From Tubulanus polymorphus (Eukaryota > Animalia > Nemertea): a DNA stretch of 64,000 nucleotides. The position numbers and the translations under genes were made by a program. A model generated the notes under the pieces. That model ran no database searches. It was not told where the DNA came from and saw nothing but the letters and a program-made list of their open reading frames with translations. Positions within the stretch are counted from its first letter, which is position 1. Each line of letters begins with the position of its first letter. Positions 1 to 64,000 of the stretch are shown here, piece after piece. The stretch lies in the NCBI RefSeq assembly GCF_964204645.1, contig NC_134036.1, forward strand, positions 9,279,859 through 9,343,858, read 5' to 3'.

Positions 1-50
1 TAAATCATTGAACTTCTAAAATCAATTTTAATAAAAAATATAGTATTAAA

Positions 51-3000
51 ATGGAAGCAAATAAATACTACTGCCCAACATGTAAGATAAGTATAGATAA
101 ATCCCAAAAAGCAAGACACAATAAAACTATAACACATTTAGAGAATAAATTGAAACTAGAATATAAAGATGATATATTAGAAACTAAATTAGAAGAATTA
201 AAGAATGAAAAAGAAACATATAAATGTGATACATGTAATCAATCATTCAGTGATAAAAGATATTATAAAGAACATTTAAAATCTATAAGTCATATTAGAA
301 ATAAGAATAATGATATTTTAGGTGAAGATTATTTTGATAATGATAACGATAAGAAACAGAAGACAATTAAAAGAATAAAAAATAAATTAAACAATAAAAG
401 ACCATACATGGAAGATGTAAGAAATTATATTAATTCATTAGATAATAAAAAAGATATAGAGATAACCGAAGCATTTAAAAGTGATATTGGTCCAGCAGCT
501 ATCGAGTTTAAATTTCATAAAGGTAAAACATTAGAAGAAAATAAAAAACATTTAGAAAATATGAAAGAAATAATAAAAATAATTACAGGTGTTGAATATC
601 CTAAAATTAGTATATCAGTTAAAGTAAAGTTTATAAAATCTGAAGATAAACCAATATATAATATAAATTCTCATTCACAACATATTATATCTAAACAACA
701 TATAGATGATAAATTAGAAAAATGTTATAATGAAATAAAAACTAAAATAGAAGAAAAATATTTTGAAGGATCTGGTTTAATATTTGATGAGATAATATTT
801 ATAACTTTACATGTTTATAACACAAAATATAATAAGTTAACTAAATCAAAACCAATTGATGAAAATAATTTATCATATTATAAAGATGATAGTATAAATG
901 GAACAAGTTATATTAAACTACCATTTAAAACTAATGCTGTAATAAATGTACAAAATGAAGATGATAAATGTTTTCTATGGGCTATAATAAGTTGTTTACA
1001 TCCAACAGAAGATATTACACATAGTTTTAGATTAACTCATTATAAACCATTTGAAAATAATTATAAGATAGATAAGTATCCTGTTAGAATTAAAAACATC
1101 CCCAAAATAGAAAGAGATAATAATCTTAAAATAAATGTATTTGATTTAATTAAATTACCAAATACAAAAGGAAATAATATTAAACATTATACATTAGAAC
1201 CTTTATACCTATCAAAAGATTATGATTCAAACGATGTTATAGATATATTATATTATGAGAATCATTATATGTGGATTAAACAAATAGATTTATTTTTTAG
1301 AACAGAAAGTGATCACCATAATAAAATATATCTATGTAGAAAATGTTTACATAGATTTAGTAATGAAAGTACATTATTAAATCATAAACAACTATGTGAT
1401 AATCATGATTATTGTAAATTAGTTTTACCAAATGAAAAGGATAAAATATTAGAATTCAAAAAATATGATTACAAAAATAAAGTACCATTTGTAATATATG
1501 GAGATTTTGAATCATTAAATAAAGAATTAACAGATAAAGATAGAAAAGATATATAATATAAAAGAAAGAAATTAAATTCTAATGAAAGTGATTATTCAGA
1601 AGACCCACCAAAAACAAATACAATTAAAAAGATTCATCAATCAGCTGCAGCTTTCGGGTTATATATTAAATCTAATTATCCAGAACTAATCGAAAGTGAA
1701 TATTATAATTATAGAAATGAAAATGTTATCAATCATTTTTGTGACTTATTAATTGAATATGAAATAAGATTTAATGAAAAGTTAAATAAAAATATAGAAA
1801 TTATAATGACAGAAGAAGATAAAGAAGAATTTGAGTTTGCAGATAAATGTTATTATTGTGAAAAGATATTTAATTATAAAGATAAAAAAGTAAGAGACCA
1901 TAATCATTTGAATGGAAAGTTTAGAGGCGCTGCACATGAGAATTGTAACTTACAAGCTAAGAAAATTAACTTTGTACCAGTTATATTTCATAATCTATCA
2001 GGATATGATGCACATTTATTTATCAAACAGTTATGTCATAAAATAGAAGAAATCAATAATGAAATAGAAATATTAAATTCAAATAGATCAAAAGATAAAA
2101 TACCAACTTATAAATTTAGAATGTTAGCTAAAACATCTGAGAATTATATATCATTCCAATTTGGTTGTCTTAAGATTTATAGATTCATATAGATTTTTAA
2201 GTAGTTCATTAGATAACTTATCAAAATCATTAGTTGATTATGAATTAAAGATATTAAAAGAATATTACCCAAATAATGATGATTTTCAATTAATGAGATA
2301 TAAAGGAGCAATTCCATATTCTTTCTATAAAAATCATAATGATTTTAATATAACTGAATTATTAAAAGAACAATTTTATGATGAATTAAAAAATGAATAT
2401 GTTAAAGATGAAGTTTATAATAGAACATTGAATATTTGGAATCATTTCAAAATAGAAAATCATGGTCAATTAGTAGATTTATATTTAAAATCAGATGTAT
2501 TATTATTAACCGATATATTCGAAAGGTTTAGAGATGTAAACCTAAAATATTTTAACATTGATCCTTGTCATTGTTATTCATCGCCAGGATTAACATGGGA
2601 TTGTGGATTAAAATTTACAGATATAAAAATGGATTTGTTAACAAATATAGATCAATTACTATTATTTGAAAAATCTATAAGAGGAGGTGTTTCAGGTGTA
2701 TTAGGTGATAGATATTTCAATGTAAATGATAATCCTGGATATAAATTATTATACATAGATGCAAATAATCTTTATGGTTGGGCAATGATGGAACCACAAC
2801 CTTATGGGATGTTTGAAATAACTGAAGTTTTACAAATTGATAAATTTGATTGGAAGAAAAGAATCCTAGATATTGCAGATGATTCAGATATTGGTTACTT
2901 CTTTGTTGTAGATTTAGAATACCCTGAAAATATTAAATTCAAATCTAGAAATCTAGCATATTGTCCCGAACATAAAACTGTTAAACATGAAGAATTATCA

Positions 3001-4083
3001 AATTATCAAAAAAGAATTAAACCCGATAATCATATTCATACTGAAAAGTTAATGGTAACTCAAGAAGATAAATATAATTATGTAGTACATTATAGAATGT
3101 TGAAGTTTTATTTGAATCAAGGAATGATATTAAAAAAAGTACATAGATATATTTCATTCAGTCAATCTAAATGGTTAGAAAAATATATAGATTTTAATAC
3201 TACACAGAGAACTAAATCTAAAACTGATTTTGAAAAAGATTTTTTTAAGTTAATGAATAATGCATTCTATGGTAAGACTTGTGAAAATATTAGAAATAGA
3301 AATGATATCGAGTTAGTCAGTAATGGTAAAAGAATTAGGCATTTACAATCATATCCTAAGTTTATAGGTAACAGAATATTTGATGAAAATTTAGCAGCAG
3401 TTAAAATGAAAAGAACTTCAATGAAGTTCAATAAACCTATTTATGTTGGTGCTGCAGTTCTAGAAATTTCAAAATTCCTAATGTATAAATTTTACTATAA
3501 CATATTACAACCCCATTTTGGAGAAAAACACATAGAAATTCTATACTTTGATACCGACAGTTACATATTAAAGATAAAAACTGATAACATAACAGATGAT
3601 TTAAAAACATTAAAACACCATTTTGATTTTAGTAATTATCCTAAAAATCATGAATTGTTTAGCAATGATAATAAAAAAGTTCCTGGGAAGTTTAAGGATG
3701 AATTAGGTGGTGAAGAAATGATAGAGTTCATTGGTATTAGATCTAAAATGTATTCATATAAAACCAAAACTCATGAAGCTAAAAAGTTAAAAGGAATAAC
3801 CAAAAGTGTAGTAGAAAAAAATATTCATTTTAAAGATTACATCAATTGTATATTTAATGAAGAAGTTAGAAAACATAAGATGAAATGTTTAAGATCTGAA
3901 GATCATGAAATGTATATTGAAGAGATAGAGAAGATAAGTTTGAATCCATTTGATGATAAAAGATATATTTTAGATGATGGAATCCACACAGTCGCCTATG
4001 GTTGCAATTTAGATGAATATATAAAATTCAAAAGAGAAGAAACAAAAGAAAATGAGATTATGAAAAGGATTCTAACGTGTTAA
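51..4083 (+). pseudogene. polB: Protein-primed family B DNA polymerase with N-terminal Zn fingers, OTU-like protease motifs and endonuclease VII-like insert; two lesions
   Basis: Motifs YIDANNLYGWAM, KLMNNAFYGK, YFDTDS; exonuclease YGDFES and FHNLSGYD; CYYC..RDHNHLNGKFRGAAHENCN; QNEDDKCFLW/HYMWIK. Premature TAA at 1554-1556 (Tyr in copy 2) and +1 frameshift near 2170. Confidence 0.93.
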
Positions 4084-4111
4084 TCAATTTCAATAAAAAT
4101 TTGTATAATAA

Positions 4112-4453
4112 ATGGAGAGTAAACAAGTACACAGTGAATTCTTAGATAGAATTAAAGATACTTCAAGCGTCAAATCTGTAGATTATAAATTTAAAAAACT
4201 AACTGAGTTAACAATTCACAAGAAATATTTAATTACTAACATTGAAACAATTACTAATAAATATGGAGATAAATTAGTAATTCATTTAGAATATGAAGGA
4301 TTAAAAGGAAATAAATATAAATTCAGAACTTATTTACCAGATAGATTTCATAGATTATCAAGTGAAGATCTAGAAGAATTATGTTCTGGAGATTTCTATT
4401 TCGTATATAAAGGTAAGAATGAAAAAGGGCACCATGAAATAGATTTCGAATAA
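4112..4453 (+). CDS. Conserved 113-aa protein, possibly an OB-fold ssDNA-binding protein
   Basis: Intact ORF with TAAATG start, conserved in copy 2 (50205-50564). The fold is a guess from its beta-rich pattern and position next to polB. Confidence 0.6.
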   Translation: MESKQVHSEFLDRIKDTSSVKSVDYKFKKLTELTIHKKYLITNIETITNKYGDKLVIHLEYEGLKGNKYKFRTYLPDRFHRLSSEDLEELCSGDFYFVYKGKNEKGHHEIDFE

Positions 4454-4470
4454 GAAAATATGTAAAATAA

Positions 4471-5226
4471 ATGGTAGAATTAAAAGAATACAGAATATTT
4501 GTAGATTCTAGAAGGCTTACAAATTATAAATCTCATAATTTACTAGTTCAATTAGATAGAGAATTTAAGAATTGTGTAGATTTAAAATTAGTTAATATAA
4601 GTTTATGTAATTCTTTTTATAATATATCGGATAAAACTTTTGAACATAGAGGGTTTATGATTTATATGAGAAATAAAGATAAATGGTTTCATATATTTTT
4701 AAAACCAGGATTATATAATTTAGAATCATTAGCGCAGGAAATTAATAGAAGGGCTCGGTTGAAAATCGGGGGCACTTCTGTATTTGAAATTAAATTTAAT
4801 AAAATTGATAGTACTAATAAAATAAGAATAAAGATATCTAATGAACAACATAAATTTATGGTAAACAAACCACTGGCTAAAATGTTAGGAATTAAACCGC
4901 TTACAGTTACTGGAAACGCAGAAGGCAGCTCAAATATAATACCTTTTACACACTTTTATATTTATTGCAATTTAATCGAGCCTACAAAAACTTTCGAAGC
5001 AACTAAAGAAACAATTTGTAGTTCTAGTATACTAAATATTTTACCGCTAAAAAATGTTAAACAATTTGGAACTCAAATAAATTATAATTTAACAGAATGT
5101 GATTTTAAACCATGCATTCCTAAATTTAATAATTTTAAATTAGAAATAAGAAATCATAATGGATACTTAATTGATTTAAATAACTTTCCTGTGATATATG
5201 AATTAGTTATAAGATGTAAAGAGTAA
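4471..5226 (+). CDS. Minor capsid protein (penton, single jelly roll)
   Basis: Pattern IFVDS..., NSFYNI, LKPGLYN, YIYCNLI, LEIRNHNGYLIDLNNFPVIYELVIR is typical of Polinton pentons. Confidence 0.8.
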   Translation: MVELKEYRIFVDSRRLTNYKSHNLLVQLDREFKNCVDLKLVNISLCNSFYNISDKTFEHRGFMIYMRNKDKWFHIFLKPGLYNLESLAQEINRRARLKIGGTSVFEIKFNKIDSTNKIRIKISNEQHKFMVNKPLAKMLGIKPLTVTGNAEGSSNIIPFTHFYIYCNLIEPTKTFEATKETICSSSILNILPLKNVKQFGTQINYNLTECDFKPCIPKFNNFKLEIRNHNGYLIDLNNFPVIYELVIRCKE

Positions 5227-5242
5227 TTTTTTTGATATATAA

Positions 5243-5563
5243 ATGAATATAACGGTTGGACCGAGTATATGTTTTGGATTTGATTTTAAACGTGAGAAAG
5301 AAATGAAATTTAACATTAATGATGTAATAACACATATTAAAAATATTGCATTTTCTAATGAAACAACATTTGAGTATGAAACAACAATTGATAAAGAAAC
5401 TTTAAATATAGAAAAGATTACTAATTTAATTAGAGAATCTTTAAGATTTTATGAATTAGATGAAGATTTTATCATCGATGATATTAAAAAAATAATAATT
5501 GAAATATATGATAATCATAAAACTAGTAATGAAATAAATGTTGAATTAATCATAAATAAGTAA
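5243..5563 (+). CDS. Hypothetical acidic 106-aa protein
   Basis: Intact ORF tightly packed in the element, TAAATG start. Confidence 0.7.
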   Translation: MNITVGPSICFGFDFKREKEMKFNINDVITHIKNIAFSNETTFEYETTIDKETLNIEKITNLIRESLRFYELDEDFIIDDIKKIIIEIYDNHKTSNEINVELIINK

Positions 5564-5602
5564 ACTAAATATTTTGATGATAGAAATTTTTTTGATTAAT
5601 AA

Positions 5603-5824
5603 ATGAGTGATAATAAGTGGATAATAACTGGATTATATAATGGCGCATTACTATCAGTTGGAACTGTTGGTTATTCAATGGTATTAAAAAAAGTATTCAA
5701 AATGGGAAGTGTTAATGTTGATAGATTTGATATAAATGATATTTTAAAGTTAACATTAGCGGTTACTTTATCTAATTTAACTATTGATTATTTAGAAAAA
5801 CAAAAATATATTCCTCCCATATAA
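5603..5824 (+). CDS. Small hydrophobic (membrane) protein, 73 aa
   Basis: Two hydrophobic segments, TAAATG start. Confidence 0.7.
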   Translation: MSDNKWIITGLYNGALLSVGTVGYSMVLKKVFKMGSVNVDRFDINDILKLTLAVTLSNLTIDYLEKQKYIPPI

Positions 5825-5848
5825 ATGCATAATTTCTTTGCTAAATAA

Positions 5849-6271
5849 ATGGCTTCTGCAATTATAACTATTATAGGATCGGCAATTGTTAACGCTTTAG
5901 CATTTACTGGTGGTGGTTATTTATTTAAACATATTGATAAAAATAGTTCATTAGGAGAACAAAGAAGACATAACTTAGCGTTAGAGAAATATAATAAAGC
6001 TGCAGAAGAATATAGAGAAAAAAGACAAAACTATATGGATTACATCAATAAAGAATTATATGATCAGAAGATTTCACATAGAGATTTTCAATCAGTTGAT
6101 GATGCAATGAGTTTATATAACGCGGTAACCAATAAAGAAAAATTACATCTATACAAACCTAAATTATCAGATTATTATACCCCAAGTAAAGAACAACAGA
6201 AATATGAAATAATATGGATTTTAGGTGGAACAGTTATTGTTATATTTGTTGCTTATAAGTTTACTAATTAG
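5849..6271 (+). CDS. 140-aa membrane protein (hydrophobic N-terminus, coiled coil, C-terminal TM)
   Basis: MASAIITIIGSAIVNALAFTGGGYLF and IIWILGGTVIVIFVAY segments. Confidence 0.75.
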   Translation: MASAIITIIGSAIVNALAFTGGGYLFKHIDKNSSLGEQRRHNLALEKYNKAAEEYREKRQNYMDYINKELYDQKISHRDFQSVDDAMSLYNAVTNKEKLHLYKPKLSDYYTPSKEQQKYEIIWILGGTVIVIFVAYKFTN

Positions 6272-6290
6272 TAATTTTTATTCTAAATAA

Positions 6291-6725
6291 ATGGAAGATA
6301 AAGTTGATAGTATTGATATTATTCCTCATGATATAAATAAAACTAAATTAAAAATATATTTAGAAAAACAAATATTAGAATTTGAAAGTGACTTAAAGAT
6401 AAAAAAGAAAAAATATTTAAAAAGTAAAATTATATATTATTTGATTATAAGTGGTTCGGTTACAATTAGTTCTGTAATAACATTTCTAGCAATATTCAGC
6501 CCATTAACACCTTTAGCTATATCAATTGGTGTATTAGGATTAAGTTCAAGTGTTTTAACTGGTATAAGTTCAAAATTAAATATAAAAAGTAATAAAGAAA
6601 AAATTAAAACTAATATAAAAGAAATTAATAAATTAAAGAACACACTAGATTATATAATAAGTTTAAATGGTCATATAACAGTTGAAGAACAAGATAAATT
6701 ATTAAAAGAATTAATAAATTATTAA
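6291..6725 (+). CDS. 144-aa two-TM protein flanked by coiled coils
   Basis: Central hydrophobic hairpin IIYYLIISGSVTISSVITFLAIF / LAISIGVLGLSSSVLTGIS. Confidence 0.75.
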   Translation: MEDKVDSIDIIPHDINKTKLKIYLEKQILEFESDLKIKKKKYLKSKIIYYLIISGSVTISSVITFLAIFSPLTPLAISIGVLGLSSSVLTGISSKLNIKSNKEKIKTNIKEINKLKNTLDYIISLNGHITVEEQDKLLKELINY

Positions 6726-6741
6726 TTTTTTAGTTATATAA

Positions 6742-8070
6742 ATGGGGTTTCCAAAAGCTTTCCAATATAATAAATCAATTAAATATAATATTCCGGCAAT
6801 AGATTTTAAGAAAAATATTACATATAAAAATATAGTTTTAAATTCATTAACTAATTTAGAAATTTATGTTACTGAATCACAGTTTTTTATTTCTAAAATG
6901 GAAAATATATTTAATACATATGAAGTTACTTTTACTCGAGATGAATATAATATATATAAAGTAAAATCTAATATGAAATATTGGCAGAATCAATTAAATT
7001 TTGCTGTTTATTGTGCAACAACAGGATGTGGAATTAGTTGGAATGATCATTTAAATAACTTAGATAAAAATTTGAAGTATTCTGATTTAAAATTAATTCA
7101 CACAATATTTAGATTTCACACATATTTTCAAATCAGAATAATATTAAATGAATTAGAATGTCCTTTACCTGGGTCTAAATATTTTAAAGAATTGGATAAT
7201 AATATTAATATATCCAAGTTTTATAAAATATGTAATGAATTTAATATAAATATTAATTCCGATTTTAGAGCGCATGGTAAATTGCAAGGTGTCGGTGAAC
7301 AGTATGAAATAAAAAGAATTGATTATATGCATAGAATTGGAGCTTATCATAATTATAAAATTGATAATAATAATGGTTGGGTTAATTTCATTTTAGAAAA
7401 TGGTGAAGGTTTTACAAAATCAGGTATACAAAGAATAAATCAATCTATTAGAATTTATTTGATATGTATTCTAGGCGCTCAAGTTGAAACAAGATCCCCA
7501 ATAATTGGAAATGATAACACTTCATTCGATGCGCAGAAACAGTTTAAAGTTTTATTTGAAGATTCAATTCATAATGATAAAAATAGATCGATTCCAGAAA
7601 ACATTATAAGATATCAAAATTATTTAGATAAATCTCATGTAAGACTTAATTATTGTATAGGCCCTAATCTATTAATTATTTCTAATGATTTAGTATTGAA
7701 GATGGGAAATATAATTGGTTATAATAATCTAATTAAAACTGCAACAATAAATAATTCATTTGGATTAAATGATATAAATAAAAAGATTATTACTGCCCCA
7801 AAATTAATGGAAGGTGAAAAAAATAAAAAACATATTCAATCAACAGAAACTAAAACTAAGAATATTAAATTAAATAATGATTCCAAAATAAAAGATTACA
7901 ATACATCAGAAAATGGTGCCGTACGGCACCCACACGGTGATAATAGAACTGATAAAATTCAACATGATATAATTAAACAAAATGATGATAATAAATCACA
8001 TGAAAATACTAAATTAGCTATAACTTGTATAGGAATTGTAATCGGAGGAATATTATATTTTAAATTTTAA
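6742..8070 (+). CDS. Conserved 442-aa protein with C-terminal membrane anchor
   Basis: Long intact ORF with core MKYWQNQLNFAVYCATTGCGISW conserved in copy 2 and C-terminal LAITCIGIVIGGILYF. Confidence 0.8.
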   Translation: MGFPKAFQYNKSIKYNIPAIDFKKNITYKNIVLNSLTNLEIYVTESQFFISKMENIFNTYEVTFTRDEYNIYKVKSNMKYWQNQLNFAVYCATTGCGISWNDHLNNLDKNLKYSDLKLIHTIFRFHTYFQIRIILNELECPLPGSKYFKELDNNINISKFYKICNEFNININSDFRAHGKLQGVGEQYEIKRIDYMHRIGAYHNYKIDNNNGWVNFILENGEGFTKSGIQRINQSIRIYLICILGAQVETRSPIIGNDNTSFDAQKQFKVLFEDSIHNDKNRSIPENIIRYQNYLDKSHVRLNYCIGPNLLIISNDLVLKMGNIIGYNNLIKTATINNSFGLNDINKKIITAPKLMEGEKNKKHIQSTETKTKNIKLNNDSKIKDYNTSENGAVRHPHGDNRTDKIQHDIIKQNDDNKSHENTKLAITCIGIVIGGILYFKF

Positions 8071-8086
8071 TTTTTTTATTATGTAA

Positions 8087-9760
8087 ATGGATGTAGAAGG
8101 TGGAGAAGATATTCCATTGGATCCTTTAGATGAACCTGGTATAAGTGATGAACAACAACCTGATTTTGATGAAACAAGTTTCAGTAATGATAATAAAACG
8201 GCATATAATACTAATTTAGGTGAAGATGATGATTATGATGATGATCCCGAATTACGTGAAAAATTAAATAAATATTTAGAAGCTCCTGAAAGGGGTAGAA
8301 TTTCAACTAGAACAGAAAGAAAAGAATTTATGAAACTATTAGTAAAACAACAAGAAAAATATCCTGATAAACCTATGGAATTATATAAAATGAAATCTAG
8401 AGTAACAGATACAATTGTTAACGAATTACTACCAATAGCTGTAATAGATGAAATTGATACTGAAGATATTGTAGAACAAATTTTTAAAGATGACCCATAT
8501 TTCACGAATAATTTAGAATTTAAAAATGATTCATGGTATTATAATCTTGAATTAAATAGGAATACTGTATCAATTCAATTATCTAGAATGGGTCAAGAAA
8601 ATATTTTTGAACCTGGAATGCGAGCATTATCTACAATTGAAGGTTCAAAAGGTGGTAGAGAATTTCTCAGAATTATATGGAATGCAATCGATAGAATAAA
8701 TGAAAAAGAACCAATTCCTAATATTGATATAAACAAATATTCACCATTTAAAAATCCAAATCCAAATCCTACTGATTTTGATCCAGAAATGGAAGAGAAT
8801 AGAAATCGATTAGATAGATTAAGATCTTCAACACCCGAAACATCGAGAAGAGACACTCAACAAATTGATAATGATTCAAGTAAATTACAATTAGAAAAAC
8901 AAATTGATAGATTAAGAGATTCAGAAGAAGAAATGAATAGTACTGGAATAAATCGACTGCAATATTTACTAGAAAAAGGATTATTTGATTTAACTGATGA
9001 TGAATTAGAAGCATTTCCTGAACAAACACGTAGAGAAATTAAAGGTACGCAAGAATCAGCTGATAAAATTGCGCATGATAAAAGTATAAGAGATTTTAAA
9101 ATTAGAACTTTAGAAAAAGAATTAACTGATAAAAATAAAGAAATAGAACAATTAAAATTAGATAGAGATAATAAAGTTATTGAAGAAATTGAATTTAAAA
9201 AAAGAAATGCATATTTAGAAAAAGAAATTGATGATTTAGAATATAACATAGAATTACAAAAAGAAGAAATTAAATTATTATTAAAATCATATGATTATAA
9301 TATTAATAGATTAAAAGTTATTTTTAAAGATTTGTTGATTAAACCAAATTCTGAAATATCATTAAAAGACAGAATAAAGTTATTATTTAAATTAGAAGGA
9401 ATAACAATTCTTTCAATTCTAACAGCTGTAACTATGTTATTTACAACAATTGGTTTAGCAATATCAAATGCTTTGAAATCTACTCCTACTCCAAATAAAC
9501 CAGATAAACCTCCAGGCAATAATTCTATACAAGATAAAGTTAAAGATGGTTTAAAGAAATTAGCAAAATATTTATGGGAACTATCAAAGAAATCTGCTGC
9601 AGCCTTACCAGGAGTTATTGCTTCAATTGTTGGTTTTATATTGAAATCTGCAGGAAACATTATTAACTTTGCTGCTGAACATATTATTTTATTTTTAATT
9701 ACAGTTGTAAGTGCTATTATTTTTGGTTTAGTAAATATGATATCAAAAAATATCAAGTAA
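8087..9760 (+). CDS. 557-aa coiled-coil protein with multi-helix hydrophobic C-terminus (candidate membrane-active virion protein)
   Basis: Acidic N-terminus, long heptad region, three C-terminal hydrophobic segments highly conserved in copy 2. Confidence 0.8.
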   Translation: MDVEGGEDIPLDPLDEPGISDEQQPDFDETSFSNDNKTAYNTNLGEDDDYDDDPELREKLNKYLEAPERGRISTRTERKEFMKLLVKQQEKYPDKPMELYKMKSRVTDTIVNELLPIAVIDEIDTEDIVEQIFKDDPYFTNNLEFKNDSWYYNLELNRNTVSIQLSRMGQENIFEPGMRALSTIEGSKGGREFLRIIWNAIDRINEKEPIPNIDINKYSPFKNPNPNPTDFDPEMEENRNRLDRLRSSTPETSRRDTQQIDNDSSKLQLEKQIDRLRDSEEEMNSTGINRLQYLLEKGLFDLTDDELEAFPEQTRREIKGTQESADKIAHDKSIRDFKIRTLEKELTDKNKEIEQLKLDRDNKVIEEIEFKKRNAYLEKEIDDLEYNIELQKEEIKLLLKSYDYNINRLKVIFKDLLIKPNSEISLKDRIKLLFKLEGITILSILTAVTMLFTTIGLAISNALKSTPTPNKPDKPPGNNSIQDKVKDGLKKLAKYLWELSKKSAAALPGVIASIVGFILKSAGNIINFAAEHIILFLITVVSAIIFGLVNMISKNIK

Positions 9761-9829
9761 ACCATGATATCAAAAAATATCAAGTAAACCATGATTAAAA
9801 ATAAATAATTAATTTTTTTTGTTAAATAA

Positions 9830-11077
9830 ATGAGTGGGAGTTATATAAGTCCTTCTAAGATTTCTAGAATATCTAATGCTATTAAAGCAGAAAGATCACA
9901 TCATATAATTACTCATAACCCTTCAAATATTAATCCCGATGAAACGTTATATGTTAGAATTCCTCGATTAACACAAAATACTTTTTATGTTCCAAATAGT
10001 ATTTATTTATCAGCTGATATAAAAGTAATCGGTAATAATAATAATTATGTCGTTGATAATGTTGGAAGATATTTGATTAAAAAGTTAACAATAAAGATTG
10101 GTCCGGAAACAGTTTTCTCATTAGATGATTATAATTTATTTATGCATTATAAAGATTTATGGTTAACTAAAGAAAATAGAAATAATATGATATTTCAGGG
10201 TATTCAATCAGAAAACCAAAATAAATTAAGATCAGAAGCTAATAGCGCAATATTAACAAATGATGTAGATAAATTGATAAAAAGTATATATGGAAGTAAA
10301 TATAAAATTCCATTAGATTTTGAATTGATAAATAATAATGCACCTTTATATAAATACGCAATTCAAGAAGATATTATATTTGAGATAACATTTGCTCCTG
10401 TAAATGAAATTGTATTATCTAGCGTTAATAAAGATATGAGTTATAAATTATCGAATATATGTTTAGAATATGATACAGTAACTGATGAAAATATTTCAAG
10501 TATAATTCAAATTCAATACAATCAAGGGTTTTCATTATTATATGATTATATTGATAAATTTAAAACTGTAACTATTAATGCAAATGATGAAATAATTAAT
10601 GAGAATATTAACTTCCCTAGAAGATCTATTAAAGGTATATTAATATTTTTTACCATTGGAACGTATACTAATGGCGCAATAAATGTTGATAATTATTATA
10701 ATCCTGAAATAACAAAAGTAGAAATAACTATCGAAGGAATAGCGAATAAAATATTTTGTCAAGGAATGAGAATGATTGATCAATGGGTAGAAATTAAAAA
10801 ACATTTTATGAATGAAAAAATAAAATCATTTGAAAATTGTAACATTAATCAAATTGATTATTATACCGGTAATAAATATGCATTATGGTTAGATTTTAGA
10901 ACAACTGAAGATAATTCATTACATGGTTCTGGAAAAAAATTACAAAATACAAAAGATGGAATACAATTATTCATGACAAAGAAAAAGGGAATCAAAAATT
11001 TTAAAATGCATATTTATATTTTATCTGACGCGCAATTAAATATTGTAAATTCACAATTAGATAGTGTTATGTATTAA
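9830..11077 (+). CDS. Major capsid protein (double jelly roll)
   Basis: 415 aa, beta-rich, with NPSNINPDETLYVRIP, NVGRYLIKKLTIKIG, INENINFPRRSIKGILIFF, LWLDFRT, LHGSG; strongly conserved in copy 2; size and context fit. Confidence 0.85.
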   Translation: MSGSYISPSKISRISNAIKAERSHHIITHNPSNINPDETLYVRIPRLTQNTFYVPNSIYLSADIKVIGNNNNYVVDNVGRYLIKKLTIKIGPETVFSLDDYNLFMHYKDLWLTKENRNNMIFQGIQSENQNKLRSEANSAILTNDVDKLIKSIYGSKYKIPLDFELINNNAPLYKYAIQEDIIFEITFAPVNEIVLSSVNKDMSYKLSNICLEYDTVTDENISSIIQIQYNQGFSLLYDYIDKFKTVTINANDEIINENINFPRRSIKGILIFFTIGTYTNGAINVDNYYNPEITKVEITIEGIANKIFCQGMRMIDQWVEIKKHFMNEKIKSFENCNINQIDYYTGNKYALWLDFRTTEDNSLHGSGKKLQNTKDGIQLFMTKKKGIKNFKMHIYILSDAQLNIVNSQLDSVMY

Positions 11078-11109
11078 AATTTTAACTTTAATAAAAATGT
11101 ATATAATAA

Positions 11110-12099
11110 ATGGAAGGAGGTAAAGTATATAAACATATTCCATACATCGATACACATGAAAATAATGATGGTTTATATTATGTAATACCTTGTAATATAG
11201 CATTGATATTTGATCCTATTTTTAAAAATTATAAAACTAAACTGATAGAAATCGATAATAATAAAAGTGGTGTTGTTGATAATTTAAGTAATGTAATACC
11301 TACTACACCTATAATACCTACTACTACACCTGTAATACCTACTACTACATCTGTAATACCTACTACTACATCTGTAATACCTACTACATCTGTAATACCT
11401 TCTACATCTAATAACGTAATACCTTCTACACCTGTAATACCTTCTACATCTAATAATGTAATACCTTCTACATCTAATAATGCAATAATATTAAATGTTA
11501 GTGAAAATAGAAATTATTGTGGTTATTGTAATGGTGAATTTTCAAACGCTCCATCAAATTGGAATAAACATATGAATACAAATTCACATATTACTAATGT
11601 TATAGAACGTGTTGGCAAAAAAGAATTTATAGAACACCCATTTAGATATGTTACAAAATTTGTTTCAAATAAAAAAGTAAATGGTAAAGAATTATATAAA
11701 GATTTATTATTAGCAACACCTAATAACGATGAATTAGATTTAACCGATGCTAATGAAATATTAGGATCAAACACTGTAAATGAAATATTAGGAGCAAACA
11801 CTAATAAAGATAATAATGAAAATGGTGCCATACAGCACCCACAAAGTGATATAGTTACAGATAAACATATTGATAATAAATATTCTATGAAACATGAAGA
11901 AGAAACTATTGATGATATAATAGAAAGGATGAATAAGCATAACAATGAAACAACTATTGATGATTTGGTAAAAAAGGTGAAAAAGGTGGAAAAAAATTAT
12001 AAAGATGTTGATGTAGATTCGGTAGAGCAGTTAAATATGTTGTTAGGGTCGTCTGATAGTGAAAGTGATTCAGAAATTAATTATCTAACACTCGAATAA
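11110..12099 (+). CDS. Variable protein with VIPTTTS/VIPSTS repeats and a C2H2 (matrin-like) Zn finger
   Basis: Tandem repeats at ~11290-11480; CGYC...WNKHMNTNSH. Confidence 0.75.
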   Translation: MEGGKVYKHIPYIDTHENNDGLYYVIPCNIALIFDPIFKNYKTKLIEIDNNKSGVVDNLSNVIPTTPIIPTTTPVIPTTTSVIPTTTSVIPTTSVIPSTSNNVIPSTPVIPSTSNNVIPSTSNNAIILNVSENRNYCGYCNGEFSNAPSNWNKHMNTNSHITNVIERVGKKEFIEHPFRYVTKFVSNKKVNGKELYKDLLLATPNNDELDLTDANEILGSNTVNEILGANTNKDNNENGAIQHPQSDIVTDKHIDNKYSMKHEEETIDDIIERMNKHNNETTIDDLVKKVKKVEKNYKDVDVDSVEQLNMLLGSSDSESDSEINYLTLE

Positions 12100-12238
12100 T
12101 AAAGGTTGAAAATTATATAAAATAATAGTAAATAAAAAAAGGTTTTAATTATTTAAGGTATCTAATAGGGTATCAGGTATTAGGGCATCTAATGGGGTAT
12201 TAGGTATTAAGGTATCTAATACATAGGTATACAAATAG

Positions 12239-12853
12239 TTATTTTATAAATTTATATTCATATGGAAATTGTAATCTCATAAGTAATTTGGAACCTTTAT
12301 TATTCTTTAATTTATTCATATATTCATCATGTAATTCAGTAGGTATAATTTGATTTTCTTCTAATGATTGTTGCATAGATTTTTTATCTTTGTTATAAAA
12401 TAAAACTAGAAATCTTATATTCTCTCTAAAATCTTTCACAATTGAATTATATTTTTGATTTAAAACCCATGTTGTTATCCCAAAATGTCTACCAGAGAAA
12501 GCTAAATAACATAACTCACTTTCTCTAACTTTTGAATCATGTAAATTTGCGCAATCATCAATAATAAATAATGTATTAGATCCTTTATAAATATCTATTG
12601 CAATTTTTATACAATTATCTAAATTATCTTTCACTGTTTTAGAATTTAATATAATAAACTTTTTATCTTTAAAAACTATATCTCTATTATACGTTTCATT
12701 CATTTCATAAGTAGGACAGAATAATATTATATTATCAAAATGATTCTTATAAATAGTTTCTAACAAGTCTAATATGAAGTGTGTTTTACCACAATTTGTA
12801 ACTCCAGTAACTAACATATTATGTGGTTCAAATATAAATAAATCTTTATTCAT
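12239..12853 (-). CDS. A32/FtsK-like DNA packaging ATPase
   Basis: Walker A GVTNCGKT, Walker B FIIDD, and GRHFGITTWVLNQ. Confidence 0.92.
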   Translation of the reverse strand: MNKDLFIFEPHNMLVTGVTNCGKTHFILDLLETIYKNHFDNIILFCPTYEMNETYNRDIVFKDKKFIILNSKTVKDNLDNCIKIAIDIYKGSNTLFIIDDCANLHDSKVRESELCYLAFSGRHFGITTWVLNQKYNSIVKDFRENIRFLVLFYNKDKKSMQQSLEENQIIPTELHDEYMNKLKNNKGSKLLMRLQFPYEYKFIK

Positions 12854-13931
12854 TTATTCTTTTAATTTTACTAGATAAAATCCATTCATTGAATTTATCA
12901 TCATATCCTTTATATTTCACCAAAGAATACTTTTTTCCTTTAAGAGTTTTAGTTTTTAATACTTTTTCTATTTTGTATTCTATTTCATCTGGATTTGGTA
13001 CAAGTGATAATTCTTGTTCATAGAAATAACCTAATATTTCTTCATCTTTTAGATCTTCTAATTTATAAACAAATGGTTTAGTTAATATTATCTTTTTAAT
13101 TTTAAATATTTCTTCAGTAAAATTAGGGGTATAACCTTTATAAAATGTTTTTCTATATTTAGAAATTCTAACGTGTTGTCCTATTTTAAATTTAGGTTCT
13201 CCAAAATCATGTGTAACAAACGCACCATATAAATTATTCCAAACTATTTCTGAATTTTCTTCTTTTCTAGCTTGTATAGGTTTCATATTTATAGAACTAT
13301 GTTTAGAATTATTATAACCTTTAACTAAATCATCTAACACATCGATATATTTATATGTTTCATTAGCGGTGAAATATTTCCACATTCTAGTTTTCAATGT
13401 TTTATTAAATCTTTCTATAACGGATGCTTTTTTATCTGAATGTGTTGAAAAATATTCTACATCGTTATCAGATAATAGTTTTTTGAAATGTTTGTTATAA
13501 AATTCTTTACCTTCATCAAATTGTATTTTATCTGGGATAGCTTCTTTAAATATTAATTTGAAAGAATTTGTAACTTCTATACCAGTTTTATTTTTAATCG
13601 GGATACTCCATGCGTATCTACTGAATATATCTATAACATTTAGTATCCAAAAATATCCTTTGTTATATTCTTCTAAGTTTTTCATGTCAATTAAATCAGC
13701 TTGCCATTGTTGGTCAATATATGAAACCATTACTTTTCTTGTTAAATATTTTTTATCCATCTTTTTATGAATTTGATATGTGGGTTGATTTTGTAACCAT
13801 GATTTTAATTCACTATATTTTATTTTTTCTTTATCAGATTTAATTTTATCCCATAATTCTGAAACGTTAGAATATGATACTTCACGTTCTGGGTTGTAAT
13901 ATAAATCTCTCAAATATTGTTCTTTTTTCAT
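12846..13931 (-). CDS. Retroviral-like DDE integrase with C-terminal chromodomain
   Basis: WQADLID, IDIFSRYAW, QFDEGKEF, VIERFNKTLK; chromodomain YKIEKVL...LVKYKGYDDKFNEWI. ORF intact. Confidence 0.95.
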   Translation of the reverse strand: MKKEQYLRDLYYNPEREVSYSNVSELWDKIKSDKEKIKYSELKSWLQNQPTYQIHKKMDKKYLTRKVMVSYIDQQWQADLIDMKNLEEYNKGYFWILNVIDIFSRYAWSIPIKNKTGIEVTNSFKLIFKEAIPDKIQFDEGKEFYNKHFKKLLSDNDVEYFSTHSDKKASVIERFNKTLKTRMWKYFTANETYKYIDVLDDLVKGYNNSKHSSINMKPIQARKEENSEIVWNNLYGAFVTHDFGEPKFKIGQHVRISKYRKTFYKGYTPNFTEEIFKIKKIILTKPFVYKLEDLKDEEILGYFYEQELSLVPNPDEIEYKIEKVLKTKTLKGKKYSLVKYKGYDDKFNEWILSSKIKRINE

Positions 13932-13937
13932 CTTATT

Positions 13938-14333
13938 TTAATCCATTAATAATAATCTTGGTTTATTTTCAATGACTTTATCATTTGACTTATTTTCTGG
14001 TATGATAGGTTTATTGTCATTGGAATCATCTTTATCATCAGATTTGAATTTTGATTTATATATTACACCAGATAATATAATAACTGTTACTAATCCAATT
14101 GTAATATATAATTTATAATTACTTCCAGCATTAGAAGAATTAGATGGATTATTATTTGAATCAATACCACCGTGTGGGTGCCGTACGGCACCATCAGATA
14201 ATTTCTGTGATTCATTTATATCAGTTAATTTCTTTTTCTTAGCTTTTTTTAATTCTGATGATCTTTTACCTAATTCTCTTGCCCATTTAATTTGTTTCTC
14301 GGATCTAGCCTTTTTCTTAACTCCATCACTCAT
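13938..14333 (-). CDS. 131-aa basic protein with one TM segment
   Basis: Lys/Arg-rich N-terminus and LYITIGLVTVIILSGVIY; ortholog in copy 2. Confidence 0.75.
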   Translation of the reverse strand: MSDGVKKKARSEKQIKWARELGKRSSELKKAKKKKLTDINESQKLSDGAVRHPHGGIDSNNNPSNSSNAGSNYKLYITIGLVTVIILSGVIYKSKFKSDDKDDSNDNKPIIPENKSNDKVIENKPRLLLMD

Positions 14334-14928
14334 TTATTTTAGTTAATTTTTGTTCTGATTCATTTTCTGTTTCGACGTTTGGTTGTAGTACATCTGTTTC
14401 GTTCTTACCTGATTTATATTCCATAGGTTTGATGTTCGAAAATGTTATGACGCCAGTAGAAATCAATGTCATAACCGATCCTAATTGAAATGAAGCATAA
14501 CCGACCCATTTTTGTAATTCAGTCATAACTAAGTAGTCATTTTTCAAATCATTATATAATTTATTTTCATCATCAATTGGTATTAACTGGTTACATAATT
14601 TTGAATAACATTTGACAATACCATTCGAAATAGAATCATTTATTTTAGATAATCTTGCCTCTTCATAAATCTTAAAATATTTTATTACTTTTTCTTTATT
14701 CATATTATCTAATTCTTGAAAAGTTGTTGTTTTACCAATAAACTCTTTAGTTTTTCCACTCGCAATCAATAGTTCTAGATGATGCTTACAATATAAATAG
14801 TATTCATAATCTATATTGTTATTAACTTGAATAGAATTAGAAACAACTGTATCCTTATTATCACTAATACCTAAATCATCTAATGTTTTTTCAATATCAA
14901 TACTATTCTTATTAGATTTCTTTGACAT
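14326..14928 (-). CDS. Conserved 200-aa hypothetical protein
   Basis: Intact ORF with an ortholog in copy 2; 8-nt overlap with the next gene. Confidence 0.75.
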   Translation of the reverse strand: MSKKSNKNSIDIEKTLDDLGISDNKDTVVSNSIQVNNNIDYEYYLYCKHHLELLIASGKTKEFIGKTTTFQELDNMNKEKVIKYFKIYEEARLSKINDSISNGIVKCYSKLCNQLIPIDDENKLYNDLKNDYLVMTELQKWVGYASFQLGSVMTLISTGVITFSNIKPMEYKSGKNETDVLQPNVETENESEQKLTKINE

Positions 14929-15176
14929 TTATATTAGAGAAATTTAATAAGAATAGTATTATAAGTATTATAAAATGATACTAGCTAGTTAAAGTTAAAG
15001 AATTCTAGTATTGACTACTGATACTAGCTATTTGAATTTAAAGAATTTCTATTCGGATCTATTCAAAATATAAAGTATTCTCTTTTTGAAAAGAAAATAT
15101 TAAAAATATAATAGAATTCGATAGCTAGTTGAAGTGATTGTTTTTTAAATACTTTTTATTTAAAATCTATTATTCT

Positions 15177-15839
15177 TTAACCACTCATTAAAGACTCAAC
15201 GTATTGTTCATTATGTGTTGAATTCCATAATTCAATAAATTTTTTTACTTTTTCCAGTTGATTCAAATATAACTGTAAATCTATTCTATTAGATTTGATT
15301 TGATTTTCTTTCTTTTCTAAGGTCTTAAATTTTTCCAATTCCAAATAAGTTTTTTATTGTATTCATCGTTCCTTTTTAAATTTAGATATTGGTAACACGT
15401 GATCAATATGAAAGTATTCACCGTAATTATCTATATTCATTTTATCATCGAATTGAAATATAATCCATGATTTGAGAAATTCATCTGAACAACCCAATAA
15501 ATTAGATAGTGTTTCTGAATATGTTTCTTTGTTAAATAATTGTGTTAATCTAGACCGTAAACATTGTTTCAATCTAAAATTAAGATCTGTTTGATATCTT
15601 TCTCTCATATATTCTGTCATATAATCATTATAAGATTCTCTATTATCTTCTCGATATTGTTTGGTATATAGTTTAATGCAAGTTTTACAGTAATATTGAA
15701 AACCATCTTTGCTAATCTTACGCTTACTAAATTCTGTTAATGATTTATCTAATTCACATTTAGAACATTTCTTGTAACATATATTTATAACACCAGTGTT
15801 ATTTGTAATATTGATAGTTTGTGGTTGTTCTGGTTCCAT
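15177..15839 (-). pseudogene. HNH endonuclease with N-terminal CxxC..CxxC Zn ribbon, frameshifted near the 3' end
   Basis: CSKC...KDG...CKTC, FHIDHVLP, and downstream WNWKNL frame as in copy 2; ends YVESLMSG*. Confidence 0.8.
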
Positions 15840-15974
15840 TTATTATACGTATTTTTTTACTAAATTGGTTAATAATTTATAATCCTCTTCTATTTCTTCG
15901 ACTAACGTTATCCTTTTTCATTCCTAGCTGCTTTTGATAAGTTTTTTCGATTCCTTGATATATAAATAATACAA

Positions 15975-16295
15975 GCGGCCGGCCATTTATGGCCGGTTTT
16001 GCTTAATGCGCATGCGTTAAACATAATTATAAATTCATTCTATAAATTCTGTAAAATAGAAACAACACATGCGTTACATGCGGCCATTTATGGCCGGTTT
16101 TGCTTAATGCGTATGCGTTAAACATAATTATAAATTCATTCTATAAATTCTGTAAAATAGAAACAACTGAATATAGAAAATTCAAACGCATTCATGTTCT
16201 CGTCACATACGTTACATGTGTCAAATGCGTCACATGCGGCCATTGATGGCCGGTTTTGCTTAATTCGCATGTGTTAAACATAATAGAAACGACTG
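15975..16295. repeat. Three ~100-bp tandem GC-containing repeats in the non-coding arm of copy 1
   Basis: CGGCCATTTATGGCCGGTTTTGCTTAATGCGCATGCGTTAAACATAAT at ~15980, ~16081 and ~16237. Confidence 0.85.
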
Positions 16296-17248
16296 AACAT
16301 AAAAATTCACAAATCAGATTTACACAATACATTATACAAGTTGTTCAGTCATTTCTTCTAATACATCATTTGATTTCTATAAATACAATTTATAATTACA
16401 AACATTTTTTCAATTGCTGGTAAATATTTAACTACATCAACAAATGTTAAACTAAATCATTGGAGTCTTAATGTTTTTGAAATTCTTATATTTCTTCTTC
16501 GATCTTTTAGCGATTCTATTGGTTTGATATCCACCGGTTTGTGCGTGTTTAATTTGACACCAGTTCCACAGTTGTATATAGGTTTATTTGACTCTGGGCC
16601 TAGTTCCACAGTTATCTAAAAGATATATCAAAATATAAATTGCTACACATAAATATATTTAAAGGTTTCATATTTAGCGGCCTTAATAAACAAAAACTGT
16701 ACTTACATTTAACTCGCGAACTGTAAACTGTATATGATGTGGCGTTTATGAGACTGTTATGATACAGCGTTTATGAGAATATCCTGGTTATGACACAATG
16801 TTTATGAGACTATATCCGTTGAAAAGCGATCGATATATGCTGGTATTTCGTTTTGTGTGTATACGCAACTAATTGCTTTTCACCCGTAGACTGTCAAGCG
16901 TCTGATGTGCGCGCCTATTTATACTATTCTATGCTCAGAAACATCTAGATTAAGTGTGTTGAGACTTGCGAATTATGAGATTTTTGATTGGTTAGAGCTT
17001 AGTTGTCCAGAAACATCTAAAAAGCGCGTTGAGACTTGTAAATTATGAGATTTGTGATTCGCTAACGTCCGCCGTATGATGTATAATACACAACGCGTTG
17101 AGACTTGTAAATATAGTTGAAAAAAATCAATAATAAAGGCATTTAGATCAATGAAATTAATTAACTCTTTACAATTGAAATATAAGCTGGTAACATATGT
17201 TTACTAGAGCTAATACAACCAACTATATAGCTGAGTATTATCAGGCGT

Positions 17249-17422
17249 TTATAACGATTCAACATATTTTTCACTATATGTTGAGTTCCTTAATTCGATA
17301 AATGTCTTTGCTTTAACCAACTGGACTAAAAACAAATGTGTTCTAGTTTTATTGTGTCTTGCTTTTTGGGATTTATCTATATCGATATTACATGTTGGGC
17401 AGTAGTACTTATTTGCTTCCAT
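17249..17422 (-). CDS. 57-aa chimeric mini-ORF: PolB N-terminal Zn finger fused to a copy of the HNH C-terminal tail
   Basis: Hand translation MEANKYYCPTCNIDIDKSQKARHNKTRTHLFLVQLVKAKTFIELRNSTYSEKYVESL*; below the ORF-track size cutoff. Confidence 0.55.
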   Translation of the reverse strand: MEANKYYCPTCNIDIDKSQKARHNKTRTHLFLVQLVKAKTFIELRNSTYSEKYVESL

Positions 17423-17706
17423 TTTAATACTATATTTTTTATTAAAATTGATTTTAGAAGTTCAATGATTTATATTTTATTCATATATATATGAATATGA
17501 GTAATAGGGGTTTAGTTGTTTCATATCAAAGGTCGAAAGGTTGAGGTTGATAAATTTTCCAAATGTTAAAATAATAATAATTTCTACTTGAATTAGGAGT
17601 GTACGCGACTAATTCAAGTAGAAATTATTGTTATTTTAACATTTTGGAAAATTTCTCGGGCTCGACCTTTCGACCTTTGGTATGAAACAACTAAACCCCT
17701 ATTACT
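17334..17706. repeat. Right terminal inverted repeat of copy 1, ending in a 207-bp near-perfect palindrome (17500-17706)
   Basis: Matches the reverse complement of 1-139; arms 17500-17596 and 17609-17706 are complementary. Confidence 0.9.
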
Positions 17707-18001
17707 CATGTATATATGGCATTGCATTGTAATAGTGAAGTCATTGTATTTCTCAAAGCAGTCGTTGTAAGGCAATAACAATTTAATATTTTTCATGCAT
17801 TATTTCGATTAGAGTATCGAAAATATTGGAAAATTGAGATGATATTTTCAGGGTTGTTGCATAATGACAAAATACCTACCTTTTATTTGCTCTATAAAAT
17901 CGACAAAATACCAGCCAATAACAGCAGGGTCATTATTTGTATTGCTTACGTTGAGCCAAAGAATCCTCCTAGAATAACTATACATTGGAGCAATACCTTA
18001 G

Positions 18002-18006
<5 letters not shown>

Positions 18007-18031
<25 letters not shown>
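18007..18031. repeat. (CA)n microsatellite
   Basis: Direct reading. Confidence 0.95.
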
Positions 18032-18032
<1 letters not shown>

Positions 18033-19484
18033 TATCAGATCAAATAATAGAACAATCCAGGCCAGCATATGGAAAAACAACCGATTACCTACCCATCTAT
18101 GGCTCCATGTATAGCAAAGCCGTACGGCTTAAGCTTATCATGCCCATCAACATGTATCAAATAATTAGGACCTTTGGCTGAATAATTACGGCGACGGAGG
18201 ATACCACTAGCTCTTTCCCTGACTCCTTCTGGATCAATCAAGTGCTGGACACCCGAAACAACTGTCCTGAAAATAATTCATCAATGCTGGGTTAAAATAT
18301 AGGTTAACAGTCGATGTATCACTCCTGATAATTACGGACCATCATCGTACCTAGGAACACGAATTCCATAGCGATTCCTCAATCGACTAGTCATGGCTCT
18401 GTAGCCCAAACAGCTACCACTGCCACGTACCTCTTCCTATAATTAAAGAAACCTATATTACTGGCAGTAATTAACTTGTCAGAATGATATCTGAATCTCC
18501 ATTCATACATTCTTGATATTACGATGACACATTTTGATATTAATGAAACACTAGAAATTAAATATGGATAGGTCTCACCGTATAATTACCTCTACTACAC
18601 TGACAACTTCATGTAATTGATAGTTACATCTCCTTTTTAATCCCAGTTTGTTGAGTCGCCGTTTTAATGTACGCTCACTGCAAAGAGAGCAAGGTTTTGA
18701 GAACGATTCTGCGAATATTTTAGCAAAAATGCATAATTAAGCCTAATCGATCTCTCAGCATGTAACATTAATTTAGGGGCTACATAACCTCTTACCTCAT
18801 TGCCAATCCAAAATAAGTCTCGAGTGAGTGGCAAATTTCCTTATTAGTAAATCCGTCGTTGAACAATTGTGTGATGATATTGTCCTCTATAAAGAAATAT
18901 AACCAGTTTTCAGAGTGGATTAGAATACCAAGAATTAATATTTTGATGAAATTTCGAAATATCAGTATTGACAATCAGACAATTTCCATACCTGAGCTGA
19001 CATCATCATCCTGTCCTTCTTCTTGTAGAAAACACGACATGATCTACCGCGCGAGGGGTTTATTTGTGGGATTTGGGAGGCCGTAGCGGCGTAGGAACCC
19101 TTATAGCGCGTCGTCAATATCACACGTATCAATGGGGCAGTCAGACGTTCAACTGAACTGACCTTATTGTATTGTATTAAAACTACACGCGCACGCCCTA
19201 CTCTCTTCTCAACCGTGAATATAACCACTATTCTTGACGCACTGGCTACCGCATCAAAACGTCAATTTTTACAAATATTTAATTTGAATTTGTTTACTTT
19301 TAAGTGAAGGCAGTGCTACTGGCTTTCGTAAAAAATCAGAAAATCACCGATAAAGGAAGTTTTATTGCGTATAAACGTAACTCTGAAAATTAAATTAATT
19401 AGAAAATAATTGGTATAATAATACAACGTTTTAAGGCCGTAATTAGTATCACGAGATGAACCCTGGCGCCACCATCCGACCAAA

Positions 19485-19800
19485 ATTACCGCGCATGAAC
19501 GAAGAAACGAAGTTCGTTTTTGCGCGGCGCAAAAACGAGAAATCACCGCGCTAAAACGCGCCAAAACGGGCGCTAAAACGAAAGTTCGTTTCTGCGCTCG
19601 TTTTAGCGCGTTTCTGCGCGGTAAATTTCGTTTTTGCGCCGCGCAAAAACGGACGCAGAAACGAACTTCGTTTTTGCGGGGCGCAAAAACGAGAAATCAC
19701 CGCGCTAAAACGAAGGTTCGTTTCTGCGCTCGTTTTGGCGCGTTTCTGCGCGGTAAATTTCGTTTTTGCGCCGCGCAGAAACGGACGCAGAAACGAAGCA
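19485..19800. repeat. GC-rich tandem/inverted repeat block (GCGCAAAAACG, CAGAAACGAA, CGCGCTAAAACG units)
   Basis: A unit of roughly 150 bp occurs twice with internal inversions; probably a transposon subterminal array. Confidence 0.75.
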
Positions 19801-22800
19801 ATATATTTTTTGCATGGTATATTGCACGAATTTTTTTTTTTTTAACTTGGCCCTAATCAGCCACCATAGTTTTGAAAACAATCAAATTCTAATTTTATAG
19901 CATGATGTGTGATTTTCTTTTTCCATGAGACGAAGAAAAGAGGAGACTGTGAAACTGTGAATAGAAATCAGCGGCGAACTTTCGAGATTAGCACTCCTTA
20001 TGAAGCGACGACTTATGCCGGAGATGTAGCTCTGGCGCTATACAGCGACCCAGAACTCTTGGAACGGGGAGAATACGACGATCCCCCGATGACTGTAATT
20101 ATTATTCATCAAATCTATACTTATAAAGAAAACTGAAAAAACTACCTGTAAACAACGGTTCAAATGCCGTCTGATTTTTTCAAACAAGAACGGCTCGATT
20201 AAACCAAGTATCTTACTATTATTTTCACTTTTCCCATTTTCGGTCTACGAAAATGGTTGATCGCGGTAAGGCTACGGGGACTCCTAGGTTTCCACGTTTG
20301 GTGATGTGGCAAAACTTATGATAGAAGATGCAGAATTTCCCTAATAAAGATATATCTTGCTCTGTATGTCCTTTTGGATGGCGATACTAAAAGGGGAATT
20401 CGTTGTTTTGCACGGACTTTTAATAAACATTGTAATTGCACCGTATCATCAGTTGCGCGACAAAATCAAACTTAAGGACAGGTCCTTTGGTAAGAATTGG
20501 ACTTTATTTCATAATTGTAAACACATTTTCGTGCTCTTTATTTCGTATTTGTAAATGCATTTTTGTATGTTAATTGACCATATGCATGTTTTAAGATATT
20601 CGAGAGCAACGACATTATTTAAAACGCATCTATCATATCAATCTTTATCTATCATCAATTCAACAGTCAGAAAACACGTCTTAAGCACGTGTCCTAATTG
20701 CGAATGCCCAGATTTCACAAACTGTTTTTTAGTGTCTTCGAGATCTGAAAAATGTAGATGCTCGTTTAAAACTTAGTGGTTTGGAGACTTGTACAGTAAT
20801 AACGATATTTGAATGAATGATTGAAAAATACATACACCCACTTAACACAAATTTTAAAAGATTTAGTATTAAATCAGACCAATCAAAAACAATTGTTGTT
20901 TACTGATAATTGAGATTCTGATTTATATCCAAAACATGCTATAAAATCAAGCGTATTAAACTGCCTGCATTAATTACCTGCAGCAAACGACTACAGACTA
21001 CAATCAGACCTTTAACAAATACGAGAATCATTAGAAAAAGCAATCATTTTTACCGCCAAGAATTTGAATTCAATATAGTAGCAATTTGGCATTTTGAGAA
21101 ATCATTACCACGTATTCAATGGGCTCTCAGTAAAAAGTCTTTCACAGATTGAAAATAATGCTGCATCAAAACAAATTACTCCATAGATGAATAACGCAGC
21201 GATAACGATTTTTTCTGCATTGCTGGTTTAAGTGCTATACTATGAAAAGTTTTGATTTTCATCTAAGTCTCATCTTTTTTTTAATGAGAATAAAAGATAT
21301 GACCAATTTAGTGAATATTTTCTTGTAACATTTCATCAATTTGAAGTCACTTCAATGGCATATACAGTACTTCTTGTAGTCACGTGACTTTCTGTTGGCG
21401 GAGTGTTTCAATAGCCGTTAGTGCGAGGCGGTCAAATTGCTTGTGATTGGCATCAGACAAACAGGAAAAATCGTCGGTCTCTCTTCCCTGTGTCTGCTGG
21501 GAATTATTAGACACGGTTAATAGTTCAACGTATTGTGAACACGAAGGTCGATTAATTGAAATAAGTTTACAGATTCCTTTATTTGTCGAGAATCTTTTGA
21601 ATGAAATAAAGTCTGCGCCATAGTTACAAAATGAATTTAAGGCTATGAAATTCATAAAAATTGAATCGAAATCATCTAAAAATAATAAGAATCTCTTAAT
21701 AAACTACACGATACGGTCATCGCGGCCACTTTCTTATCTACTTACGGTTCTGCCTTCTAGTTAAAGTTCGGTTGCAGCATTAAGTATTGGAACCTTTAAG
21801 CTGAAAATTCGCTCATAAATTTTATGCTTCATACATTAAATATAGTATTTGATTATCTATTCAATGCTGTCAACAGGTGCTAATTTCAGTACTTGAAACC
21901 TGAGTGGAAACGGGTGAAATATGAAACTTTTTCGTCTGGAATATTTTTCTTAAAATTCAGGATCCGATATTATTAAACTAAATAACGTTTTCAAACTTGT
22001 TATGTCAAATAGACCTAAAATGTATGGGACTGGATGCAAAGTCAAATTAGTCCCTAATGACCGTGATAGAGGCGTATGAAACTGACTAAATGGTGGAACG
22101 GGATAACAAGTCAAAGCAAACAAGACTGTAAAACTTGATTCAGGGACACGTGGAACAAAATAACTGTAAAACTGGGCCCTTAATAGAAACCATTTGTTGA
22201 ACTGGGAGCAGTTTCAAACCCTCAAGATTGTGAAATTGGATTTATTGACAGATTAAATCACGTCAATTTTAATCTATGTTACTATAGAGTTGCGATTGAC
22301 GACTGTATTAACTCCTTGGGCTGAAGATAATTGGGTCTTACATTGATTCAATGTGAATGATTGTGAGTTCAATGAGAAATAGAAAAAGAAAATTGTTTGG
22401 GCTCAATGCTCAGAACAAAACCTTAATTACCCATTTATATAGGCTGAATTGGTAATGCTAAAAGTAAAATAGTCTTGAGATTGAAATATATAATCCCTGT
22501 GTTGGTTCGGACATTTCCAAGTCAGGTTTGCCTTTAGCACACACATCTTTAGTATGAATTTGATTTTTTCATATTTCTTTTTGGCGGGAGGCGGGTTACG
22601 GGGCCTTCTGCTCATGATGCGTAACTCAAGATGTGCCTTACTTTCACTCGCACATATGGCTTATCAATTGCTAAAGGTTGAACTTTTGGGCTGAGTACAC
22701 ATGGCAAATGCAAGCTAGCTCCCCAACTATATATCATATATTGAACGCATTCCATATTAAATCGCTTGCTGAAATTTGGTATCGAATAACCAAAATTGTA

Positions 22801-23399
22801 CAAGGATGTCATCATCGGGAACATATGAGCAAATAGTGTGATGAAAGATATGAAATCAATACGACGTCCTTTCTATATTTATATTCATATTCGGATTCAA
22901 ACTCTGACGATCCATCACAATAGCATCAGCACTGGTGACGAAACTTCAAGTAAGTAATGGATGGGGTGGTAATAATAGCTAGACATGCAATCATAAATGG
23001 TGCATTTAATAGGAATATTGTATATCGTATGGTATTTTGGTCAGATGACAATTCATACAATATAGTATATATGATTTCTTAGATTAGAACAGATCTCATA
23101 CTGTGTTACCTACAATATAAAACAGCGTATTTCAAATCAATGGCTTCTTGCTATATGGGTAAGAAAATAAAACTCTTTTTGACAAACATCTGGGACATTT
23201 GAGTTGGCTGATTGGTAAATAGTTTGAAAAATTAATGATCTCGAAATGAACATTTCATTTTCGGTCATTTAATCATGCTCCGTTTCCTAAGGGTTTCGGC
23301 GTAAGGGTATTTCTTCGTTTCTTATCGTAACGAAACTTCATCCACTCCCTCAGTATTTGAGCCGGGAAGCCTTAGAGGCGCTAGTTTATTGCACTCACC

Positions 23400-23510
23400 T
23401 GTTCAGTTCCACGGTTCGGAGTTAAGATTTGACCCTGAGTTAACTCATTGAAAATGAACTTATTTTAACTCAGAGTTAACTCTAACTCACAACTGTGGAA
23501 CTGAGTCCTG
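23400..23510. mobile_element. MITE, same family as 58347-58461
   Basis: CAGTTCCACGGTT...CACAACTGTGGAACTGAGTCCTG inverted ends and shared GAGTTAACTC core. Confidence 0.7.
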
Positions 23511-25554
23511 GGCGATAGTACGGTGAATATTGTTGTTGCAACCACACCCTGCAACCACGACGTTGCATTACATCAGTTCAACGTAAATGTTGCTATGAGT
23601 TTTGTTTAGCTTACATTCTATAAAATTTACATCATATAGAATCTAGAAAGGCTTGGTTTATATGACTGCACTAGGTGGCATAATTGACACGTCGTTAAAC
23701 AATTTGCCGTTGGATCAAAGTCAGTATAGTTATATCTAGTCGCTTGTTGCATTGAAAGCGGCTTCCGGCTCGATGAACAATCATCTTACCAGTCACCTGT
23801 TGCACTCGAGGTTCTTGAAACTGAAAATTCTGTGCATGAACTATCATCCTGAATTGATGAGCAAATACTTGTCTACCAGTCACCTGTTGCACTTGAGGTT
23901 GTGGTTACTGAAATTTCAGTTCGCTGAACAATCATTGTTAATCGATGAGCAGATGAGAAAATACGTGAATACCACAGACTGACGGAATCAATACTGATTC
24001 TTAACTATGGAACTTGAAAGGTTTCTGGAATTAATCGAATTAAAATGTCCGATTGATCTTGACGTTGAGGCGCACAGGAGCAGCGAGAAAAACTGAAATA
24101 CATGTATCAAACTTCTAACATCGTCGTCGTCGTCGATATCAATGCATACTCGAAATTTAATTACAAGTTCGCCTAACCTTTATTGTACCTTTTGCGATTA
24201 TATAAATAAGTATACATTCCATAAGAATTCCTTTTAGGAGGGGTTTCAAGCTGTCTGGCGCCTATGCATATGCAACTTAGTTTTGGCTTCAGTAACCTTC
24301 CTATATATAGCAATTACACGTAGAACAACAACTTAAGTAAACGGAATCAAAAACGCAACAGGTGACTAAATATTTTTCTGCTGAAATCTATGCAACAGTT
24401 AATTGTTCGATGACGTGTCACAGATCATACCGTCTAGTATTTCTAGTATATCCCTAGATTTATGATATTTTAAATTCAGCAGAAAATTCATGACCCATTT
24501 CTGTTTTATAACAGTTGTGAGGTGATGACAAAATTTCAATCAAATTATTGCGGTGTTTAAAACAGAACGCAACGATTGTGCAGAATGGGGAGTTTATTTC
24601 AATCAAACGTGTTCTAATGACAAAAAAATTAATTTCAATGATTATCTGTATAACAAACATACATCTAAACAATACATTAAAAAAGCTCATCATATATGAA
24701 AATATGATAAGAAACAGAATGAATGCCAGAGATACAGAATGTTACGTGACTATAAAATGTTCAGCGAATGCCATTCAATGGACTTCAAATCTAACAAACC
24801 AATATTCACAAAATTAGTCATTGCTTCTATCATCACTAAATGTGATACTAATTTCGACGAAACCAGTTTCATTATTACGGCATTCGAACCAGCAATAAAA
24901 ACAATCCGTAATCGCTGCTTCGCACGACGAGTATTGTAAGCTTTTGTTTTGTCTGAAGCAGACTTATTCTTAACCTGGCACGTGATCTGACAAAAATTCA
25001 TTCACTGAAAGCCATATAAAATGACTTTCTGTATGGCTATAATTTAGGATTTTCCGAAATTGCTAATATCTTTTCAATCGGATTCTAGACGAAAATGCTC
25101 GCAAATCTGATTTATCGTATATGTGCTATTATTGTGATTGTGGTCAACGCTGCGCCATTTGCAGAGTCAGTAGTTGGTGAGTAACGACTGGGAATAATAC
25201 ATAATTTCAAAATAGCTCATGAATACTATACATTTAAGTAGCAGTAAGCAGTTATTTACTGATTCAACAGATTAATTTTACGAGTTTCATTTCATAGATT
25301 ATATTATGTAATTTGTGATATTCTGACAAGTATCAATTTAATTGACACGCAATATTGTTTTTATATACATGAATTTCCCAAACTCGGCTTAGAGACGTTT
25401 GGCGACGTGACAAGGGGTAGTTATGATGATCATCATCGTCGGCGTCAGTCCTACATCAGGGGAGGAGTTCAATTATTTTTTCCTATAAGTAAAACATATG
25501 TTTCACTCCAAATTTTCATTTTGTTTCTTATGTTTTTAGCAAATACCAGGTGTT

Positions 25555-28500
25555 CACGTACGTACAGACAATGCTAAGAATAAGAGACCTTGAAGTTTCG
25601 CGTAATTGTTGTGACCTTTAAGGAAATCAATATTATTCGGTGGCCGCGAACAAATCTATTGCGCGCGATCACCATCTTCAGCAAGACGTGGAGTCATCCT
25701 CGCTAGACACGATGGTTAAAATATCGGAGTGTATCATGAATTGGTTGCCTTTGAAACGATTCCAGTTGCTTTAATGGGTGTCATTTGTTAATGTAAGTAA
25801 AGAATTACGTTTGTGGCCGTTAATGGTGTATGTTTGCTGCATGTTGACCCAATAAATGTAAAAATACGACTGAATTTGTTTACTTACTTCCGGGTTCGCT
25901 GAAACCCGGAAATATTTCCACTTCAAATTCTTAACTCAGACCGCGGCCTATATTGAAGTAATTCTGTTAAGATGTCAACCCATAATGAAAAAAAGATTCG
26001 TATCAACAGTTAACCGCATTCACCTTCAGGCCTAGCTCATCGATGGGCCTATTTCATGTATTGAAGTGCAAACTGTCAGATAATTTGACCCGTCCCAGGC
26101 TAGTAAATTCCCTCAGTTATTTGTTTTTTCGGGGCAGTCGAAGCAGGGATGGGTTGTGACCACAATGAATTGTAGTAAGAGTTGTAATATTGTCAGGTAG
26201 GCCTAGAGAGTGGGCGATAATCTGATAATCTGTGGCAATCGACGCCGTGCGATTATAGTCAATCTAGGCCTAAAGCCTCCAGTACATTTCGTAAGCCCTA
26301 TCATATTATATATTACAGGTTTTTTTAAGACAGCAAATGTTTTTCAAAGGGGACAGACAAAGCTATTCAAGTAAGTTTAATCGATCGCCATTCTCATAAC
26401 AATACAAGCATGAAAGCCCTGCTCGCAAGTAGAACAATATCTGTAAATAATTTTTATGACTTTTTAGTGTATTATTTATTGAAAAATCTTGTTATTTCAG
26501 ATTTACCGCCTCGTATCGGAGACGATATTTTTGAAAAAAATCCGCACTGGCATTTACGGACAATTGGACTACGCTTATTCGAATTAGTTGCATAAAGTGC
26601 CGAACTAGTGTCGTACGTTGGATATCGTGATTTGAACAATTCACGAACATCTCTAGAGCAATACTAAGAATAAGCTTCGCGCACTCATCGTGACCTTTTA
26701 GGAAATCGATATTTTTTGGTATCGAAGAAGGGGTTGCGGTTAAAAGTGTTTCATTGCTTTCATCTGCCAACTGCATGTCACTTTTCGCTGATTTTCTCCT
26801 AGAGCCTGTTAGATTGATTGAAAGAACATTCTACTCATTAGATAAAAACTTAAGGTACAACCCAGTAATTATTGTAAATAAAATTCATATGGTGCAGCTT
26901 GCACGAGCGTACTTTAAAAACTGTTAATGCAACTAACATTTTGTAATATTACAATTTAAAACATAAAGGTATCAGCATTTTTTGCTTTTAATTAATTATA
27001 TATAAGGTAATACATGTATTTAGTTTGACGCAATTTGTCTATTGTGAAACAATGATTTCAATAAATTCTATGTCTACCACTTGCTGAAAATGGAATAGTT
27101 TTAAATTTGTTGGTATGTTGCATGCAGAGGAAATTAAATGATTAATTAGGCAAAAGAAAAATTAACCAGTCTGTCATCAGATAGAAATTGTTAGTGATAA
27201 TTCGATATTTCACCATGTCAAATGCTACCACTTTTGGAACACTATTTTGACTAACAATTGTCCTGTAACAAACTTCAATTTCACTCAAGGACAGACTCAA
27301 GTTAGTTTGAAAATGAACTTGGAAATAGTCAAGAAACTCACCTTTATAATACAGCTGTCAGAACCACACTTCTTTTACAAAAACTTTATCCTGAGACTCA
27401 TTTCCTTTCACTTATTGTAAATAATTTATACACAGGGTACCCATAATATACGATATGTTAGAGGAATATTTCGATCCAGATACATTCTTTATGAATAAAA
27501 TTACCATCCTGCTATAAATTTGATCCAAGAACCCCAAGTAACCTTTCTTGAATTAGATGGCTAAGAAAGACAAACACAGTCATATATAATTTTTGAAAGG
27601 TTTTTATTGAAACAACAATATGAATTGAAAATGATGGATGTATAAAAGAAAAAAACAGTCAACATATGTAAAATTAGAGAATTGATCAACTTGAATTTTT
27701 ATCAACTAGTCTTTAACAAACATTCAATGGAACATTGTCAAAATAAACTTCACAGCAATTAACAAAATTGATCGGTAAATTGACTGTCTGCTATAACGAG
27801 CAGTATTCCTTTTATTGCGAATTATATTTTTCACTAACTATTATACACCGGAGTTTGTTAGAACAACAGTTCCATTGAATTTACAATCTTTCAAATACAA
27901 TTGACTTGATTTTTTGGCATTATTTCACAAGGTTACCACCAATTGCGGAATTAAGAAATCATTGCCAATCTTTGCCATAAGTCATTTTTAATTATCAGAG
28001 CAACTTTCCAAAATCATAATCAGGGTAGAGTCATAATGTAATGAACAATAGAAAAAAATATCAACATCTAATACAAAATGCTGCAGAATCACTTACTATG
28101 AAGCTTAGCCATTTTTTCTTTAAATGATATTTTTTTCCACGCTGTACCATAGTAGATCTTTCTTGCAGAACCCAACATGCTGGTAACCTTCCCAGCTACC
28201 CTGCCCCAGGGCTCGCGGTCTACTGCTTTCTGACCTACAAAAAATTACACAATATATCAATGTATGTTCTAACTATAGGCCTAAAAATTTCTTTAAATCC
28301 ATTGACTTACCACTGTGTTCAACAATTACTGAATCCTTTCAATGATTACGACTAGGTTTGACGATTACAACTTCGTTCAACGATTACGACTCGTTTAACG
28401 ACTACGACTCTGTTCATCGATTACGACTTCGTTCAGCAACTACGCTTCCGTTAAACGATTACGACTCCATTCAGCGACTACGACTCCGTTCAACAATTAC

Positions 28501-29889
28501 GACTCCGTTCAGCGACTACGACTCTGTTCAACGATTACGCTTCCATTCAGCGACTACGACTCCATTTAACGATTGCGACTCCGTTAAACGATTACGACTC
28601 CATTCAGCGACTACGACTCCGTTCAACGATTACGCTTCCATTCAGCGACTACGACTCCATTTAACGATTGCGACTCCGTTAAACGATTACGACTCCATTC
28701 AGCGACTACGACTCCGTTCAACGATTACGCTTCCATTCAGCGACTACGACTCCGTTCAACGATTACTGAATCCCTTCATCGATTACGACTCTGCTCAATC
28801 CTTTATGACGAACCCGACTATGTTGAAAAACAAATCTATTCCGACTATGACAAATACATCTACAATTACAAAAAAAGTACCAATAGTTATTACCATTTGG
28901 AGGCCCGAGAGACCTCAAATGCAATGGACCTAGGCCTATACATTAATCAAACTACATGTATTTGATTTGGTAATTTTACAAGGTCGAAAGGCCGTAAAAG
29001 GCTTATACTATATGAAATAGACAGACTTGATAAGCGCCAAGGCTCGAGAAACTATAGTAGACGATAGAGGCCTATCACTCGCCCACCTAGACTGCAACAA
29101 TTTCTAGTTTAGGCCTATATAAGTGTCATTTTTGCTGTCTATGAGAATGGGTTGTTTTGAAGTTGAAGACATATCACTATTAACACATAAAAGCTCCTGC
29201 GTTAAACATAACTCTGTCGAATAAAATTTAATTTTGCTTGATTTTGAAAACCATCTTAATTTTCACTTCTTTTTTAACAAGGACACAATTTCACTTGAAT
29301 AGAATGAAATCTAATTGATCTCAATCAACTGTTTAAAATACTTAACAGTAGAAATAAGCAGTTTAGTGACTATGTGCAATGTAAAAAGACGAAACGTAAT
29401 ACGATTATTATGGGCGCCAAAAAAATTTTTAATAATTGTGCAAATTTACAGACGAGTGTCACTTTTTTGACATTATACAATGACAGAGACCCATAAAAGT
29501 ACATAGTTATAGAAACTACATGCTAATATCTAGTTCGTCACATTTTGTTTTTTTAAGTTAGGCCTGTTGTATGGATAGAAATCGCACATTTGTAGCGGAA
29601 AATGTCGAAAATTTTATTTCCGGGTTACGAAATTCAGGATTGACAAAAAACGAGAATGTTAATAGAAATTCCGAAAATTCTACGAACTAGTGGCGGATGT
29701 TTACTAAAAATCTAATCATATTAGGTTCGAATCCCACATTTACTGACGATGTATTCGGAGCACTCCCGAGTCACTCCAAGTCTATATCTCACAGCATTAG
29801 CACAAAATGGCGCGAAGCTCAGCGCGCGATATCGATTAATACGATCAATAATTAAAGTTGGCGAGATTCGTATTGTCTGTACGTACGTG
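25555..29889. mobile_element. 4.3-kb cut-and-paste DNA transposon, CAC...GTG ends, 4-bp TSD (Chapaev/CMC-like)
   Basis: Perfect 18-bp TIR CACGTACGTACAGACAAT; TGTT duplicated at 25551-25554 and 29890-29893. No intact transposase seen, so the superfamily is inferred from ends and TSD only. Confidence 0.85.
28320..28795. repeat. 19-bp minisatellite (ACGATTACGACTCCGTTCA variants)
   Basis: More than 20 tandem degenerate units inside the transposon. Confidence 0.9.
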
Positions 29890-30790
29890 TGTTGGGGAAA
29901 GCTCGTAGAATGTTTCTATAACGAGGACTGTTGCAGCGGCAAATGTAAAGGCCAATTTTGTTCATAAGCGTTTGGTGACAATGGTTTATAATCGGATATA
30001 ATTGTGGCAGTTTTGGAAATATCTGATTATGAAACTCTCGGTGTAGGTTAGCAAAAAGCTCGAATTGAATTTATATTTAAAACTCATTCGTAAAATCTCG
30101 TGTTGTAATTTGATTCAATAAAAGCGTCGGTAAATAAATCAAAAAACGTGTTTTCACCTGTTTAGGAATCGTGGATGAAGATTGTAATGTGATCAATTAT
30201 AGGATGCGCCGTGAGGAATCCTACTTCAAGGAAAACAAATACTATGACCGTCACTGGTTTCTATAAATACATGCGCAGACTCAAGGAACAGAGAGTTGTC
30301 ACTGAACCAAGTTGCACACACTACTCGAGCAACTCATTGGTTCATAAAATATCCGAGTAGAATTGGTGTTCTCTTGGTTTAGGGGTTTTGAAGATTAGGT
30401 TCCTACATTTAGGTGAACGCTAGATAATTAGGTCTAATTCTAATCTAATTTTTTTGGATTAAACTTTGTATCCAGCACCAGTGAGTGAGTTACATTTGAC
30501 TCCGGATCCTGGTCCACAGTTCTGAGGCTCCGTCAGAACCGGGAACCGAACACACGGACCATTGACTGGTGAGACCAGTAACCGGCGGTTTTAACCGCTC
30601 GACCAGAACGAAAAGATCTCGGAACATTTCGAATTTCCGTCAATAGGATTGATTTTTTATATAAATATAACATTTTCGGGAATTAATGCAACCGGTGTCA
30701 ATTGATTAAGAAATGAGTCGAAGAACAAGATCATTTTCAGTAAATTCTTATTGACGTCTTTAATGAATGAGCATTGAATTTGTCGCGTAT

Positions 30791-33398
30791 CTAATTATCA
30801 GAAGTAATGTACACAGAATTCCTCGCTTTGCCTCCGCATTTTTCGGTAGGGTTTCCTGCGCAATTCATATCGCATTCAGATTCTGGTGCTGAACCATATT
30901 CGCCGACACGGTTACCACAGAAACAATGCCATCTATGTCGAAGTCCAGCAAATATATATCCTGAAAAGAAAACAAACAGTCAAAAGTTGTGATTCCTATT
31001 AATAATGCCTTTGTTGCAAACTGAGTCTGACGTCTTAAGAAATCTTCCGGTGTTGTCATATCGCGGAAAGACGGAATCGCGGAATTTTCCAAAAACGCGG
31101 AATTTCTTCATTTTTACTTTAAATAGTAAACGGGTTTTCCCACGGGGATACCCACTGTCGGACAGGGCACCGGACCGATCGATGCAACGAGTTAAGTTCG
31201 AATCCCATTATTTGCAGGCAATTTTATATGGAATTATTATATTACGATACCGTTGACTGGCTGCCACCTGTAGAAGAATTCAGAATCAAGTGGGGTGAAA
31301 GAGACCAGGCACCTAATGTCTATTTCTACTAGGCAAACTTCGGTTATCGAAGTTCATCGACTTTTTGAGAACGTCAGAAACGAATATTATCAGATAAATA
31401 TTGAGCACGTTCGCGGTGTCGGACCGTAGTTGTAGATGGTTGCAAACATGAAATCCTACGACCAAGTACCGGTTCAAATTCCTTTGAAATTATTATAATT
31501 TTACGGCCGTCCAGTACCGGTACCAATAAGATTCTTTTGATCTAAATAATCAGCATAGGGACATATATGTTATAGCAGTCACAAAGTAAACATTAAAAAA
31601 AACGAAACCATTTTATAATCTTTCATATCATTTAATTCTAAAAGATAAACCACATTCGCTAATAACAACAATGTAGACACACAACACGCATGAACAATCC
31701 TAAACCAGAATGAAATATACATAATGTCTATTTATTTTCGTCTGACATCGATCCAGTTCCACAGTTGTGAGTTAACTCTCAGTTACTTAGAATCAATTCA
31801 TTTCCAATGTTTTAAATCCAAAGACCAGAGTCAAATCTTAACTCGGAAATGAGTCCTGGGGAATGACCCATGGTGTCATCACAAATCCTACGTTTACGTA
31901 CCATCAATTTGTATTCCTTCAGTTAATGCAGCGATACTCTGTATCACTGAATTCGCAAAGCACGTATTGCCTAGGTTCCCCATTATTTGGAACAGTATCG
32001 TTAAGTTGTTGACTGGCGATATAATAAATTATCAAATACTAATTCCCGGTGTTGAAAACCTGGGTCCGGTGCCCTGTCCGACAGTGGGTATCCCCGTGGG
32101 AAAACCCGTTCACTATTTATAGTAAAAATGAAGCAATTCCACGTTTTTGGAAAATTCCGCGATTCCGTCTTTCTGTGATATGACAACACCGGAAATCTTC
32201 AACAAGCTCAACGAGAGTGGGGCTCTCCAAAATGCAATGGCAAAAATTGTTATCTAAACATTGGTGAGGTGTTTTTACCACACATGCACGCACACACACA
32301 TACACACACACACGCGAATTCGTATGACACCCTCAGAATCTGAAACATGTCCCTATTGAACGAAGAACTGTGAGTATTCTTACCTCTGTCCTTACACATA
32401 CCAATGCATTTCTCGATAGTCATGCTTCTGTCCCCGTTCATCGCAAACAATGTGAGATCTCTTTTTGGACCGTCTTTAAAACATCCAACGTAGTTTCGAC
32501 AATCTGATGAAAAAAAGTTACGTCAAAAAAGACAAAATATATGAATGTTGAAAAAGTCGCCAGGAAAAGAATTACGAACACACTTCTTGATTTGTCGGTT
32601 AGGCTATTTTTCTCTGGAATTTCTCCCTTTCAATTGCAGTCAAATGTAATTTTGCGATTGGGGATGAAGATAGAAACTAATGGTACCTTGTACATGACTC
32701 AACATTGAAATACCAAAAAGTGATGATATATAAACCACTGTATTTACTCGGCTAAGATAACCACGACTTAATAGCATTTAGGAACTACATACAGATAAAC
32801 CTGCCGAATCGAAAATACTTTTAATTATACCCTGCAAATAAAAACTGGCATATAACATTGCCACAATTAAATCAACATCATCACCATGACGTATTGAAAT
32901 AACGGGATACCCGTAAAACCAGCTATCCCACCAGATGGCATAACCAGCAGTAGGTTGTCCGATGTCAACGTAAGTTTATTTTCAATTAACTTTGAACTGG
33001 ATTTGTTAGACTCCTGAATCCATTATCACAGGACTCTCCTAATTTGTAAAACTTTCATTCTTCTTATCAGATTTGGATAGTCTTCATAAAATATCGATTC
33101 ATGTAAGAAAAATGTTCATTCAGATTTCCTTGAAATGTAGAAGGAAATTGAAAGCGGACGAGCAACTATCTACTAGCCAACCTGGTGGATCTTCGCCTGC
33201 CATACGTGGAATCCTTGATTGTCCCAGTAGTACTGCGGGTACCATACCCCATTACTCAGGCGTGTGATTGAAAGTACCAGTACATTGAGACTCACCGTTG
33301 TTAGCCTGCGTTGTCGTGCGTGACCCCGCGTCAGGTGATGACGACACGTATGACGCTGTCAACAACAGCATCGCTCCCAGTGTTAGGAAATAGTTCAT
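30791..33398 (-). CDS. Host secreted single-WSC-domain protein, 130 aa, three coding exons (33296-33398, 32384-32503, 30791-30960)
   Basis: Signal peptide MNYFLTLGAMLLLTASYVSS; YVGCFKDGPKRDL...MTIEKCIGMCKDRG|YIFAGLRHRWHCFCGN...ECDMNCAGNPTEKCGGKARNSVY. GT-AG introns, both phase 1, 393 nt in frame. Confidence 0.9.
31051..32188. mobile_element. Non-autonomous Ginger1-like DNA transposon in intron 2 of the WSC gene
   Basis: TGT...ACA termini, ~126-bp TIRs (31051-31176 and 32063-32188), CCGG TSD at 31047-31050 and 32189-32192. Confidence 0.85.
31750..31860. mobile_element. Degenerate MITE (58347 family) nested in the Ginger-like element
   Basis: GATCCAGTTCCACAGTTGTGAGTTAACTC start. Confidence 0.6.
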
Positions 33399-34844
33399 CT
33401 GAAATGACGCACACGTGATTCTTACTGCCTACGAAAAATGTAATATTAAACGTATTCGATTGAAATGACATCTTCGATTTCTTAACTGTAGTTAAATAGT
33501 TTTATATCATTGTTGTACTTTTTCTCATTCAGTGAAATTGAAGGAATTAAAAAATAAATGCAGATACTCGAGTTGTAACTAGAGTAGACCTGGTGAATTC
33601 TAGCGAGCGCCATCGCTTGGTATAGTAAGATAAAGAGACCGGAAATCCAGAAAGATTGATTATTTATGTGAATTTATTAAAGTGACGAAAAAGATGTTAA
33701 AATAACTGAGATTGAAATGCCAAAAAAGAGTTTTGCTAAAAAATGAATTGTAGATTTCAACTGACTCCATTTACTTCAAGCGGCCACATCATTTGTTTCA
33801 AATTCTCGGCCCAGTCTCACGTTTTGACGCTTGAGTACGAAGTAGTTCGTAACCGACGTTGAAACTCAAATTTGAAGTATAGTTACTTCAAAAGGGTAGA
33901 TGTTCTTATTCGAAAACTTCGGACGAAATGACGAATGAATCATGATATAGATATGAAAGAATTGAACTGTTTGTTTTGTTACGGATTTTACTAACGCTGA
34001 ACTCTCTAGCATATCATAAATAATGAATACGTACACAGCTTCAGTAATGTCCGAATTAGAAAATCGTACCCGAGTTTACTTACATTCCTACATTCTCGGA
34101 CATTGACAACAAAAAAATGAACCGTTATTTACTACCTTGTTCCTGGTGTCGCAAATTGTCTGTGTATTTCAGCCTTCGGAGTTGCGCAGCCAAGAATGTA
34201 GTTGCTTTAGAAGCAGTCACCAAAATGTGAATATAAATATCGCTGAGAACAGGTGCCGGGAACAAGAGACATTACATTTGAAGAGAACTGTGAAGTGTTC
34301 TAAGGAGCCTAGATCGGAACTGCTAACAGTTTGAAGAGCACCGGGCTAGACAGTATATTTGAAGTCTCTGATCTCGCCATTATTACCTATTGACTGTACG
34401 TCTCCAGCCTTGACAATTGCCGTCTAGGATCGAAATGATAGATTCAGTCGTTCAGTGCAGTCGTTTTAGCAAAACAGCTGTTCAATACATTCATTTTCCA
34501 ACAAGGATAGACTTTAAACCTAACACTCAGTAGAATTTCAATCTTGGTTTGTATTTTGACAACGTCAAAGCCATTAAACTAAAACGTGAGCCAATGAATG
34601 CAGAGGGGAGAATTACATCTTTACATTGAGAATAAGAAAAGTATATGTTTTGATGCTGTCAAATACTTTTTCAATTTTGTGTTTTACATTTCTTTATTCG
34701 TCGAAAGGCACAAGGCAAACACGAATTAGAACATATATTTCATTATCTTTCTTGACGCTAGCAAAACATCGATCGCGGTTTGCTCGAGCACCTCAGCCGA
34801 TCGTCATAGTCGAGGAACCGAGCTCACCCAGCCAGCCACAAGTC

Positions 34845-35125
34845 GCGGAGTGCCACAAGGATCAGTTCTTGGTCATATTCTGTTTATTATCTCGACGTTA
34901 ATCACCTACACGAACTTTTCGCCGATGATCACCAGATCAACGAGGTGGTTCAACCTAACAAGTGTTTACAGTGTAATGTCTAAACTGTCATACAGATGTA
35001 AATCTGACTTCATAACCCTGGTTTCTTCGCATGGAAAATATCATTAACCGGTTGATATCCATTCAGAAATTGATGGAACTGATATTGCACAATCATATAA
35101 CGTTTAGAACCTAGGGACAATTGAC
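34845..35125 (+). pseudogene. Non-LTR retrotransposon (CR1/L2-like) reverse transcriptase fragment
   Basis: RGVPQGSVLGHILFII followed, after a frameshift, by FADDHQI. Confidence 0.7.
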
Positions 35126-35959
35126 GAATCGCATAACCAACTCAAAATCTTAGTTTTGAATTCTGTAAATAAAATACGCTTTTCAAAAGTCGGTGTTGAA
35201 GTTTTAATAGTAACAATTGAATTCTCACATTCACCTCATCGCCACCTGGTGTATGATGACGGCATGACTATAAAAATCCGACACTAACTATAAAAAGTGA
35301 AACACTAACTGTTGTAAAACGCATTTGGCAATAGAATTCAAAACTAACTTTGTTAGATCGTGCGTTCGTTTGTACGATTGCAAACGTTGTAAAAATCCGA
35401 TATAGAGCGTGTGCTATGATTGCGTTCCAAACGTAGATCGTGCAAGGCCAATAGTAACAAGGCTTTAATCGTACTCAGGGTACGTTGTGTGAGAATATTA
35501 CTTTCTTGTTCAAACACTTATTTAACGTTGTTATCTATTACCATTCAATATGATATTTTATTCTGTAGTCGGTCACACCGTATTGATTACCACTACTGAA
35601 ATATAGGAAGTATCTTATGCCTGAAACGACAGCTGTTAATTCTTCTACAAATCATATTATATCTATTACCGATGAATAATAGATTCGAGAGCTGATATAA
35701 TGGACGTTCCTACGTACGCATATTGATATATAATCAAAACTACAATTGAGACGAAGTCAATTTGTCATCTTGTGAATATATTTTAACTCACTATATTCAA
35801 ACATTTTTCAGCTAGTATCACATCCTTCATCATAATCATTTTTATCAAATATCTCCTAAAGTCTATTCTATTACATACCTTTCAATAATCACGTGTAATT
35901 AATTATTTATTAGTGAATGTGTGACATTATCATCGCATCATTCAACTGAGTATTGTTTT

Positions 35960-36145
35960 ACTATCAACGTATTACTATCACTGTATTACTACCACTGTAT
36001 AACTATCACTATATATTACTATCACTGTATTACTATCACTGCATTACTATATCCGTACTACCACCACCGTATTAGTATCGCTGTCACTGTCTAACCATCA
36101 TTTTCTCTATCACCCTATAACTATCATTGTATTACTATCACTGTA
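35960..36145. repeat. Degenerate ~14-bp tandem repeat (TATTACTATCACTG)
   Basis: Direct reading. Confidence 0.8.
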
Positions 36146-36253
36146 TGGTACTAGTATCAATGTCTTACCATAAGTAACACTTTTTAAACGGTAAAAGGCA
36201 AGAATAATAGTATGCGGTAAACAGATAATCCTGATTCTAGGTTATTAATGCGG

Positions 36254-36536
36254 TGTTGTCATATCGCGGAAAGACGGAATCGCGGAATTTTCCAAAAACG
36301 CGGAATTTCTTCAGTTTTACTATAAATAGTATACGGGTTTTCCCACGGGGATACCCACTGTCGGACAGGGCACCGGACCCAGGTTTTCAACACCGGGAAT
36401 TAGTATTTGATAATTTTTTATATCGCCAGTCAACAACTTAACGATACTGTTCCAAATAATGGAGAACCTAGGCAATACGTGCTTTGCGAATTCAGTGATA
36501 CAGAGTATCGCTGCATTAACTGAAGGAATACAAATT
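36254..36536 (+). mobile_element. Solo end of the same Ginger1-like family
   Basis: Nearly identical to the reverse complement of ~31906-32188; begins TGTTGTCA after GCGG. Confidence 0.8.
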
Positions 36537-36579
36537 TTAGGTGTAACGTATATTCATATTTAGAACATAACTAAAGAAC

Positions 36580-36725
36580 AGCTGTTCGGCTAGAACTACT
36601 GATTCTAATGTTTCGATCGTAGATGCCAATTATCAAGGTTGAAGCCGTACAGTCAATAGGTAACACAATCGACATGAGAGACTTCAGAAAGACTAACTAG
36701 CTCGCTGCTCTTCAAAACAGTTAAA
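36580..36725 (+). repeat. Dispersed host repeat (also ~34325-34400 on -, ~37830-37953 on +, ~38220-38276 on -)
   Basis: GTACAGTCAATAGGTAACA...GAGACTTCAGAAA.ACTAACTAGCT shared among the copies. Confidence 0.75.
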
Positions 36726-38276
36726 AGTTCTTTTCAATATTGCCAAAAACAATTCATACTGCTCTTCAAACCGAATAACTCGTGATCTCGTCACTTGTTA
36801 CTGGCGCTATTCTCACGTTTTTCTAGCTGCTCTTAGGTACTGAATGTGAACGTAGCGTGTTTTAGGTATTAAGTCTATCAATTGTTCGACAATATATGTA
36901 AGGCTGAACAAAAGATATGCCTCGTTTCTCATTAAAGGAAAACTATTTTTTTTAATTATTTTAGTTGAGAACAAGATTCTACTGTAAAGAAGAGTTATTA
37001 CCGTTACAAATATGCATTCTATTAGTGAATACCAGTGGTTGTTATGGTTATGGAACAATGGCTAAATTATTGACTAGAGAGAGAGAGAGAGTAGTAGGTT
37101 TGAGTTCCGACCTCACGCTATTTGGCATCCATTTTTAAAGTACTAAAATCGATAATACATAGTACATATATTTTTTATTTTTATCATAAAAAGATGCTCA
37201 CTCTAGACCCAGCCGGCAGAATTTTACTTTTCGATGTTGAGTGTTTCTGCAGCTTCCCAATGTTTATTGAGTATACGCGGTAAAGTTCGGTTTCAAAGTC
37301 CGCGTATGTGCTGTATGCTACAGTAAGAGTAAACTATCGCTGATAAATGAAAACAAAAACAACTTTATTGAAAATCATTGCTTATTTCTAAGTGCAAATT
37401 TCTTACTGAACATTGGCGAAATTGATGCGTAATGAAGGTAGATCAACCGATTGTTAACGAACGGATCAAAACGCGCACAGAGATATGGATAGATAAGTTC
37501 ATGCAACTGCCACCAAACACCAGATCTTCGGTAGCCGCAATGCCATTTTGACTAGACTTGGTACATTAGTACTTTTAACGTGGTATACCTTATGGGTTCA
37601 CATATCCAGCATAGTGTTGACCACCAGTTTGCGTTTCTTCGAAATAGTCATATGTTATGCAATGATCAGAATTATTTCGATGAAATCTATGTACGCTTCC
37701 CAGTGCGACATTTGAACCAGTGAGGCAGAAACCCGTTCTGCTTTGCAGCTACAGCTGTATTTTTCATTTAATTTTTTCGGACACAGCTGGGGAATGAGAA
37801 ACGATGTATCATTGTTTGCCCTAAGGAACGGTTGTTCGGCTAAAATGACTTAATGAATTATTTCGATCCTAGATGGCAATTATCATGGCTGAAGCCGTAC
37901 AGTCAATAGGTAACACTGGCAAGATGAGAGACTTCAGAAATACTAACTAGCTAGTGAAAATTTACCGTGAGATAGAAAATAGTACATATTTTTACTTACA
38001 TTCTCGTGCGCTGATAATTAAGAAATGAACTATGTTACATAAATACATTTTTTCTGATGTCTGGTGTATTTGTGCCGTTGGAGTTGATACAAGCAAGCTC
38101 AGAGCAGCCTAAATGCAAATAGTCTGTGAATATAAAGGGCAATGAAAACAGGTGACGGGATTAAGAATCATTGCATATGAAGAGAGTTTGAATTGTTTTA
38201 AGGAACTGTTAACAGTTAACAGTTTAAGAGCAGCGAGCTAGTTAGTATTTCTGAAGTCTCTCATCTCGCCAGTGTT

Positions 38277-38626
38277 AGTAATAGGGGTAATGGGCTTTCA
38301 GATCAAAGGTCGAACGGTCGAGCTCATTAAAAAACAAAACATTAAAAGTAATTTAAAACTATAATATATTTTCATAACCGTGTGCATTTTATATTATAAC
38401 TAAATATTTATTCTAAGATATCAATAATTTAAAAAGCATATTGATTTATTTACAATACACAAATTCATATAATCAAATATATTCAAATAATAATAATTAT
38501 TCTATTATTCAACTGAAATACACACGGTTATGAAAATATATTATAGTTTTAAATTACTTTTAATATTTGTTTTTAATGAACTCGACCATTCAACCTTTAA
38601 CCCGAAAGCCCATTACCCCTATTACT
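38277..38626. repeat. Terminal fold-back of copy 2 (arms 38277-38389 and 38516-38626, AT-rich spacer)
   Basis: Arms aligned by hand. Confidence 0.9.
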
Positions 38627-38706
38627 CTTAAAATATTCATATAAATGAATAACATTTAAATCATTGAACTTCTAAAATCAATTTTAATAAAAAATTTAGT
38701 ATAGAA

Positions 38707-38910
38707 ATGGAAGCAAATAAGTACTACTGTCCAACATGTAATATCAATATAGATAAATCCCAAAAAGCAAGACACAATAAAACTAAAACACATTTAGAGA
38801 ATAAATTGAAACTAGAATATTTACAGTTATATTCAGAACAGTTAACAAAGGCAAAGAAATTTATTGAATTATGGAATAATGATCCAAATAATGAACAATA
38901 CGTTGAGTAA
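38707..38910 (+). CDS. 67-aa chimeric mini-ORF: PolB Zn finger plus HNH C-terminal tail
   Basis: First ~38 aa match the PolB N-terminus; LQLYSEQLTKAKKFIELWNNDPNNEQYVE matches the end of 40554-40886. Confidence 0.6.
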   Translation: MEANKYYCPTCNINIDKSQKARHNKTKTHLENKLKLEYLQLYSEQLTKAKKFIELWNNDPNNEQYVE

Positions 38911-39039
38911 TTTGATATCAAGGATCCGATGTTTATACTAGAACATGATTCTATTTGAACCTATATACATTCTATGTAAAGAGCTATGGAATAAATCTAT
39001 AAATTCACAGCTGTTACAGCCGTTACGCCGAGACATTAT

Positions 39040-39210
39040 GACTCATAATATTACAAACGTGTATAGAAAATTCTAGAAAGGTGTGCTGGAACTCTGAATA
39101 GAGATGACACGTCATAATCAGAAACGTGTAGAATATTCTAGAAAAGGCGCGCCGGAACCAGATGACGTGGCATAATCAACGACGTGTCATTCTAGAAATC
39201 GCCCCGGAAA
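39040..39210. promoter_or_regulatory. Candidate stress-responsive promoter repeats (heat-shock elements, TGACGTGG)
   Basis: GAAnnTTCnnGAA at 39066-39078 and 39131-39143, TTCTAGAA at ~39190, TGACGTGG at 39163-39170. Motif match only. Confidence 0.4.
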
Positions 39211-39759
39211 TGAACAGACGCTGTAATATTGTGCTCAGGATATTCTATCTATCGAAACGAAATTAGGAGATTATAGTTTACAATTATAAATCTAAATGTA
39301 AGTACTGTTTGTTGTAGTTATTAGGGCTATTAAATATGAAACCTTTAGATGTATTTAAGTGTATTTAGTATATCTTTTAGATGGCTAGAGTTGCCGCTAA
39401 TATCTTTTTGATTAATAAAACGCCATACGCATCAAGAAGTGATAGAGAAACTCAAGATACTCTTTCTGACTGAGGAATCAACAGCAATGGATATCGAACC
39501 AATAGAAATAAGCACAAGAAACACAAGAATCGCCAAAAGATCGACGAAGAAACTATATAAGGATTTCAAAAACATTAAGACTCCAATGATTAAGTTTAAC
39601 ATTTGTTGATGTAGTTAAATATTTACCAGCAATTGAAAAAATGTTTGTAATTATAAATTGTATTTATAGAAATCAAATGATGTATTGGAAGAAACGGCCG
39701 AACAACTTGTATAATGTATTGTGTAAATCTGTTTGGTGAATTTTTATGTTCGGTCGTTT

Positions 39760-40095
39760 CTATTCATTATGTAAATATAATTATGATTAGCGCATGCGCA
39801 TTGATCAAAAGCGCGCACGAATGCGCGGTTTGCTCAGTGGTATGATTTAGATATTCCATGTCGGTTGTTTCTAATTACATAATGAATATATAATTAGGAT
39901 TAACGCATGCGCATTAAGCAAAAGCGCGCATGAATGCGCGGTTTGCCTAATGCGAACACGTTTAGATATTTCATGTCGGTTGTTTCTATTTACATAATTA
40001 TATATTCATTATGTAAATATAATTATGATTAACGCATGCGCATTGATCAAAAGCGCGCATGAATGCGCGGTTTGCTCAGTGGTATGATTTAGATA
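39760..40095. repeat. Three ~120-bp tandem repeats with CGCATGCGCA cores
   Basis: CGCATGCGCATT..CAAAAGCGCGCA.GAATGCGCGGTTTGC at ~39791, ~39904 and ~40033. Confidence 0.85.
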
Positions 40096-40213
40096 TCAAG
40101 GAATCGAAACAACTTATCAAAAGCAACGAGGAATGAAAAAGGATGACGTTGGTCGAAGAAATGGAAGAGGATTCTAAAATATTAACCAATTTAGTAAAAA
40201 ATACATATAATAA

Positions 40214-40886
40214 ATGGAACCAGAACAACCACAAATTATCAATATTACAAATAACACGTGTTATAAATATATATTACAAGAAGTGTTCTAAGTGTGAATT
40301 AGATAAATCATTAACAGAATTTAGTAAGCGTAAGATTAGCAAAGATGGTCTTCAATATTGCTGTAAAACTTGCACTAAACTATATACTAAACAATATCGA
40401 GAAGATAATATAGAACATTATAATTATTATATGGCAGAATATATGAGAGAAAGATATCAAACAGATCTTAATTTTAGATTGAAACAATGCTTAAGATCTA
40501 GATTAACACAATTATTCAACAAAGAAACACATTAAGAAACATTATCTAATTTATTGGGTTGTTCAGATGAATTTCTCAAATCATGGATTATATTTCAATT
40601 CGATGATAAAATGAATATAGATAATTATGGGGATTATTACCATATTGATCATACGTTACCGATTTCTAAATTTAACATGAATGATGAATACAATAAAAAA
40701 CTTATTTGGAATTGGAAGAATTTAAGACCTTTAGAAAAGAAGGAAAACATAATTAAATCTTATAAACTAGATTTACAGTTATATTTAGAACAGTTAACAA
40801 AGGCAAAGAAATTTATTGAATTATGGAATAATGATCCAAATAATGAACAATACGTTGAGGAATTTGATATCAAGGATCCGAAATGA
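40214..40886 (+). pseudogene. HNH endonuclease, copy 2
   Basis: TAAATG start MEPEQP, early frameshift, stop at 40533-40535; HIDHTLP...NWKNLRPL..KENIIK. Confidence 0.8.
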
Positions 40887-41187
40887 CTTATCTGGACAGT
40901 TATAATTACTGCTCCTAATAGATAAACAAAAGTAGTGAGATATCAAATAGATTTTAAATAAAAAGTATTTAAAAAACAATAACTTCAACTAGCTTGTGAA
41001 TTCTATTATATTTTTAATATTTTCTTTTCAAAAAAGAATACTTTATATCACAAATAAAAAATACTAAAAAAACAATAACTAATACTAAAATTCTTTACCT
41101 TTAACTAAGCTAGTATTAATCTAAAGAGATACTGGTATCATTTGAAGAATACTTAAAATATTTTTTTTGCTTTTTTCTCTAATATAT

Positions 41188-41789
41188 ATGTCAAAGAAAT
41201 CTAATAAGAATAGTATTGATATTAAAAAAACATTAGATGATTTAGGTATTAGTGATAATAAAGATACAGTTGTTTCTAATTCTATTCAAGTTAATAACAA
41301 TATAGATTATGAATACTATTTATATTGTAAGCATCATCTAGAACTATTGATTGCCGGTGGAAAAACTAATGAGTTTTTAAATAGAATCATTACTTTTCAA
41401 GAACTAGACTGTATGAAACCAGATAAAGTAAAAAAATATTTTAAGATTTATGAAGAAGCTAGATTAGCTAGAATAAATGATTCTATTTCAGATGGTATTG
41501 TCAAATGTTATTCTAAGTTATGTAACCAGTTAATACCAATTGATGATTAAATAAATTATATAGTGATTTAAAAAGTGACTACTTAGTTATGACTGAATTA
41601 CAAAAATGGGTTGGTTATGCTTCATTTCAATTAGGATCGGTTATGACATTAATTTCTACTGGTGTCATAACATTTTCGAACATCAAACCTATAGAATGTA
41701 AATCAGGTAAGAACGAAACAGATGTACTACAACCAAACGTCGAAACAGATAATGAATCAGAACAAAAATTAACTAAAATAAATGAGTGA
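41188..41789 (+). pseudogene. Ortholog of the 200-aa gene, frameshifted near 41548
   Basis: Alignment to 14326-14928. Confidence 0.8.
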
Positions 41790-42149
41790 TGGCGTAAGAA
41801 AAAGCCTAGATCCGAGAAACAAATTAAATGGGCAAGAGAATTAGGTAAAAGATCTTCAGAATTAAAAAAAGCTAAGAAAAAGAAATTAACTGATATAAAT
41901 GAATCACAGACTTTATCTGATATTGATACGAATGATAATCCATCTAATTCTTCTAATGCTGGAAGTAATTATAAATTATATATTACAATTGGATTAGTAA
42001 CAGTTATTATATTATCCGGTGTAATATATAAATCAAAATTCAAATCTGATGATAAAGATGATTCCAATGACAATAAACCTATCATACCAGAAAATAAGTC
42101 AAATCATAAAGCCATTGAAACTAAATCTAAGTTATTATTAATGGATTAA
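41782..42149 (+). pseudogene. Ortholog of the 131-aa TM gene, early frameshift
   Basis: Nucleotide match to 13938-14333; lacks the 27-bp insert. Confidence 0.75.
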
Positions 42150-42155
42150 AATAAG

Positions 42156-43253
42156 ATGAAAAAAGAAAAATATTTAAGAGATTTATATTATAACCCAGAG
42201 AGTGAAGTATCATATTCTAACGTTTCAGAATTATGGAATAAAATTAAATCTGATAATGGTGGTATAACATATAGTGAATTAAAATCATGGTTACAAAATC
42301 AACCAACATATCAAATACACAAGAAAATGGATAAAACTTATTTAACAAGAAAAGTTATGGTTTCATATATTGATCAACAATGGCAAGCAGATTTAATTGA
42401 CATGAAGAACTTAGAAGAATACAACAAAGGATATTTCTGGATATTAAATGTTATAGACATATTCAGTAGATACGCATGGTCAATTCCAATCAAAAATAAA
42501 ACTGGAATAGAAGTAACAAATGCTTTTAAATCAATATTTAAAGAAGCTATTCCAGATAAGATACAATTTGATGAAGGTAAGGAATTTTATAACAAACATT
42601 TCAAAAAACTATTATCTGATAACGATGTAGATTATTTTTCAACACACTCAGATAAAAAAGCATCTATTATAGAAAGATTTAATAAAACATTGAAAACTAG
42701 AATGTGGAAATATTTTACTGCTAATGAAACATATAAATATATCGATGAGTCTATAAATATATTAGATGATTTAGTGAAAGGTTATAATAATTCTAAAAAT
42801 AGTTCTATAAATATGAAACCTATACAAGCTAGACAAGATGATAATTGAGAAATAGTACGGAATAATTTATATGGAGCGTTTGTTACACATGATTTCGGTG
42901 AACCTAGATTTAAAATTGGACAACATGTTAGAATATCTAAATATAGAAAAACCTTTTATAAAGGTTATACCCCAAATTTTACAGAAGAAATATTCAAGAT
43001 TAAAAAGATAATATTAACTTAACCTTTTGTTTATAAATTAGAAGATCTAAAAGATGAAGAAATATTAGGTTATTTCTATGAACAAGAATTATCACTTGTA
43101 CCAAATCCAGATGAAATAGAATACAAAATAGAAAAAGTATTGAAAACAAAAACTCTTAAAGGAAAAAAGTATTCTTTGGTGAAATATAAAGGATATGATG
43201 ATAAATTTAATGAATGGATTTTATCTAGTAAAATTAAAAGAATAAATGAATAA
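42156..43253 (+). pseudogene. Integrase-chromodomain, copy 2, with premature stops
   Basis: DDE motifs as in copy 1; stops near 42846 and 43020. Confidence 0.9.
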
Positions 43254-43857
43254 AGATTTATTTATATTTGAACCGCATAATATGTTAGTTACTGGAGTAA
43301 CCAATTGTGGTAAAACACATTTCATATTAGATTTGTTAGAAACTATTTATAAGAATCATTTTGATAATATAATATTATTCTGTCCTACTTATGAAATGAA
43401 TAAAACGTATAATAGAGATATAGTTAAGATAAAAAAGTTTATTATATTAAATCCTAAAACAGTAAAAGAAAATTTAGATAATTGTATTAAAATAGCAATT
43501 GATACTTATAAAGGATCAAATACATTATTCATTATAGATGATTGCGCAAATTTACATGATTCAAAAGTTAGAGAAAGTGAGTTATGTTATCTAGCTTTCT
43601 CTGGGAGACATTTTGGGATAACAACATGGGTTTTAAATCAAAAATGTAATTCAATTGTTAAAGACTTTAGGGAGAATATAAGATTTCTAGTTTTATTTTA
43701 TAACAAAGATAAAAAATCTATGCAACAATCATTGGAAGAAAATCAAATTATACCTACTGAATTACATGATGAATATATGAATAAATAAAAGAATAATAAA
43801 GGTTCAAAATTATTACTGAGACTTCAATTTCCCTATGAATATAAATTTATAAAATAA
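43246..43857 (+). pseudogene. Packaging ATPase, copy 2, premature stop at 43786-43788
   Basis: Walker A and B present; TTA>TAA relative to copies 1 and 3. Confidence 0.9.
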
Positions 43858-43888
43858 CTATTTATAATTTGGAATATTATAGAAACTA

Positions 43889-44219
43889 ATTTATATATCT
43901 ATGTACTAGACGTACGAGTAAGAAAGTAAGATTCTTACCTTTTTACTTTCTTGGCAAGAATCTTGGATTCTTACGTACGTCTAGTCCATAGAAATATGAA
44001 TTATTAAATGAAATATATAATAATGAATAAATTATATATTAAAACTATGTTTATAATTTATGTTTATAATTTATGTTTATAATTTATGTTTATAATTCAT
44101 GTTTATAATTTATGTTTATAATCTATGTTTATAATTTATGTTTATAATTTATATTTCTTGGCAAGGATTCTTGGATTCTTACTTTCTTACTCATACGTCT
44201 AGTGCATAGATATATAAAT
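43889..44219. repeat. ~46-bp inverted repeat enclosing 8 copies of a 13-bp unit (TATGTTTATAATT)
   Basis: Arms 43889-43934 and 44174-44219; tandem array 44046-44149. Confidence 0.85.
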
Positions 44220-44252
44220 AGTTTTACAGATATATAAATAGTTTTATAATAA

Positions 44253-45418
44253 TTATTCTAATTTTGTTTCTAATACATTTATAAAATCATCTTCGTTTAT
44301 ATCAAATTCTCCATAAGTCTTTGGTATATTTATTGAGTTTAGTCGAGCCATCATTAATCTATAATCAGTAGGCATATTAATTTTTTCTTTTATTTTTTCA
44401 AAGTTTTCATCAAAATCATAATGATAAAAATCAACATCATATCCAAAATTAATTATCAAATAAGTTGAATCTTTTCTTCTCAAATATAATAATTTATACA
44501 TTTGTTCAAGATTATCGTTTGCATAATCTAAAAATTTACGTAATAACAAATTATAGAATATTTCATATTGGTTAATATTATAATCAAAATATTTGATATA
44601 TTCTAAAGGGTTATTTAACAATGGTAACATACCCACTTTTTTATAAACATTAATTAGATGTAATTTTGATTCATAATGAGTAATTTTATCAACAGGTTCA
44701 ATTTCTTTATTACAATAATCACATATTAATCCTTTTCATTTTCTATGTGCCCCTTAGATTTTTTATGTTTAGAAAAATTACTTTTAGAAATATCTAAATT
44801 ACAAATGTTACAATGTTTTTTAGAATCATCAATTATTTCATTATCTGTTATATCATTATCATTAGTTTCGATTGGGTTAACATTATTTATTACATTATCT
44901 GTTATATTATCTATGTTATCATTAGTTTCAATTGGGTTAACATTATCTTTTATATTACTAACTGATATATTATAATCATTATTATTCTTTTCTTTTTCTA
45001 TATGTTTCTTTGATTTCTTATGTGATGCCCAATTTTTATATGATATATATATCTTACATACATCACAATATTTTGGATTATAATAATCTTTTTTTGATTC
45101 AATATCATATGTAGAGGGTATATTATAAGATGTAGATGCTGTTACATCTTCTATTTTAGTTTCAATATTATTACTATCTTCTATTTTAGTCTCAATATTA
45201 TCTTCTATTTTGTATTCAATATCATTCTTATCTTCTATTTTAGTTTCAATATTATTTTCTATTTTAGTTTCAATATTATCTTTTATTTTACTTATTCTAT
45301 ATTTGAATTGATTAAAGTAATCTCCAAAATATTTAATGTATTCATCATAAGGTAATATATAATATATATCTGATATCATTTCACTTGGAGTTTGTATTTC
45401 ATATATTCCACCTTCCAT
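44253..45418 (-). pseudogene. Variable-slot gene of copy 2: IETKIED repeats and three C2H2 Zn fingers; frameshift near 44730
   Basis: CDVC..HKKSKKH, CNIC..HKKSKGH and, in the shifted frame, CDYC..HYESKLH leading into ORF 44253-44636. Confidence 0.7.
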
Positions 45419-45450
45419 TTATTATATAAATTTTTTTTAAAGTTAAAATT

Positions 45451-46699
45451 TTAATACATAACACTATCTAATTGTGAATTTACAATATTTAATTGCGCGT
45501 CAGATATAATATAAATGTGCATTTTGAAATTTTTGATTCCCTTATTCTTTGTCATGAATAATTGTATGCCATCTTTAGTGTTCTGTAGTTTTTTTCAAGA
45601 ACCATGTAATGAATTATCCTCTGTTGTTCTAAAATCTAACCATAATGCATATTTATTACCGGTATAATAATCAATTTGATTAATGTTACAATTTTCAGAT
45701 GATTTTACTCTTTCATTCATAATATGTTTTCTAATTTCTGGCCACTGATCTATCATTCTCATTCCTTGACAAAATATTTTATTTGCTATTCCTTCGATAG
45801 TTATTTCTACTTTTGTTATTTCAGGATTATAATAATTATCAACATTTATTGCGCCATTAGTATATGTTGCAATGGTAAAAAATATTAATATACCTTTAAT
45901 AGATCTTCTTGGGAAGTTAATATTCTCATTAATTATTTCATCATTTGCATTAATAGTTACGGTTTTAAATTTATCAATATAATCATATAATAATGAAAAT
46001 CCTTGATTGTATTGAGTTTGAATTATACTTGAAATATTTTCATCAGTTACTGTATCATATTCTAAACATATATTCGATAATTTATAACCCATATCTTTAA
46101 CAACGCCAGATAATACAATTTCATTTACAGGAGCAAATGTTATCTCAAATATAATATCTTCTTGAATTACATATTTATATAAAGGTGCATTATTATTTAT
46201 CAATTCAAAGTCTAATGGAATTTTATATTTGCTTCCATAAATCTTTTTTTATCAAATTATCTGTGGCACGAGTTACTATTGCGTCATTAGCTCCCGATCT
46301 TAATTTATTATGGTTTTCCGATTGAATACCCTGAAATATCATATTATTTCTATTTTCTTTAGTTAACCATAAATCTTTATAATGCATAAATAAATTATAA
46401 TCATCTAATGAGAAAACTGTTTCTGGACCAATTTTTATAGTTAATTTTTTAATCAAATACCTTCCAACATTATCAACAACATAATTATTATCATGACCAA
46501 TTACTTTTATATCAGCTGATAAATAAATACTATTTGGAACATAAAAAGTATTTTGTGTTAATCTATGAATTCTAACATATAAAGTTTCATCGGGATTGAT
46601 ATTAGAAGGGTTATGAGTAATTATATGATGTGATCTTTCTGCTTTAATAGCATTAGATATTCTATGATTCTTAGAAGGGTTGATATAACTCCCACTCAT
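45451..46699 (-). pseudogene. Major capsid protein, copy 2, frameshifted
   Basis: ORF fragments 46223-46699 and 45595-46203 align to 9830-11077. Confidence 0.88.
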
Positions 46700-46738
46700 T
46701 TATTTAACAAAAAATTAATTATTTATTTTTGATCATGG

Positions 46739-48408
46739 TTACTTGATATTTTTTGATATCATATTCACTAACCCAAAAATAATAGCACTTACAACTGTAA
46801 TTAAAAATAAAATAATATGTTCAGCAGCAAAGTTAATAATGTTTCCTGCAGATTTCAATATAAAACCAACAATTGATGCAATAATTCCTGGTAAAGCTGC
46901 AGCAGATTTTTTAGATAGTTCCCATAAATATTTTGCTAATTTCTTTAAACCATCTTTAACTTTATCTTGTATAGAATTATTATCATTCGGGGGTTTATCC
47001 GGTTCATTGGGAGTAGGAGTAGATTTTAAAGCATTTGATATTGCTAAACCAATTGTTGTAAATAACATAGTTACAGCTGTTAGAATTGAAAGAATTGTTA
47101 TTCCTTCTAAATTAAATAATAACTTTATTCTATCTTTCAATGATATTTTAGAATCTGGTTTAATTATTAAATCTTTAAAAATAATTTTTTAATATGATTA
47201 AGATCATATGATTTTAATAATGTATCTCTTTCTTCTTTTTGTAATTTTATGTTATATTCTAAATCATCTATTTCTTTTACTAAAGCTAACTTTCTACTTT
47301 CATAATCAGCTTCATAAACTACTTGATGATCTCTATTTAATTCTAATTGTTTTAATTCTTCATCTGCATTAGCTAATTCTTTTTCTAACATGGTTATTTT
47401 AGAAAATCTCATCTTAATATTAGCAATTTCATCAGCTGATACTTGTATACCTTTAATTTCTCTACGTATTTGTTCGGGAAATGTTTCTAATTCTTCATCA
47501 GTTAAATTAAGAAATCCTTTTTCTAGTAAATATTGCAGTCGATTTATTCCAGCACTATTCATCTCTTTTTCTGAGTCTCTTAATCTATCAATTTGTTTTT
47601 CTAATTTTAATTGACTTGAATAATTATCAATTGGTTGAGTGTCTCTTCTCGATGTTTCGGGTGTTGAAGATCTTAATCTATCTAATCGATCTCTATTCTC
47701 TTCCATTTCTGGATCAAAATCAGTAGGATTTGGATTTGGATTTTTAAATGGTGAATATTTGTTTATATCAATATTAGGAATTGGTTCTTCTTTATTTATT
47801 CTATCGAGTGCATTCCATATAATTCTGAGAAATTCTGCGCCACCTTTTGAACGTTCAATTGTAGATCTTGCTAACATTTCAGGTTCAAAAATATTTTCTT
47901 GACCCATTTTAGATAATTGTATTGATGCAGTTTTGTTATTTAATTCAACATTATAATACCATGAATCATTTTTAAATTCTAAATTATTCGTGAAATATGG
48001 GTCATCTTTTAAAATTTGTTCTACAACATCTTCAGTATCAATTTCATGTATTACAACTATTGGTAATAATTCGTTAACAATTGTATCTGTTACTCTAGAT
48101 TTCATTTTATATAATTCCATTTTTTTATCAGGATATTTTTCTTGTTGTTTTTCTAATAGTTCCATAAATTCTTTTTTTTCTCTTCTAGTTGAAATTCTAC
48201 CACTTTCAGGAGCTTTTAAATATTTATTTAATTTTTCACGTAATTCAGAATTAATTCCATCATAATCATCATCTTCATCTAAATTAGTATTATATTCTGT
48301 TTTATTATCATTACTAAAACTTGCTTCATCAAAATCAGGTTGATGTTCATCACTTATACCAGGTTCATCTAAAGGATCCATTGGAAAATCTTCTCCACCT
48401 TCTGCCAT
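46739..48408 (-). pseudogene. Ortholog of the 557-aa coiled-coil/TM gene, frameshifted near 47190
   Basis: Two ORF fragments align to 8087-9760. Confidence 0.85.
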
Positions 48409-48424
48409 TTACATAATACAAAAA

Positions 48425-50187
48425 TTAAATCTTAAAATATAATATTCCTCCGATTACAATTCCTATACAAGTTATAGCTAATTTAGTATTTTCATGGGAT
48501 TTATTATCATCATTTAGTTTAATTATATCATGTTGAATAATATCAGTTTTTATATCTTCTGATGTATTATAATCTTTTATTTTAGAATCATTATTTAATT
48601 TAATATTATTAGTTTTAGTTTCAGTTGATTGAATATGTTTTTTATTTTTTTCACCTTCCATTAATTTTGGAGCAGTGATAATCTTTTTATTTATATCATT
48701 TAATCCAAATGAATTATTTATTGTTGCAGTTTTAATTAGATTATTATAACCAATTATGTTTCCCATCTTTAATACTAAATCATTAGAAATAATAAATAGA
48801 TTAGGGCCTATACAATAATTTAATCTAATATGTGATTTATCTAAATAATTTTGATATCTTACAATGTTTTCTGGAATCGATCTATTTTTATCATTATGAA
48901 TTGAATCTTCAAATAATACTTTAAACTATTTCTGCGCATCGAATGAAGTGTTATAATTTCCAATTATTGGGGATCTTTTTTCAACTTGCGCACCTAAAAT
49001 ACATATCAAATAAGTTCTAATAGATTGATTTATTCTTTGTATACCTGATTTTGTAAAACCTTCACCATTTTCTAAAATGAAATTAACCCAACCATTATTA
49101 TTATCAATTTTATAATTATGATAAGCTGAAATTCTATGCATATAATCAATTCTTTTTATTTCAAACTCTTCACTTTATAAAACTTAGATAGATTAATATT
49201 ATTATCCAATTCTTTAAAATATTTAGACCCGGGTAAAGGACATTCTAATTCATTTAATATTATTCTGATTTGAAAATATGTGTGAAATCTAAATATTGTG
49301 TGAATTAATTTTAAATCAGAATACTTCAAATTTTTATCTAAGTTATTTAAATGATCATTCCAACTTATTCCACATCCTGTTGTTGCACAATAAACAGCAA
49401 AATCTAATTGGTTCTGCCAATATTTCATATTAGATTTTACTTTATATATATGATATTCATCTCGAGTAAAAGTAACTTCATATGTATTAAATACATTTTC
49501 CATTTTAGAAATAAAAAACTGTGATTCAGTGACATAAATTTCTAAATTAGTTAATGAATTTAAAACTACATTTCTATATGTAATATTTTTCTTAAAATCT
49601 ATTGCAGGAATATTATATTTAATTGATTTATTATATTGGAAAGCTTTAGTTGCTTCGAATGTTTTTGTAGGATCGATTAAATTGCAATAAATATAAAAAT
49701 GTGTGTGAGGTATTAAGTTTGGTGTAACAGCATCAATATTTGTAAAAGATCTATCTGGAAGAATTCCTAACAGTTTAGCTATAGGTTTTTTTACCATAAA
49801 TTTATGTTTTTCACTATTAGACAACCTTATCTTTATTCTATCAGAACTCTCACTTTTTAAAAATCTAATACTAAACCCAGAACTACTACCTAATTTGTGC
49901 CAGGCTTTTCTATTAATTTCTTGTGCCAATGTATCTAAATTATATAACCCTGGCTTTAAATATATATAGACCCATTCATTTTTGTTTTTATTAAAAATTA
50001 AAAAAGCTCTTTGTTCAATAGTTTTATTCGATATACTGTAAAATGAGTTACATAAACTTATATTTACTAATTTTAAATCTACACAATTTTTATATTCCCT
50101 ATCTAATTGAACTAGTAAATTATGAGATTTATAATTTGTAAGTCTTCTAGAATCTACAAATATTCTGTATTCTTTTAATTCTACCAT
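48425..50187 (-). pseudogene. Deletion fusion of the penton N-terminus to the 442-aa gene
   Basis: Junction TFEATK|AFQYNK near 49643; further deletion and stops downstream. Confidence 0.85.
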
Positions 50188-50204
50188 TTATTTTACATAT
50201 TTTC

Positions 50205-50564
50205 TTATTCGAAATCTATTTCATGGTGCCCCTCTTGGTGCCCATTCTTACCTTTGTATACGAAATAGAAATCTCCAGAACATAATTCTTCTAAATCTTC
50301 ACTTGATAATCTATGAAATCTATCAGGTAAATATGTTCTGAATTTATATGTATTTCCTTTTAATCCTTCATATTCTAAGTGTATAACTAATTTATCTCCA
50401 TAGTTATTAGTAACTGTATCAATATTTGTAATTAGATATTTCTTATCAATTGTTAATTCTGTTAACTTTTTGAGTTTATAATCTACAGATTTTACATTTG
50501 TTATATGTTTAATTCTATCTAGAAATAATTTGTTGTTCTCACTGTGTGCTTGTTTACTCTCCAT
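50205..50564 (-). CDS. Ortholog of the 113-aa protein (119 aa)
   Basis: Intact; aligns to 4112-4453. Confidence 0.75.
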   Translation of the reverse strand: MESKQAHSENNKLFLDRIKHITNVKSVDYKLKKLTELTIDKKYLITNIDTVTNNYGDKLVIHLEYEGLKGNTYKFRTYLPDRFHRLSSEDLEELCSGDFYFVYKGKNGHQEGHHEIDFE

Positions 50565-50593
50565 TTTAATAACATATTTTTATTAAAATTTGA

Positions 50594-53500
50594 TTAACAC
50601 GTTAGAATTCTTTTCATTATCTCGTTCTCTTTTGTTTCTTCTCTTTTAAATTTTAAGTATTCATCTAAATTGCAACCATAAGCAACTGTATGAATTCCAT
50701 CATCTAAAATATATCTTTTATCATCAAATGGGTTTAGACTTATCTTTTCAATTTCTTCAATAAACATTTCATGATCTTCAGATCTTAAACATCTCATCTT
50801 ATGTTTTCTAACTTCTTCTTTGAATATACAATTGATGTAATCTTTGAAATGAATATTCTTTTCTACTACACTTTTGGTTATTCCTTTTAACTTTTTAGCT
50901 TCATGTTCTTTAGTTTTATATGAATACATTTTAGATCTAATACCAATGAATTCAATCATTTCTTCACCACCTAATTCATCTTTGAATTTACCGGGAACTT
51001 TTTTATTATCATTGCTAAACAATTCATGATCTTTAGGATAATTACTAAAATCAAAATGATGTTTTAATGTTTTTAAATCATCAGTTATGTTATCAGTTTT
51101 TATCTTTAATATGTAAGAATCGGTATCAAAATATAATATTTCTATATGTTTTTCTCCAAAATGAGGTTGTAATACGTTATAATAGAATTCATACATTAGT
51201 AATTTTGATAATTCTAAAACTGAAGCGCCAACATAGATTGGTTTATTAAATTTCATTGATGTTCTTCTCATCTTAACTGCGGCTAAATTTTCATCAAATA
51301 TTCTGTTTCCAATGAACTTAGGATATGTTTGTAAATGTCTAATTCTTTTACCATTACTGACTAACTCAATATCATTTCTATTTCTAATATTTTCACAAGT
51401 CTTACCATAGAATGCATTATTCATTAACTTGAAGAAATCTTTTTTCGAAATCAGTTTTAGCTTTAGTTCTCTGTTTGGTGTTAAAATCTATATATTTTTC
51501 TAACCACTTAGATTGACTAAATGAAATATATCTATGTACTTTTTTTAGGATCATTCCTTGATTCAAATAAAACTTTAACATTCTATAATGTACTACATAA
51601 TTATATTTATCTTCTTGAGTTACCATTAACTTTTCTGTATGAATATGATTTTCGGGTTTAATTCTTTTTTGGTAATTTGATAATTCTTCATGAGTTACAG
51701 TTTTATGTTCGGGACAGTATGCTAGATTTCTAGATTTAAATCCAAATACTCCATAAGGTTGTGGTTCCATCATTGCCCAACCATAAAGATTATTTGCATC
51801 TATATATAATAACTTATATCCGGGGTTATCATTTACATTGAAATATCTATCCCCTAATACACCTGAAACTCCTCCTCTTATAGATTTTTCAAATAATAAT
51901 AATTGATCTATATTTGTTAACAAATCCATTTTTATATTTGTAAATTTTAATCCACAATCCCATGTTAAACCTGGTGATGAATAACAATGACAAGGATCAA
52001 TATTGAAATATTTTAGGTTTACATCTCTAAACCTTTCGAATATATCGGTTAATAATAATACATCTGATTTTAAATATATATCTACTAATTGTCCATGATT
52101 TTCTATTTTGAAATGATTCCAAATATTCAATGTTCTATTATAGACTTCATCTTTAACATATTCATTTTTTAATTCATCATAGAATTGTTCTTTCAATAAT
52201 TCAGTTATATTGAAATCATTATGATTCTTATAAAATGAATATGGAATTGCTCCTTTATATCTCATTAATTTAAAATCATCATTATTTGGGTAATGTTGTT
52301 TTAATATCTTTAATTCATCATCAACTAATGATTTTGGTAAGTTATCTAATGAACTATTTAAAAATCTATATGAATCTATAAATCTTTAACACCCAAATTG
52401 GAATGATATATAATTCTCAGATGTTTTAGCTAACATTCTAAATTTATAAGTTGGTATTTTATCTTTTGATCTATTTGAATTTAATATTTCTATTTCATTA
52501 TTGATTTTTTCTATTTTATGGCATAACTGTTTGATGAATAAATGTGCATCATATCCTGATAGATTATGAAATATAACTGGTACAAAGTTAATTTTCTTAG
52601 CTTGTAAGTTACAATTTTCATGTGCAGCACCTCTAAACTTTCCATTCAAATGATCATGGTCTCTTACTTTTTTATCTTTATAATTAAATATCTTTTCACA
52701 ATAATAACATTTACCTGCAAACACAAATTCTTCTTTAAATTCTTCTGTCATTATAATTTCTATATTTGTATTCAATAATTTACTAAATCTTATTTCATAT
52801 TCAATTAATAAGTCACAAAAATCATTGATAACATTTTCATTTCTGTAATGATAATATTCACTTTCAATTAGTTCTGGATAATCAGATTTTATATATAACC
52901 CGAAAGCAGCAGCTGATTGATGAATCTTTTTAATTGTATTTGTTTTTGGTGGTTCATCTGAAAAATCATTTTCATTAGAATTTAATTTCTTTCTTTTATA
53001 ATATATTTCTTTTCTATCTTGATCAGTTAGTTCTTTATTTAATGATTCAAAATCTCCATATATTACAAATGGTACTTTATTTTTGTAATCATAGTTTTTG
53101 AATTCTAATATTTTATACTTTTCATTTGGTAAAACTAATTTACAATAATCATGATTTTCACATAATTGTTTATGATTTAATAATGTACTTTCATTACTGA
53201 ATTTATGTAAACATTTTCTACTAAGATATATTTTATGGTGATCATTTTCTGATTTAAAAAATAAATCTATTTGTTTAATCCACATACAATGATTCTCATG
53301 ATATAATATATCTATAACATCATTTGAATCATAATCTTTTGATAGATATAAAGGTTCTAATGTATAATGTTTTATATTGTTACCTTTTGTATTTGGTAAT
53401 TTGATTAAATCAAATACATTTATTCTTAAATTATTATCTCTTTCTATCTTTGGGACGTTTTTAATTCTAACAGGATACTTATCTATCTTATAATTATTTT

Positions 53501-54497
53501 CAAATGGTTTATAATGAGTTAATCTACAAATATTATAAGTTGCAGGATGTAAACAACTTATTATAGTCCATAGTAAACATTTATCATCAAAATTTTGTAC
53601 ATTTATTACAGCATAAGTTTTAAATGGTAGTTTAATATAACTTGTTCCATTTATACTATCATCTTTATAATATGATAAATTATTTTCATCAATTGGTTTT
53701 GATTTAGTTAACTTATTATATTTTGTGTTATAAACATGTAAAGTCATAAATATTATTTCATCAAATATTAAACCAGATCCTTCAAAATATTTCTCTTCTA
53801 TTTTAGTTTTTACTTCATTAGAACATTTATCTAATTTATGATCTATATGTTGTTTAGATATAATATGTTGTGAATGAGAATTTATATTATATATTGGTTT
53901 ATCTTCAGATTTTATGAATTTAACTTTTGATGAAATACTTATTTTAGGATATTCAACATCAGTTATTATTTTTATTATTTCTTTCATATTTTCTAAATGT
54001 TTTTTATTTTCTTCTAATGTTTTTCCTTTATGAAATTTAAACTCAATAGCTGCTGGGCCAATATCACTTTTAAATGCTTCGGTTATCTCTATATCTTTTT
54101 TATTATCTAATGAATTAATATAATTTCTTATATCTTCCATGTATGGTCTTTTATTGTTTAATCTATTTTTTATGCTTTTAATTGTCTTCTGTTTCTTATC
54201 GTTATCATTATCAAAATAATCTTCACCTAAAATATCATTATTCTTATTTCTAATATGACTTATAGATTTTAAATGTTCTTTATAATATCTTTTATCACTG
54301 AATGATTGATTACATGCATCACATTTATATGTTTCTTTTTCATTCTTTAATTCTTCTAATTTAGTTTCTAATATATCATCTTTATATTCTAGTTTCAATT
54401 TATTCTCTAAATGTGTATTAGTTTTATTGTGTCTTGCTTTTTGGGATTTATCTATATTGATATTACATGATGGACAGTAGTACTTATTTGCTTCCAT
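50594..54497 (-). pseudogene. polB: pPolB, copy 2 (stop at 52386-52388, internal deletion near 51745, frameshift near 51440)
   Basis: Three ORF fragments align to copy 1; motif C YFDTDS is uninterrupted. Confidence 0.93.
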
Positions 54498-55539
54498 TTT
54501 AATACTAAATTTTTTATTAAAATTGATTTTAGAAGTTCAATGATTTAAATGTTATTCATTTATATGAATATTTTAAGAGTAATAGGGGTAATGGGCTTTC
54601 GGGTTAAAGGTTGAATGGTCGAGTTCATTAAAAACAAATATTAAAAGTAATTTGAAACTATAATATATTTTCATAACCGTGTGCATTTCAGTTAAATAAT
54701 GGAATAATAATCAAATCACCATATGTCCAGGAAAAAGACACTCGTTTGCATACTATACTGTATAATTCCTAAACTGAATGATCAGCCGGTATTGAACAGT
54801 ATTTGCCAATTCTTTCTACATTTGAATGAATCATTTACAAATTAAAATGGAATTTTCCGTTATTAATCTAGGGAGTCAGTACATTTCCTCGAGTAGTAAT
54901 TTATCTACATGGTGAATGAAACGTATACTTTCAGCCGGAACAAATTACTGAAAAAGAGGTTTTGAGTCCTGTTATGGTAAGTGTTGATTGAAAAAATTTA
55001 TAAGCTAGTGTAAAAGTAGCGCCGTTTATTTTCGATCTGGTTTCACTTATCATAATAATGTAACTTTGGCTTTTTTCATCAGATGATTGATATTAGGGAT
55101 ATTGATTGATTGATTTATTGTTTGGAATTGTGTGTAGTATTTGAATGTTTTATAATTTTGTCTCATTCCAGATCATGTTCTGAATTGTAGATTGGGGGTT
55201 ACCGCGGCCCAAATTAGAAAGAAAATTGGACAAATGCTGAAACAGTATAAATTGACGAAGTAAATCTGTAAATATTTGAAAATAAAATTCCCATCAACAT
55301 GTAAGCTTACACAAGTGAGTTATTACATTTGGTTGGTAATTTTGAAACTTCATTTTGTTTTGCCACTATGTGGATCTCCTTTCAGGCAATGAGTTTTTAG
55401 GAAATTGTGAAATATGGATGAAACAATGAAAGAAGTGGTCAAATTTTGACCATTATGAATGTGTGCTTATACTTCTTCTTGAATACAGTCGTGTGGAGCT
55501 TGAACAATGAGGATGACTGCAGATCACATGCGTTAAAAA

Positions 55540-55765
55540 TCACACATGACTGTGTTATGTGACATGTGTGATTTACATTCAGGGCCGTATCACACGTATG
55601 ATTCACATGTGTAAAAATGGGTTAATTAGATTAGAAAATCACACGTGTGATTCACATACAAAATCACACGTGTGATTCACATACAAAATCACATGTGTGA
55701 TAATGTCCCATTTTTACACATGTGAATCACACGTGTTTTTTAAAAAATCACATGTGTGATTTTTT
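55540..55765. repeat. Array of palindromic ATCACACGTGTGAT-type units (MITE-like)
   Basis: Repeated AATCACACGTGTGATT / CACATGTGTGA. Confidence 0.7.
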
Positions 55766-56931
55766 TGTTAGGGAAGTTTACTGAAAGTGTTTGTTGGCCG
55801 GGCTAGTTATTTTTAAACAGTTTTTAAATAGTTTTTATTTAAACATAACTAGAACTTGTCATGATCCAATGAAAACATATAACATCTAAATAAAAGAAAT
55901 CTTAACATTCATTATATCAGTATATCATCGTAGTTTTCTTATTTTTCATTGGTTTTGTACACTTGATCAAAATGCATAATATAGACACGGACATACGTAT
56001 AGCGGAGAAAGAATTCCCGAGATATCTAGAGCTCGTATATGCTTTGCGGATCCTGTTGCCTGCAGTGCGTATATAAGTGCTGAAAGTACTAAAACAAAAG
56101 AATACGTAATACAGATTATTCACGAAACCGCATATATCCGTTCGTATGGGGATCAACAGACGGGTGTCCAATCAAAATACGTTTGCATATACGGGATAAT
56201 CGCTTCGAATCCGCAATGTATCCATTCATTGCGGTTATGACTAATCAAAGAATACGTCATATAACCGATGCGGATACTGCGGATAATTGTTTCAACTCGT
56301 CGAAACCGTCGAGTCGGATTTCTTTAATCCGTCAAGCATACGTCAAGTGTCAGTTGCGTATCTGTCTAAGTATCAGCAACGGACAACCGACGTATGGTCG
56401 GGGATCTATCAATACATACGCAGATCCGTTTTCCCGGATTCTTCAATGTCAGTTACGGATTGGGGTCAGATATCAAACATATACGACCATTATCCGTTAA
56501 GAATACGTCATAAATACGAGGTCGGATATTGGTACTTTTCACCCTGTGGTCAGAGTATCGGTCACGTGCCAGGTGACCCCAGATGTCACAATACGCGTGT
56601 CCATTGTAGGACACGTGGGCGTGGTCGGAGATTGACGGAATTTACCGAGTGCTCACGGAAAACGAGATACCATCATCATGAATATAATCATATATTTGTA
56701 ACTGTAGCATCATTGCTTGTTGATTGATCTAATTAAGTGTAATATAAATTTGGATAAAATTATGACTGAAATCTGTGGAACCTTCTGGCTAAAAGACCGA
56801 TTTTGTGGCGGGAAAAAATCTAAATTTTGTCGAAAGTAAAACACCGTGTGTAAAGGTAATGGTTTCGGGGTATGAATACCTCGAGGACTCAGGGTAGGTA
56901 GGTACCTCCGGTTTCTCTTCAACCTCGTTTA

Positions 56932-57146
<215 letters not shown>

Positions 57147-57644
57147 AGACTTGTTAATTCTGTAAATGTGTATATATTGAAGGATGATAGACTATTTGAT
57201 AACGATGTCTAGTATGTAAATACGATTCTGTACCGATAACTGTATATAATTTTTCAAAATTTTAAGAAAAAAACAAAAGCAATATAAAAAAAAGATAAAA
57301 AGTACTGAAAAAAAGGGAAAAAAAGTTAAAAAAGAACGAAAATTTTTTATATCCTATTTGGAAAGAGTAGAACAACCTAAAATGAAAAGAGATAACAGTT
57401 ATTTAAGAACTTTCCCTCTCGGTCGTAAGGTGTTTTTACACCTAATACACGGAGCTAGAGGTGATTTTTTTTTTCTTTTTAAACTGCATATTCTCGCTAC
57501 AATCATGTAACAATTATTCAGTCCCCCACATGACTCCAGTGGGTGCGATGTAGATGTAATGGAGCTTTCCATTAAATAATAAAGTAAGATAAAAAAAAAA
57601 AAAAAAAAAAAAAAAAATCGTTTAAATCTTTCGCCTTTTACTAA

Positions 57645-58040
57645 AGACTTCCGTGGAGAGGAACAATCAATGAGTCTATGGACTTAATTTTAAAAGCCCT
57701 CCTTATGACAATAATATAGGAAATGTACTGTCATTCAATCACAACCAGCCAACTAAATAACGGGGTCAATCTCTTGGTTCTATACTGTAAATCTAAATGT
57801 ATAGATTTAACAACTTAGTTTAATCAATGTAACCTCATTGTATTTAGAAGCGGGGGTTTCGACCCCCCACCTCGATTCAGCTCCCCACTAGACCCAGGTG
57901 GGTGATTAGCGCCGTTGTAAATGGGGTCAATCAATTGAGGGACACGTTCCCAATAAAAGAAAGATAAGATTTTTTTTTTAAATTTCCGTGGAGAGGAACA
58001 ACCAATGAGTCTATTGACTGATTTTTGAAGCCCTCCTGAC
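57645..58040 (+). repeat. Two copies of a ~60-bp dispersed repeat (TTCCGTGGAGAGGAACAA.CAATGAGTCTAT)
   Basis: Copies at ~57649 and ~57983. Confidence 0.7.
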
Positions 58041-58346
58041 CAGGATGGTAACTTATAACATTAATGTAAGATTTCATCCTGCCAATCACCTACGGCATAC
58101 CGACTATCCGCGTCAACCGGTGGCCTAGCTTAGATTTAAGTCCAGTCTAACACTATTTTGGTTATATAGTCGATGTAACATTTTACTACCGATCAGATAA
58201 CTCTTGGACTACTTAAGGCTCTATTTTAGGGCGGGTGATTAGCTGTAGCATTTTTACAACCTGATAATTCAAATGGTGAAGGAATGCAAAATAACCTGTT
58301 TTGTAAAAAACTAACCCCAGTTTTGATGTCAGTTTCATGAATTCAT

Positions 58347-58461
58347 CAGGATCCAGTTCCACAGTTGTGAGTTAGAGTTAACTCTTAAGTTAAAGTTAGT
58401 TCATTTTCAATGAGTTTACTCAAATTCAAATCTTAACTCACAACTGTGGAACTGGGTCCTG
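58347..58461. mobile_element. 115-bp MITE, possibly PIF/Harbinger-like (CWG flanks)
   Basis: 28-bp inverted ends CAGGATCCAGTTCCACAGTTGTGAGTTA / TAACTCACAACTGTGGAACTGGGTCCTG. Confidence 0.75.
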
Positions 58462-60126
58462 TTTCATAAACATTATTTAAATACCATCGTCCTTTTTGTC
58501 CTTTATAGTTGAAAAAAAAGTTGATTGACGCCACGGGTGTGTCCATTCATGTCAATGTCTTGTCATTTAAGTGTACACAATGACACTGCATACTAGTACA
58601 CCGGTCACGGTTCTGGTTCTGTCACTGCAGAGATAGCGTGTCCGTGTACAATCCATATTAAAGAAACTTTGTAATGCTGGATATTGAATAATAAAATGCC
58701 CATGGGCAAAGTGTGGTTTACCTTGAAAGCTAAAGGTTGTTTGGAATGAGGGCATTGTTTGAAAAATCATCTCCGTAGTGCACGGGAAATTTGTCTAATA
58801 GCGTAGATTTCGAGAATTATTCTAAAATTATAACTTCGTCCAGAGCGTCATCTCTGTGTTAAAAATGAAACAGTACATTGAATATGTGCGCTTGTACGTT
58901 ACCAGCTTTTTAATATAGTCACTATGAGAATGAATGGCAGCTTATTGGAACACTGCCAGTTTCCTGGAAAACTTAAGTTAGGCCACATGTCAAGGCATGT
59001 TTTCACACGATGCACACTTGAATTCAAACATACGTACCTCATACGTAGGCAGTGGGTCGGTCGGCCGTTTTTATCAAAAATAAAATGTATTTCAATGAAT
59101 CCCAATAAAAAGTTTTCACTCGGTACCTTTGAAGTCGGGTCGGTGGGGGTATGGCAAAAAGACCATTAACATGGGATGGCCTAAAATTCATATGATGTCA
59201 CATCTCAGAGGGTGGCTGAATATTGGGTCTTCGAAACCCCTCTTCCAATGTTGGCGGCCGAAGTTAAAATACCGGTTCGTGTTATAATAGATATAATATA
59301 TAACAGATCGTGTTATATCCAGGAATTAACGACTACTACATTTAGACCTCGACCTATACTTTGGATTGCTGCTTAATATTTTCAGGTCACAAGAAATTGC
59401 AATTTATTACAGCGCTCATCTTCTGCTAGGATCATTCAGCCTATTTTCATGCCAAACGTGCACGCGTTACATCATCACCATTAGTAGTGTACTGTACGAG
59501 CTTGTGTGAGTGTCGTGTAGCACTCCGTGCGCACGTGGAGGCCTCGTGTAAGTGAATGTTCGCTTACACTTAAATTTCATTCAAAACAATCACCGGGTAT
59601 TACAATGAAACAATACCTATGGCGGATGTATGAAATATTTACATCCTCACCAGCAATGAGCATTTAAAATTCGCATGTATACGGCACCTAGTCTAATGAA
59701 ACCTACGCCATTCTATGGCTTTCCCATAATTATTTTAGTAATGCCGGAATTCCCCGTATATCCCAAAAACAGCCAATCCCATTCGCTCGTAGAATATATC
59801 GAGGTCATTATTATTATTCATAAAATTTTATAAGCGAGAGCTAAGAATTTTCCCGCAAAAAACAGTTTTTCGTTGAATTTTAACTCAGTTGACCATGTCA
59901 TCGACGATGGTTCGCCATGTCTTCAATCGCATCGATTATACGTAATTTAAGCCGAGAACCAATGAAACAAATGCTCACATAAAAAAAACGTAGCGCGATT
60001 TTACATGAATTGGCTCAATGCCAACATCATATCGCAATAATATATAAATATATTGTCGTTTACCCTATATTCTGTACACTATTCCAGTGTCAGCATTCGG
60101 AATCAGTATTTCTCAAAAGCTGTTAC

Positions 60127-60340
60127 TTAGAAGATCTAAAAGATGAAGAAATATTAGGTTATTTCTATGAACAAGAATTATCACTTGTACCAAATCCAGA
60201 TGAAATAGAATACAAAATAGAAAAAGTATTGAAAACAAAAACTTACAGGAAAAAAGTATTCTTTGGTGAAATATAAAGGATACGATGATAAATTTAATGA
60301 ATGGATTGTACCTAGTAAAATTAAAAGAATAAATGAATAA
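60127..60340 (+). pseudogene. Integrase chromodomain fragment
   Basis: LEDLKDEEILGYFYEQELSLVPNPDEIEYKIEKVLK; abrupt junction to host DNA at 60127. Confidence 0.85.
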
Positions 60341-60944
60341 AGATTTATTTATATTTGAACCGCATAATATGTTAGTTACTGGAGTAACCAATTGTGGTAA
60401 AACACATTTCATATTAGATTTGTTAGAAACTATTTATAAGAATCATTTTGATAATATAATATTATTCGGTCCTACTTATGAAATGAATAAAACATATAAT
60501 AGGGATATAGTTAAAATAAAAAAGTTTATTATATTAGATCCTAAAACAGTAAAAGAAAATTTAGATAATTGTATAAAAATAGCAATTGATACTTATAAAG
60601 GATCAAATACATTATTCATTGTAGATGATTGCGCTAATTTACATGATTCAAAAGTGAGAGAAAGTGAGTTATGTTACTTAGCTTTCTCTGGGAGACATTT
60701 TGGGATAACAACATGGGTTTTAAATCAAAAACATAATTCAATTGTTAAAGACTTTAGGGAGAATATAAGATTTCTAGTTTTATTCTACAATAAAGATAGA
60801 AAATCTATGCAACAATCATTGGAAGAAAATCAAATTATACCTACTGAATTACATGATGAATATATGAATAAATTAAAGAATAATAAAGGTTCAAAATTAT
60901 TACTGAGACTACAATTTCCCTATGAATATAAATTTATAAAATAA
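60333..60944 (+). CDS. Packaging ATPase, copy 3 (open frame)
   Basis: GVTNCGKT, FIVDD, GRHFG. Confidence 0.9.
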   Translation: MNKDLFIFEPHNMLVTGVTNCGKTHFILDLLETIYKNHFDNIILFGPTYEMNKTYNRDIVKIKKFIILDPKTVKENLDNCIKIAIDTYKGSNTLFIVDDCANLHDSKVRESELCYLAFSGRHFGITTWVLNQKHNSIVKDFRENIRFLVLFYNKDRKSMQQSLEENQIIPTELHDEYMNKLKNNKGSKLLLRLQFPYEYKFIK

Positions 60945-61341
60945 CTATTAGTATACCTATGTATTACATACCCTAATACCTGATACCCTATTAGATACCC
61001 TAATACCTACTATGTATTAGATACCCTATTAGATACCTTAAATACTTAAAACCCCCTTTTTTAAAATAAATATTATCTATACAATTTTCAACCAATTTAT
61101 TTTTATTTTTTCAACTATTATATGAATAAGTTTGAAATAATAAAGGTTATATATTATTACTGAGGTTTCAATATAAATTTAAAAAAGAAATATAATTTAA
61201 GGTATTTTCAAATAATATGTATTAGATATGTATTAGATATGTATTAGATACCTTAAATACTTAAAACCCCCTTTTTTATTTACTATTATTTTATACAATT
61301 TTGAACTAATATTATTATTTGAGTTAAATATAATTAATATT

Positions 61342-61740
61342 TTAATCACTTTCACTATCATACCCTAACATTTTTTTCAAATTCTCTACCGAATTTTCTT
61401 CTTCAAATTCTTTATTATTTTTATACTTATTCTTCACCCTTTTTATCGCATCATCAATAGTTGTTTCACTGTTATGCTTATTCATCCAATCAAATTTATC
61501 ACTATTTTCTACTTTATGTTTCATAGAATCTTTAATATCAATATCTGTAACTATATTTTCATTATCATCTTTATTAGTGTTTGCTCCTAATATTTCATTT
61601 ACAATGTTTGATCCTAATATTTTATTAGCATCGGTTAAATCTAATTCATCTTTATTAGGTGTTGCTAATAATAAATCTTCATATAATTCTTTACCGTTTA
61701 CTTTTTTATTTGAAACAAACTTTGTAACATATTTAAATGG
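61342..61740 (-). pseudogene. 3' part of the copy-1-type variable gene
   Basis: PFKYVTKFVSNKKVNGKELY...ELDLTDAN...MKH...MLGYDSESD matches 11635-12070. Confidence 0.8.
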
Positions 61741-61744
61741 GTGT

Positions 61745-64000
61745 TTTTAAGTCTTTTGTTATGTCATTTGTCTTGATTTTTAGTATGTACGCATCAGTAT
61801 TGAAGCAAATTAATGGAAATCCGCAGTTAAATGTACGATCTTCAGTTGATAAATCATAAACATAATCTGTTGGGTTATATATTTCAAATAAATCTTTAAC
61901 TTCTTCAGTTAAATCTTTTTCTGTGTGGCTTAAATTAAAGCAATTTGGTTTAGATTTAATCAATCCAATATTCATATTGAAGCCTAATGAATTACATAAT
62001 ATGTTTAACCCTGATATAGCAACTTTTCCGTTTTGAGCTAAAGATATTGCTGGAGAACTCGTAAATTTTTAGCACCATCTGCTGCGTAGAATCAAATGAA
62101 GAACCATTTTCTTAAATTATCTTTTGCATTTAATACATAATCTGGAACTATCTTTTCTTTTGTTGAAGTATTACTTTTCACTATTGCATGAATATAGAAT
62201 TCATCATTATATTTTATAGCAAAATCTTTAGGATTATTTACAAGTATTCTATTAACTGCTGATGATTTCATAACATCCAGGATTCTAAATGTTTTATGTG
62301 AATAAACTTCTTCACAGAATTTCTTAATTCTTTCTAATAATTTCAAGTCTTGATTGCATAAATACCAACAATATTTATTACCCCAAACATAATTATACAC
62401 ACCTGCTGAACCATCTCCCATAAAAAATCCTTTGATAAAATATTCTTTTTCTTCTAATGTTTCGGGTTCTTTATTATAAATATTATCAATTATTTCATCA
62501 AATGACATATGATTCATTCTTGGGAAAAATCTTTTATGTAATAATTCATCTCCAATTTTTATATCAGTTGGTTTTATTTCATCGCCATTTCGTTTAATTA
62601 AACTATGATCTTCTGTAACATCTACAAACCCTAATTTAGTTCTAACTCTATAGATCTTCTTATTTGTTTTATGCCTAATAATATTCTTTAATTTTTTCCA
62701 TCCATTTCTTGTCCAAACATCCATTAAACCATTTATTTATATCAATTCTTTTTCACCATATGAAATATAACATTCATTTTGTTTTGGAATTATTTCTGAA
62801 ATTCTTCTTATCAATATTTTATCATTACATTTTAATAATATTGGGGTGTCAGCTGTTACAGAATCAAAAAATAATATTTCAATATGCTTTTTCCCAAAAA
62901 GCGGTTGTAAAACATTATAATAAAAATCATACATTAATAATTTTGATACTTCTAAAACAGTTGAACCAATGAATATAGGTTTATTAAATTTCATTGACGT
63001 TCTTTTTAATTTTACTGCTGTTAAATAATCTTCAAATCTTTTATTTCCTAAATGTCTAGGACTTGATTGTAAATGTCTTAATCTTTCAGAATTATTTACT
63101 AATTCAATATCATTTCTATTTCTAATATTTTCACATGTTTTACCATAAAAACTATCATTCATTAATTTGAAGAAATCTTTTTCAAAATCTGTTTTTGATA
63201 TGGTTCTCTGTTGAGTATTGAAATCTATATATTTTTCTAACCACTTCGATTGATTAAATTCAATATATCTATGTACTATCTTCAATTTCATTCCTTTTCT
63301 TCAATTTCATTCCTTGTTATAGATAAAATTTTAACATTCTATGATGAACGATATAATTGTATTTATTATTTTGAGTAAGTATTAATTTTTCTGTAAAAAC
63401 ATGATCTTTCGGTTTTATTTTCTTCTGGTATTCACTTAAATAACTATCATCTACGGTTAAATGTTCTCGGCAATAAGGTAAGTTTCTTGTTTTAAACTTT
63501 AAATCTTCAGGATATTCTAAATCAACTACAAAGAAATAACCAATTGGTGCTTCATCTTTTAAACTCGCAATTGCGCTTTCCCAATCAGTTTTATTATCAT
63601 TTTCAACTTCTGTCAATATAAAATGTTTATATGGTTGAGGTTGCATCATTGCCCAACCATATAAATTATTGGCGTCAATATATAATAATCTATATTCATC
63701 ATTTGCTTTAAAATATCTATCTCCCATAACACCACTAATTCCACCTCTAATTGATTTTTCAAATAATAAAACCATGTCTGGTTCTTTTAATAAATCTAAC
63801 TCTACATTTGTGTATTTTAAACCACATTGCCAGGTTAAACCAGGACTAGAGTAGCAATAACAAGGATCAACATTAAAATGATTCAAATTAACTTCTCTAA
63901 ATTTTTCAAATATGTCAGCCAATATCATAACATCTGATTTTAAATATAAATCAACTAATTCACCATGATTTTTCATCTTAAAATGGTTCCAAATATTTAA
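61745..64000 (-). pseudogene. polB: Divergent pPolB with an intein; C-terminus deleted
   Basis: YIDANNLYGWAM, KLMNDSFYGK, ILFFD|intein|TDAYILKIK; stop and short duplication at ~63280-63319. Confidence 0.9.
61799..62862 (-). mobile_element. Intein (~355 aa) with LAGLIDADG homing endonuclease in PolB motif C
   Basis: Block A SVTADTPILL, block B VDVTEDHSL, LAGLIDADG motifs IKGFFMGDG and FI(*)FYAADG, block F YVYDLST, block G ICFN followed by Thr. 1064 nt with two in-frame stops and one 1-nt deletion. Confidence 0.92.

Follow-up and report, generated by a model that had tools for sequence, protein, structure and literature searches.

How did the same 25-bp unit come to lie in frame within three genes of a single virus-like transposon? 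The transposon is a Polinton/Maverick element in a 64,000-nucleotide stretch of genomic DNA from the nemertean Tubulanus polymorphus, and this whole stretch is called the window here. A sequence-only reading had reported three in-frame 27-bp inserts that carry a 16-bp palindrome. It had interpreted them either as a very small mobile palindrome that coding DNA tolerates, analogous to Rickettsia palindromic elements (RPEs), or as a dispersed protein-binding or packaging signal. We analyzed the inserts, their empty counterparts and the genes that contain them, and compared the inserted unit with known small mobile elements.

Polintons of the window

The following Polinton copies and copy 1 genes were annotated:

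1..17575, plus strand: Polinton/Maverick copy 1, carrier of all three inserts; left end cut by the window
2161-4083: protein-primed family B DNA polymerase (pPolB) of copy 1 (PF03175, E = 9.5e-15)
12239-12853, minus strand: A32-like ATPase (A32/FtsK-like packaging) of copy 1 (PF04665, E = 2.1e-12)
12846-13931, minus strand: rve+chromo integrase of copy 1 (PF00665, E = 6.7e-9, plus chromodomain)
38493..54711, minus strand: Polinton copy 2, inverted; without the motif
59900..64000, minus strand: Polinton copy 3, partial and inverted, cut by the window end; without the motif

The polymerase was also present in copy 2, where it is split in two, and the terminal inverted repeats of this copy (38493-38820 and 54384-54711; 328 nt) are 97% complementary. 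Searches for a capsid and a maturation protease among the 442-, 557- and 415-aa ORFs gave no sequence match in Pfam or PDB. GC content of the 25-bp core of the insert is 72% (18/25, counted from the sequence), compared to 24% in the Polinton. Thus, the insert is GC-rich as claimed, but its AT-rich setting had been drawn too widely: in the adjoining host DNA, which is non-coding, GC content is 35-37%, and a strong AT bias is confined to the Polinton. Further GC-rich palindromes were observed in these Polintons, in their non-coding end region.

Filled and empty sites

Compared to the paralogous copy, the net insert at each of the three sites is exactly 27 bp, i.e., nine sense-strand codons placed between codons. 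Copy 2 served as the empty reference for sites 1 and 3, and copy 3 for site 2.

7915..7941, plus strand: site 1; core 7915-7939 plus AT at 7940-7941; in frame in the 442-aa gene (6742-8070)
11824..11850, plus strand: site 2; decayed core 11824-11848 plus AT; in frame in a variable 329-aa gene (11110-12099)
14166..14192, minus strand: site 3; core 14168-14192 plus GT at 14166-14167 (reverse-strand reading); in frame in the 131-aa gene (13938-14333)
48548..48562, minus strand: empty site 1 in copy 2; TCAGAAGAT before and ATAAAAACTGAT after the junction, which lies between 48554 and 48553
61543..61563, minus strand: empty site 2 in copy 3; AATGAAAAT before and ATAGTTACAGAT after the junction, which lies between 61555 and 61554
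41913..41933, plus strand: empty site 3 in copy 2; TTATCTGAT before and ATTGATACGAAT after the junction, which lies between 41921 and 41922

Site 1 adds the peptide GAVRHPHGD after residue 391 of the 442-aa protein and site 3 adds GAVRHPHGG, both absent from copy 2; site 2 adds GAIQHPQSD, and copy 3 has a clean empty site there with a single AT. The empty sites read GAT/AT, GAT/AT and AAT/AT (RAT/AT, with the slash at the junction), and the corresponding peptides are SE-DIKTD, LSD-IDTN and NEN-IVTD. Sites 1 and 2 have a duplicated AT, and site 3 has GT instead. These observations confirmed what had been read from the sequence about the nine GAVRHPHG(D/G)-like sense codons, the empty RATAT sites in copies 2 or 3 and the AT duplication at two of three sites.

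At site 2, all four changes from the canonical core fall in its three CpGs. The observed/expected ratio of CpG was 0.64-0.71 in the Polintons versus 1.07-1.15 in host DNA. Site 2 may be an older copy that is decaying at its CpGs.

The extended target RATATWNNNACNRAT was found in 38 kb of Polinton DNA only at the three empty sites and once where filled site 2 joins its right flank (11848). This sequence was derived from the three empty sites themselves, and its permutation test (P = 0.04-0.05) is post hoc with n = 3, giving a hint of a target that extends beyond ATAT. In addition, sites 1 and 3 show extra substitutions in their right flanks, near the junction, and the insertions may therefore not have been perfectly clean.

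Such substitutions, together with the AT microhomology at the junctions and the shortness of the inserts, could be expected of non-transpositional filler, in which double-strand breaks at the three sites were repaired from one short template of an abundant sequence located elsewhere in the genome (a satellite, a transposon end or an RNA). However, repair filler is usually variable in length, whereas the 25-bp boundaries are identical at sites 1 and 3 and the same at site 2. Moreover, the window contained no template, and no Rfam family matched the unit or any other part of the window. We consider filler DNA an improbable source of the inserts.

Sequence and structure of the inserted unit

The 25-bp core, GGTGCCGTACGGCACCCACACGGTG, is identical in all 25 positions between 7915-7939 (plus strand) and 14168-14192 (minus strand), and the decayed core at 11824-11848 matches it in 21 of 25. 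The 16-bp palindrome, GGTGCCGTACGGCACC, is perfect at 7915-7930 and 14177-14192 and has two mismatches at 11824-11839. It had no matches in 100 dinucleotide-preserving shuffles, i.e., none is expected by chance, and the three inserts described earlier (at 7915, 11824 in decayed form, and 14166) could all be located. Except for self-overlap of the palindrome, a search of the 64-kb window at up to 8 mismatches detected no 25-mer match beyond the three sites; within the window, the 25-mer was found neither in 20 kb of sister copies nor in about 26 kb of host DNA. Copies 1 and 2 differ by 120 indels, and among those of at least 20 bp the two 27-bp inserts were the GC-richest (0.63 and 0.70; next 0.57).

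As a hairpin, the 25-bp unit folds into a 6-bp stem closed by a GTAC loop, and the remaining 9 nt form a tail. Its folding energy as DNA is -5.7 kcal/mol, with no excess of stability over shuffles of the same composition (z = -0.69). The unit starts with GGTGCC and ends with CACGGTG; its termini are not inverted repeats because the 9-nt tail has no partner, and GGTG is present at both ends as a direct repeat. Five of the six reading frames through the insert are open. The tail has an 8-mer in common with a subterminal motif in the terminal inverted repeat (CACACGGT; 38521, 54676 and 38377); the window contains about six such independent matches, of which this is one, and the likeness is therefore not significant.

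The exact 25-mer had no matches in IMG/VR. A 20-mer degenerate at the CpGs had one, in a phage contig of 57-63% GC, and the 16-mer had seven, all in contigs of 45-74% GC with unrelated flanks; both results were judged to be due to chance. The 25-mer with Y/R at CpG positions had no matches in JGI metagenome contigs.

Some DNA transposons leave short footprints that are partly palindromic and have the target duplication on either side. The 25-mer would make up the right-hand 25 nt of a hypothetical perfect palindrome of 34 bp, as might be left by excision of a larger cut-and-paste transposon whose ends gave the palindrome. However, independent repair would not yield 25/25 identity at two sites and the same boundaries at the third. 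Judging from its sequence, the left part, GGTGCCGT, would also be an internal rather than a terminal segment of the putative repeat and, in a simple footprint, could not stay joined to the flank. An origin of the inserts as excision footprints is very unlikely.

Origin of the inserts

The peptide was absent from all 41 aligned homologues of the 442-aa protein. The five closest ones, with 63-67% identity in BLASTP and 67-72% in the alignments, have a clean 9-residue gap. It was also absent from the seven aligned homologues of the 131-aa protein; a full HMMER scan had given eight, of which a 4698-aa low-complexity protein was left out. A word-index protein search with the 131-aa protein detected no relatives, and neither this nor the 442-aa protein had relatives in IMG/VR. 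Four related Polinton loci (L002-L005; about 22 kb, 20-23% GC) contained no GC-rich palindrome. Given the empty sister sites and the absence of the peptide from the 41 and 7 homologues, the three inserts are derived rather than ancestral, which speaks against the ancestral motif that had been raised earlier as a possibility.

Independent reads revealed both filled and empty versions. In run X6, which comes from another study, 45 reads depart from the window exactly after position 7914 into the flank of empty site 1. Site 3 was skipped in 65 read counts over four listed joints (38 + 18 + 7 + 2), and variants of empty site 3 were present in runs X6, X2 and X3. A 151-nt contig of metagenome X1 contains the left flank of site 3 and the whole insert, and the site 2 element was found in X6, where 11 of 11 reads have a variant nearer to the canonical tail at 11844-11845. 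Read support was thus obtained for the site 2 insert and for the left junction and element of site 3; filled site 1 was not visible among the read rows listed. The filled and empty sites provide a clean marker by which the lineages of the many Polinton copies in the carrier organism, and recombination between them, can be traced.

Palindromes are typical binding sites, and the GC-rich palindromes of the non-coding end region would agree with an ancestral functional cis signal (for packaging, an origin or protein binding) that was precisely lost from copies 2 and 3. Such a history would require three precise 27-bp deletions and is contradicted by the 0/41 and 0/7 outgroup homologues, by loci L002-L005, none of which has the motif, and by the empty family copies in reads. 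Because the motif is missing from copies 2 and 3, the four related loci and the copies represented by reads, the Polinton family does not need it, and the earlier proposal of a dispersed binding or packaging signal was not upheld. An assembly artefact is likewise opposed by the occurrence of sites 2 and 3 in reads of another study and in a metagenome contig. Both readings, the ancestral signal and the artefact, are largely refuted, and we give them hardly any credence.

Genes containing the inserts

The two genes that could be scored have evolved under purifying selection: dN/dS was 0.23 in the 442-aa gene and 0.34 in the 131-aa gene, compared to 0.06-0.09 in the polymerase, ATPase and integrase. 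In all three genes, the inserts are located in hypervariable linkers. That of the 442-aa protein is predicted to be disordered, as judged from alignment variability alone. The fixed 27-bp footprint and the absence of stops from five of six frames would allow the unit to persist in genes by way of the added 9-residue peptide.

All three inserts are in sense orientation and phase 0 (P = 0.007 under random use of ATAT sites). The frame and orientation bias that was to be checked is a weak signal with n = 3.

Apart from the inserts, the three genes are unrelated. Comparison of the 442-aa tail and the 131-aa protein gave E = 2e-7, a value owed to the insert, a transmembrane helix and low complexity. 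With the naturally empty versions of both, BLASTP gave E = 1.1, and the spread of a shared protein module by conversion was rejected. A tiny intron was also ruled out: the canonical unit has no AG and hence no GT...AG pair, and the ORFs are open under the standard code. The latter also applies to a sequence excised as in ciliates, which was rejected in addition because the unit is not bounded by TA.

Comparison with known elements

The unit, which is far smaller than any of the known transposable elements compared with it, is probably a mobile DNA element. It is best read as similar to GC clusters, REPs and Helitron 3′ ends, and as a member of none of these families.

GC clusters of yeast mitochondria are longer than the 25-bp unit, about 30-60 bp. 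As outlined in PMC8811140, they are short GC-rich palindromes in an AT-rich genome, have 2-3-nt terminal repeats and are sometimes inserted in frame, resulting in protein length polymorphism. The unit resembles them (var1 inserts and the 'byp' elements of Magnusiomyces) in its GC-rich palindrome, AT-rich setting, junction repeats (AT at two of three sites) and in-frame insertion. However, the yeast clusters are mitochondrial, numerous and associated with AG or TAG repeats, whereas the unit is in a nuclear virus-like transposon, has AT and was seen in three copies.

This resemblance leads to a second type of mobile element, a double-strand GC-cluster-like or MITE-like element of 25 bp that would use an ATAT target, generate a 2-bp AT duplication and spread by a DDE-type enzyme or gene conversion, in parallel to proposals for the yeast clusters. 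The AT duplication at two of three sites, with GT at the third, would suit such an element, and the 16-bp palindrome could act as two abutting 8-bp inverted repeats. In published work, the AG/TAG repeats of the yeast clusters, which are GC-rich palindromes in AT-rich DNA with in-frame copies in var1, are read as target duplications (PMC8811140). On the other hand, the unit is asymmetric, with an unpaired 9-nt tail and termini that are not inverted repeats; all three inserts have one orientation relative to the gene despite the symmetric ATAT core; and the third duplication is imperfect although the core at that site is intact (25/25). A double-strand element is therefore possible but, in our opinion, rather unlikely.

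MITEs of Pandoravirus salinus reportedly have terminal inverted repeats and a TA duplication and are hundreds of bp long. These small non-autonomous transposons colonize a large DNA virus genome, according to PMC4495683, and the unit would likewise be a small non-autonomous element inside a viral or virus-like genome. However, the Pandoravirus elements are classical MITEs, whereas the unit is a 25-bp hairpin in coding sequence; unlike a classical MITE, it lacks terminal inverted repeats and has a perfect duplication at only two of three sites.

RPEs are described in PMC10969869 as bacterial elements of about 150 bp that are present in frame in unrelated genes, encode a conserved peptide and leave the ORF intact. 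The earlier analogy holds for the in-frame addition of a peptide to unrelated genes. It does not extend to membership because RPEs are about 150 bp long and bacterial: they comprise ten families with dozens of copies, whereas the unit, at 25-27 bp, is six times shorter and occurs in a eukaryotic Polinton.

For bacterial REPs, processing in the form of single-stranded hairpins is assumed (PMC3733652, PMC3337134 and PMC6006769). The unit shares the size class (20-40 bp), a GC-rich hairpin and the lack of terminal inverted repeats with the REP/REPIN-RAYT system (HUH Y1) and with IS200/IS605 ends. However, REPs lie outside genes, number in the hundreds, bear a GTAG or CGTC tag and are accompanied by a genomic RAYT gene, whereas the unit has GGTG ends and is intragenic in all three cases.

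Helitrons, as characterized in PMC6544945 and PMC10288648, have a 16-20-bp palindrome near the 3′ end and integrate between an A and a T of the host in a single orientation, with neither target duplication nor terminal inverted repeats. Read as 27 nt, the unit has its 16-bp palindrome 10 nt from the 3′ end and would fit A^T insertion at all three sites, where a 25-nt unit plus a 2-bp duplication would fit equally well. Its termini differ, TG...GTGR (GTGA or GTGG) versus TC...CTRR in Helitrons; short non-autonomous Helitrons are at least 162 bp in the account of PMC6544945, compared to 27 nt here; and no RepHel gene was seen. A literature search of the titles and abstracts listed by one library yielded no report of a palindromic micro-insert in Polinton/Maverick genes.

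Mode of insertion and implications

Taken together, we favor insertion of a GC-rich 25-bp hairpin unit on three occasions at RAT/AT sites in the coding DNA of one Polinton lineage: the unit is probably a non-autonomous mobile element that would move in single-stranded hairpin form by means of a predicted trans-acting HUH/Rep-type enzyme. The earlier notion of a tiny mobile palindrome that is tolerated by genes thus stands as far as derived inserts, empty sites, the identity of sites 1 and 3, the unrelated genes and purifying selection are concerned, and its mobility is argued from three copies only, all in one 17.5-kb element.

According to this single-strand model, the unit would be a copy taken from a source element and not a local product. 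More tentatively, a 27-nt unit consisting of T, the 25-mer and R may have been placed between A and T with no duplication. All three junctions would then be exact, and the insertion would resemble a Helitron 3′ end or a bacterial REP. The A^T reading without duplication and the reading with a 2-bp AT duplication each leave one difference among 27 positions, and the junctions fit both equally. Neither the source element nor a candidate enzyme was found; in the host DNA of the window, 21 stop-to-stop frames (2 in 56183-56727 and 19 out of 43 in 17600-38400) had no transposase domain.

A bolder version, which we regard as doubtful, describes the unit as a 25-27-nt hairpin 'nano-transposon', the smallest mobile DNA in a eukaryotic setting, which is similar to a REP or a bare Helitron 3′ end and parasitizes the Polinton. 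Its strand-specific target would be single-stranded DNA exposed while the Polinton replicates by the protein-primed, strand-displacement route. Along copy 1, the inserts change orientation near 12 kb, together with gene direction and GC/AT skew. Every viral protein hit in this way would gain a peptide of nine residues.

True mobility of the unit would mean that transposable DNA in eukaryotes can be as small as a single hairpin, and that invasions by GC-rich palindromes, as in AT-rich mitochondria and Rickettsia, can also take place in nuclear virus-like transposons. It would also add a further layer of parasitism, with a mobile element inside a mobile virus-like element. With its fixed 27-bp footprint and nearly stop-free sequence, the unit would be a natural peptide-inserting mutagen of viral proteins. 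Discovery of its enzyme would provide a candidate for a eukaryotic equivalent of the HUH transposases associated with REPs.

Insertions of a 25-bp unit in Polinton genes

The window contains a perfect palindrome of 16 bp, GGTGCCGTACGGCACC, at three places; 100 dinucleotide-preserving shuffles gave no match to it. Together with a 9-nt tail it forms a 25-bp unit, CACACGGTG, and all three units lie in genes of copy 1, one of three Polinton/Maverick copies in the window. No further match to the 25-mer at up to 8 mismatches was detected within the 64 kb, self-overlap of the palindrome excepted.

Units, host genes and carrier copies
Site 1: palindrome 7915-7930, 0 mismatches; unit 7915-7939, + strand, 25/25 identical to site 3
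Site 1 host: 442-aa gene, 6742-8070, + strand, unit on sense strand
Site 2: palindrome 11824-11839, 2 mismatches; unit 11824-11848, + strand, decayed, 21/25
Site 2 host: variable 329-aa gene, 11110-12099, + strand, unit on sense strand
Site 3: palindrome 14177-14192, 0 mismatches; unit 14168-14192, - strand, 25/25 identical to site 1
Site 3 host: 131-aa gene, 13938-14333, - strand, unit on sense strand
1 to ~17575: Polinton copy 1, carrying all three units
~38493-54711: Polinton copy 2, inverted
~59900-64000: Polinton copy 3, inverted, partial

The three copies belong to one family of ~24% GC, set in DNA of 35-37% GC without long ORFs. The family label is based on a protein-primed B-family polymerase (E = 9.5e-15), an rve integrase with chromodomain (E = 6.7e-9), an A32-like ATPase (E = 2.1e-12) and terminal inverted repeats of 328 bp.

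As single-stranded DNA, the unit is predicted to form a hairpin with a stem of 6 bp and GTAC in the loop, leaving the 9-nt tail unpaired; its energy (-5.7 kcal/mol) is no better than that of shuffles of equal GC-rich composition (z = -0.69). The unit lacks terminal inverted repeats and carries GGTG at both ends in direct orientation; a hypothetical perfect palindrome of 34 bp would contain it as its right-hand 25 nt. Of the unit's six reading frames, five are open; the exception, frame +2, forms a TGA together with the following AT.

Filled and empty sites

Global alignment of copies 1 and 2 contained 120 indels, including the 27-bp inserts of sites 1 and 3, whose GC contents (0.63 and 0.70) are the highest among indels of at least 20 bp. 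Site 2 is empty in copy 3: the alignment has a gap of exactly 27 bp with clean edges, and one AT stands where copy 1 has AT + 25-mer + AT. The empty sites read GAT|ATA, AAT|ATA and GAT|ATT.

Junctions of filled sites, sense strand
Site 1: GAAAAT, 25-mer, AT, AATAGA...
Site 2: GAAAAT, 25-mer, AT, ATAGTT...
Site 3: TCTGAT, 25-mer, GT, ATTGAT...

The inserts each contribute nine codons, placed between existing ones, and encode GAVRHPHGD, GAIQHPQSD and GAVRHPHGG, respectively. The alignments, junctions and peptides thus confirmed what the sequence-only reading had described, namely in-frame 27-bp inserts at three sites, empty paralogous sites and sense peptides, as well as an AT duplication at two of the three sites (AT at sites 1 and 2, GT at site 3). 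The filled host proteins match one another solely through the insert, low complexity and a hydrophobic helix, and the naturally empty host proteins of copy 2 match each other with E = 1.1.

dN/dS between copies 1 and 2 was 0.06 for the polymerase, 0.08 for the ATPase, 0.09 for the integrase, 0.23 for the 442-aa gene and 0.34 for the 131-aa gene; the value of 1.15 for the 329-aa gene came from an alignment too poor to carry much meaning. These low ratios imply that most of the divergence between the two copies arose under purifying selection on these genes, and an in-frame, stop-free insert is of the kind able to survive in such genes.

Other differences between copies 1 and 2 were also observed. 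dN/dS of a 557-aa gene was 0.88. Synonymous divergence is mosaic, with dS of ~0.10 for the 442-, 557- and 131-aa genes and 0.25-0.48 for the polymerase, a 113-aa gene, the ATPase and the integrase, a pattern expected from recombination between Polinton lineages. Gene decay is complementary: copy 1 has a split version of the first ORF (703 aa, with zinc finger and endonuclease VII domain), which is intact in copy 2, and copy 2 has split versions of the polymerase and 442-aa genes, both intact in copy 1. The split genes indicate that the integrated copies are now decaying.

Genes compared between copies 1 and 2
First ORF: 51-2192 in copy 1, 52386-54497 in copy 2
Polymerase: 2161-4083 in copy 1, 50594-52265 in copy 2
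442-aa gene: 6742-8070 in copy 1, 48425-50187 in copy 2

Polarity and read support

One defined sequence was inserted three independent times, and the filled state is derived. The 442-aa protein has 109 database relatives, the five closest of which (63-67% identity by BLASTP, 67-72% in alignments) read TSEN---------I(K/T)TD, a clean 9-residue gap. In a 42-row alignment the insert peptide was present in 0 of 41 homologues; its position is within a linker that is hypervariable and in part repetitive, ahead of the C-terminal hydrophobic helix. For the 131-aa protein, a word-index search gave no matches and a full HMMER scan gave eight. Seven were aligned, a 4698-aa low-complexity protein being excluded, and none contained the insert peptide, which here also lies in a variable linker ahead of a hydrophobic helix. 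No GC-rich palindrome of any kind was present in four related metagenome Polinton loci, L002-L005 (~22 kb, 20-23% GC). An ancestral signal, kept in copy 1 and lost elsewhere, is therefore the less likely explanation, and its loss by three precise deletions is very unlikely given these motif-free outgroups.

Distant homologues of the 442-aa protein (P0014-P0052 and others), encoded on contigs as long as 1.8 Mb, have tandem peptide repeats of the AMNKEVQ type in the linker that holds the unit. Within the family, this linker is generally a hotspot for changes in length.

Four sequencing runs, drawn from runs of the same organism (two studies) and a marine metagenome with a small word share, were compared with the window. 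Coverage of 7500-14600 shows that the carrier organism has a large number of copies of the Polinton family: in the 12% of run X6 that was read, conserved genes reached depths of 140-290 per strand, compared with ~8-13 for the variable gene and for parts of the 557-aa gene. The abundance of joints and loose ends in this interval points to numerous structural variants.

For site 3, a 151-nt contig of run X1 spans 14050-14197 without gaps, covering the left flank and the complete insert and reaching just 5 nt past it. All 11 X6 reads at site 2, and a contig of run X3, have TG in place of AA at 11844-11845, a variant nearer to the canonical tail. Filled site 1 was not directly visible among the reads listed. 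Since the inserts of sites 2 and 3 are present in reads or contigs, an assembly artefact, which the sequence-only reading had allowed for, is a very unlikely source of the inserts. Empty forms were also found: 45 X6 reads depart from the window sequence exactly after 7914 and continue with ATTAAAACTGAT..., the empty form of site 1, and four listed joints omit site 3 and a few adjoining codons, with 38 (21+17), 18 (5+13), 7 (4+3) and 2 (0+2) X6 reads. Such joints also occur in contigs of runs X2 and X3. Empty family members therefore exist alongside filled ones.

Age of the insertions

Host genes of sites 1 and 3 show 10% synonymous divergence, and the two units are identical and hence young relative to it. 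All four changes at site 2 fall inside the unit's three CpG dinucleotides, and the X6 variant differs at the same CpG. This fits an older insertion that may be undergoing methylation-linked decay. CpG observed/expected was 0.64-0.71 in all three Polinton copies (1-17575, 38500-54700 and 59900-64000), i.e., depleted, versus 1.07-1.15 in flanking host DNA (17600-38400 and 54800-59900), suggesting either that methylation targets the elements or that their composition bears a viral signature.

Mode of insertion

The unit, seen as three copies in one Polinton, is quite probably a mobile, non-autonomous element. Filler introduced by repair and footprints left by excision are less likely origins of this defined sequence. 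More tentatively, the unit is predicted to move by a single-strand, HUH/Rep-type process, as its asymmetry, hairpin, direct GGTG ends and single orientation would suggest. Rep transposons are described as usually having one orientation, short targets and hairpins at one or both ends, and Helitrons as inserting between A and T with no duplication and carrying a palindrome of 16-20 bp close to the 3' end (PMC10288648, PMC6544945). Read as T + 25-mer + R, the insert matches an A^T position exactly at each of the three sites, and its palindrome lies 10 nt from the 3' end. However, its termini are TG/GTGR and not the TC/CTRR of Helitrons, so it is not a Helitron by definition.

Alternatively, a 25-bp unit may have been inserted with a 2-bp AT duplication. 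Such a unit would resemble yeast mitochondrial GC clusters, which are described as having terminal repeats of AG or TAG and as occurring in frame in var1 (PMC8811140). This reading requires one change at site 3. The A^T and AT-duplication readings cost equal numbers of changes and are inseparable with three copies.

Copy 1 contains 373 ATAT sites, 313 of them coding, and the AT|AT junction falls between codons in 122 of these 313. In the test of frame and orientation bias proposed for follow-up, all three inserts are in sense orientation and in the same phase, between codons (P = 0.007 under random use of ATAT sites; P ~0.04 when two inserts need only match the first). Unit orientation tracks gene direction, which in turn tracks a GC/AT skew switch near 12 kb; transcription- and replication-linked strand bias are therefore inseparable. 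The empty sites share ACNRAT 7-12 nt downstream. Within 38 kb of Polinton DNA, the only occurrences of RATATWNNNACNRAT are the three empty sites and one at 11848, where filled site 2 has its right junction. Because this pattern was derived from the very sites tested, a permutation over phase-matched RATATW sites was run (P = 0.04-0.05), and an extended target is suggestive and no more.

Relationship to known elements

The unit had been likened to Rickettsia palindromic elements, which are likewise described as in-frame, peptide-adding inserts (PMC10969869). This analogy holds for behaviour and not for membership. Yeast GC clusters and bacterial REPs, described as 20-40 bp long (PMC3733652), are also similar to the unit in behaviour. 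The unit lacks at least one defining feature of each of these three groups (Rickettsia elements, GC clusters and REPs) and is therefore a member of none of them. No description of a comparable micro-insert within genes of Polintons/Mavericks came up in a literature search at title and abstract level. The insert pattern is clean and unusual but rests on three copies in one element.

Other repeats in the window

The right-end non-coding region of the Polintons contains 101-113-bp tandem repeats, each with a GC-rich palindrome. In copies 1 and 2 this palindrome occupies a corresponding position and differs in sequence (CCGGCCATTTATGGCCGG in copy 1, GCGCGCA(C/T)GAATGCGCG in copy 2); its two arms have changed jointly, as would be expected of a dimeric binding site or origin co-evolving with its protein. 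Another motif, CACACGGTTAT, lies in the terminal inverted repeat, ~28-35 bp inside the terminus. A third, inverted copy adjoins the outside of the copy 2 left end, suggesting a fragment of another terminal repeat.

Repeats and subterminal motifs
15980-16167, third degenerate unit to ~16280: tandem repeats with palindrome, copy 1
39750-40005: tandem repeats with palindrome, copy 2
38521-38528, 54676-54683 and 38377-38384: subterminal motif

An 8-mer common to the tail of the unit and the terminal inverted repeat, CACACGGT, was a single independent match and not significant. GGGCACCA is locally duplicated in copy 2 (50222-50245 versus 4410-4430 in copy 1), giving a small GC-rich island, with GGCACC as a 6-bp indel, close to where the 113-aa gene ends; the island has GGCACC in common with the palindrome and is otherwise unlike it. 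In host DNA, a 19-bp tandem repeat array at 28316-28840 produces a spurious 191-aa ORF, and an 8-bp array with 10-bp variants lies at 56886-57191.

Follow-up and report, generated by a model that had tools for sequence, protein, structure and literature searches.

The window analysed here, 64,000 nucleotides of Tubulanus polymorphus DNA, opens within a Polinton (copy 1, 1-17706), which is recognized by domain matches, a match between terminal inverted repeats (TIRs) and the fold of its major capsid protein (MCP), and whose left tip lies just outside. The element carries a family B DNA polymerase of the protein-primed type (pPolB; 51-4083, + strand) in three broken ORFs (51-1556, 1806-2192 and 2161-4083), which matches PF03175 in Pfam (E 9.5e-15) and in which domain and structure matches identify zinc fingers, a terminal protein (TP)-like domain, vOTU-like Cys and His residues, Endonuclease_7 and DNA_pol_B_2. 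Named relatives of this polymerase come from insects and a spider, at 27-35% identity. In addition, there is a 415-aa protein at 9830-11077 (+) with a predicted double jelly-roll capsid fold, which matches the PBCV-1, iridovirus and mavirus MCPs (E to 1.8e-16), an A32-type packaging ATPase at 12239-12853 (-; Pox_A32, E 2e-12) and an rve integrase with a chromodomain at 12846-13931 (-; rve, E 6.7e-9). The element has in common with the Polintons/Mavericks (Polintoviricetes; adintoviruses) a pPolB with TP-like and vOTU-like domains, the integrase, the ATPase and the double jelly-roll MCP, together with TIRs, a length of about 17-18 kb and tips starting with AG, as the available text of PMC11071308 and 10.1101/2023.08.22.554363 describes them. 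No Ulp1/adenain-like maturation protease was detected by Pfam among 17 proteins at E 0.01, a scan of the longer, unbroken ORFs.

The segment at 17334-17499 is the interior of the right TIR of copy 1 and includes the start of the polymerase gene; it is 96% identical to window positions 1-139 and 93% identical to both TIRs of a second copy. Because it matches the first 139 bases of the window, the palindrome beyond it, described below, is the outer part of the right TIR. With the hairpin included, the TIRs measure about 370-520 bp and their tips start with AGT, where Polintons are defined by TIRs of 100-1500 bp that start with AG. Since the TIR contains the first ~30 polymerase codons (17334-17499, 1-139, 38627-38795 and 54409-54577), the far end of each element carries a truncated gene start with the first zinc finger. 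Further inside, non-coding subterminal tandem repeats of about 100-130 nt, which differ between the copies, lie at 15980-16323 and 39761-40096 and have GC-rich palindromic cores of the GCGCATGCG type, while a degenerate second copy of the polymerase-upstream sequence at the end of the polymerase gene (4082-4130 and 50546-50595) is a possible shared promoter motif.

Copy 2 extends from 38277 to about 54711 in inverted orientation, with a body 82-95% alike to that of copy 1. Its right end stops at 54711 directly after the inner arm of the TIR hairpin (54578-54711, +, by sequence match); it lacks the loop, the outer arm and the tip, and no match to the element is seen over the following 5.4 kb. 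A third, partial and more diverged copy occupies 60127-64000 (73-91% to copy 1), and its ORF at 62092-62724 has a weak Intein_splicing match (E 6e-4, below the cut-off). Host minisatellites with periods of 19 nt and 8-10 nt are found at 28316-28840 and 56886-57191.

The right boundary of copy 1 was examined by aligning to 17200-17860 roughly 12% of a WGS run labelled with the same species. At 17706, 426 reads depart from the reference into flanks whose agreement is only 0.36, and read depth falls from ~930 to ~14; the TIR interior, at 1600-1850, stands 110-128-fold above that flank. From the departing reads, the mixed flanks and the excess of depth it follows that 17706 is the terminus of a family inserted at many sites. 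With Polinton genes to its left, this bears out the earlier note, which had taken the structure for a Polinton terminus.

Immediately inside this terminus, 17500-17706 folds into a single stem of -89.8 kcal/mol on the + strand (DNA parameters; z -23.9), a value equalled by none of 200 shuffles, while the - strand folds at -81.7 kcal/mol. The T-rich inner arm of 97 bp (17500-17596, +) is followed by a 12-nt apex (17597-17608, +) and by an outer arm (17609-17706, +) that is flush with the terminus, according to the arm alignment and the reads, and whose - strand, followed inward from the tip, gives AGTAAT. The earlier note had described the last 207 bp as a near-perfect palindrome whose terminal sequence recurs internally, with T:G pairs at five of seven stem substitutions on the strand that ends 3' at the tip. 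All of this is borne out: the terminal 11-mer is found again at 17500, and the seven substitutions between the arms comprise five T:G, one G:G and one T:C on the + strand, with the T of all five T:G pairs supplied by the inner arm; a 1-nt bulge, which the note does not mention, is absent in 229 of 544 reads. The note also centred the palindrome on GTAC, and the axis does lie in GT|AC (17601-17604) within the loop, but this centre is not conserved, as 17603 is A>G in 609 of 933 reads and 2 nt are skipped there in 50 reads. On the 3'-ending strand the apex has GA at both ends, which we take to be potential sheared pairing, and loops in individual reads start with GAG or include GAGTG.

The two arms also differ in what they preserve. 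The outer arm contains a tandem GGTCGA-type repeat (17662-17678, -), shared with the outer arms of copy 2 and of the metagenomic elements L015 and L016, so that a tandem GG(T/G)CGA repeat is kept in the outer arms of four elements; its sequence makes it a candidate for an origin or an integrase site. The inner arm accumulates C>T and A>G changes, with at least one GGTTGA in each of the four inner arms seen.

The left end of copy 2 carries a terminal fold-back of 350 nt as well (38277-38626, -; z -17.5), with arms of ~111 bp and an AT-rich loop of ~130 nt, which resembles that of copy 1 over the first 47 nt only (~80%). To place these structures in a wider context, 80 of 565 confirmed metagenome loci with polymerase relatives were examined, and at least five of the 80 (L012 to L016) are close relatives at 53-70% identity. 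L015, from a different sample and with 68% pPolB identity, has a complete fold-back of 257 nt that runs from AGTAAT to ATTACT (z -13.7) and is preceded by other sequence; its apex is a C-GAA-G triloop on the 3'-ending strand only, an apex that copies 1 and 2 do not have. In L013 the inner arm and apex are visible before the contig ends, L012 and L014 end before the tip, and L016 (53% pPolB identity) has the tip and the outer motif without an inner arm, which the loss of one arm, as at the right end of copy 2, may also explain. The palindrome that the earlier note expected in other copies is thus present in copy 2, L015 and, in part, L013, but not in full in L016. The three complete fold-backs (copy 1, copy 2 and L015) differ in sequence and are all flush with the terminus, and this architecture persists at 68-70% pPolB identity (L015 complete, L013 partial). 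An extra small ORF lies between hairpin and polymerase start in L013 (338-680) and L015 (570-935), and the copies in the window are without it.

Beyond these relatives, 22 local fold-backs were found among 90 polymerase- or MCP-bearing loci, most of them AT-rich or internal. Those of L022, L033 and L071 lie near contig ends and their tips are unplaceable, so they stay outside the stem count. The distant L022 (32%) has a 250-nt fold-back at the start of its contig (3-251) with a loop made of a 12-nt tandem array; the mismatches of its palindrome are mostly transversions, and the sole transition is in the opposite sense. In IMG/VR, MCP queries returned no relatives, a polymerase alignment returned nine distant loci (25-34%), none with a clear terminal fold-back, and motif scans returned two apparently unrelated matches (contigs of 39% and 60% GC, without a fold-back), a further scan giving none. 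A single short contig matched among GTDB genomes. Capsid or polymerase relatives in prokaryote-labelled records (P0046, P0122 and L092; Bartonella sp., Sulfurimonas sp. and an archaeal MAG) probably reflect host or binning contamination.

Palindromes are prone to misassembly, and the hairpins differ between copies far more than the adjoining TIR does, as might be expected of an assembly artefact or of an independent MITE or fold-back element located at the end of the Polinton. This explanation is hardly credible, however. Three ends in the window have the structure at an identical place in the TIR, and in L015 and L013 it is found upstream of polB; the palindrome is covered by raw reads (214 at ≥99% identity), and no free-standing copy occurs within the 64-kb window. 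The fold-back is a real, family-wide feature of Polinton termini.

The substitutions between the arms indicate which strand folds. In the three complete stems, whose ends (97, 111 and 86 nt) were set by the analyst where pairing breaks down, 16 of 16 transitions form G:T pairs on the 3'-ending strand (p 3e-5), or p 1e-4 when counted as 14 distinct sites. They divide into 5/5 in copy 1, 8/8 in copy 2 and 3/3 in L015 (T:G); copy 1 alone gives p 0.06, which is not significant, and the bias is significant because the other copies add transitions. Outer-arm C corresponds to inner-arm T at 14 of 33 sites, whereas G corresponds to A at none of 55 (p 1e-7). The first column beyond the copy 2 stem is C:A, which we count against the snap-back of this strand that is proposed below.

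Ordinary decay does not account for this pattern. Decay after insertion is rejected, as seven of the eight wobble variants in the inner arm of copy 2 are common to the inner arms of both its TIRs and therefore predate the insertion. Symmetric CpG decay is rejected as well, given the difference between C>T and G>A and the 11 of 16 wobbles that lie outside CpG. Furthermore, while 14 of the 16 wobbles are C>T, the other two, both in the inner arm of copy 2, are A>G. The strand bias thus goes beyond C>T decay alone, which the earlier note had named as the explanation to be set against it. Four-fold sites are without strand skew (G:C 44:42 and 15:16), and singletons in the four TIR interiors are three T>C and one C>T.

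A different source of the bias would be single-strandedness itself. The unpaired loop of copy 2 has more G than C on the 3'-ending strand (13:4, p 0.05), and the TIR spacer is skewed on the same strand. With the loop G-rich and most wobbles of the C>T kind, a strand-specific mutation process, such as deamination at a single-stranded 3' end, may contribute. These observations count towards a by-product, in which copy-back or template switching makes and refreshes the inner arm and deamination or mismatch filtering gives the bias, with no selected function; C>T is the deamination signature on single-stranded DNA. The two A>G wobbles and the unskewed element body speak against such an origin, in which, moreover, the 3' strand would still have to be single-stranded or folded. 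Judged from sequence, both readings require a stage at which the 3'-ending strand is single-stranded or folded. There is strong sequence evidence that one specific strand folds or is single-stranded, and a function for it is predicted.

Variation among the reads of the family was analysed with the palindrome alone as reference, and 40 of the 41 variant rows at ≥9% were examined. As many as 24 of them can be joined into 12 pairs at mirror positions whose complementary changes match, some being transversions, and four of these pairs lie in the central 70 nt with both arms equally deep (38/38, 21/25, 29/33 and 31/35%). In another seven rows a Watson-Crick pair takes the place of a mismatch or wobble of the reference, two rows are unpartnered and G:T-forming (17534 C>T, 69%; 17537 A>G, 18%), one is in the loop and six are of other kinds; two of these six run in the A:C direction (17668 T>C, 19%; 17681 T>C, 13%) and are counted against snap-back. 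The reads are unphased and alignable to either arm, with a depth of ~1170 on the outer arm and 350 on the inner, so that beyond the central 70 nt cross-arm placement may create apparent symmetry, and it may also account for the two contrary rows. Position 17534 is T in 223 of 322 reads, with the partner change below 9%, and in 114 of 151 further reads when the TIR and flank are added to the reference. Reads also depart from the reference at the mirror positions 17568/17637 (~700 and ~640 reads, respectively) and 17601/17604, and joints that skip 114-128 nt produce shorter hairpins of ~90 nt. The compensatory pairs, mirror departures and shorter variants therefore indicate that the structure is conserved while its sequence and length turn over, and the covariation that the earlier note proposed to look for across the family is found, within the limits of unphased reads. 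Strand-changing joints at 17595-17601 were considered as flip/flop and set aside, as they equally fit loop variants with symmetric arms.

Compensatory changes of this kind do not in themselves require selection. Arm-to-arm conversion yields them too, and the by-product explanation can further cite the rapid change of the hairpins (heads ~80% alike, bodies 82-95%) and the missing inner arm of L016. It fits less well with the flush architecture kept in L015 and L013 and with the strand-specific GAA triloop of L015 and the GA...GA loop ends in copy 1 and in read variants. On balance, we regard a by-product as distinctly unlikely.

A selected structure could also be an RNA hairpin, formed by an outward read-through transcript and serving as a source of dsRNA or small RNA. 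G:U pairs, the counterpart of the G:T bias, are a signature of RNA stems too, and the fold-back earns generic pre-miRNA-like Rfam scores. All six Rfam matches, however, fall far below their gathering scores (best 42 versus 95 bits), the adjacent polymerase gene is on the other strand and reads inward, and the stem ends exactly at the DNA terminus, which makes an RNA function very improbable. Where the earlier note had the strand folding as single-stranded DNA or RNA, the one-strand G:T bias speaks for folding or single-strandedness of that strand, and the RNA option found no positive support.

The polymerase provides the other line of evidence on how the tip might work. Residues 124-703 of the copy 2 polymerase were modelled from a 69-sequence alignment (mean pLDDT 81.5), and the N-terminus of the model consists of a sheet and two helices in the beta/alpha order described for polinton TPs, with an invariant Ser-Gly (Ser241) located after the second helix and before the last strand. 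This is the position of the linking residue of polinton terminal proteins in the available part of PMC11071308, which also reports their relationship to Y-family polymerases. Similarly, the top Foldseek matches of the TP-like domain are Y-family polymerases over ~120 columns, including an isolated little-finger domain, although the best E value of 0.027 is weak. Conserved Cys and His residues follow the TP-like domain as in vOTU, and it is because of them that the vOTU label is used, while Foldseek with the polymerase fragment returned no OTU match. Protein priming therefore appears, from the model, to be retained.

The reading that we favour, which is plausible although we stop short of calling it probable, is that a protein-primed origin is rebuilt and repaired by a 3' snap-back. 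Once displaced during protein-primed replication, the strand with its 3' end at the tip would snap back, its 3' arm pairing with the inner arm in a short local panhandle that would replace the pairing of TIRs 17 kb apart. TP-pPolB would then prime on the folded end, which would act as a double-stranded local origin; terminal bases that were lost or mispaired would be re-copied from the inner arm, so that the arms would be homogenised and only G:T pairs would persist. The outer arm would be held by sequence recognition, the inner arm would drift only where pairing on the 3'-ending strand survives, and as the hairpin would not be transferred, arm orientation would stay fixed. What counts against the snap-back, in addition to the contrary column and rows above, is that most of the wobbles are C>T and the loop of copy 2 is skewed on the same strand, that L016 lacks an inner arm, that the one transition of L022 has the opposite sense, that the Foldseek matches of the TP-like domain are weak, and that the reads over 17200-17860 show no site where many molecules begin or end.

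Alternatively, the folded 3'-OH could prime synthesis inward by itself, giving a closed end that a nuclease would have to open, for which the Endonuclease VII-like domain is a candidate. Pairing of the 3' end falls exactly on the inner AGT, all three stems have 10-26 terminal pairs without a mismatch, and both the wobble and the GAA triloop favour the 3'-ending strand. Symmetric hairpin transfer inverts the arms in about half of the ends, as in parvovirus flip/flop, whereas asymmetric resolution of the hairpin, which may apply here, keeps a single orientation. Here the T-rich arm is inside at all four assembled ends (copy 1 right, copy 2 left and right, L015), and reads at 17534/17672 are asymmetric in the same orientation, although these are unphased and a minor inverted class is possible. 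The fixed arm orientation and the retained TP-like domain with its Ser, to which the vOTU Cys/His may be added, speak against hairpin transfer of the simple parvovirus type. Copies 1 and 2, L013, L015 and L016 all have Endonuclease_7, which suits self-priming, but the domain also occurs in L004, where the last 592 nt contain no fold-back (although the tip may be missing), and L016 has no complete fold-back either, so that an obligate link between domain and hairpin is unsupported. Self-priming has a published model for protist elements (10.64898/2026.07.28.741278, available text), and for the present family we consider it unlikely, though a serious contender; the snap-back is preferred over both it and the by-product.

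The standard Polinton model, attributed to Kapitonov and Jurka in the consulted part of PMC4196379, pictures simple TIRs at the two ends pairing with each other, so that the single strand takes a racket-like form, whereas each tip here is a fold-back of ~90-350 nt with one-strand wobble. Neither 'hairpin' nor 'palindrom' occurs in the main text of PMC8502044, nor does 'hairpin' in the nematode Polinton paper. Endogenous virophages of Halocafeteria seosinensis and PLV subtype 4 are among the closest systems, with palindromes at the TIR extremities adjoining the insertion site, an rve integrase and a proposal of hairpin priming, as given in the available text of 10.64898/2026.07.28.741278. They differ in their protist host, in the size of the 52-nt example and in being preferentially non-pPolB, while the element here has a pPolB and keeps the TP-like domain; strand-biased wobble or covariation is not described for them in the available text of that paper, supplements aside.

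The telomeres of Streptomyces linear replicons (Tpg/Tap), protein-capped linear DNA with a 3' fold-back, offer a functional analogy alone. Their 3' strand folds back into GNA loops with sheared G:A pairs (PMC5449611 and PMC4513846, in part) and is repaired by fold-back extension before TP priming (PMC5449611, in part). They differ in that their palindromes are several and short, their origin is internal and a B-family polymerase is lacking; instead of Tpg/Tap and an internal origin, the element here has a pPolB with a fused TP-like domain. Possible counterparts of their sheared-pair loops are the C-GAA-G apex in one of the three stems (L015) and by the GA...GA loop ends of copy 1. Parvovirus rolling-hairpin termini share an imperfect terminal hairpin with a paired 3'-OH, but a scan of 17 proteins, among them 15 of the 18 copy 1 ORFs of ≥120 aa, detected no HUH Rep, an Endonuclease_7 domain being present instead; the assembled ends and the unphased reads give no sign of flip/flop, and the gene set is that of a dsDNA virus. 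Casposons, in the part of PMC4046053 consulted, are self-synthesising, encode a PolB and have palindromes in some TIRs, but they are prokaryotic, use a Cas1 integrase, and their palindromes are internal and without a shown role. In the open-access literature searched, leaving aside subscription papers and Repbase reports, no long flush fold-backs with one-strand wobble were found in pPolB Polintons, nor any work on the mismatch preference of Endonuclease VII.

To conclude, the occurrence of terminal palindromes is extended beyond protist elements, which are mostly non-pPolB, to a clade that has a pPolB and keeps the TP-like domain. Knowledge of Polinton replication and excision rests largely on a sequence-based model of an end-to-end single-stranded panhandle, and the one-strand wobble is sequence evidence that, in the active element, the 3'-ending strand at the tip is in a single-stranded, folded state. 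The tip is a short substrate that can be synthesised and the readings make contrasting predictions, a 5'-linked protein as opposed to closed ends and fixed as opposed to inverted arms, and for this reason the question of replication is testable. More speculatively, and rather doubtfully, one Polinton clade, probably of animals, may have hybrid telomeres, in which a TP-primed polymerase would act on a self-priming, end-repairing 3' fold-back and the polymerase-fused Endonuclease VII-like domain would asymmetrically resolve or proofread the hairpin, with the G:T pairs as its footprint. If this is true, hybrid telomeres would represent a mode of replication intermediate between ends of the adenovirus and parvovirus types, and endogenous copies alone would suffice to read it.

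Follow-up and report, generated by a model that had tools for sequence, protein, structure and literature searches.

A decayed intein, predicted to be of the pol-c family, in motif C of a Polinton-type DNA polymerase

[quoted passage not shown] The polymerase domain DNA_pol_B_2 (PF03175) was detected with an E-value of 3.5e-15, the integrase domain (rve), accompanied by a chromodomain, with 6.8e-9, and an A32-like packaging ATPase (Pox_A32) with 2.1e-12 in copy 1 and 7.1e-11 in copy 3. Copy 2 has terminal inverted repeats at 38493-38820 and 54384-54711, which are 328 nt long and 97% complementary. For the double jelly-roll capsid protein and the cysteine protease, Pfam was searched and none of the candidate ORFs gave a match in it. 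Among the best 120 relatives of the integrase, all three with a eukaryotic label were from marine animals (nemertean, 57%; octocoral, 44%; amphioxus, 44%), and the closest relatives of both the integrase and the pPolB were located on short metagenome contigs. The pPolBs of the window additionally bear an HNH/EndoVII insert. An Rfam scan of the whole window returned no matches. When 58 ORFs of the host flanks were compared with Pfam, just WSC (E 6.8e-5) and zf-U1 (E 8.7e-4) were found, both under the curated cut-offs. The flanks also contain microsatellites of the types (TA)n and (CA)n, as well as a relic, GVPQGSVLG, that we take to be a reverse-transcriptase motif. Together with the labelled integrase relatives, these flank features are weak pointers to an animal host. 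A protist or another eukaryote as host, in keeping with flanks that yielded no diagnostic gene and with the metagenome contigs, is the less likely alternative, and under it the idea of a first intein in a metazoan genome would lapse.

In copy 3, the pPolB gene contains an insert of 1,064 bases at 61799-62862 on the minus strand, located in-frame between the D and the T of motif C and 1 base short of 355 codons. Its boundaries follow from an alignment to copies 1 and 2, which lack the intein, and from the motif coordinates; it starts directly after the D and stops directly before the T. The minus-strand reading across the N-junction (the slash marks the junction) is ...FGKKHIEILFFD/SVTADTPILLKCNDKIL..., at motif level ILFFD/SVTADTPILL, and that across the C-junction is ...GFPLICFN/TDAYILKIKTNDITKDLKT, at motif level PLICFN/TDAYILK. 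In copies 1 and 2 motif C is uninterrupted and reads ...IEILYFD/TDSYILKIKTDNITDDLKT (YFD-TDS), whereas copy 3 reads FFD/.../TDA. The intein-free site lies after position 3552 in copy 1 (motif C at 3538..3567, plus strand, 21 of 30 flanking bases identical to copy 3), and 51125 is the last N-extein base in copy 2 (51110..51139, minus strand, 26 of 30 identical). An initial annotation of this DNA had placed an intein at the D/TDS site of copy 3 and had considered copies 1 and 2 uninterrupted, which the alignment bears out.

Running from Ser1 to a terminal Asn, the insert contains all the expected intein motifs, including every splicing block and both LAGLIDADG motifs named in that annotation, and these fall into columns that are conserved across 57 related sequences. 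The blocks, all on the minus strand, are named according to common intein nomenclature. The N-terminal splicing block SVTADTPILL, with Ser1 as the nucleophile, lies at 62833..62862, and its SVTxDTP is kept in 157 of 159 related loci beginning YGD/S. Block B, VDVTEDHSL (62599..62625), is nearly invariant across the alignment of relatives. Alignment and coordinates placed the first LAGLIDADG motif, KGFFMGDGS, at 62407..62433 and the second, FYAADG, at 62074..62091; GFFMGDGS and FYAADG match the conserved motifs, acidic residues included. The C-terminal splicing blocks occupy 61799..61867, with DYVYDLSTED at 61838-61867 and the PLICFN of GFPLICFN at 61799-61816. Ser1, the TxxH of VDVTEDH and the final FN/T are all present. 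Intein and extein have a GC content of 0.26 and 0.25, respectively. The intein's penultimate residue, Phe and not the textbook His, had been flagged as non-canonical. In a set of 257 related inteins, H occupies this position 146 times, K 92 times, S 11 times, F six times, and M and R once each; the position varies within the pol-c-type relatives, and the Phe is no warning sign.

The intein of copy 3 is dead, as it carries two in-frame stops and one frameshift and the polymerase around it is damaged as well. The first stop (62737-62739, minus strand) is private to copy 3: in run X6, an independent Illumina run from the same species, 171 of 171 reads had a different letter at 62739. The second (62092-62094, minus strand), directly before the second LAGLIDADG motif, is also private, with a different letter at 62094 in 108 of 111 X6 reads. 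The frameshift is found in an A-run (minus strand, about 62066-62070), where the frame switches between FYAADG... and KFTSSPAISLAQNGK; one-letter length differences were observed in 9 of 35 reads at 62065 and in 3 of 13 at 62061. The single missing base noted in the initial annotation agrees with the length of the insert, and the two stop codons come in addition to the frameshift. Because of the stops and the frameshift, copy 3 is predicted to be unable to splice.

The polymerase itself is in pieces, all on the minus strand. According to translation and alignment, the N-extein (62863..63300) comprises the pPolB palm region ending ...HIEILFFD, the first half of motif C, and is 83.6% identical to the intein-free protein P0165. 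Between this piece and the upstream part of the pPolB (63317..64000; DNA_pol_B_2, E 1.1e-7), which runs past the window edge, the frame shifts where a short stretch is duplicated in tandem (approximately 63280-63316). Of the C-extein, a remnant with the second half of motif C, TDAYILKIKTNDITKDLKT, is left at 61742..61798, where the polymerase is cut off by an internal deletion. This deletion fuses the truncated polymerase to the tail of another element gene (61342..61741), by its translation a homologue of the copy-1 ORF 11110-12099. In 99 X6 reads the sequence continues from 61742 into one reading LKHHFDFSNY, like copy 1.

The N-terminal 263 residues of the intein, with X in place of both stops, were searched among 1.84 billion proteins. 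The match is judged to be far above chance level, since 1,925 proteins were found at E ≤ 1e-3, 99 of them at E ≤ 1e-30, with a best E-value of 8e-59. All 25 top matches scanned contain PF00136, the classical family B polymerase, and the pPolB of copy 1 had no match among the best 150 representative hits. The N-junction reads YGD/S in 107 of the 123 matches with an aligned start and in 157 of 159 loci, and the C-junction of the relatives reads xN/TDS. The kinship to the Mimivirus pol-c intein, suggested from the start, was confirmed with 43% identity (E 3.1e-32, over 97% of a 214-residue query), and, of the 80 top-ranking IMG/VR loci, 28 bear GVMAG names (giant-virus MAG contigs). A search of the ESM Atlas returned generic intein and LAGLIDADG clusters only.

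The Hint and endonuclease folds were judged on P0169, an intact relative whose intein is 63-64% identical to that of the window, and not on the window copy. The model of the P0169 intein reached a pLDDT of 92.9 and matched the TliVMA intein (E 6.9e-17, TM 0.66) as well as PI-PkoII, PI-PfuI, PI-SceI and I-DmoI. For the endonuclease fold, the TM score to I-DmoI was 0.68-0.74 when normalised to the target, and PI-PfuI was matched with an E-value of 1.4e-13. By sequence, the best solved structure was PI-PkoII (E 9.4e-6). The Pfam profile Intein_splicing (cut-off 35.8 bits) scored 20.7 bits in the window copy, 30.2 in P0169 and 37.7 in P0174; the latter also scored 31.1 bits for Hom_end, 24.8 for LAGLIDADG_3 and 52 for DNA_pol_B_2. 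In its insertion point in motif C, between the D and the T, and in its clustering with pol-c inteins the insert conforms to the pol-c family, while the host is a PF03175 polymerase and not a classical PF00136 one. By its sequence and by the predicted fold of the relative, the insert is classed as a pol-c intein with Hint and LAGLIDADG domains that occupies the pol-c site of a Polinton-type pPolB.

The same intein was found at the same site in seven further pPolBs from public data (P0169, P0174, P0175, P0178, P0382, P0384 and L081). The inteins of P0169 and P0174 are full-length and unbroken and retain both LAGLIDADG motifs and an uninterrupted endonuclease domain; that of L081, like the window copy, is decaying. 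The N-extein residues before the junction are FFD, YMD, YSD or YLD in the pPolBs, P0169 alone reading YGD. A metagenome scan with the whole P0169 as query gave no relatives, and one with the alignment as query gave 80 loci, of which one was of pPolB type; overall, 1 of 160 loci was of this type. In run X6 the depth was 70-250x over the intein, not far from the 228-327x over the N-extein. Many copies with the intein are present in these same-species reads, which span both intein-extein junctions (bins 61755-61845 and 62756-62937) with a depth that is never zero. An empty allele of the copy-3 type did not show up in X6: no read joint skipping the intein exactly was among those listed. Because of the many intein-bearing copies in the reads and the seven further pPolBs, the intein is a lineage trait and not a single-copy event.

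The distribution of the intein was evaluated on trees that were quick searches with SH-aLRT or SH-like support, without bootstraps. In an 89-row extein tree the six intein-bearing rows are scattered and need six changes, at least five of which are forced by the starred branches. Each of these rows has an intein-free sister (83.6%, 78% and 95% identity), where the absence of the intein is read at DNA level for copies 1 and 2 only and some database proteins may be intron-removed gene models. Such a scatter among intein-free sisters would be as expected for a homing element. Alternatively, the intein may be an ancient vertical passenger that lost its homing, its patchiness being the result of repeated precise losses or of intron-spliced gene models. 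This explanation is in line with the identity of the intein following that of the extein in six of six pairs, with a deep split of the intein tree that matches that of the extein tree, with the lack of an empty copy-3-type allele among the listed X6 joints and with the decay of both L081 and the window copy. However, the endonuclease domains of P0169 and P0174 are unbroken, with both motifs kept, and that of P0169 shares 59% identity with its counterpart in the window copy, compared with 67-68% in the splicing parts. Moreover, at least five exact deletions of about 1 kb, each restoring motif C, are hard to conceive without recombination with an empty allele, and sisters of P0174 that lack the intein are 95% identical to it. 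A purely vertical history is rather unlikely on this balance. The matching intein and extein identities, together with the similar GC content, point to an old residence in pPolBs.

When a tree was built with pol-c inteins, as had been proposed in the initial annotation, the six pPolB inteins placed in it formed one clade (starred support of 99) nested among giant-virus-type inteins, with the Mimivirus intein in the same neighbourhood. Independent origins of the pPolB inteins were rejected in view of this single clade. In a 63-row tree, rooted on inteins from a different polymerase site, the four included pPolB inteins were again one clade (starred, 100) under starred branches of 97 and 98 within classical-PolB inteins, and the direction of transfer depends on that rooting. 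The sister of the pPolB clade differs by tree, being P0012 at 93 in the 63-row tree and the P0052 group at 93 in a further one. A giant-virus-type donor, which had been suspected from the beginning, is compatible with these trees, and a single acquisition from giant viruses is likely.

Giant viruses and Polinton-like viruses have hosts in common, and the transfer might have run in reverse, with the pol-c-type inteins of giant viruses derived from Polinton pPolBs; the changing sister group would fit this as well. Against it, the six pPolB inteins are one small clade, four of them lie under two starred branches inside a far larger and more diverse set of classical-PolB inteins, just 1 of 160 loci is of pPolB type, and archaea too have the pol-c allele, according to Ogata et al. 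(2005; PMC549080). A reverse transfer is very improbable. An assembly chimera or a contaminant foreign to the Polinton of this genome might be suspected, given that Polintons are multi-copy and difficult to assemble and that small pieces were found in a marine metagenome run too, but it can be practically discounted in view of the independent same-species reads over both junctions, the GC content shared with the element and the same architecture in unrelated public records.

The reading that we favour, with a probability of roughly 85%, is that the insert of copy 3 is a decayed pol-c LAGLIDADG homing intein in motif C of a pPolB, whose intact relatives would splice and likely home. In the intact relatives, the intein would excise itself from the polymerase, and polymerase genes that lack the intein would likely acquire a copy through the action of its endonuclease. 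A pPolB would have received it in one ancient transfer from a PolB of giant-virus type; the D/TDS motif common to both would have offered the point of entry, and the two viruses were presumably in one cell at that time. A long co-descent of intein and polymerase would have followed, and recurring gains or losses in close relatives would correspond to a homing cycle. Copy 3 would have decayed after the inactivation of its element in the genome.

On this reading, a homing element can move between polymerase families that share little beyond a catalytic motif, and the pPolB inteins would link giant viruses to Polinton-like viruses in concrete genetic terms. P0169 and P0174 are naturally intact members, suited to splicing and target-cleavage assays. 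A bolder version, which we offer tentatively, is that live homing inteins reside in the Polintons/Mavericks of marine animals following one capture from a giant virus, as the first inteins of metazoan nuclear genomes and with germ-line conversion possibly ongoing. If true, these inteins would document at the molecular level that a Polinton-like virus and a giant virus once replicated in one cell, and in the germ line the endonuclease could still be cutting and converting Polinton copies that lack the intein. Should the host be an animal, what textbooks state about metazoan genomes would require a footnote.

In archaea and giant viruses, inteins of classical family B polymerases are well known, and a Polinton-type pPolB is apparently a new context for this known intein family. 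The initial annotation knew of no such case, and a search on inteins, LAGLIDADG and these elements likewise found none in a Polinton pPolB within the literature covered. The Mimivirus PolB intein is described as the YGD/TDS 'pol-c allele' by Ogata et al. (2005; PMC549080); the intein of copy 3 shares with it the motif C xD/TDS site, Ser1, the terminal Asn, Thr+1 and a LAGLIDADG endonuclease. Unlike the Mimivirus and archaeal pol-c hosts, which are classical PolBs (PF00136), the host here is protein-primed (PF03175), and, unlike Mimivirus PolB, it belongs to an integrated, multi-copy element. PI-PkoII is the best sequence match among structures, and the archaeal PolB inteins 2cw7 (PI-PkoII) and 1dq3 are top fold matches of the P0169 model. 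However, identity to the two in structural alignment is just 13-14%, their hosts are archaeal, and PI-PkoII is larger (537 residues versus about 354 here).

Similar in setting are the inteins that Gallot-Lavallee et al. (2023; PMC10710043) report from endogenous viral elements, where viral-like DNA polymerases encoded on algal and protist nuclear scaffolds contain them. As in copy 3, those inteins sit in a virus-derived polymerase gene within a eukaryotic nuclear genome; their hosts differ, being the viral-like DNA polymerases of an alga, a labyrinthulomycete and another species. For Polintons, the literature covered has bare HNH or VSR inserts only, with intein invasion offered as a suggestion. 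Jeong et al. (2023; PMC10748475) describe HNH and VSR nuclease domains inserted in the Polinton pPolB2 without using the word 'intein', and Krupovic et al. (2024; PMC11161782) suggest that these inserts 'result from intein invasions'. The intein of copy 3 resembles them as a nuclease domain within a Polinton pPolB. In contrast, those inserts are bare nucleases elsewhere in pPolB with no Hint reported, whereas here Hint and LAGLIDADG domains are predicted together in motif C.

The window contains three copies of a single Polinton-type element, each an AT-rich stretch (~21-26% GC) set in sequence of 31-40% GC. Copy 1 (1 to ~16000) encodes a family B DNA polymerase primed by protein (pPolB; Pfam DNA_pol_B_2, E 3.5e-15), together with an rve integrase that includes a chromodomain, and with an A32-like ATPase. 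Copy 2 (38493-54711) displays terminal inverted repeats of 328 nt, while copy 3 (~60000-64000, minus strand) is heavily deleted and leaves the window at 64000. At polymerase motif C, copies 1 and 2 read continuously as ...IEILYFD/TDSYILKIKTDNITDDLKT (the slash marks the junction), whereas copy 3 reads, on the minus strand, ...FGKKHIEILFFD/SVTADTPILL... at the N junction and ...GFPLICFN/TDAYILKIKTNDITKDLKT at the C junction. Because copies 1 and 2 are uninterrupted at this site, the insert could be delimited to 61799-62862 (minus strand); its 1,064 bases split motif C precisely at the D/T boundary. The intein motifs listed in the initial annotation were all found in it, and they align with conserved columns of related inteins. 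The copy 3 intein is a dead relic, as had been proposed: two in-frame stops (62737-62739 and 62092-62094) and a frameshift within a run of A (~62066-62070) disrupt it (all minus strand). The polymerase itself is also damaged: a short tandem duplication (cttcaatttcattcct...) at ~63280-63316 (minus strand) shifts its frame, and a deletion after 19 codons of the C-extein leaves it fused with another gene's tail.

An independent Illumina run with the same species label was used to look for other copies. Read depth was 70-250x over the intein, against 228-327x over the adjacent N-extein and 27-72x over the host flanks. The excess of intein over flank depth suggests, as a rough figure, sequence equivalent to several copies with the intein. 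At the two stops, 171/171 and 108/111 reads carried a letter other than that of the stop, and the length of the frameshift site differed in some reads. In addition, 99 reads passed the deletion point into LKHHFDFSNY-coding sequence, the normal polymerase continuation. A run labelled as marine metagenome gave one 197-nt contig on 62426-62622, with two differences.

The N-terminal 263 residues of the insert, with X at the two stops, were searched against 1.84 billion proteins, and 1,925 relatives were obtained at E<=1e-3 (best E 8e-59). All 25 top matches scanned were classical family B polymerases (PF00136), most of them with Pfam intein domains, and none of the 150 intein matches listed matched the copy 1 pPolB. 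Readable junctions showed a YGD/S start and an xN/TDS end in 107 of 123 proteins and 157 of 159 loci. This placement is the pol-c allele, as described for Mimivirus by Ogata et al. (PMC549080). The PolB of Mimivirus, a virus named in the initial annotation for inteins at this site, was itself a match (43% identity, E 3.1e-32). Among the best 80 IMG/VR loci, 28 bear GVMAG names, which denote giant-virus MAGs, and the exteins of two near neighbours were far closer to Pol delta or other large-virus-type polymerases than to archaeal ones. The window's intein pieces alone scored below the Pfam cut-off owing to their divergence and breaks; intact relatives scored better. The penultimate residue of 257 related inteins was H in 146, K in 92, S in 11, F in 6, M in 1 and R in 1; the penultimate Phe, previously called non-canonical, does not speak for inactivity.

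Public data contained seven further Polinton-type polymerases with the same intein at the same site. Two of these database proteins are unbroken: P0169 (1,693 aa; YGD/S...SN/TDS), whose 354 aa intein is 63-64% identical to that of the window, and P0174 (1,537 aa; YMD/S...HN/TDS), from a cluster of 136 sequences. The others are the partial P0175 and P0178, P0382 (cluster of 121 sequences), the more divergent P0384 and the metagenome contig L081. The L081 intein (3070-4092) is another decaying copy, with two in-frame stops; both lie in the endonuclease part, where P0174 has W and Q. The P0169 intein was modelled with confidence (pLDDT 92.9), and the predicted fold best matched the homing-endonuclease inteins TliVMA, PI-PkoII, PI-PfuI and PI-SceI, as well as I-DmoI. 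A large subclade of related pPolBs (P0202 and P0208, for example) has YMD-CDS rather than DTDS at motif C, with Cys at the would-be intein +1 position.

The pPolB inteins were monophyletic in intein trees (starred support of 100 with four rows and 99 with six). When the tree was rooted with inteins of another polymerase site, presumably pol-b, this clade fell beneath starred branches (97 and 98) within the pol-c inteins of classical PolB. In the N-extein tree, which retained the 89 of 101 sequences with >=60% region coverage, the six intein-bearing rows required six changes, at least five of them forced by starred branches. Each such row stood beside an intein-free sister, such as P0165 for copy 3 (83.6% extein identity), P0172 for P0169 (78%) and P0203 with P0204 for P0174 (95%). 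Intein identity tracked extein identity in 6/6 pairs, the endonuclease domain is conserved, and the GC of the intein equals that of the element. Taken together, these observations point to a single old capture from a giant-virus-type polymerase, which would have been followed by long residence in this pPolB clade and by gain and loss still ongoing among close relatives, as fits a homing element. The nesting agrees with the giant-virus source first suggested; the exact sister group of the pPolB clade differed between trees. Splicing and cleavage by these inteins are predicted activities.

Other features of the elements were also recorded. The copy 3 ATPase translation (60333-60944) is by eye near-identical to those of copies 1 (12239-12853) and 2 (43246-43788), whereas its N-extein (62863-64000, against 2128-4083 in copy 1) shares only 71% identity with copy 1 and 84% with the metagenomic P0165. 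Copy 3 thus looks mosaic, and this sequence contrast suggests module exchange between Polinton families. Its intergenic region 60950-61290 holds repeated short motifs (atgtattagata...; ccttaaatacttaaaaccccctttttt twice), which may be Polinton regulatory or terminator-like elements. About 80 reads link 45437 to 54520; they leave out 9,082 bases and have the letters ACT at the joint. They appear to stem from an abundant derivative of the element that has lost internal sequence and is probably non-autonomous. Depth over 44001-45290 of copy 2 was only ~20-27x, against several hundred over the rest of the element; this region, where two ORFs carry zinc fingers (44253-45418), represents a rare variant of the cargo in place of the copy 1 ORF at 11110-12099. 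The only three eukaryote-labelled relatives among the best 120 of the integrase come from a nemertean, an octocoral and an amphioxus. Rfam and Pfam searches turned up no diagnostic gene in the host flanks; an animal host is plausible. The pPolB/integrase fragments P0170 and P0300, labelled at NCBI as Bartonella sp. isolates, are almost certainly eukaryotic contamination of those assemblies. Two features of the host flank, at 34730-35044 and 32253-32522, are a relic reading GVPQGSVLG, presumably a reverse-transcriptase motif of non-LTR retrotransposons but unmatched in Pfam, and an exon with weak similarity to the WSC domain (E 6.8e-5, under the cut-off).

The literature searched on inteins or LAGLIDADG in Polinton, Maverick, adintovirus and protein-primed polymerases yielded no Hint-type intein in a Polinton polymerase, in keeping with the initial annotation, which knew of no such case. 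The insert is a genuine member of a known intein family, and for its host protein and type of element no intein seems to have been described before; its origin is traceable, and naturally intact relatives exist for testing. Inteins are reported inside viral-like DNA polymerases on algal and protist nuclear scaffolds (PMC10710043), HNH and VSR nuclease inserts are described in pPolB2 (PMC10748475, where the word 'intein' is absent), and such pPolB inserts are remarked to "result from intein invasions" (PMC11161782). The copy 1 pPolB bears an Endonuclease VII/HNH-type insert at 1557-2192 (PF02945, E 2e-5), and P0169 and P0174 have one at the corresponding parts. It resembles the HNH domain given by Jeong et al. 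2023 (PMC10748475) as a signature of oomycete and terrestrial-nematode pPolB2; beside these two, the present elements offer a third setting, in which the insert co-occurs with an intein.
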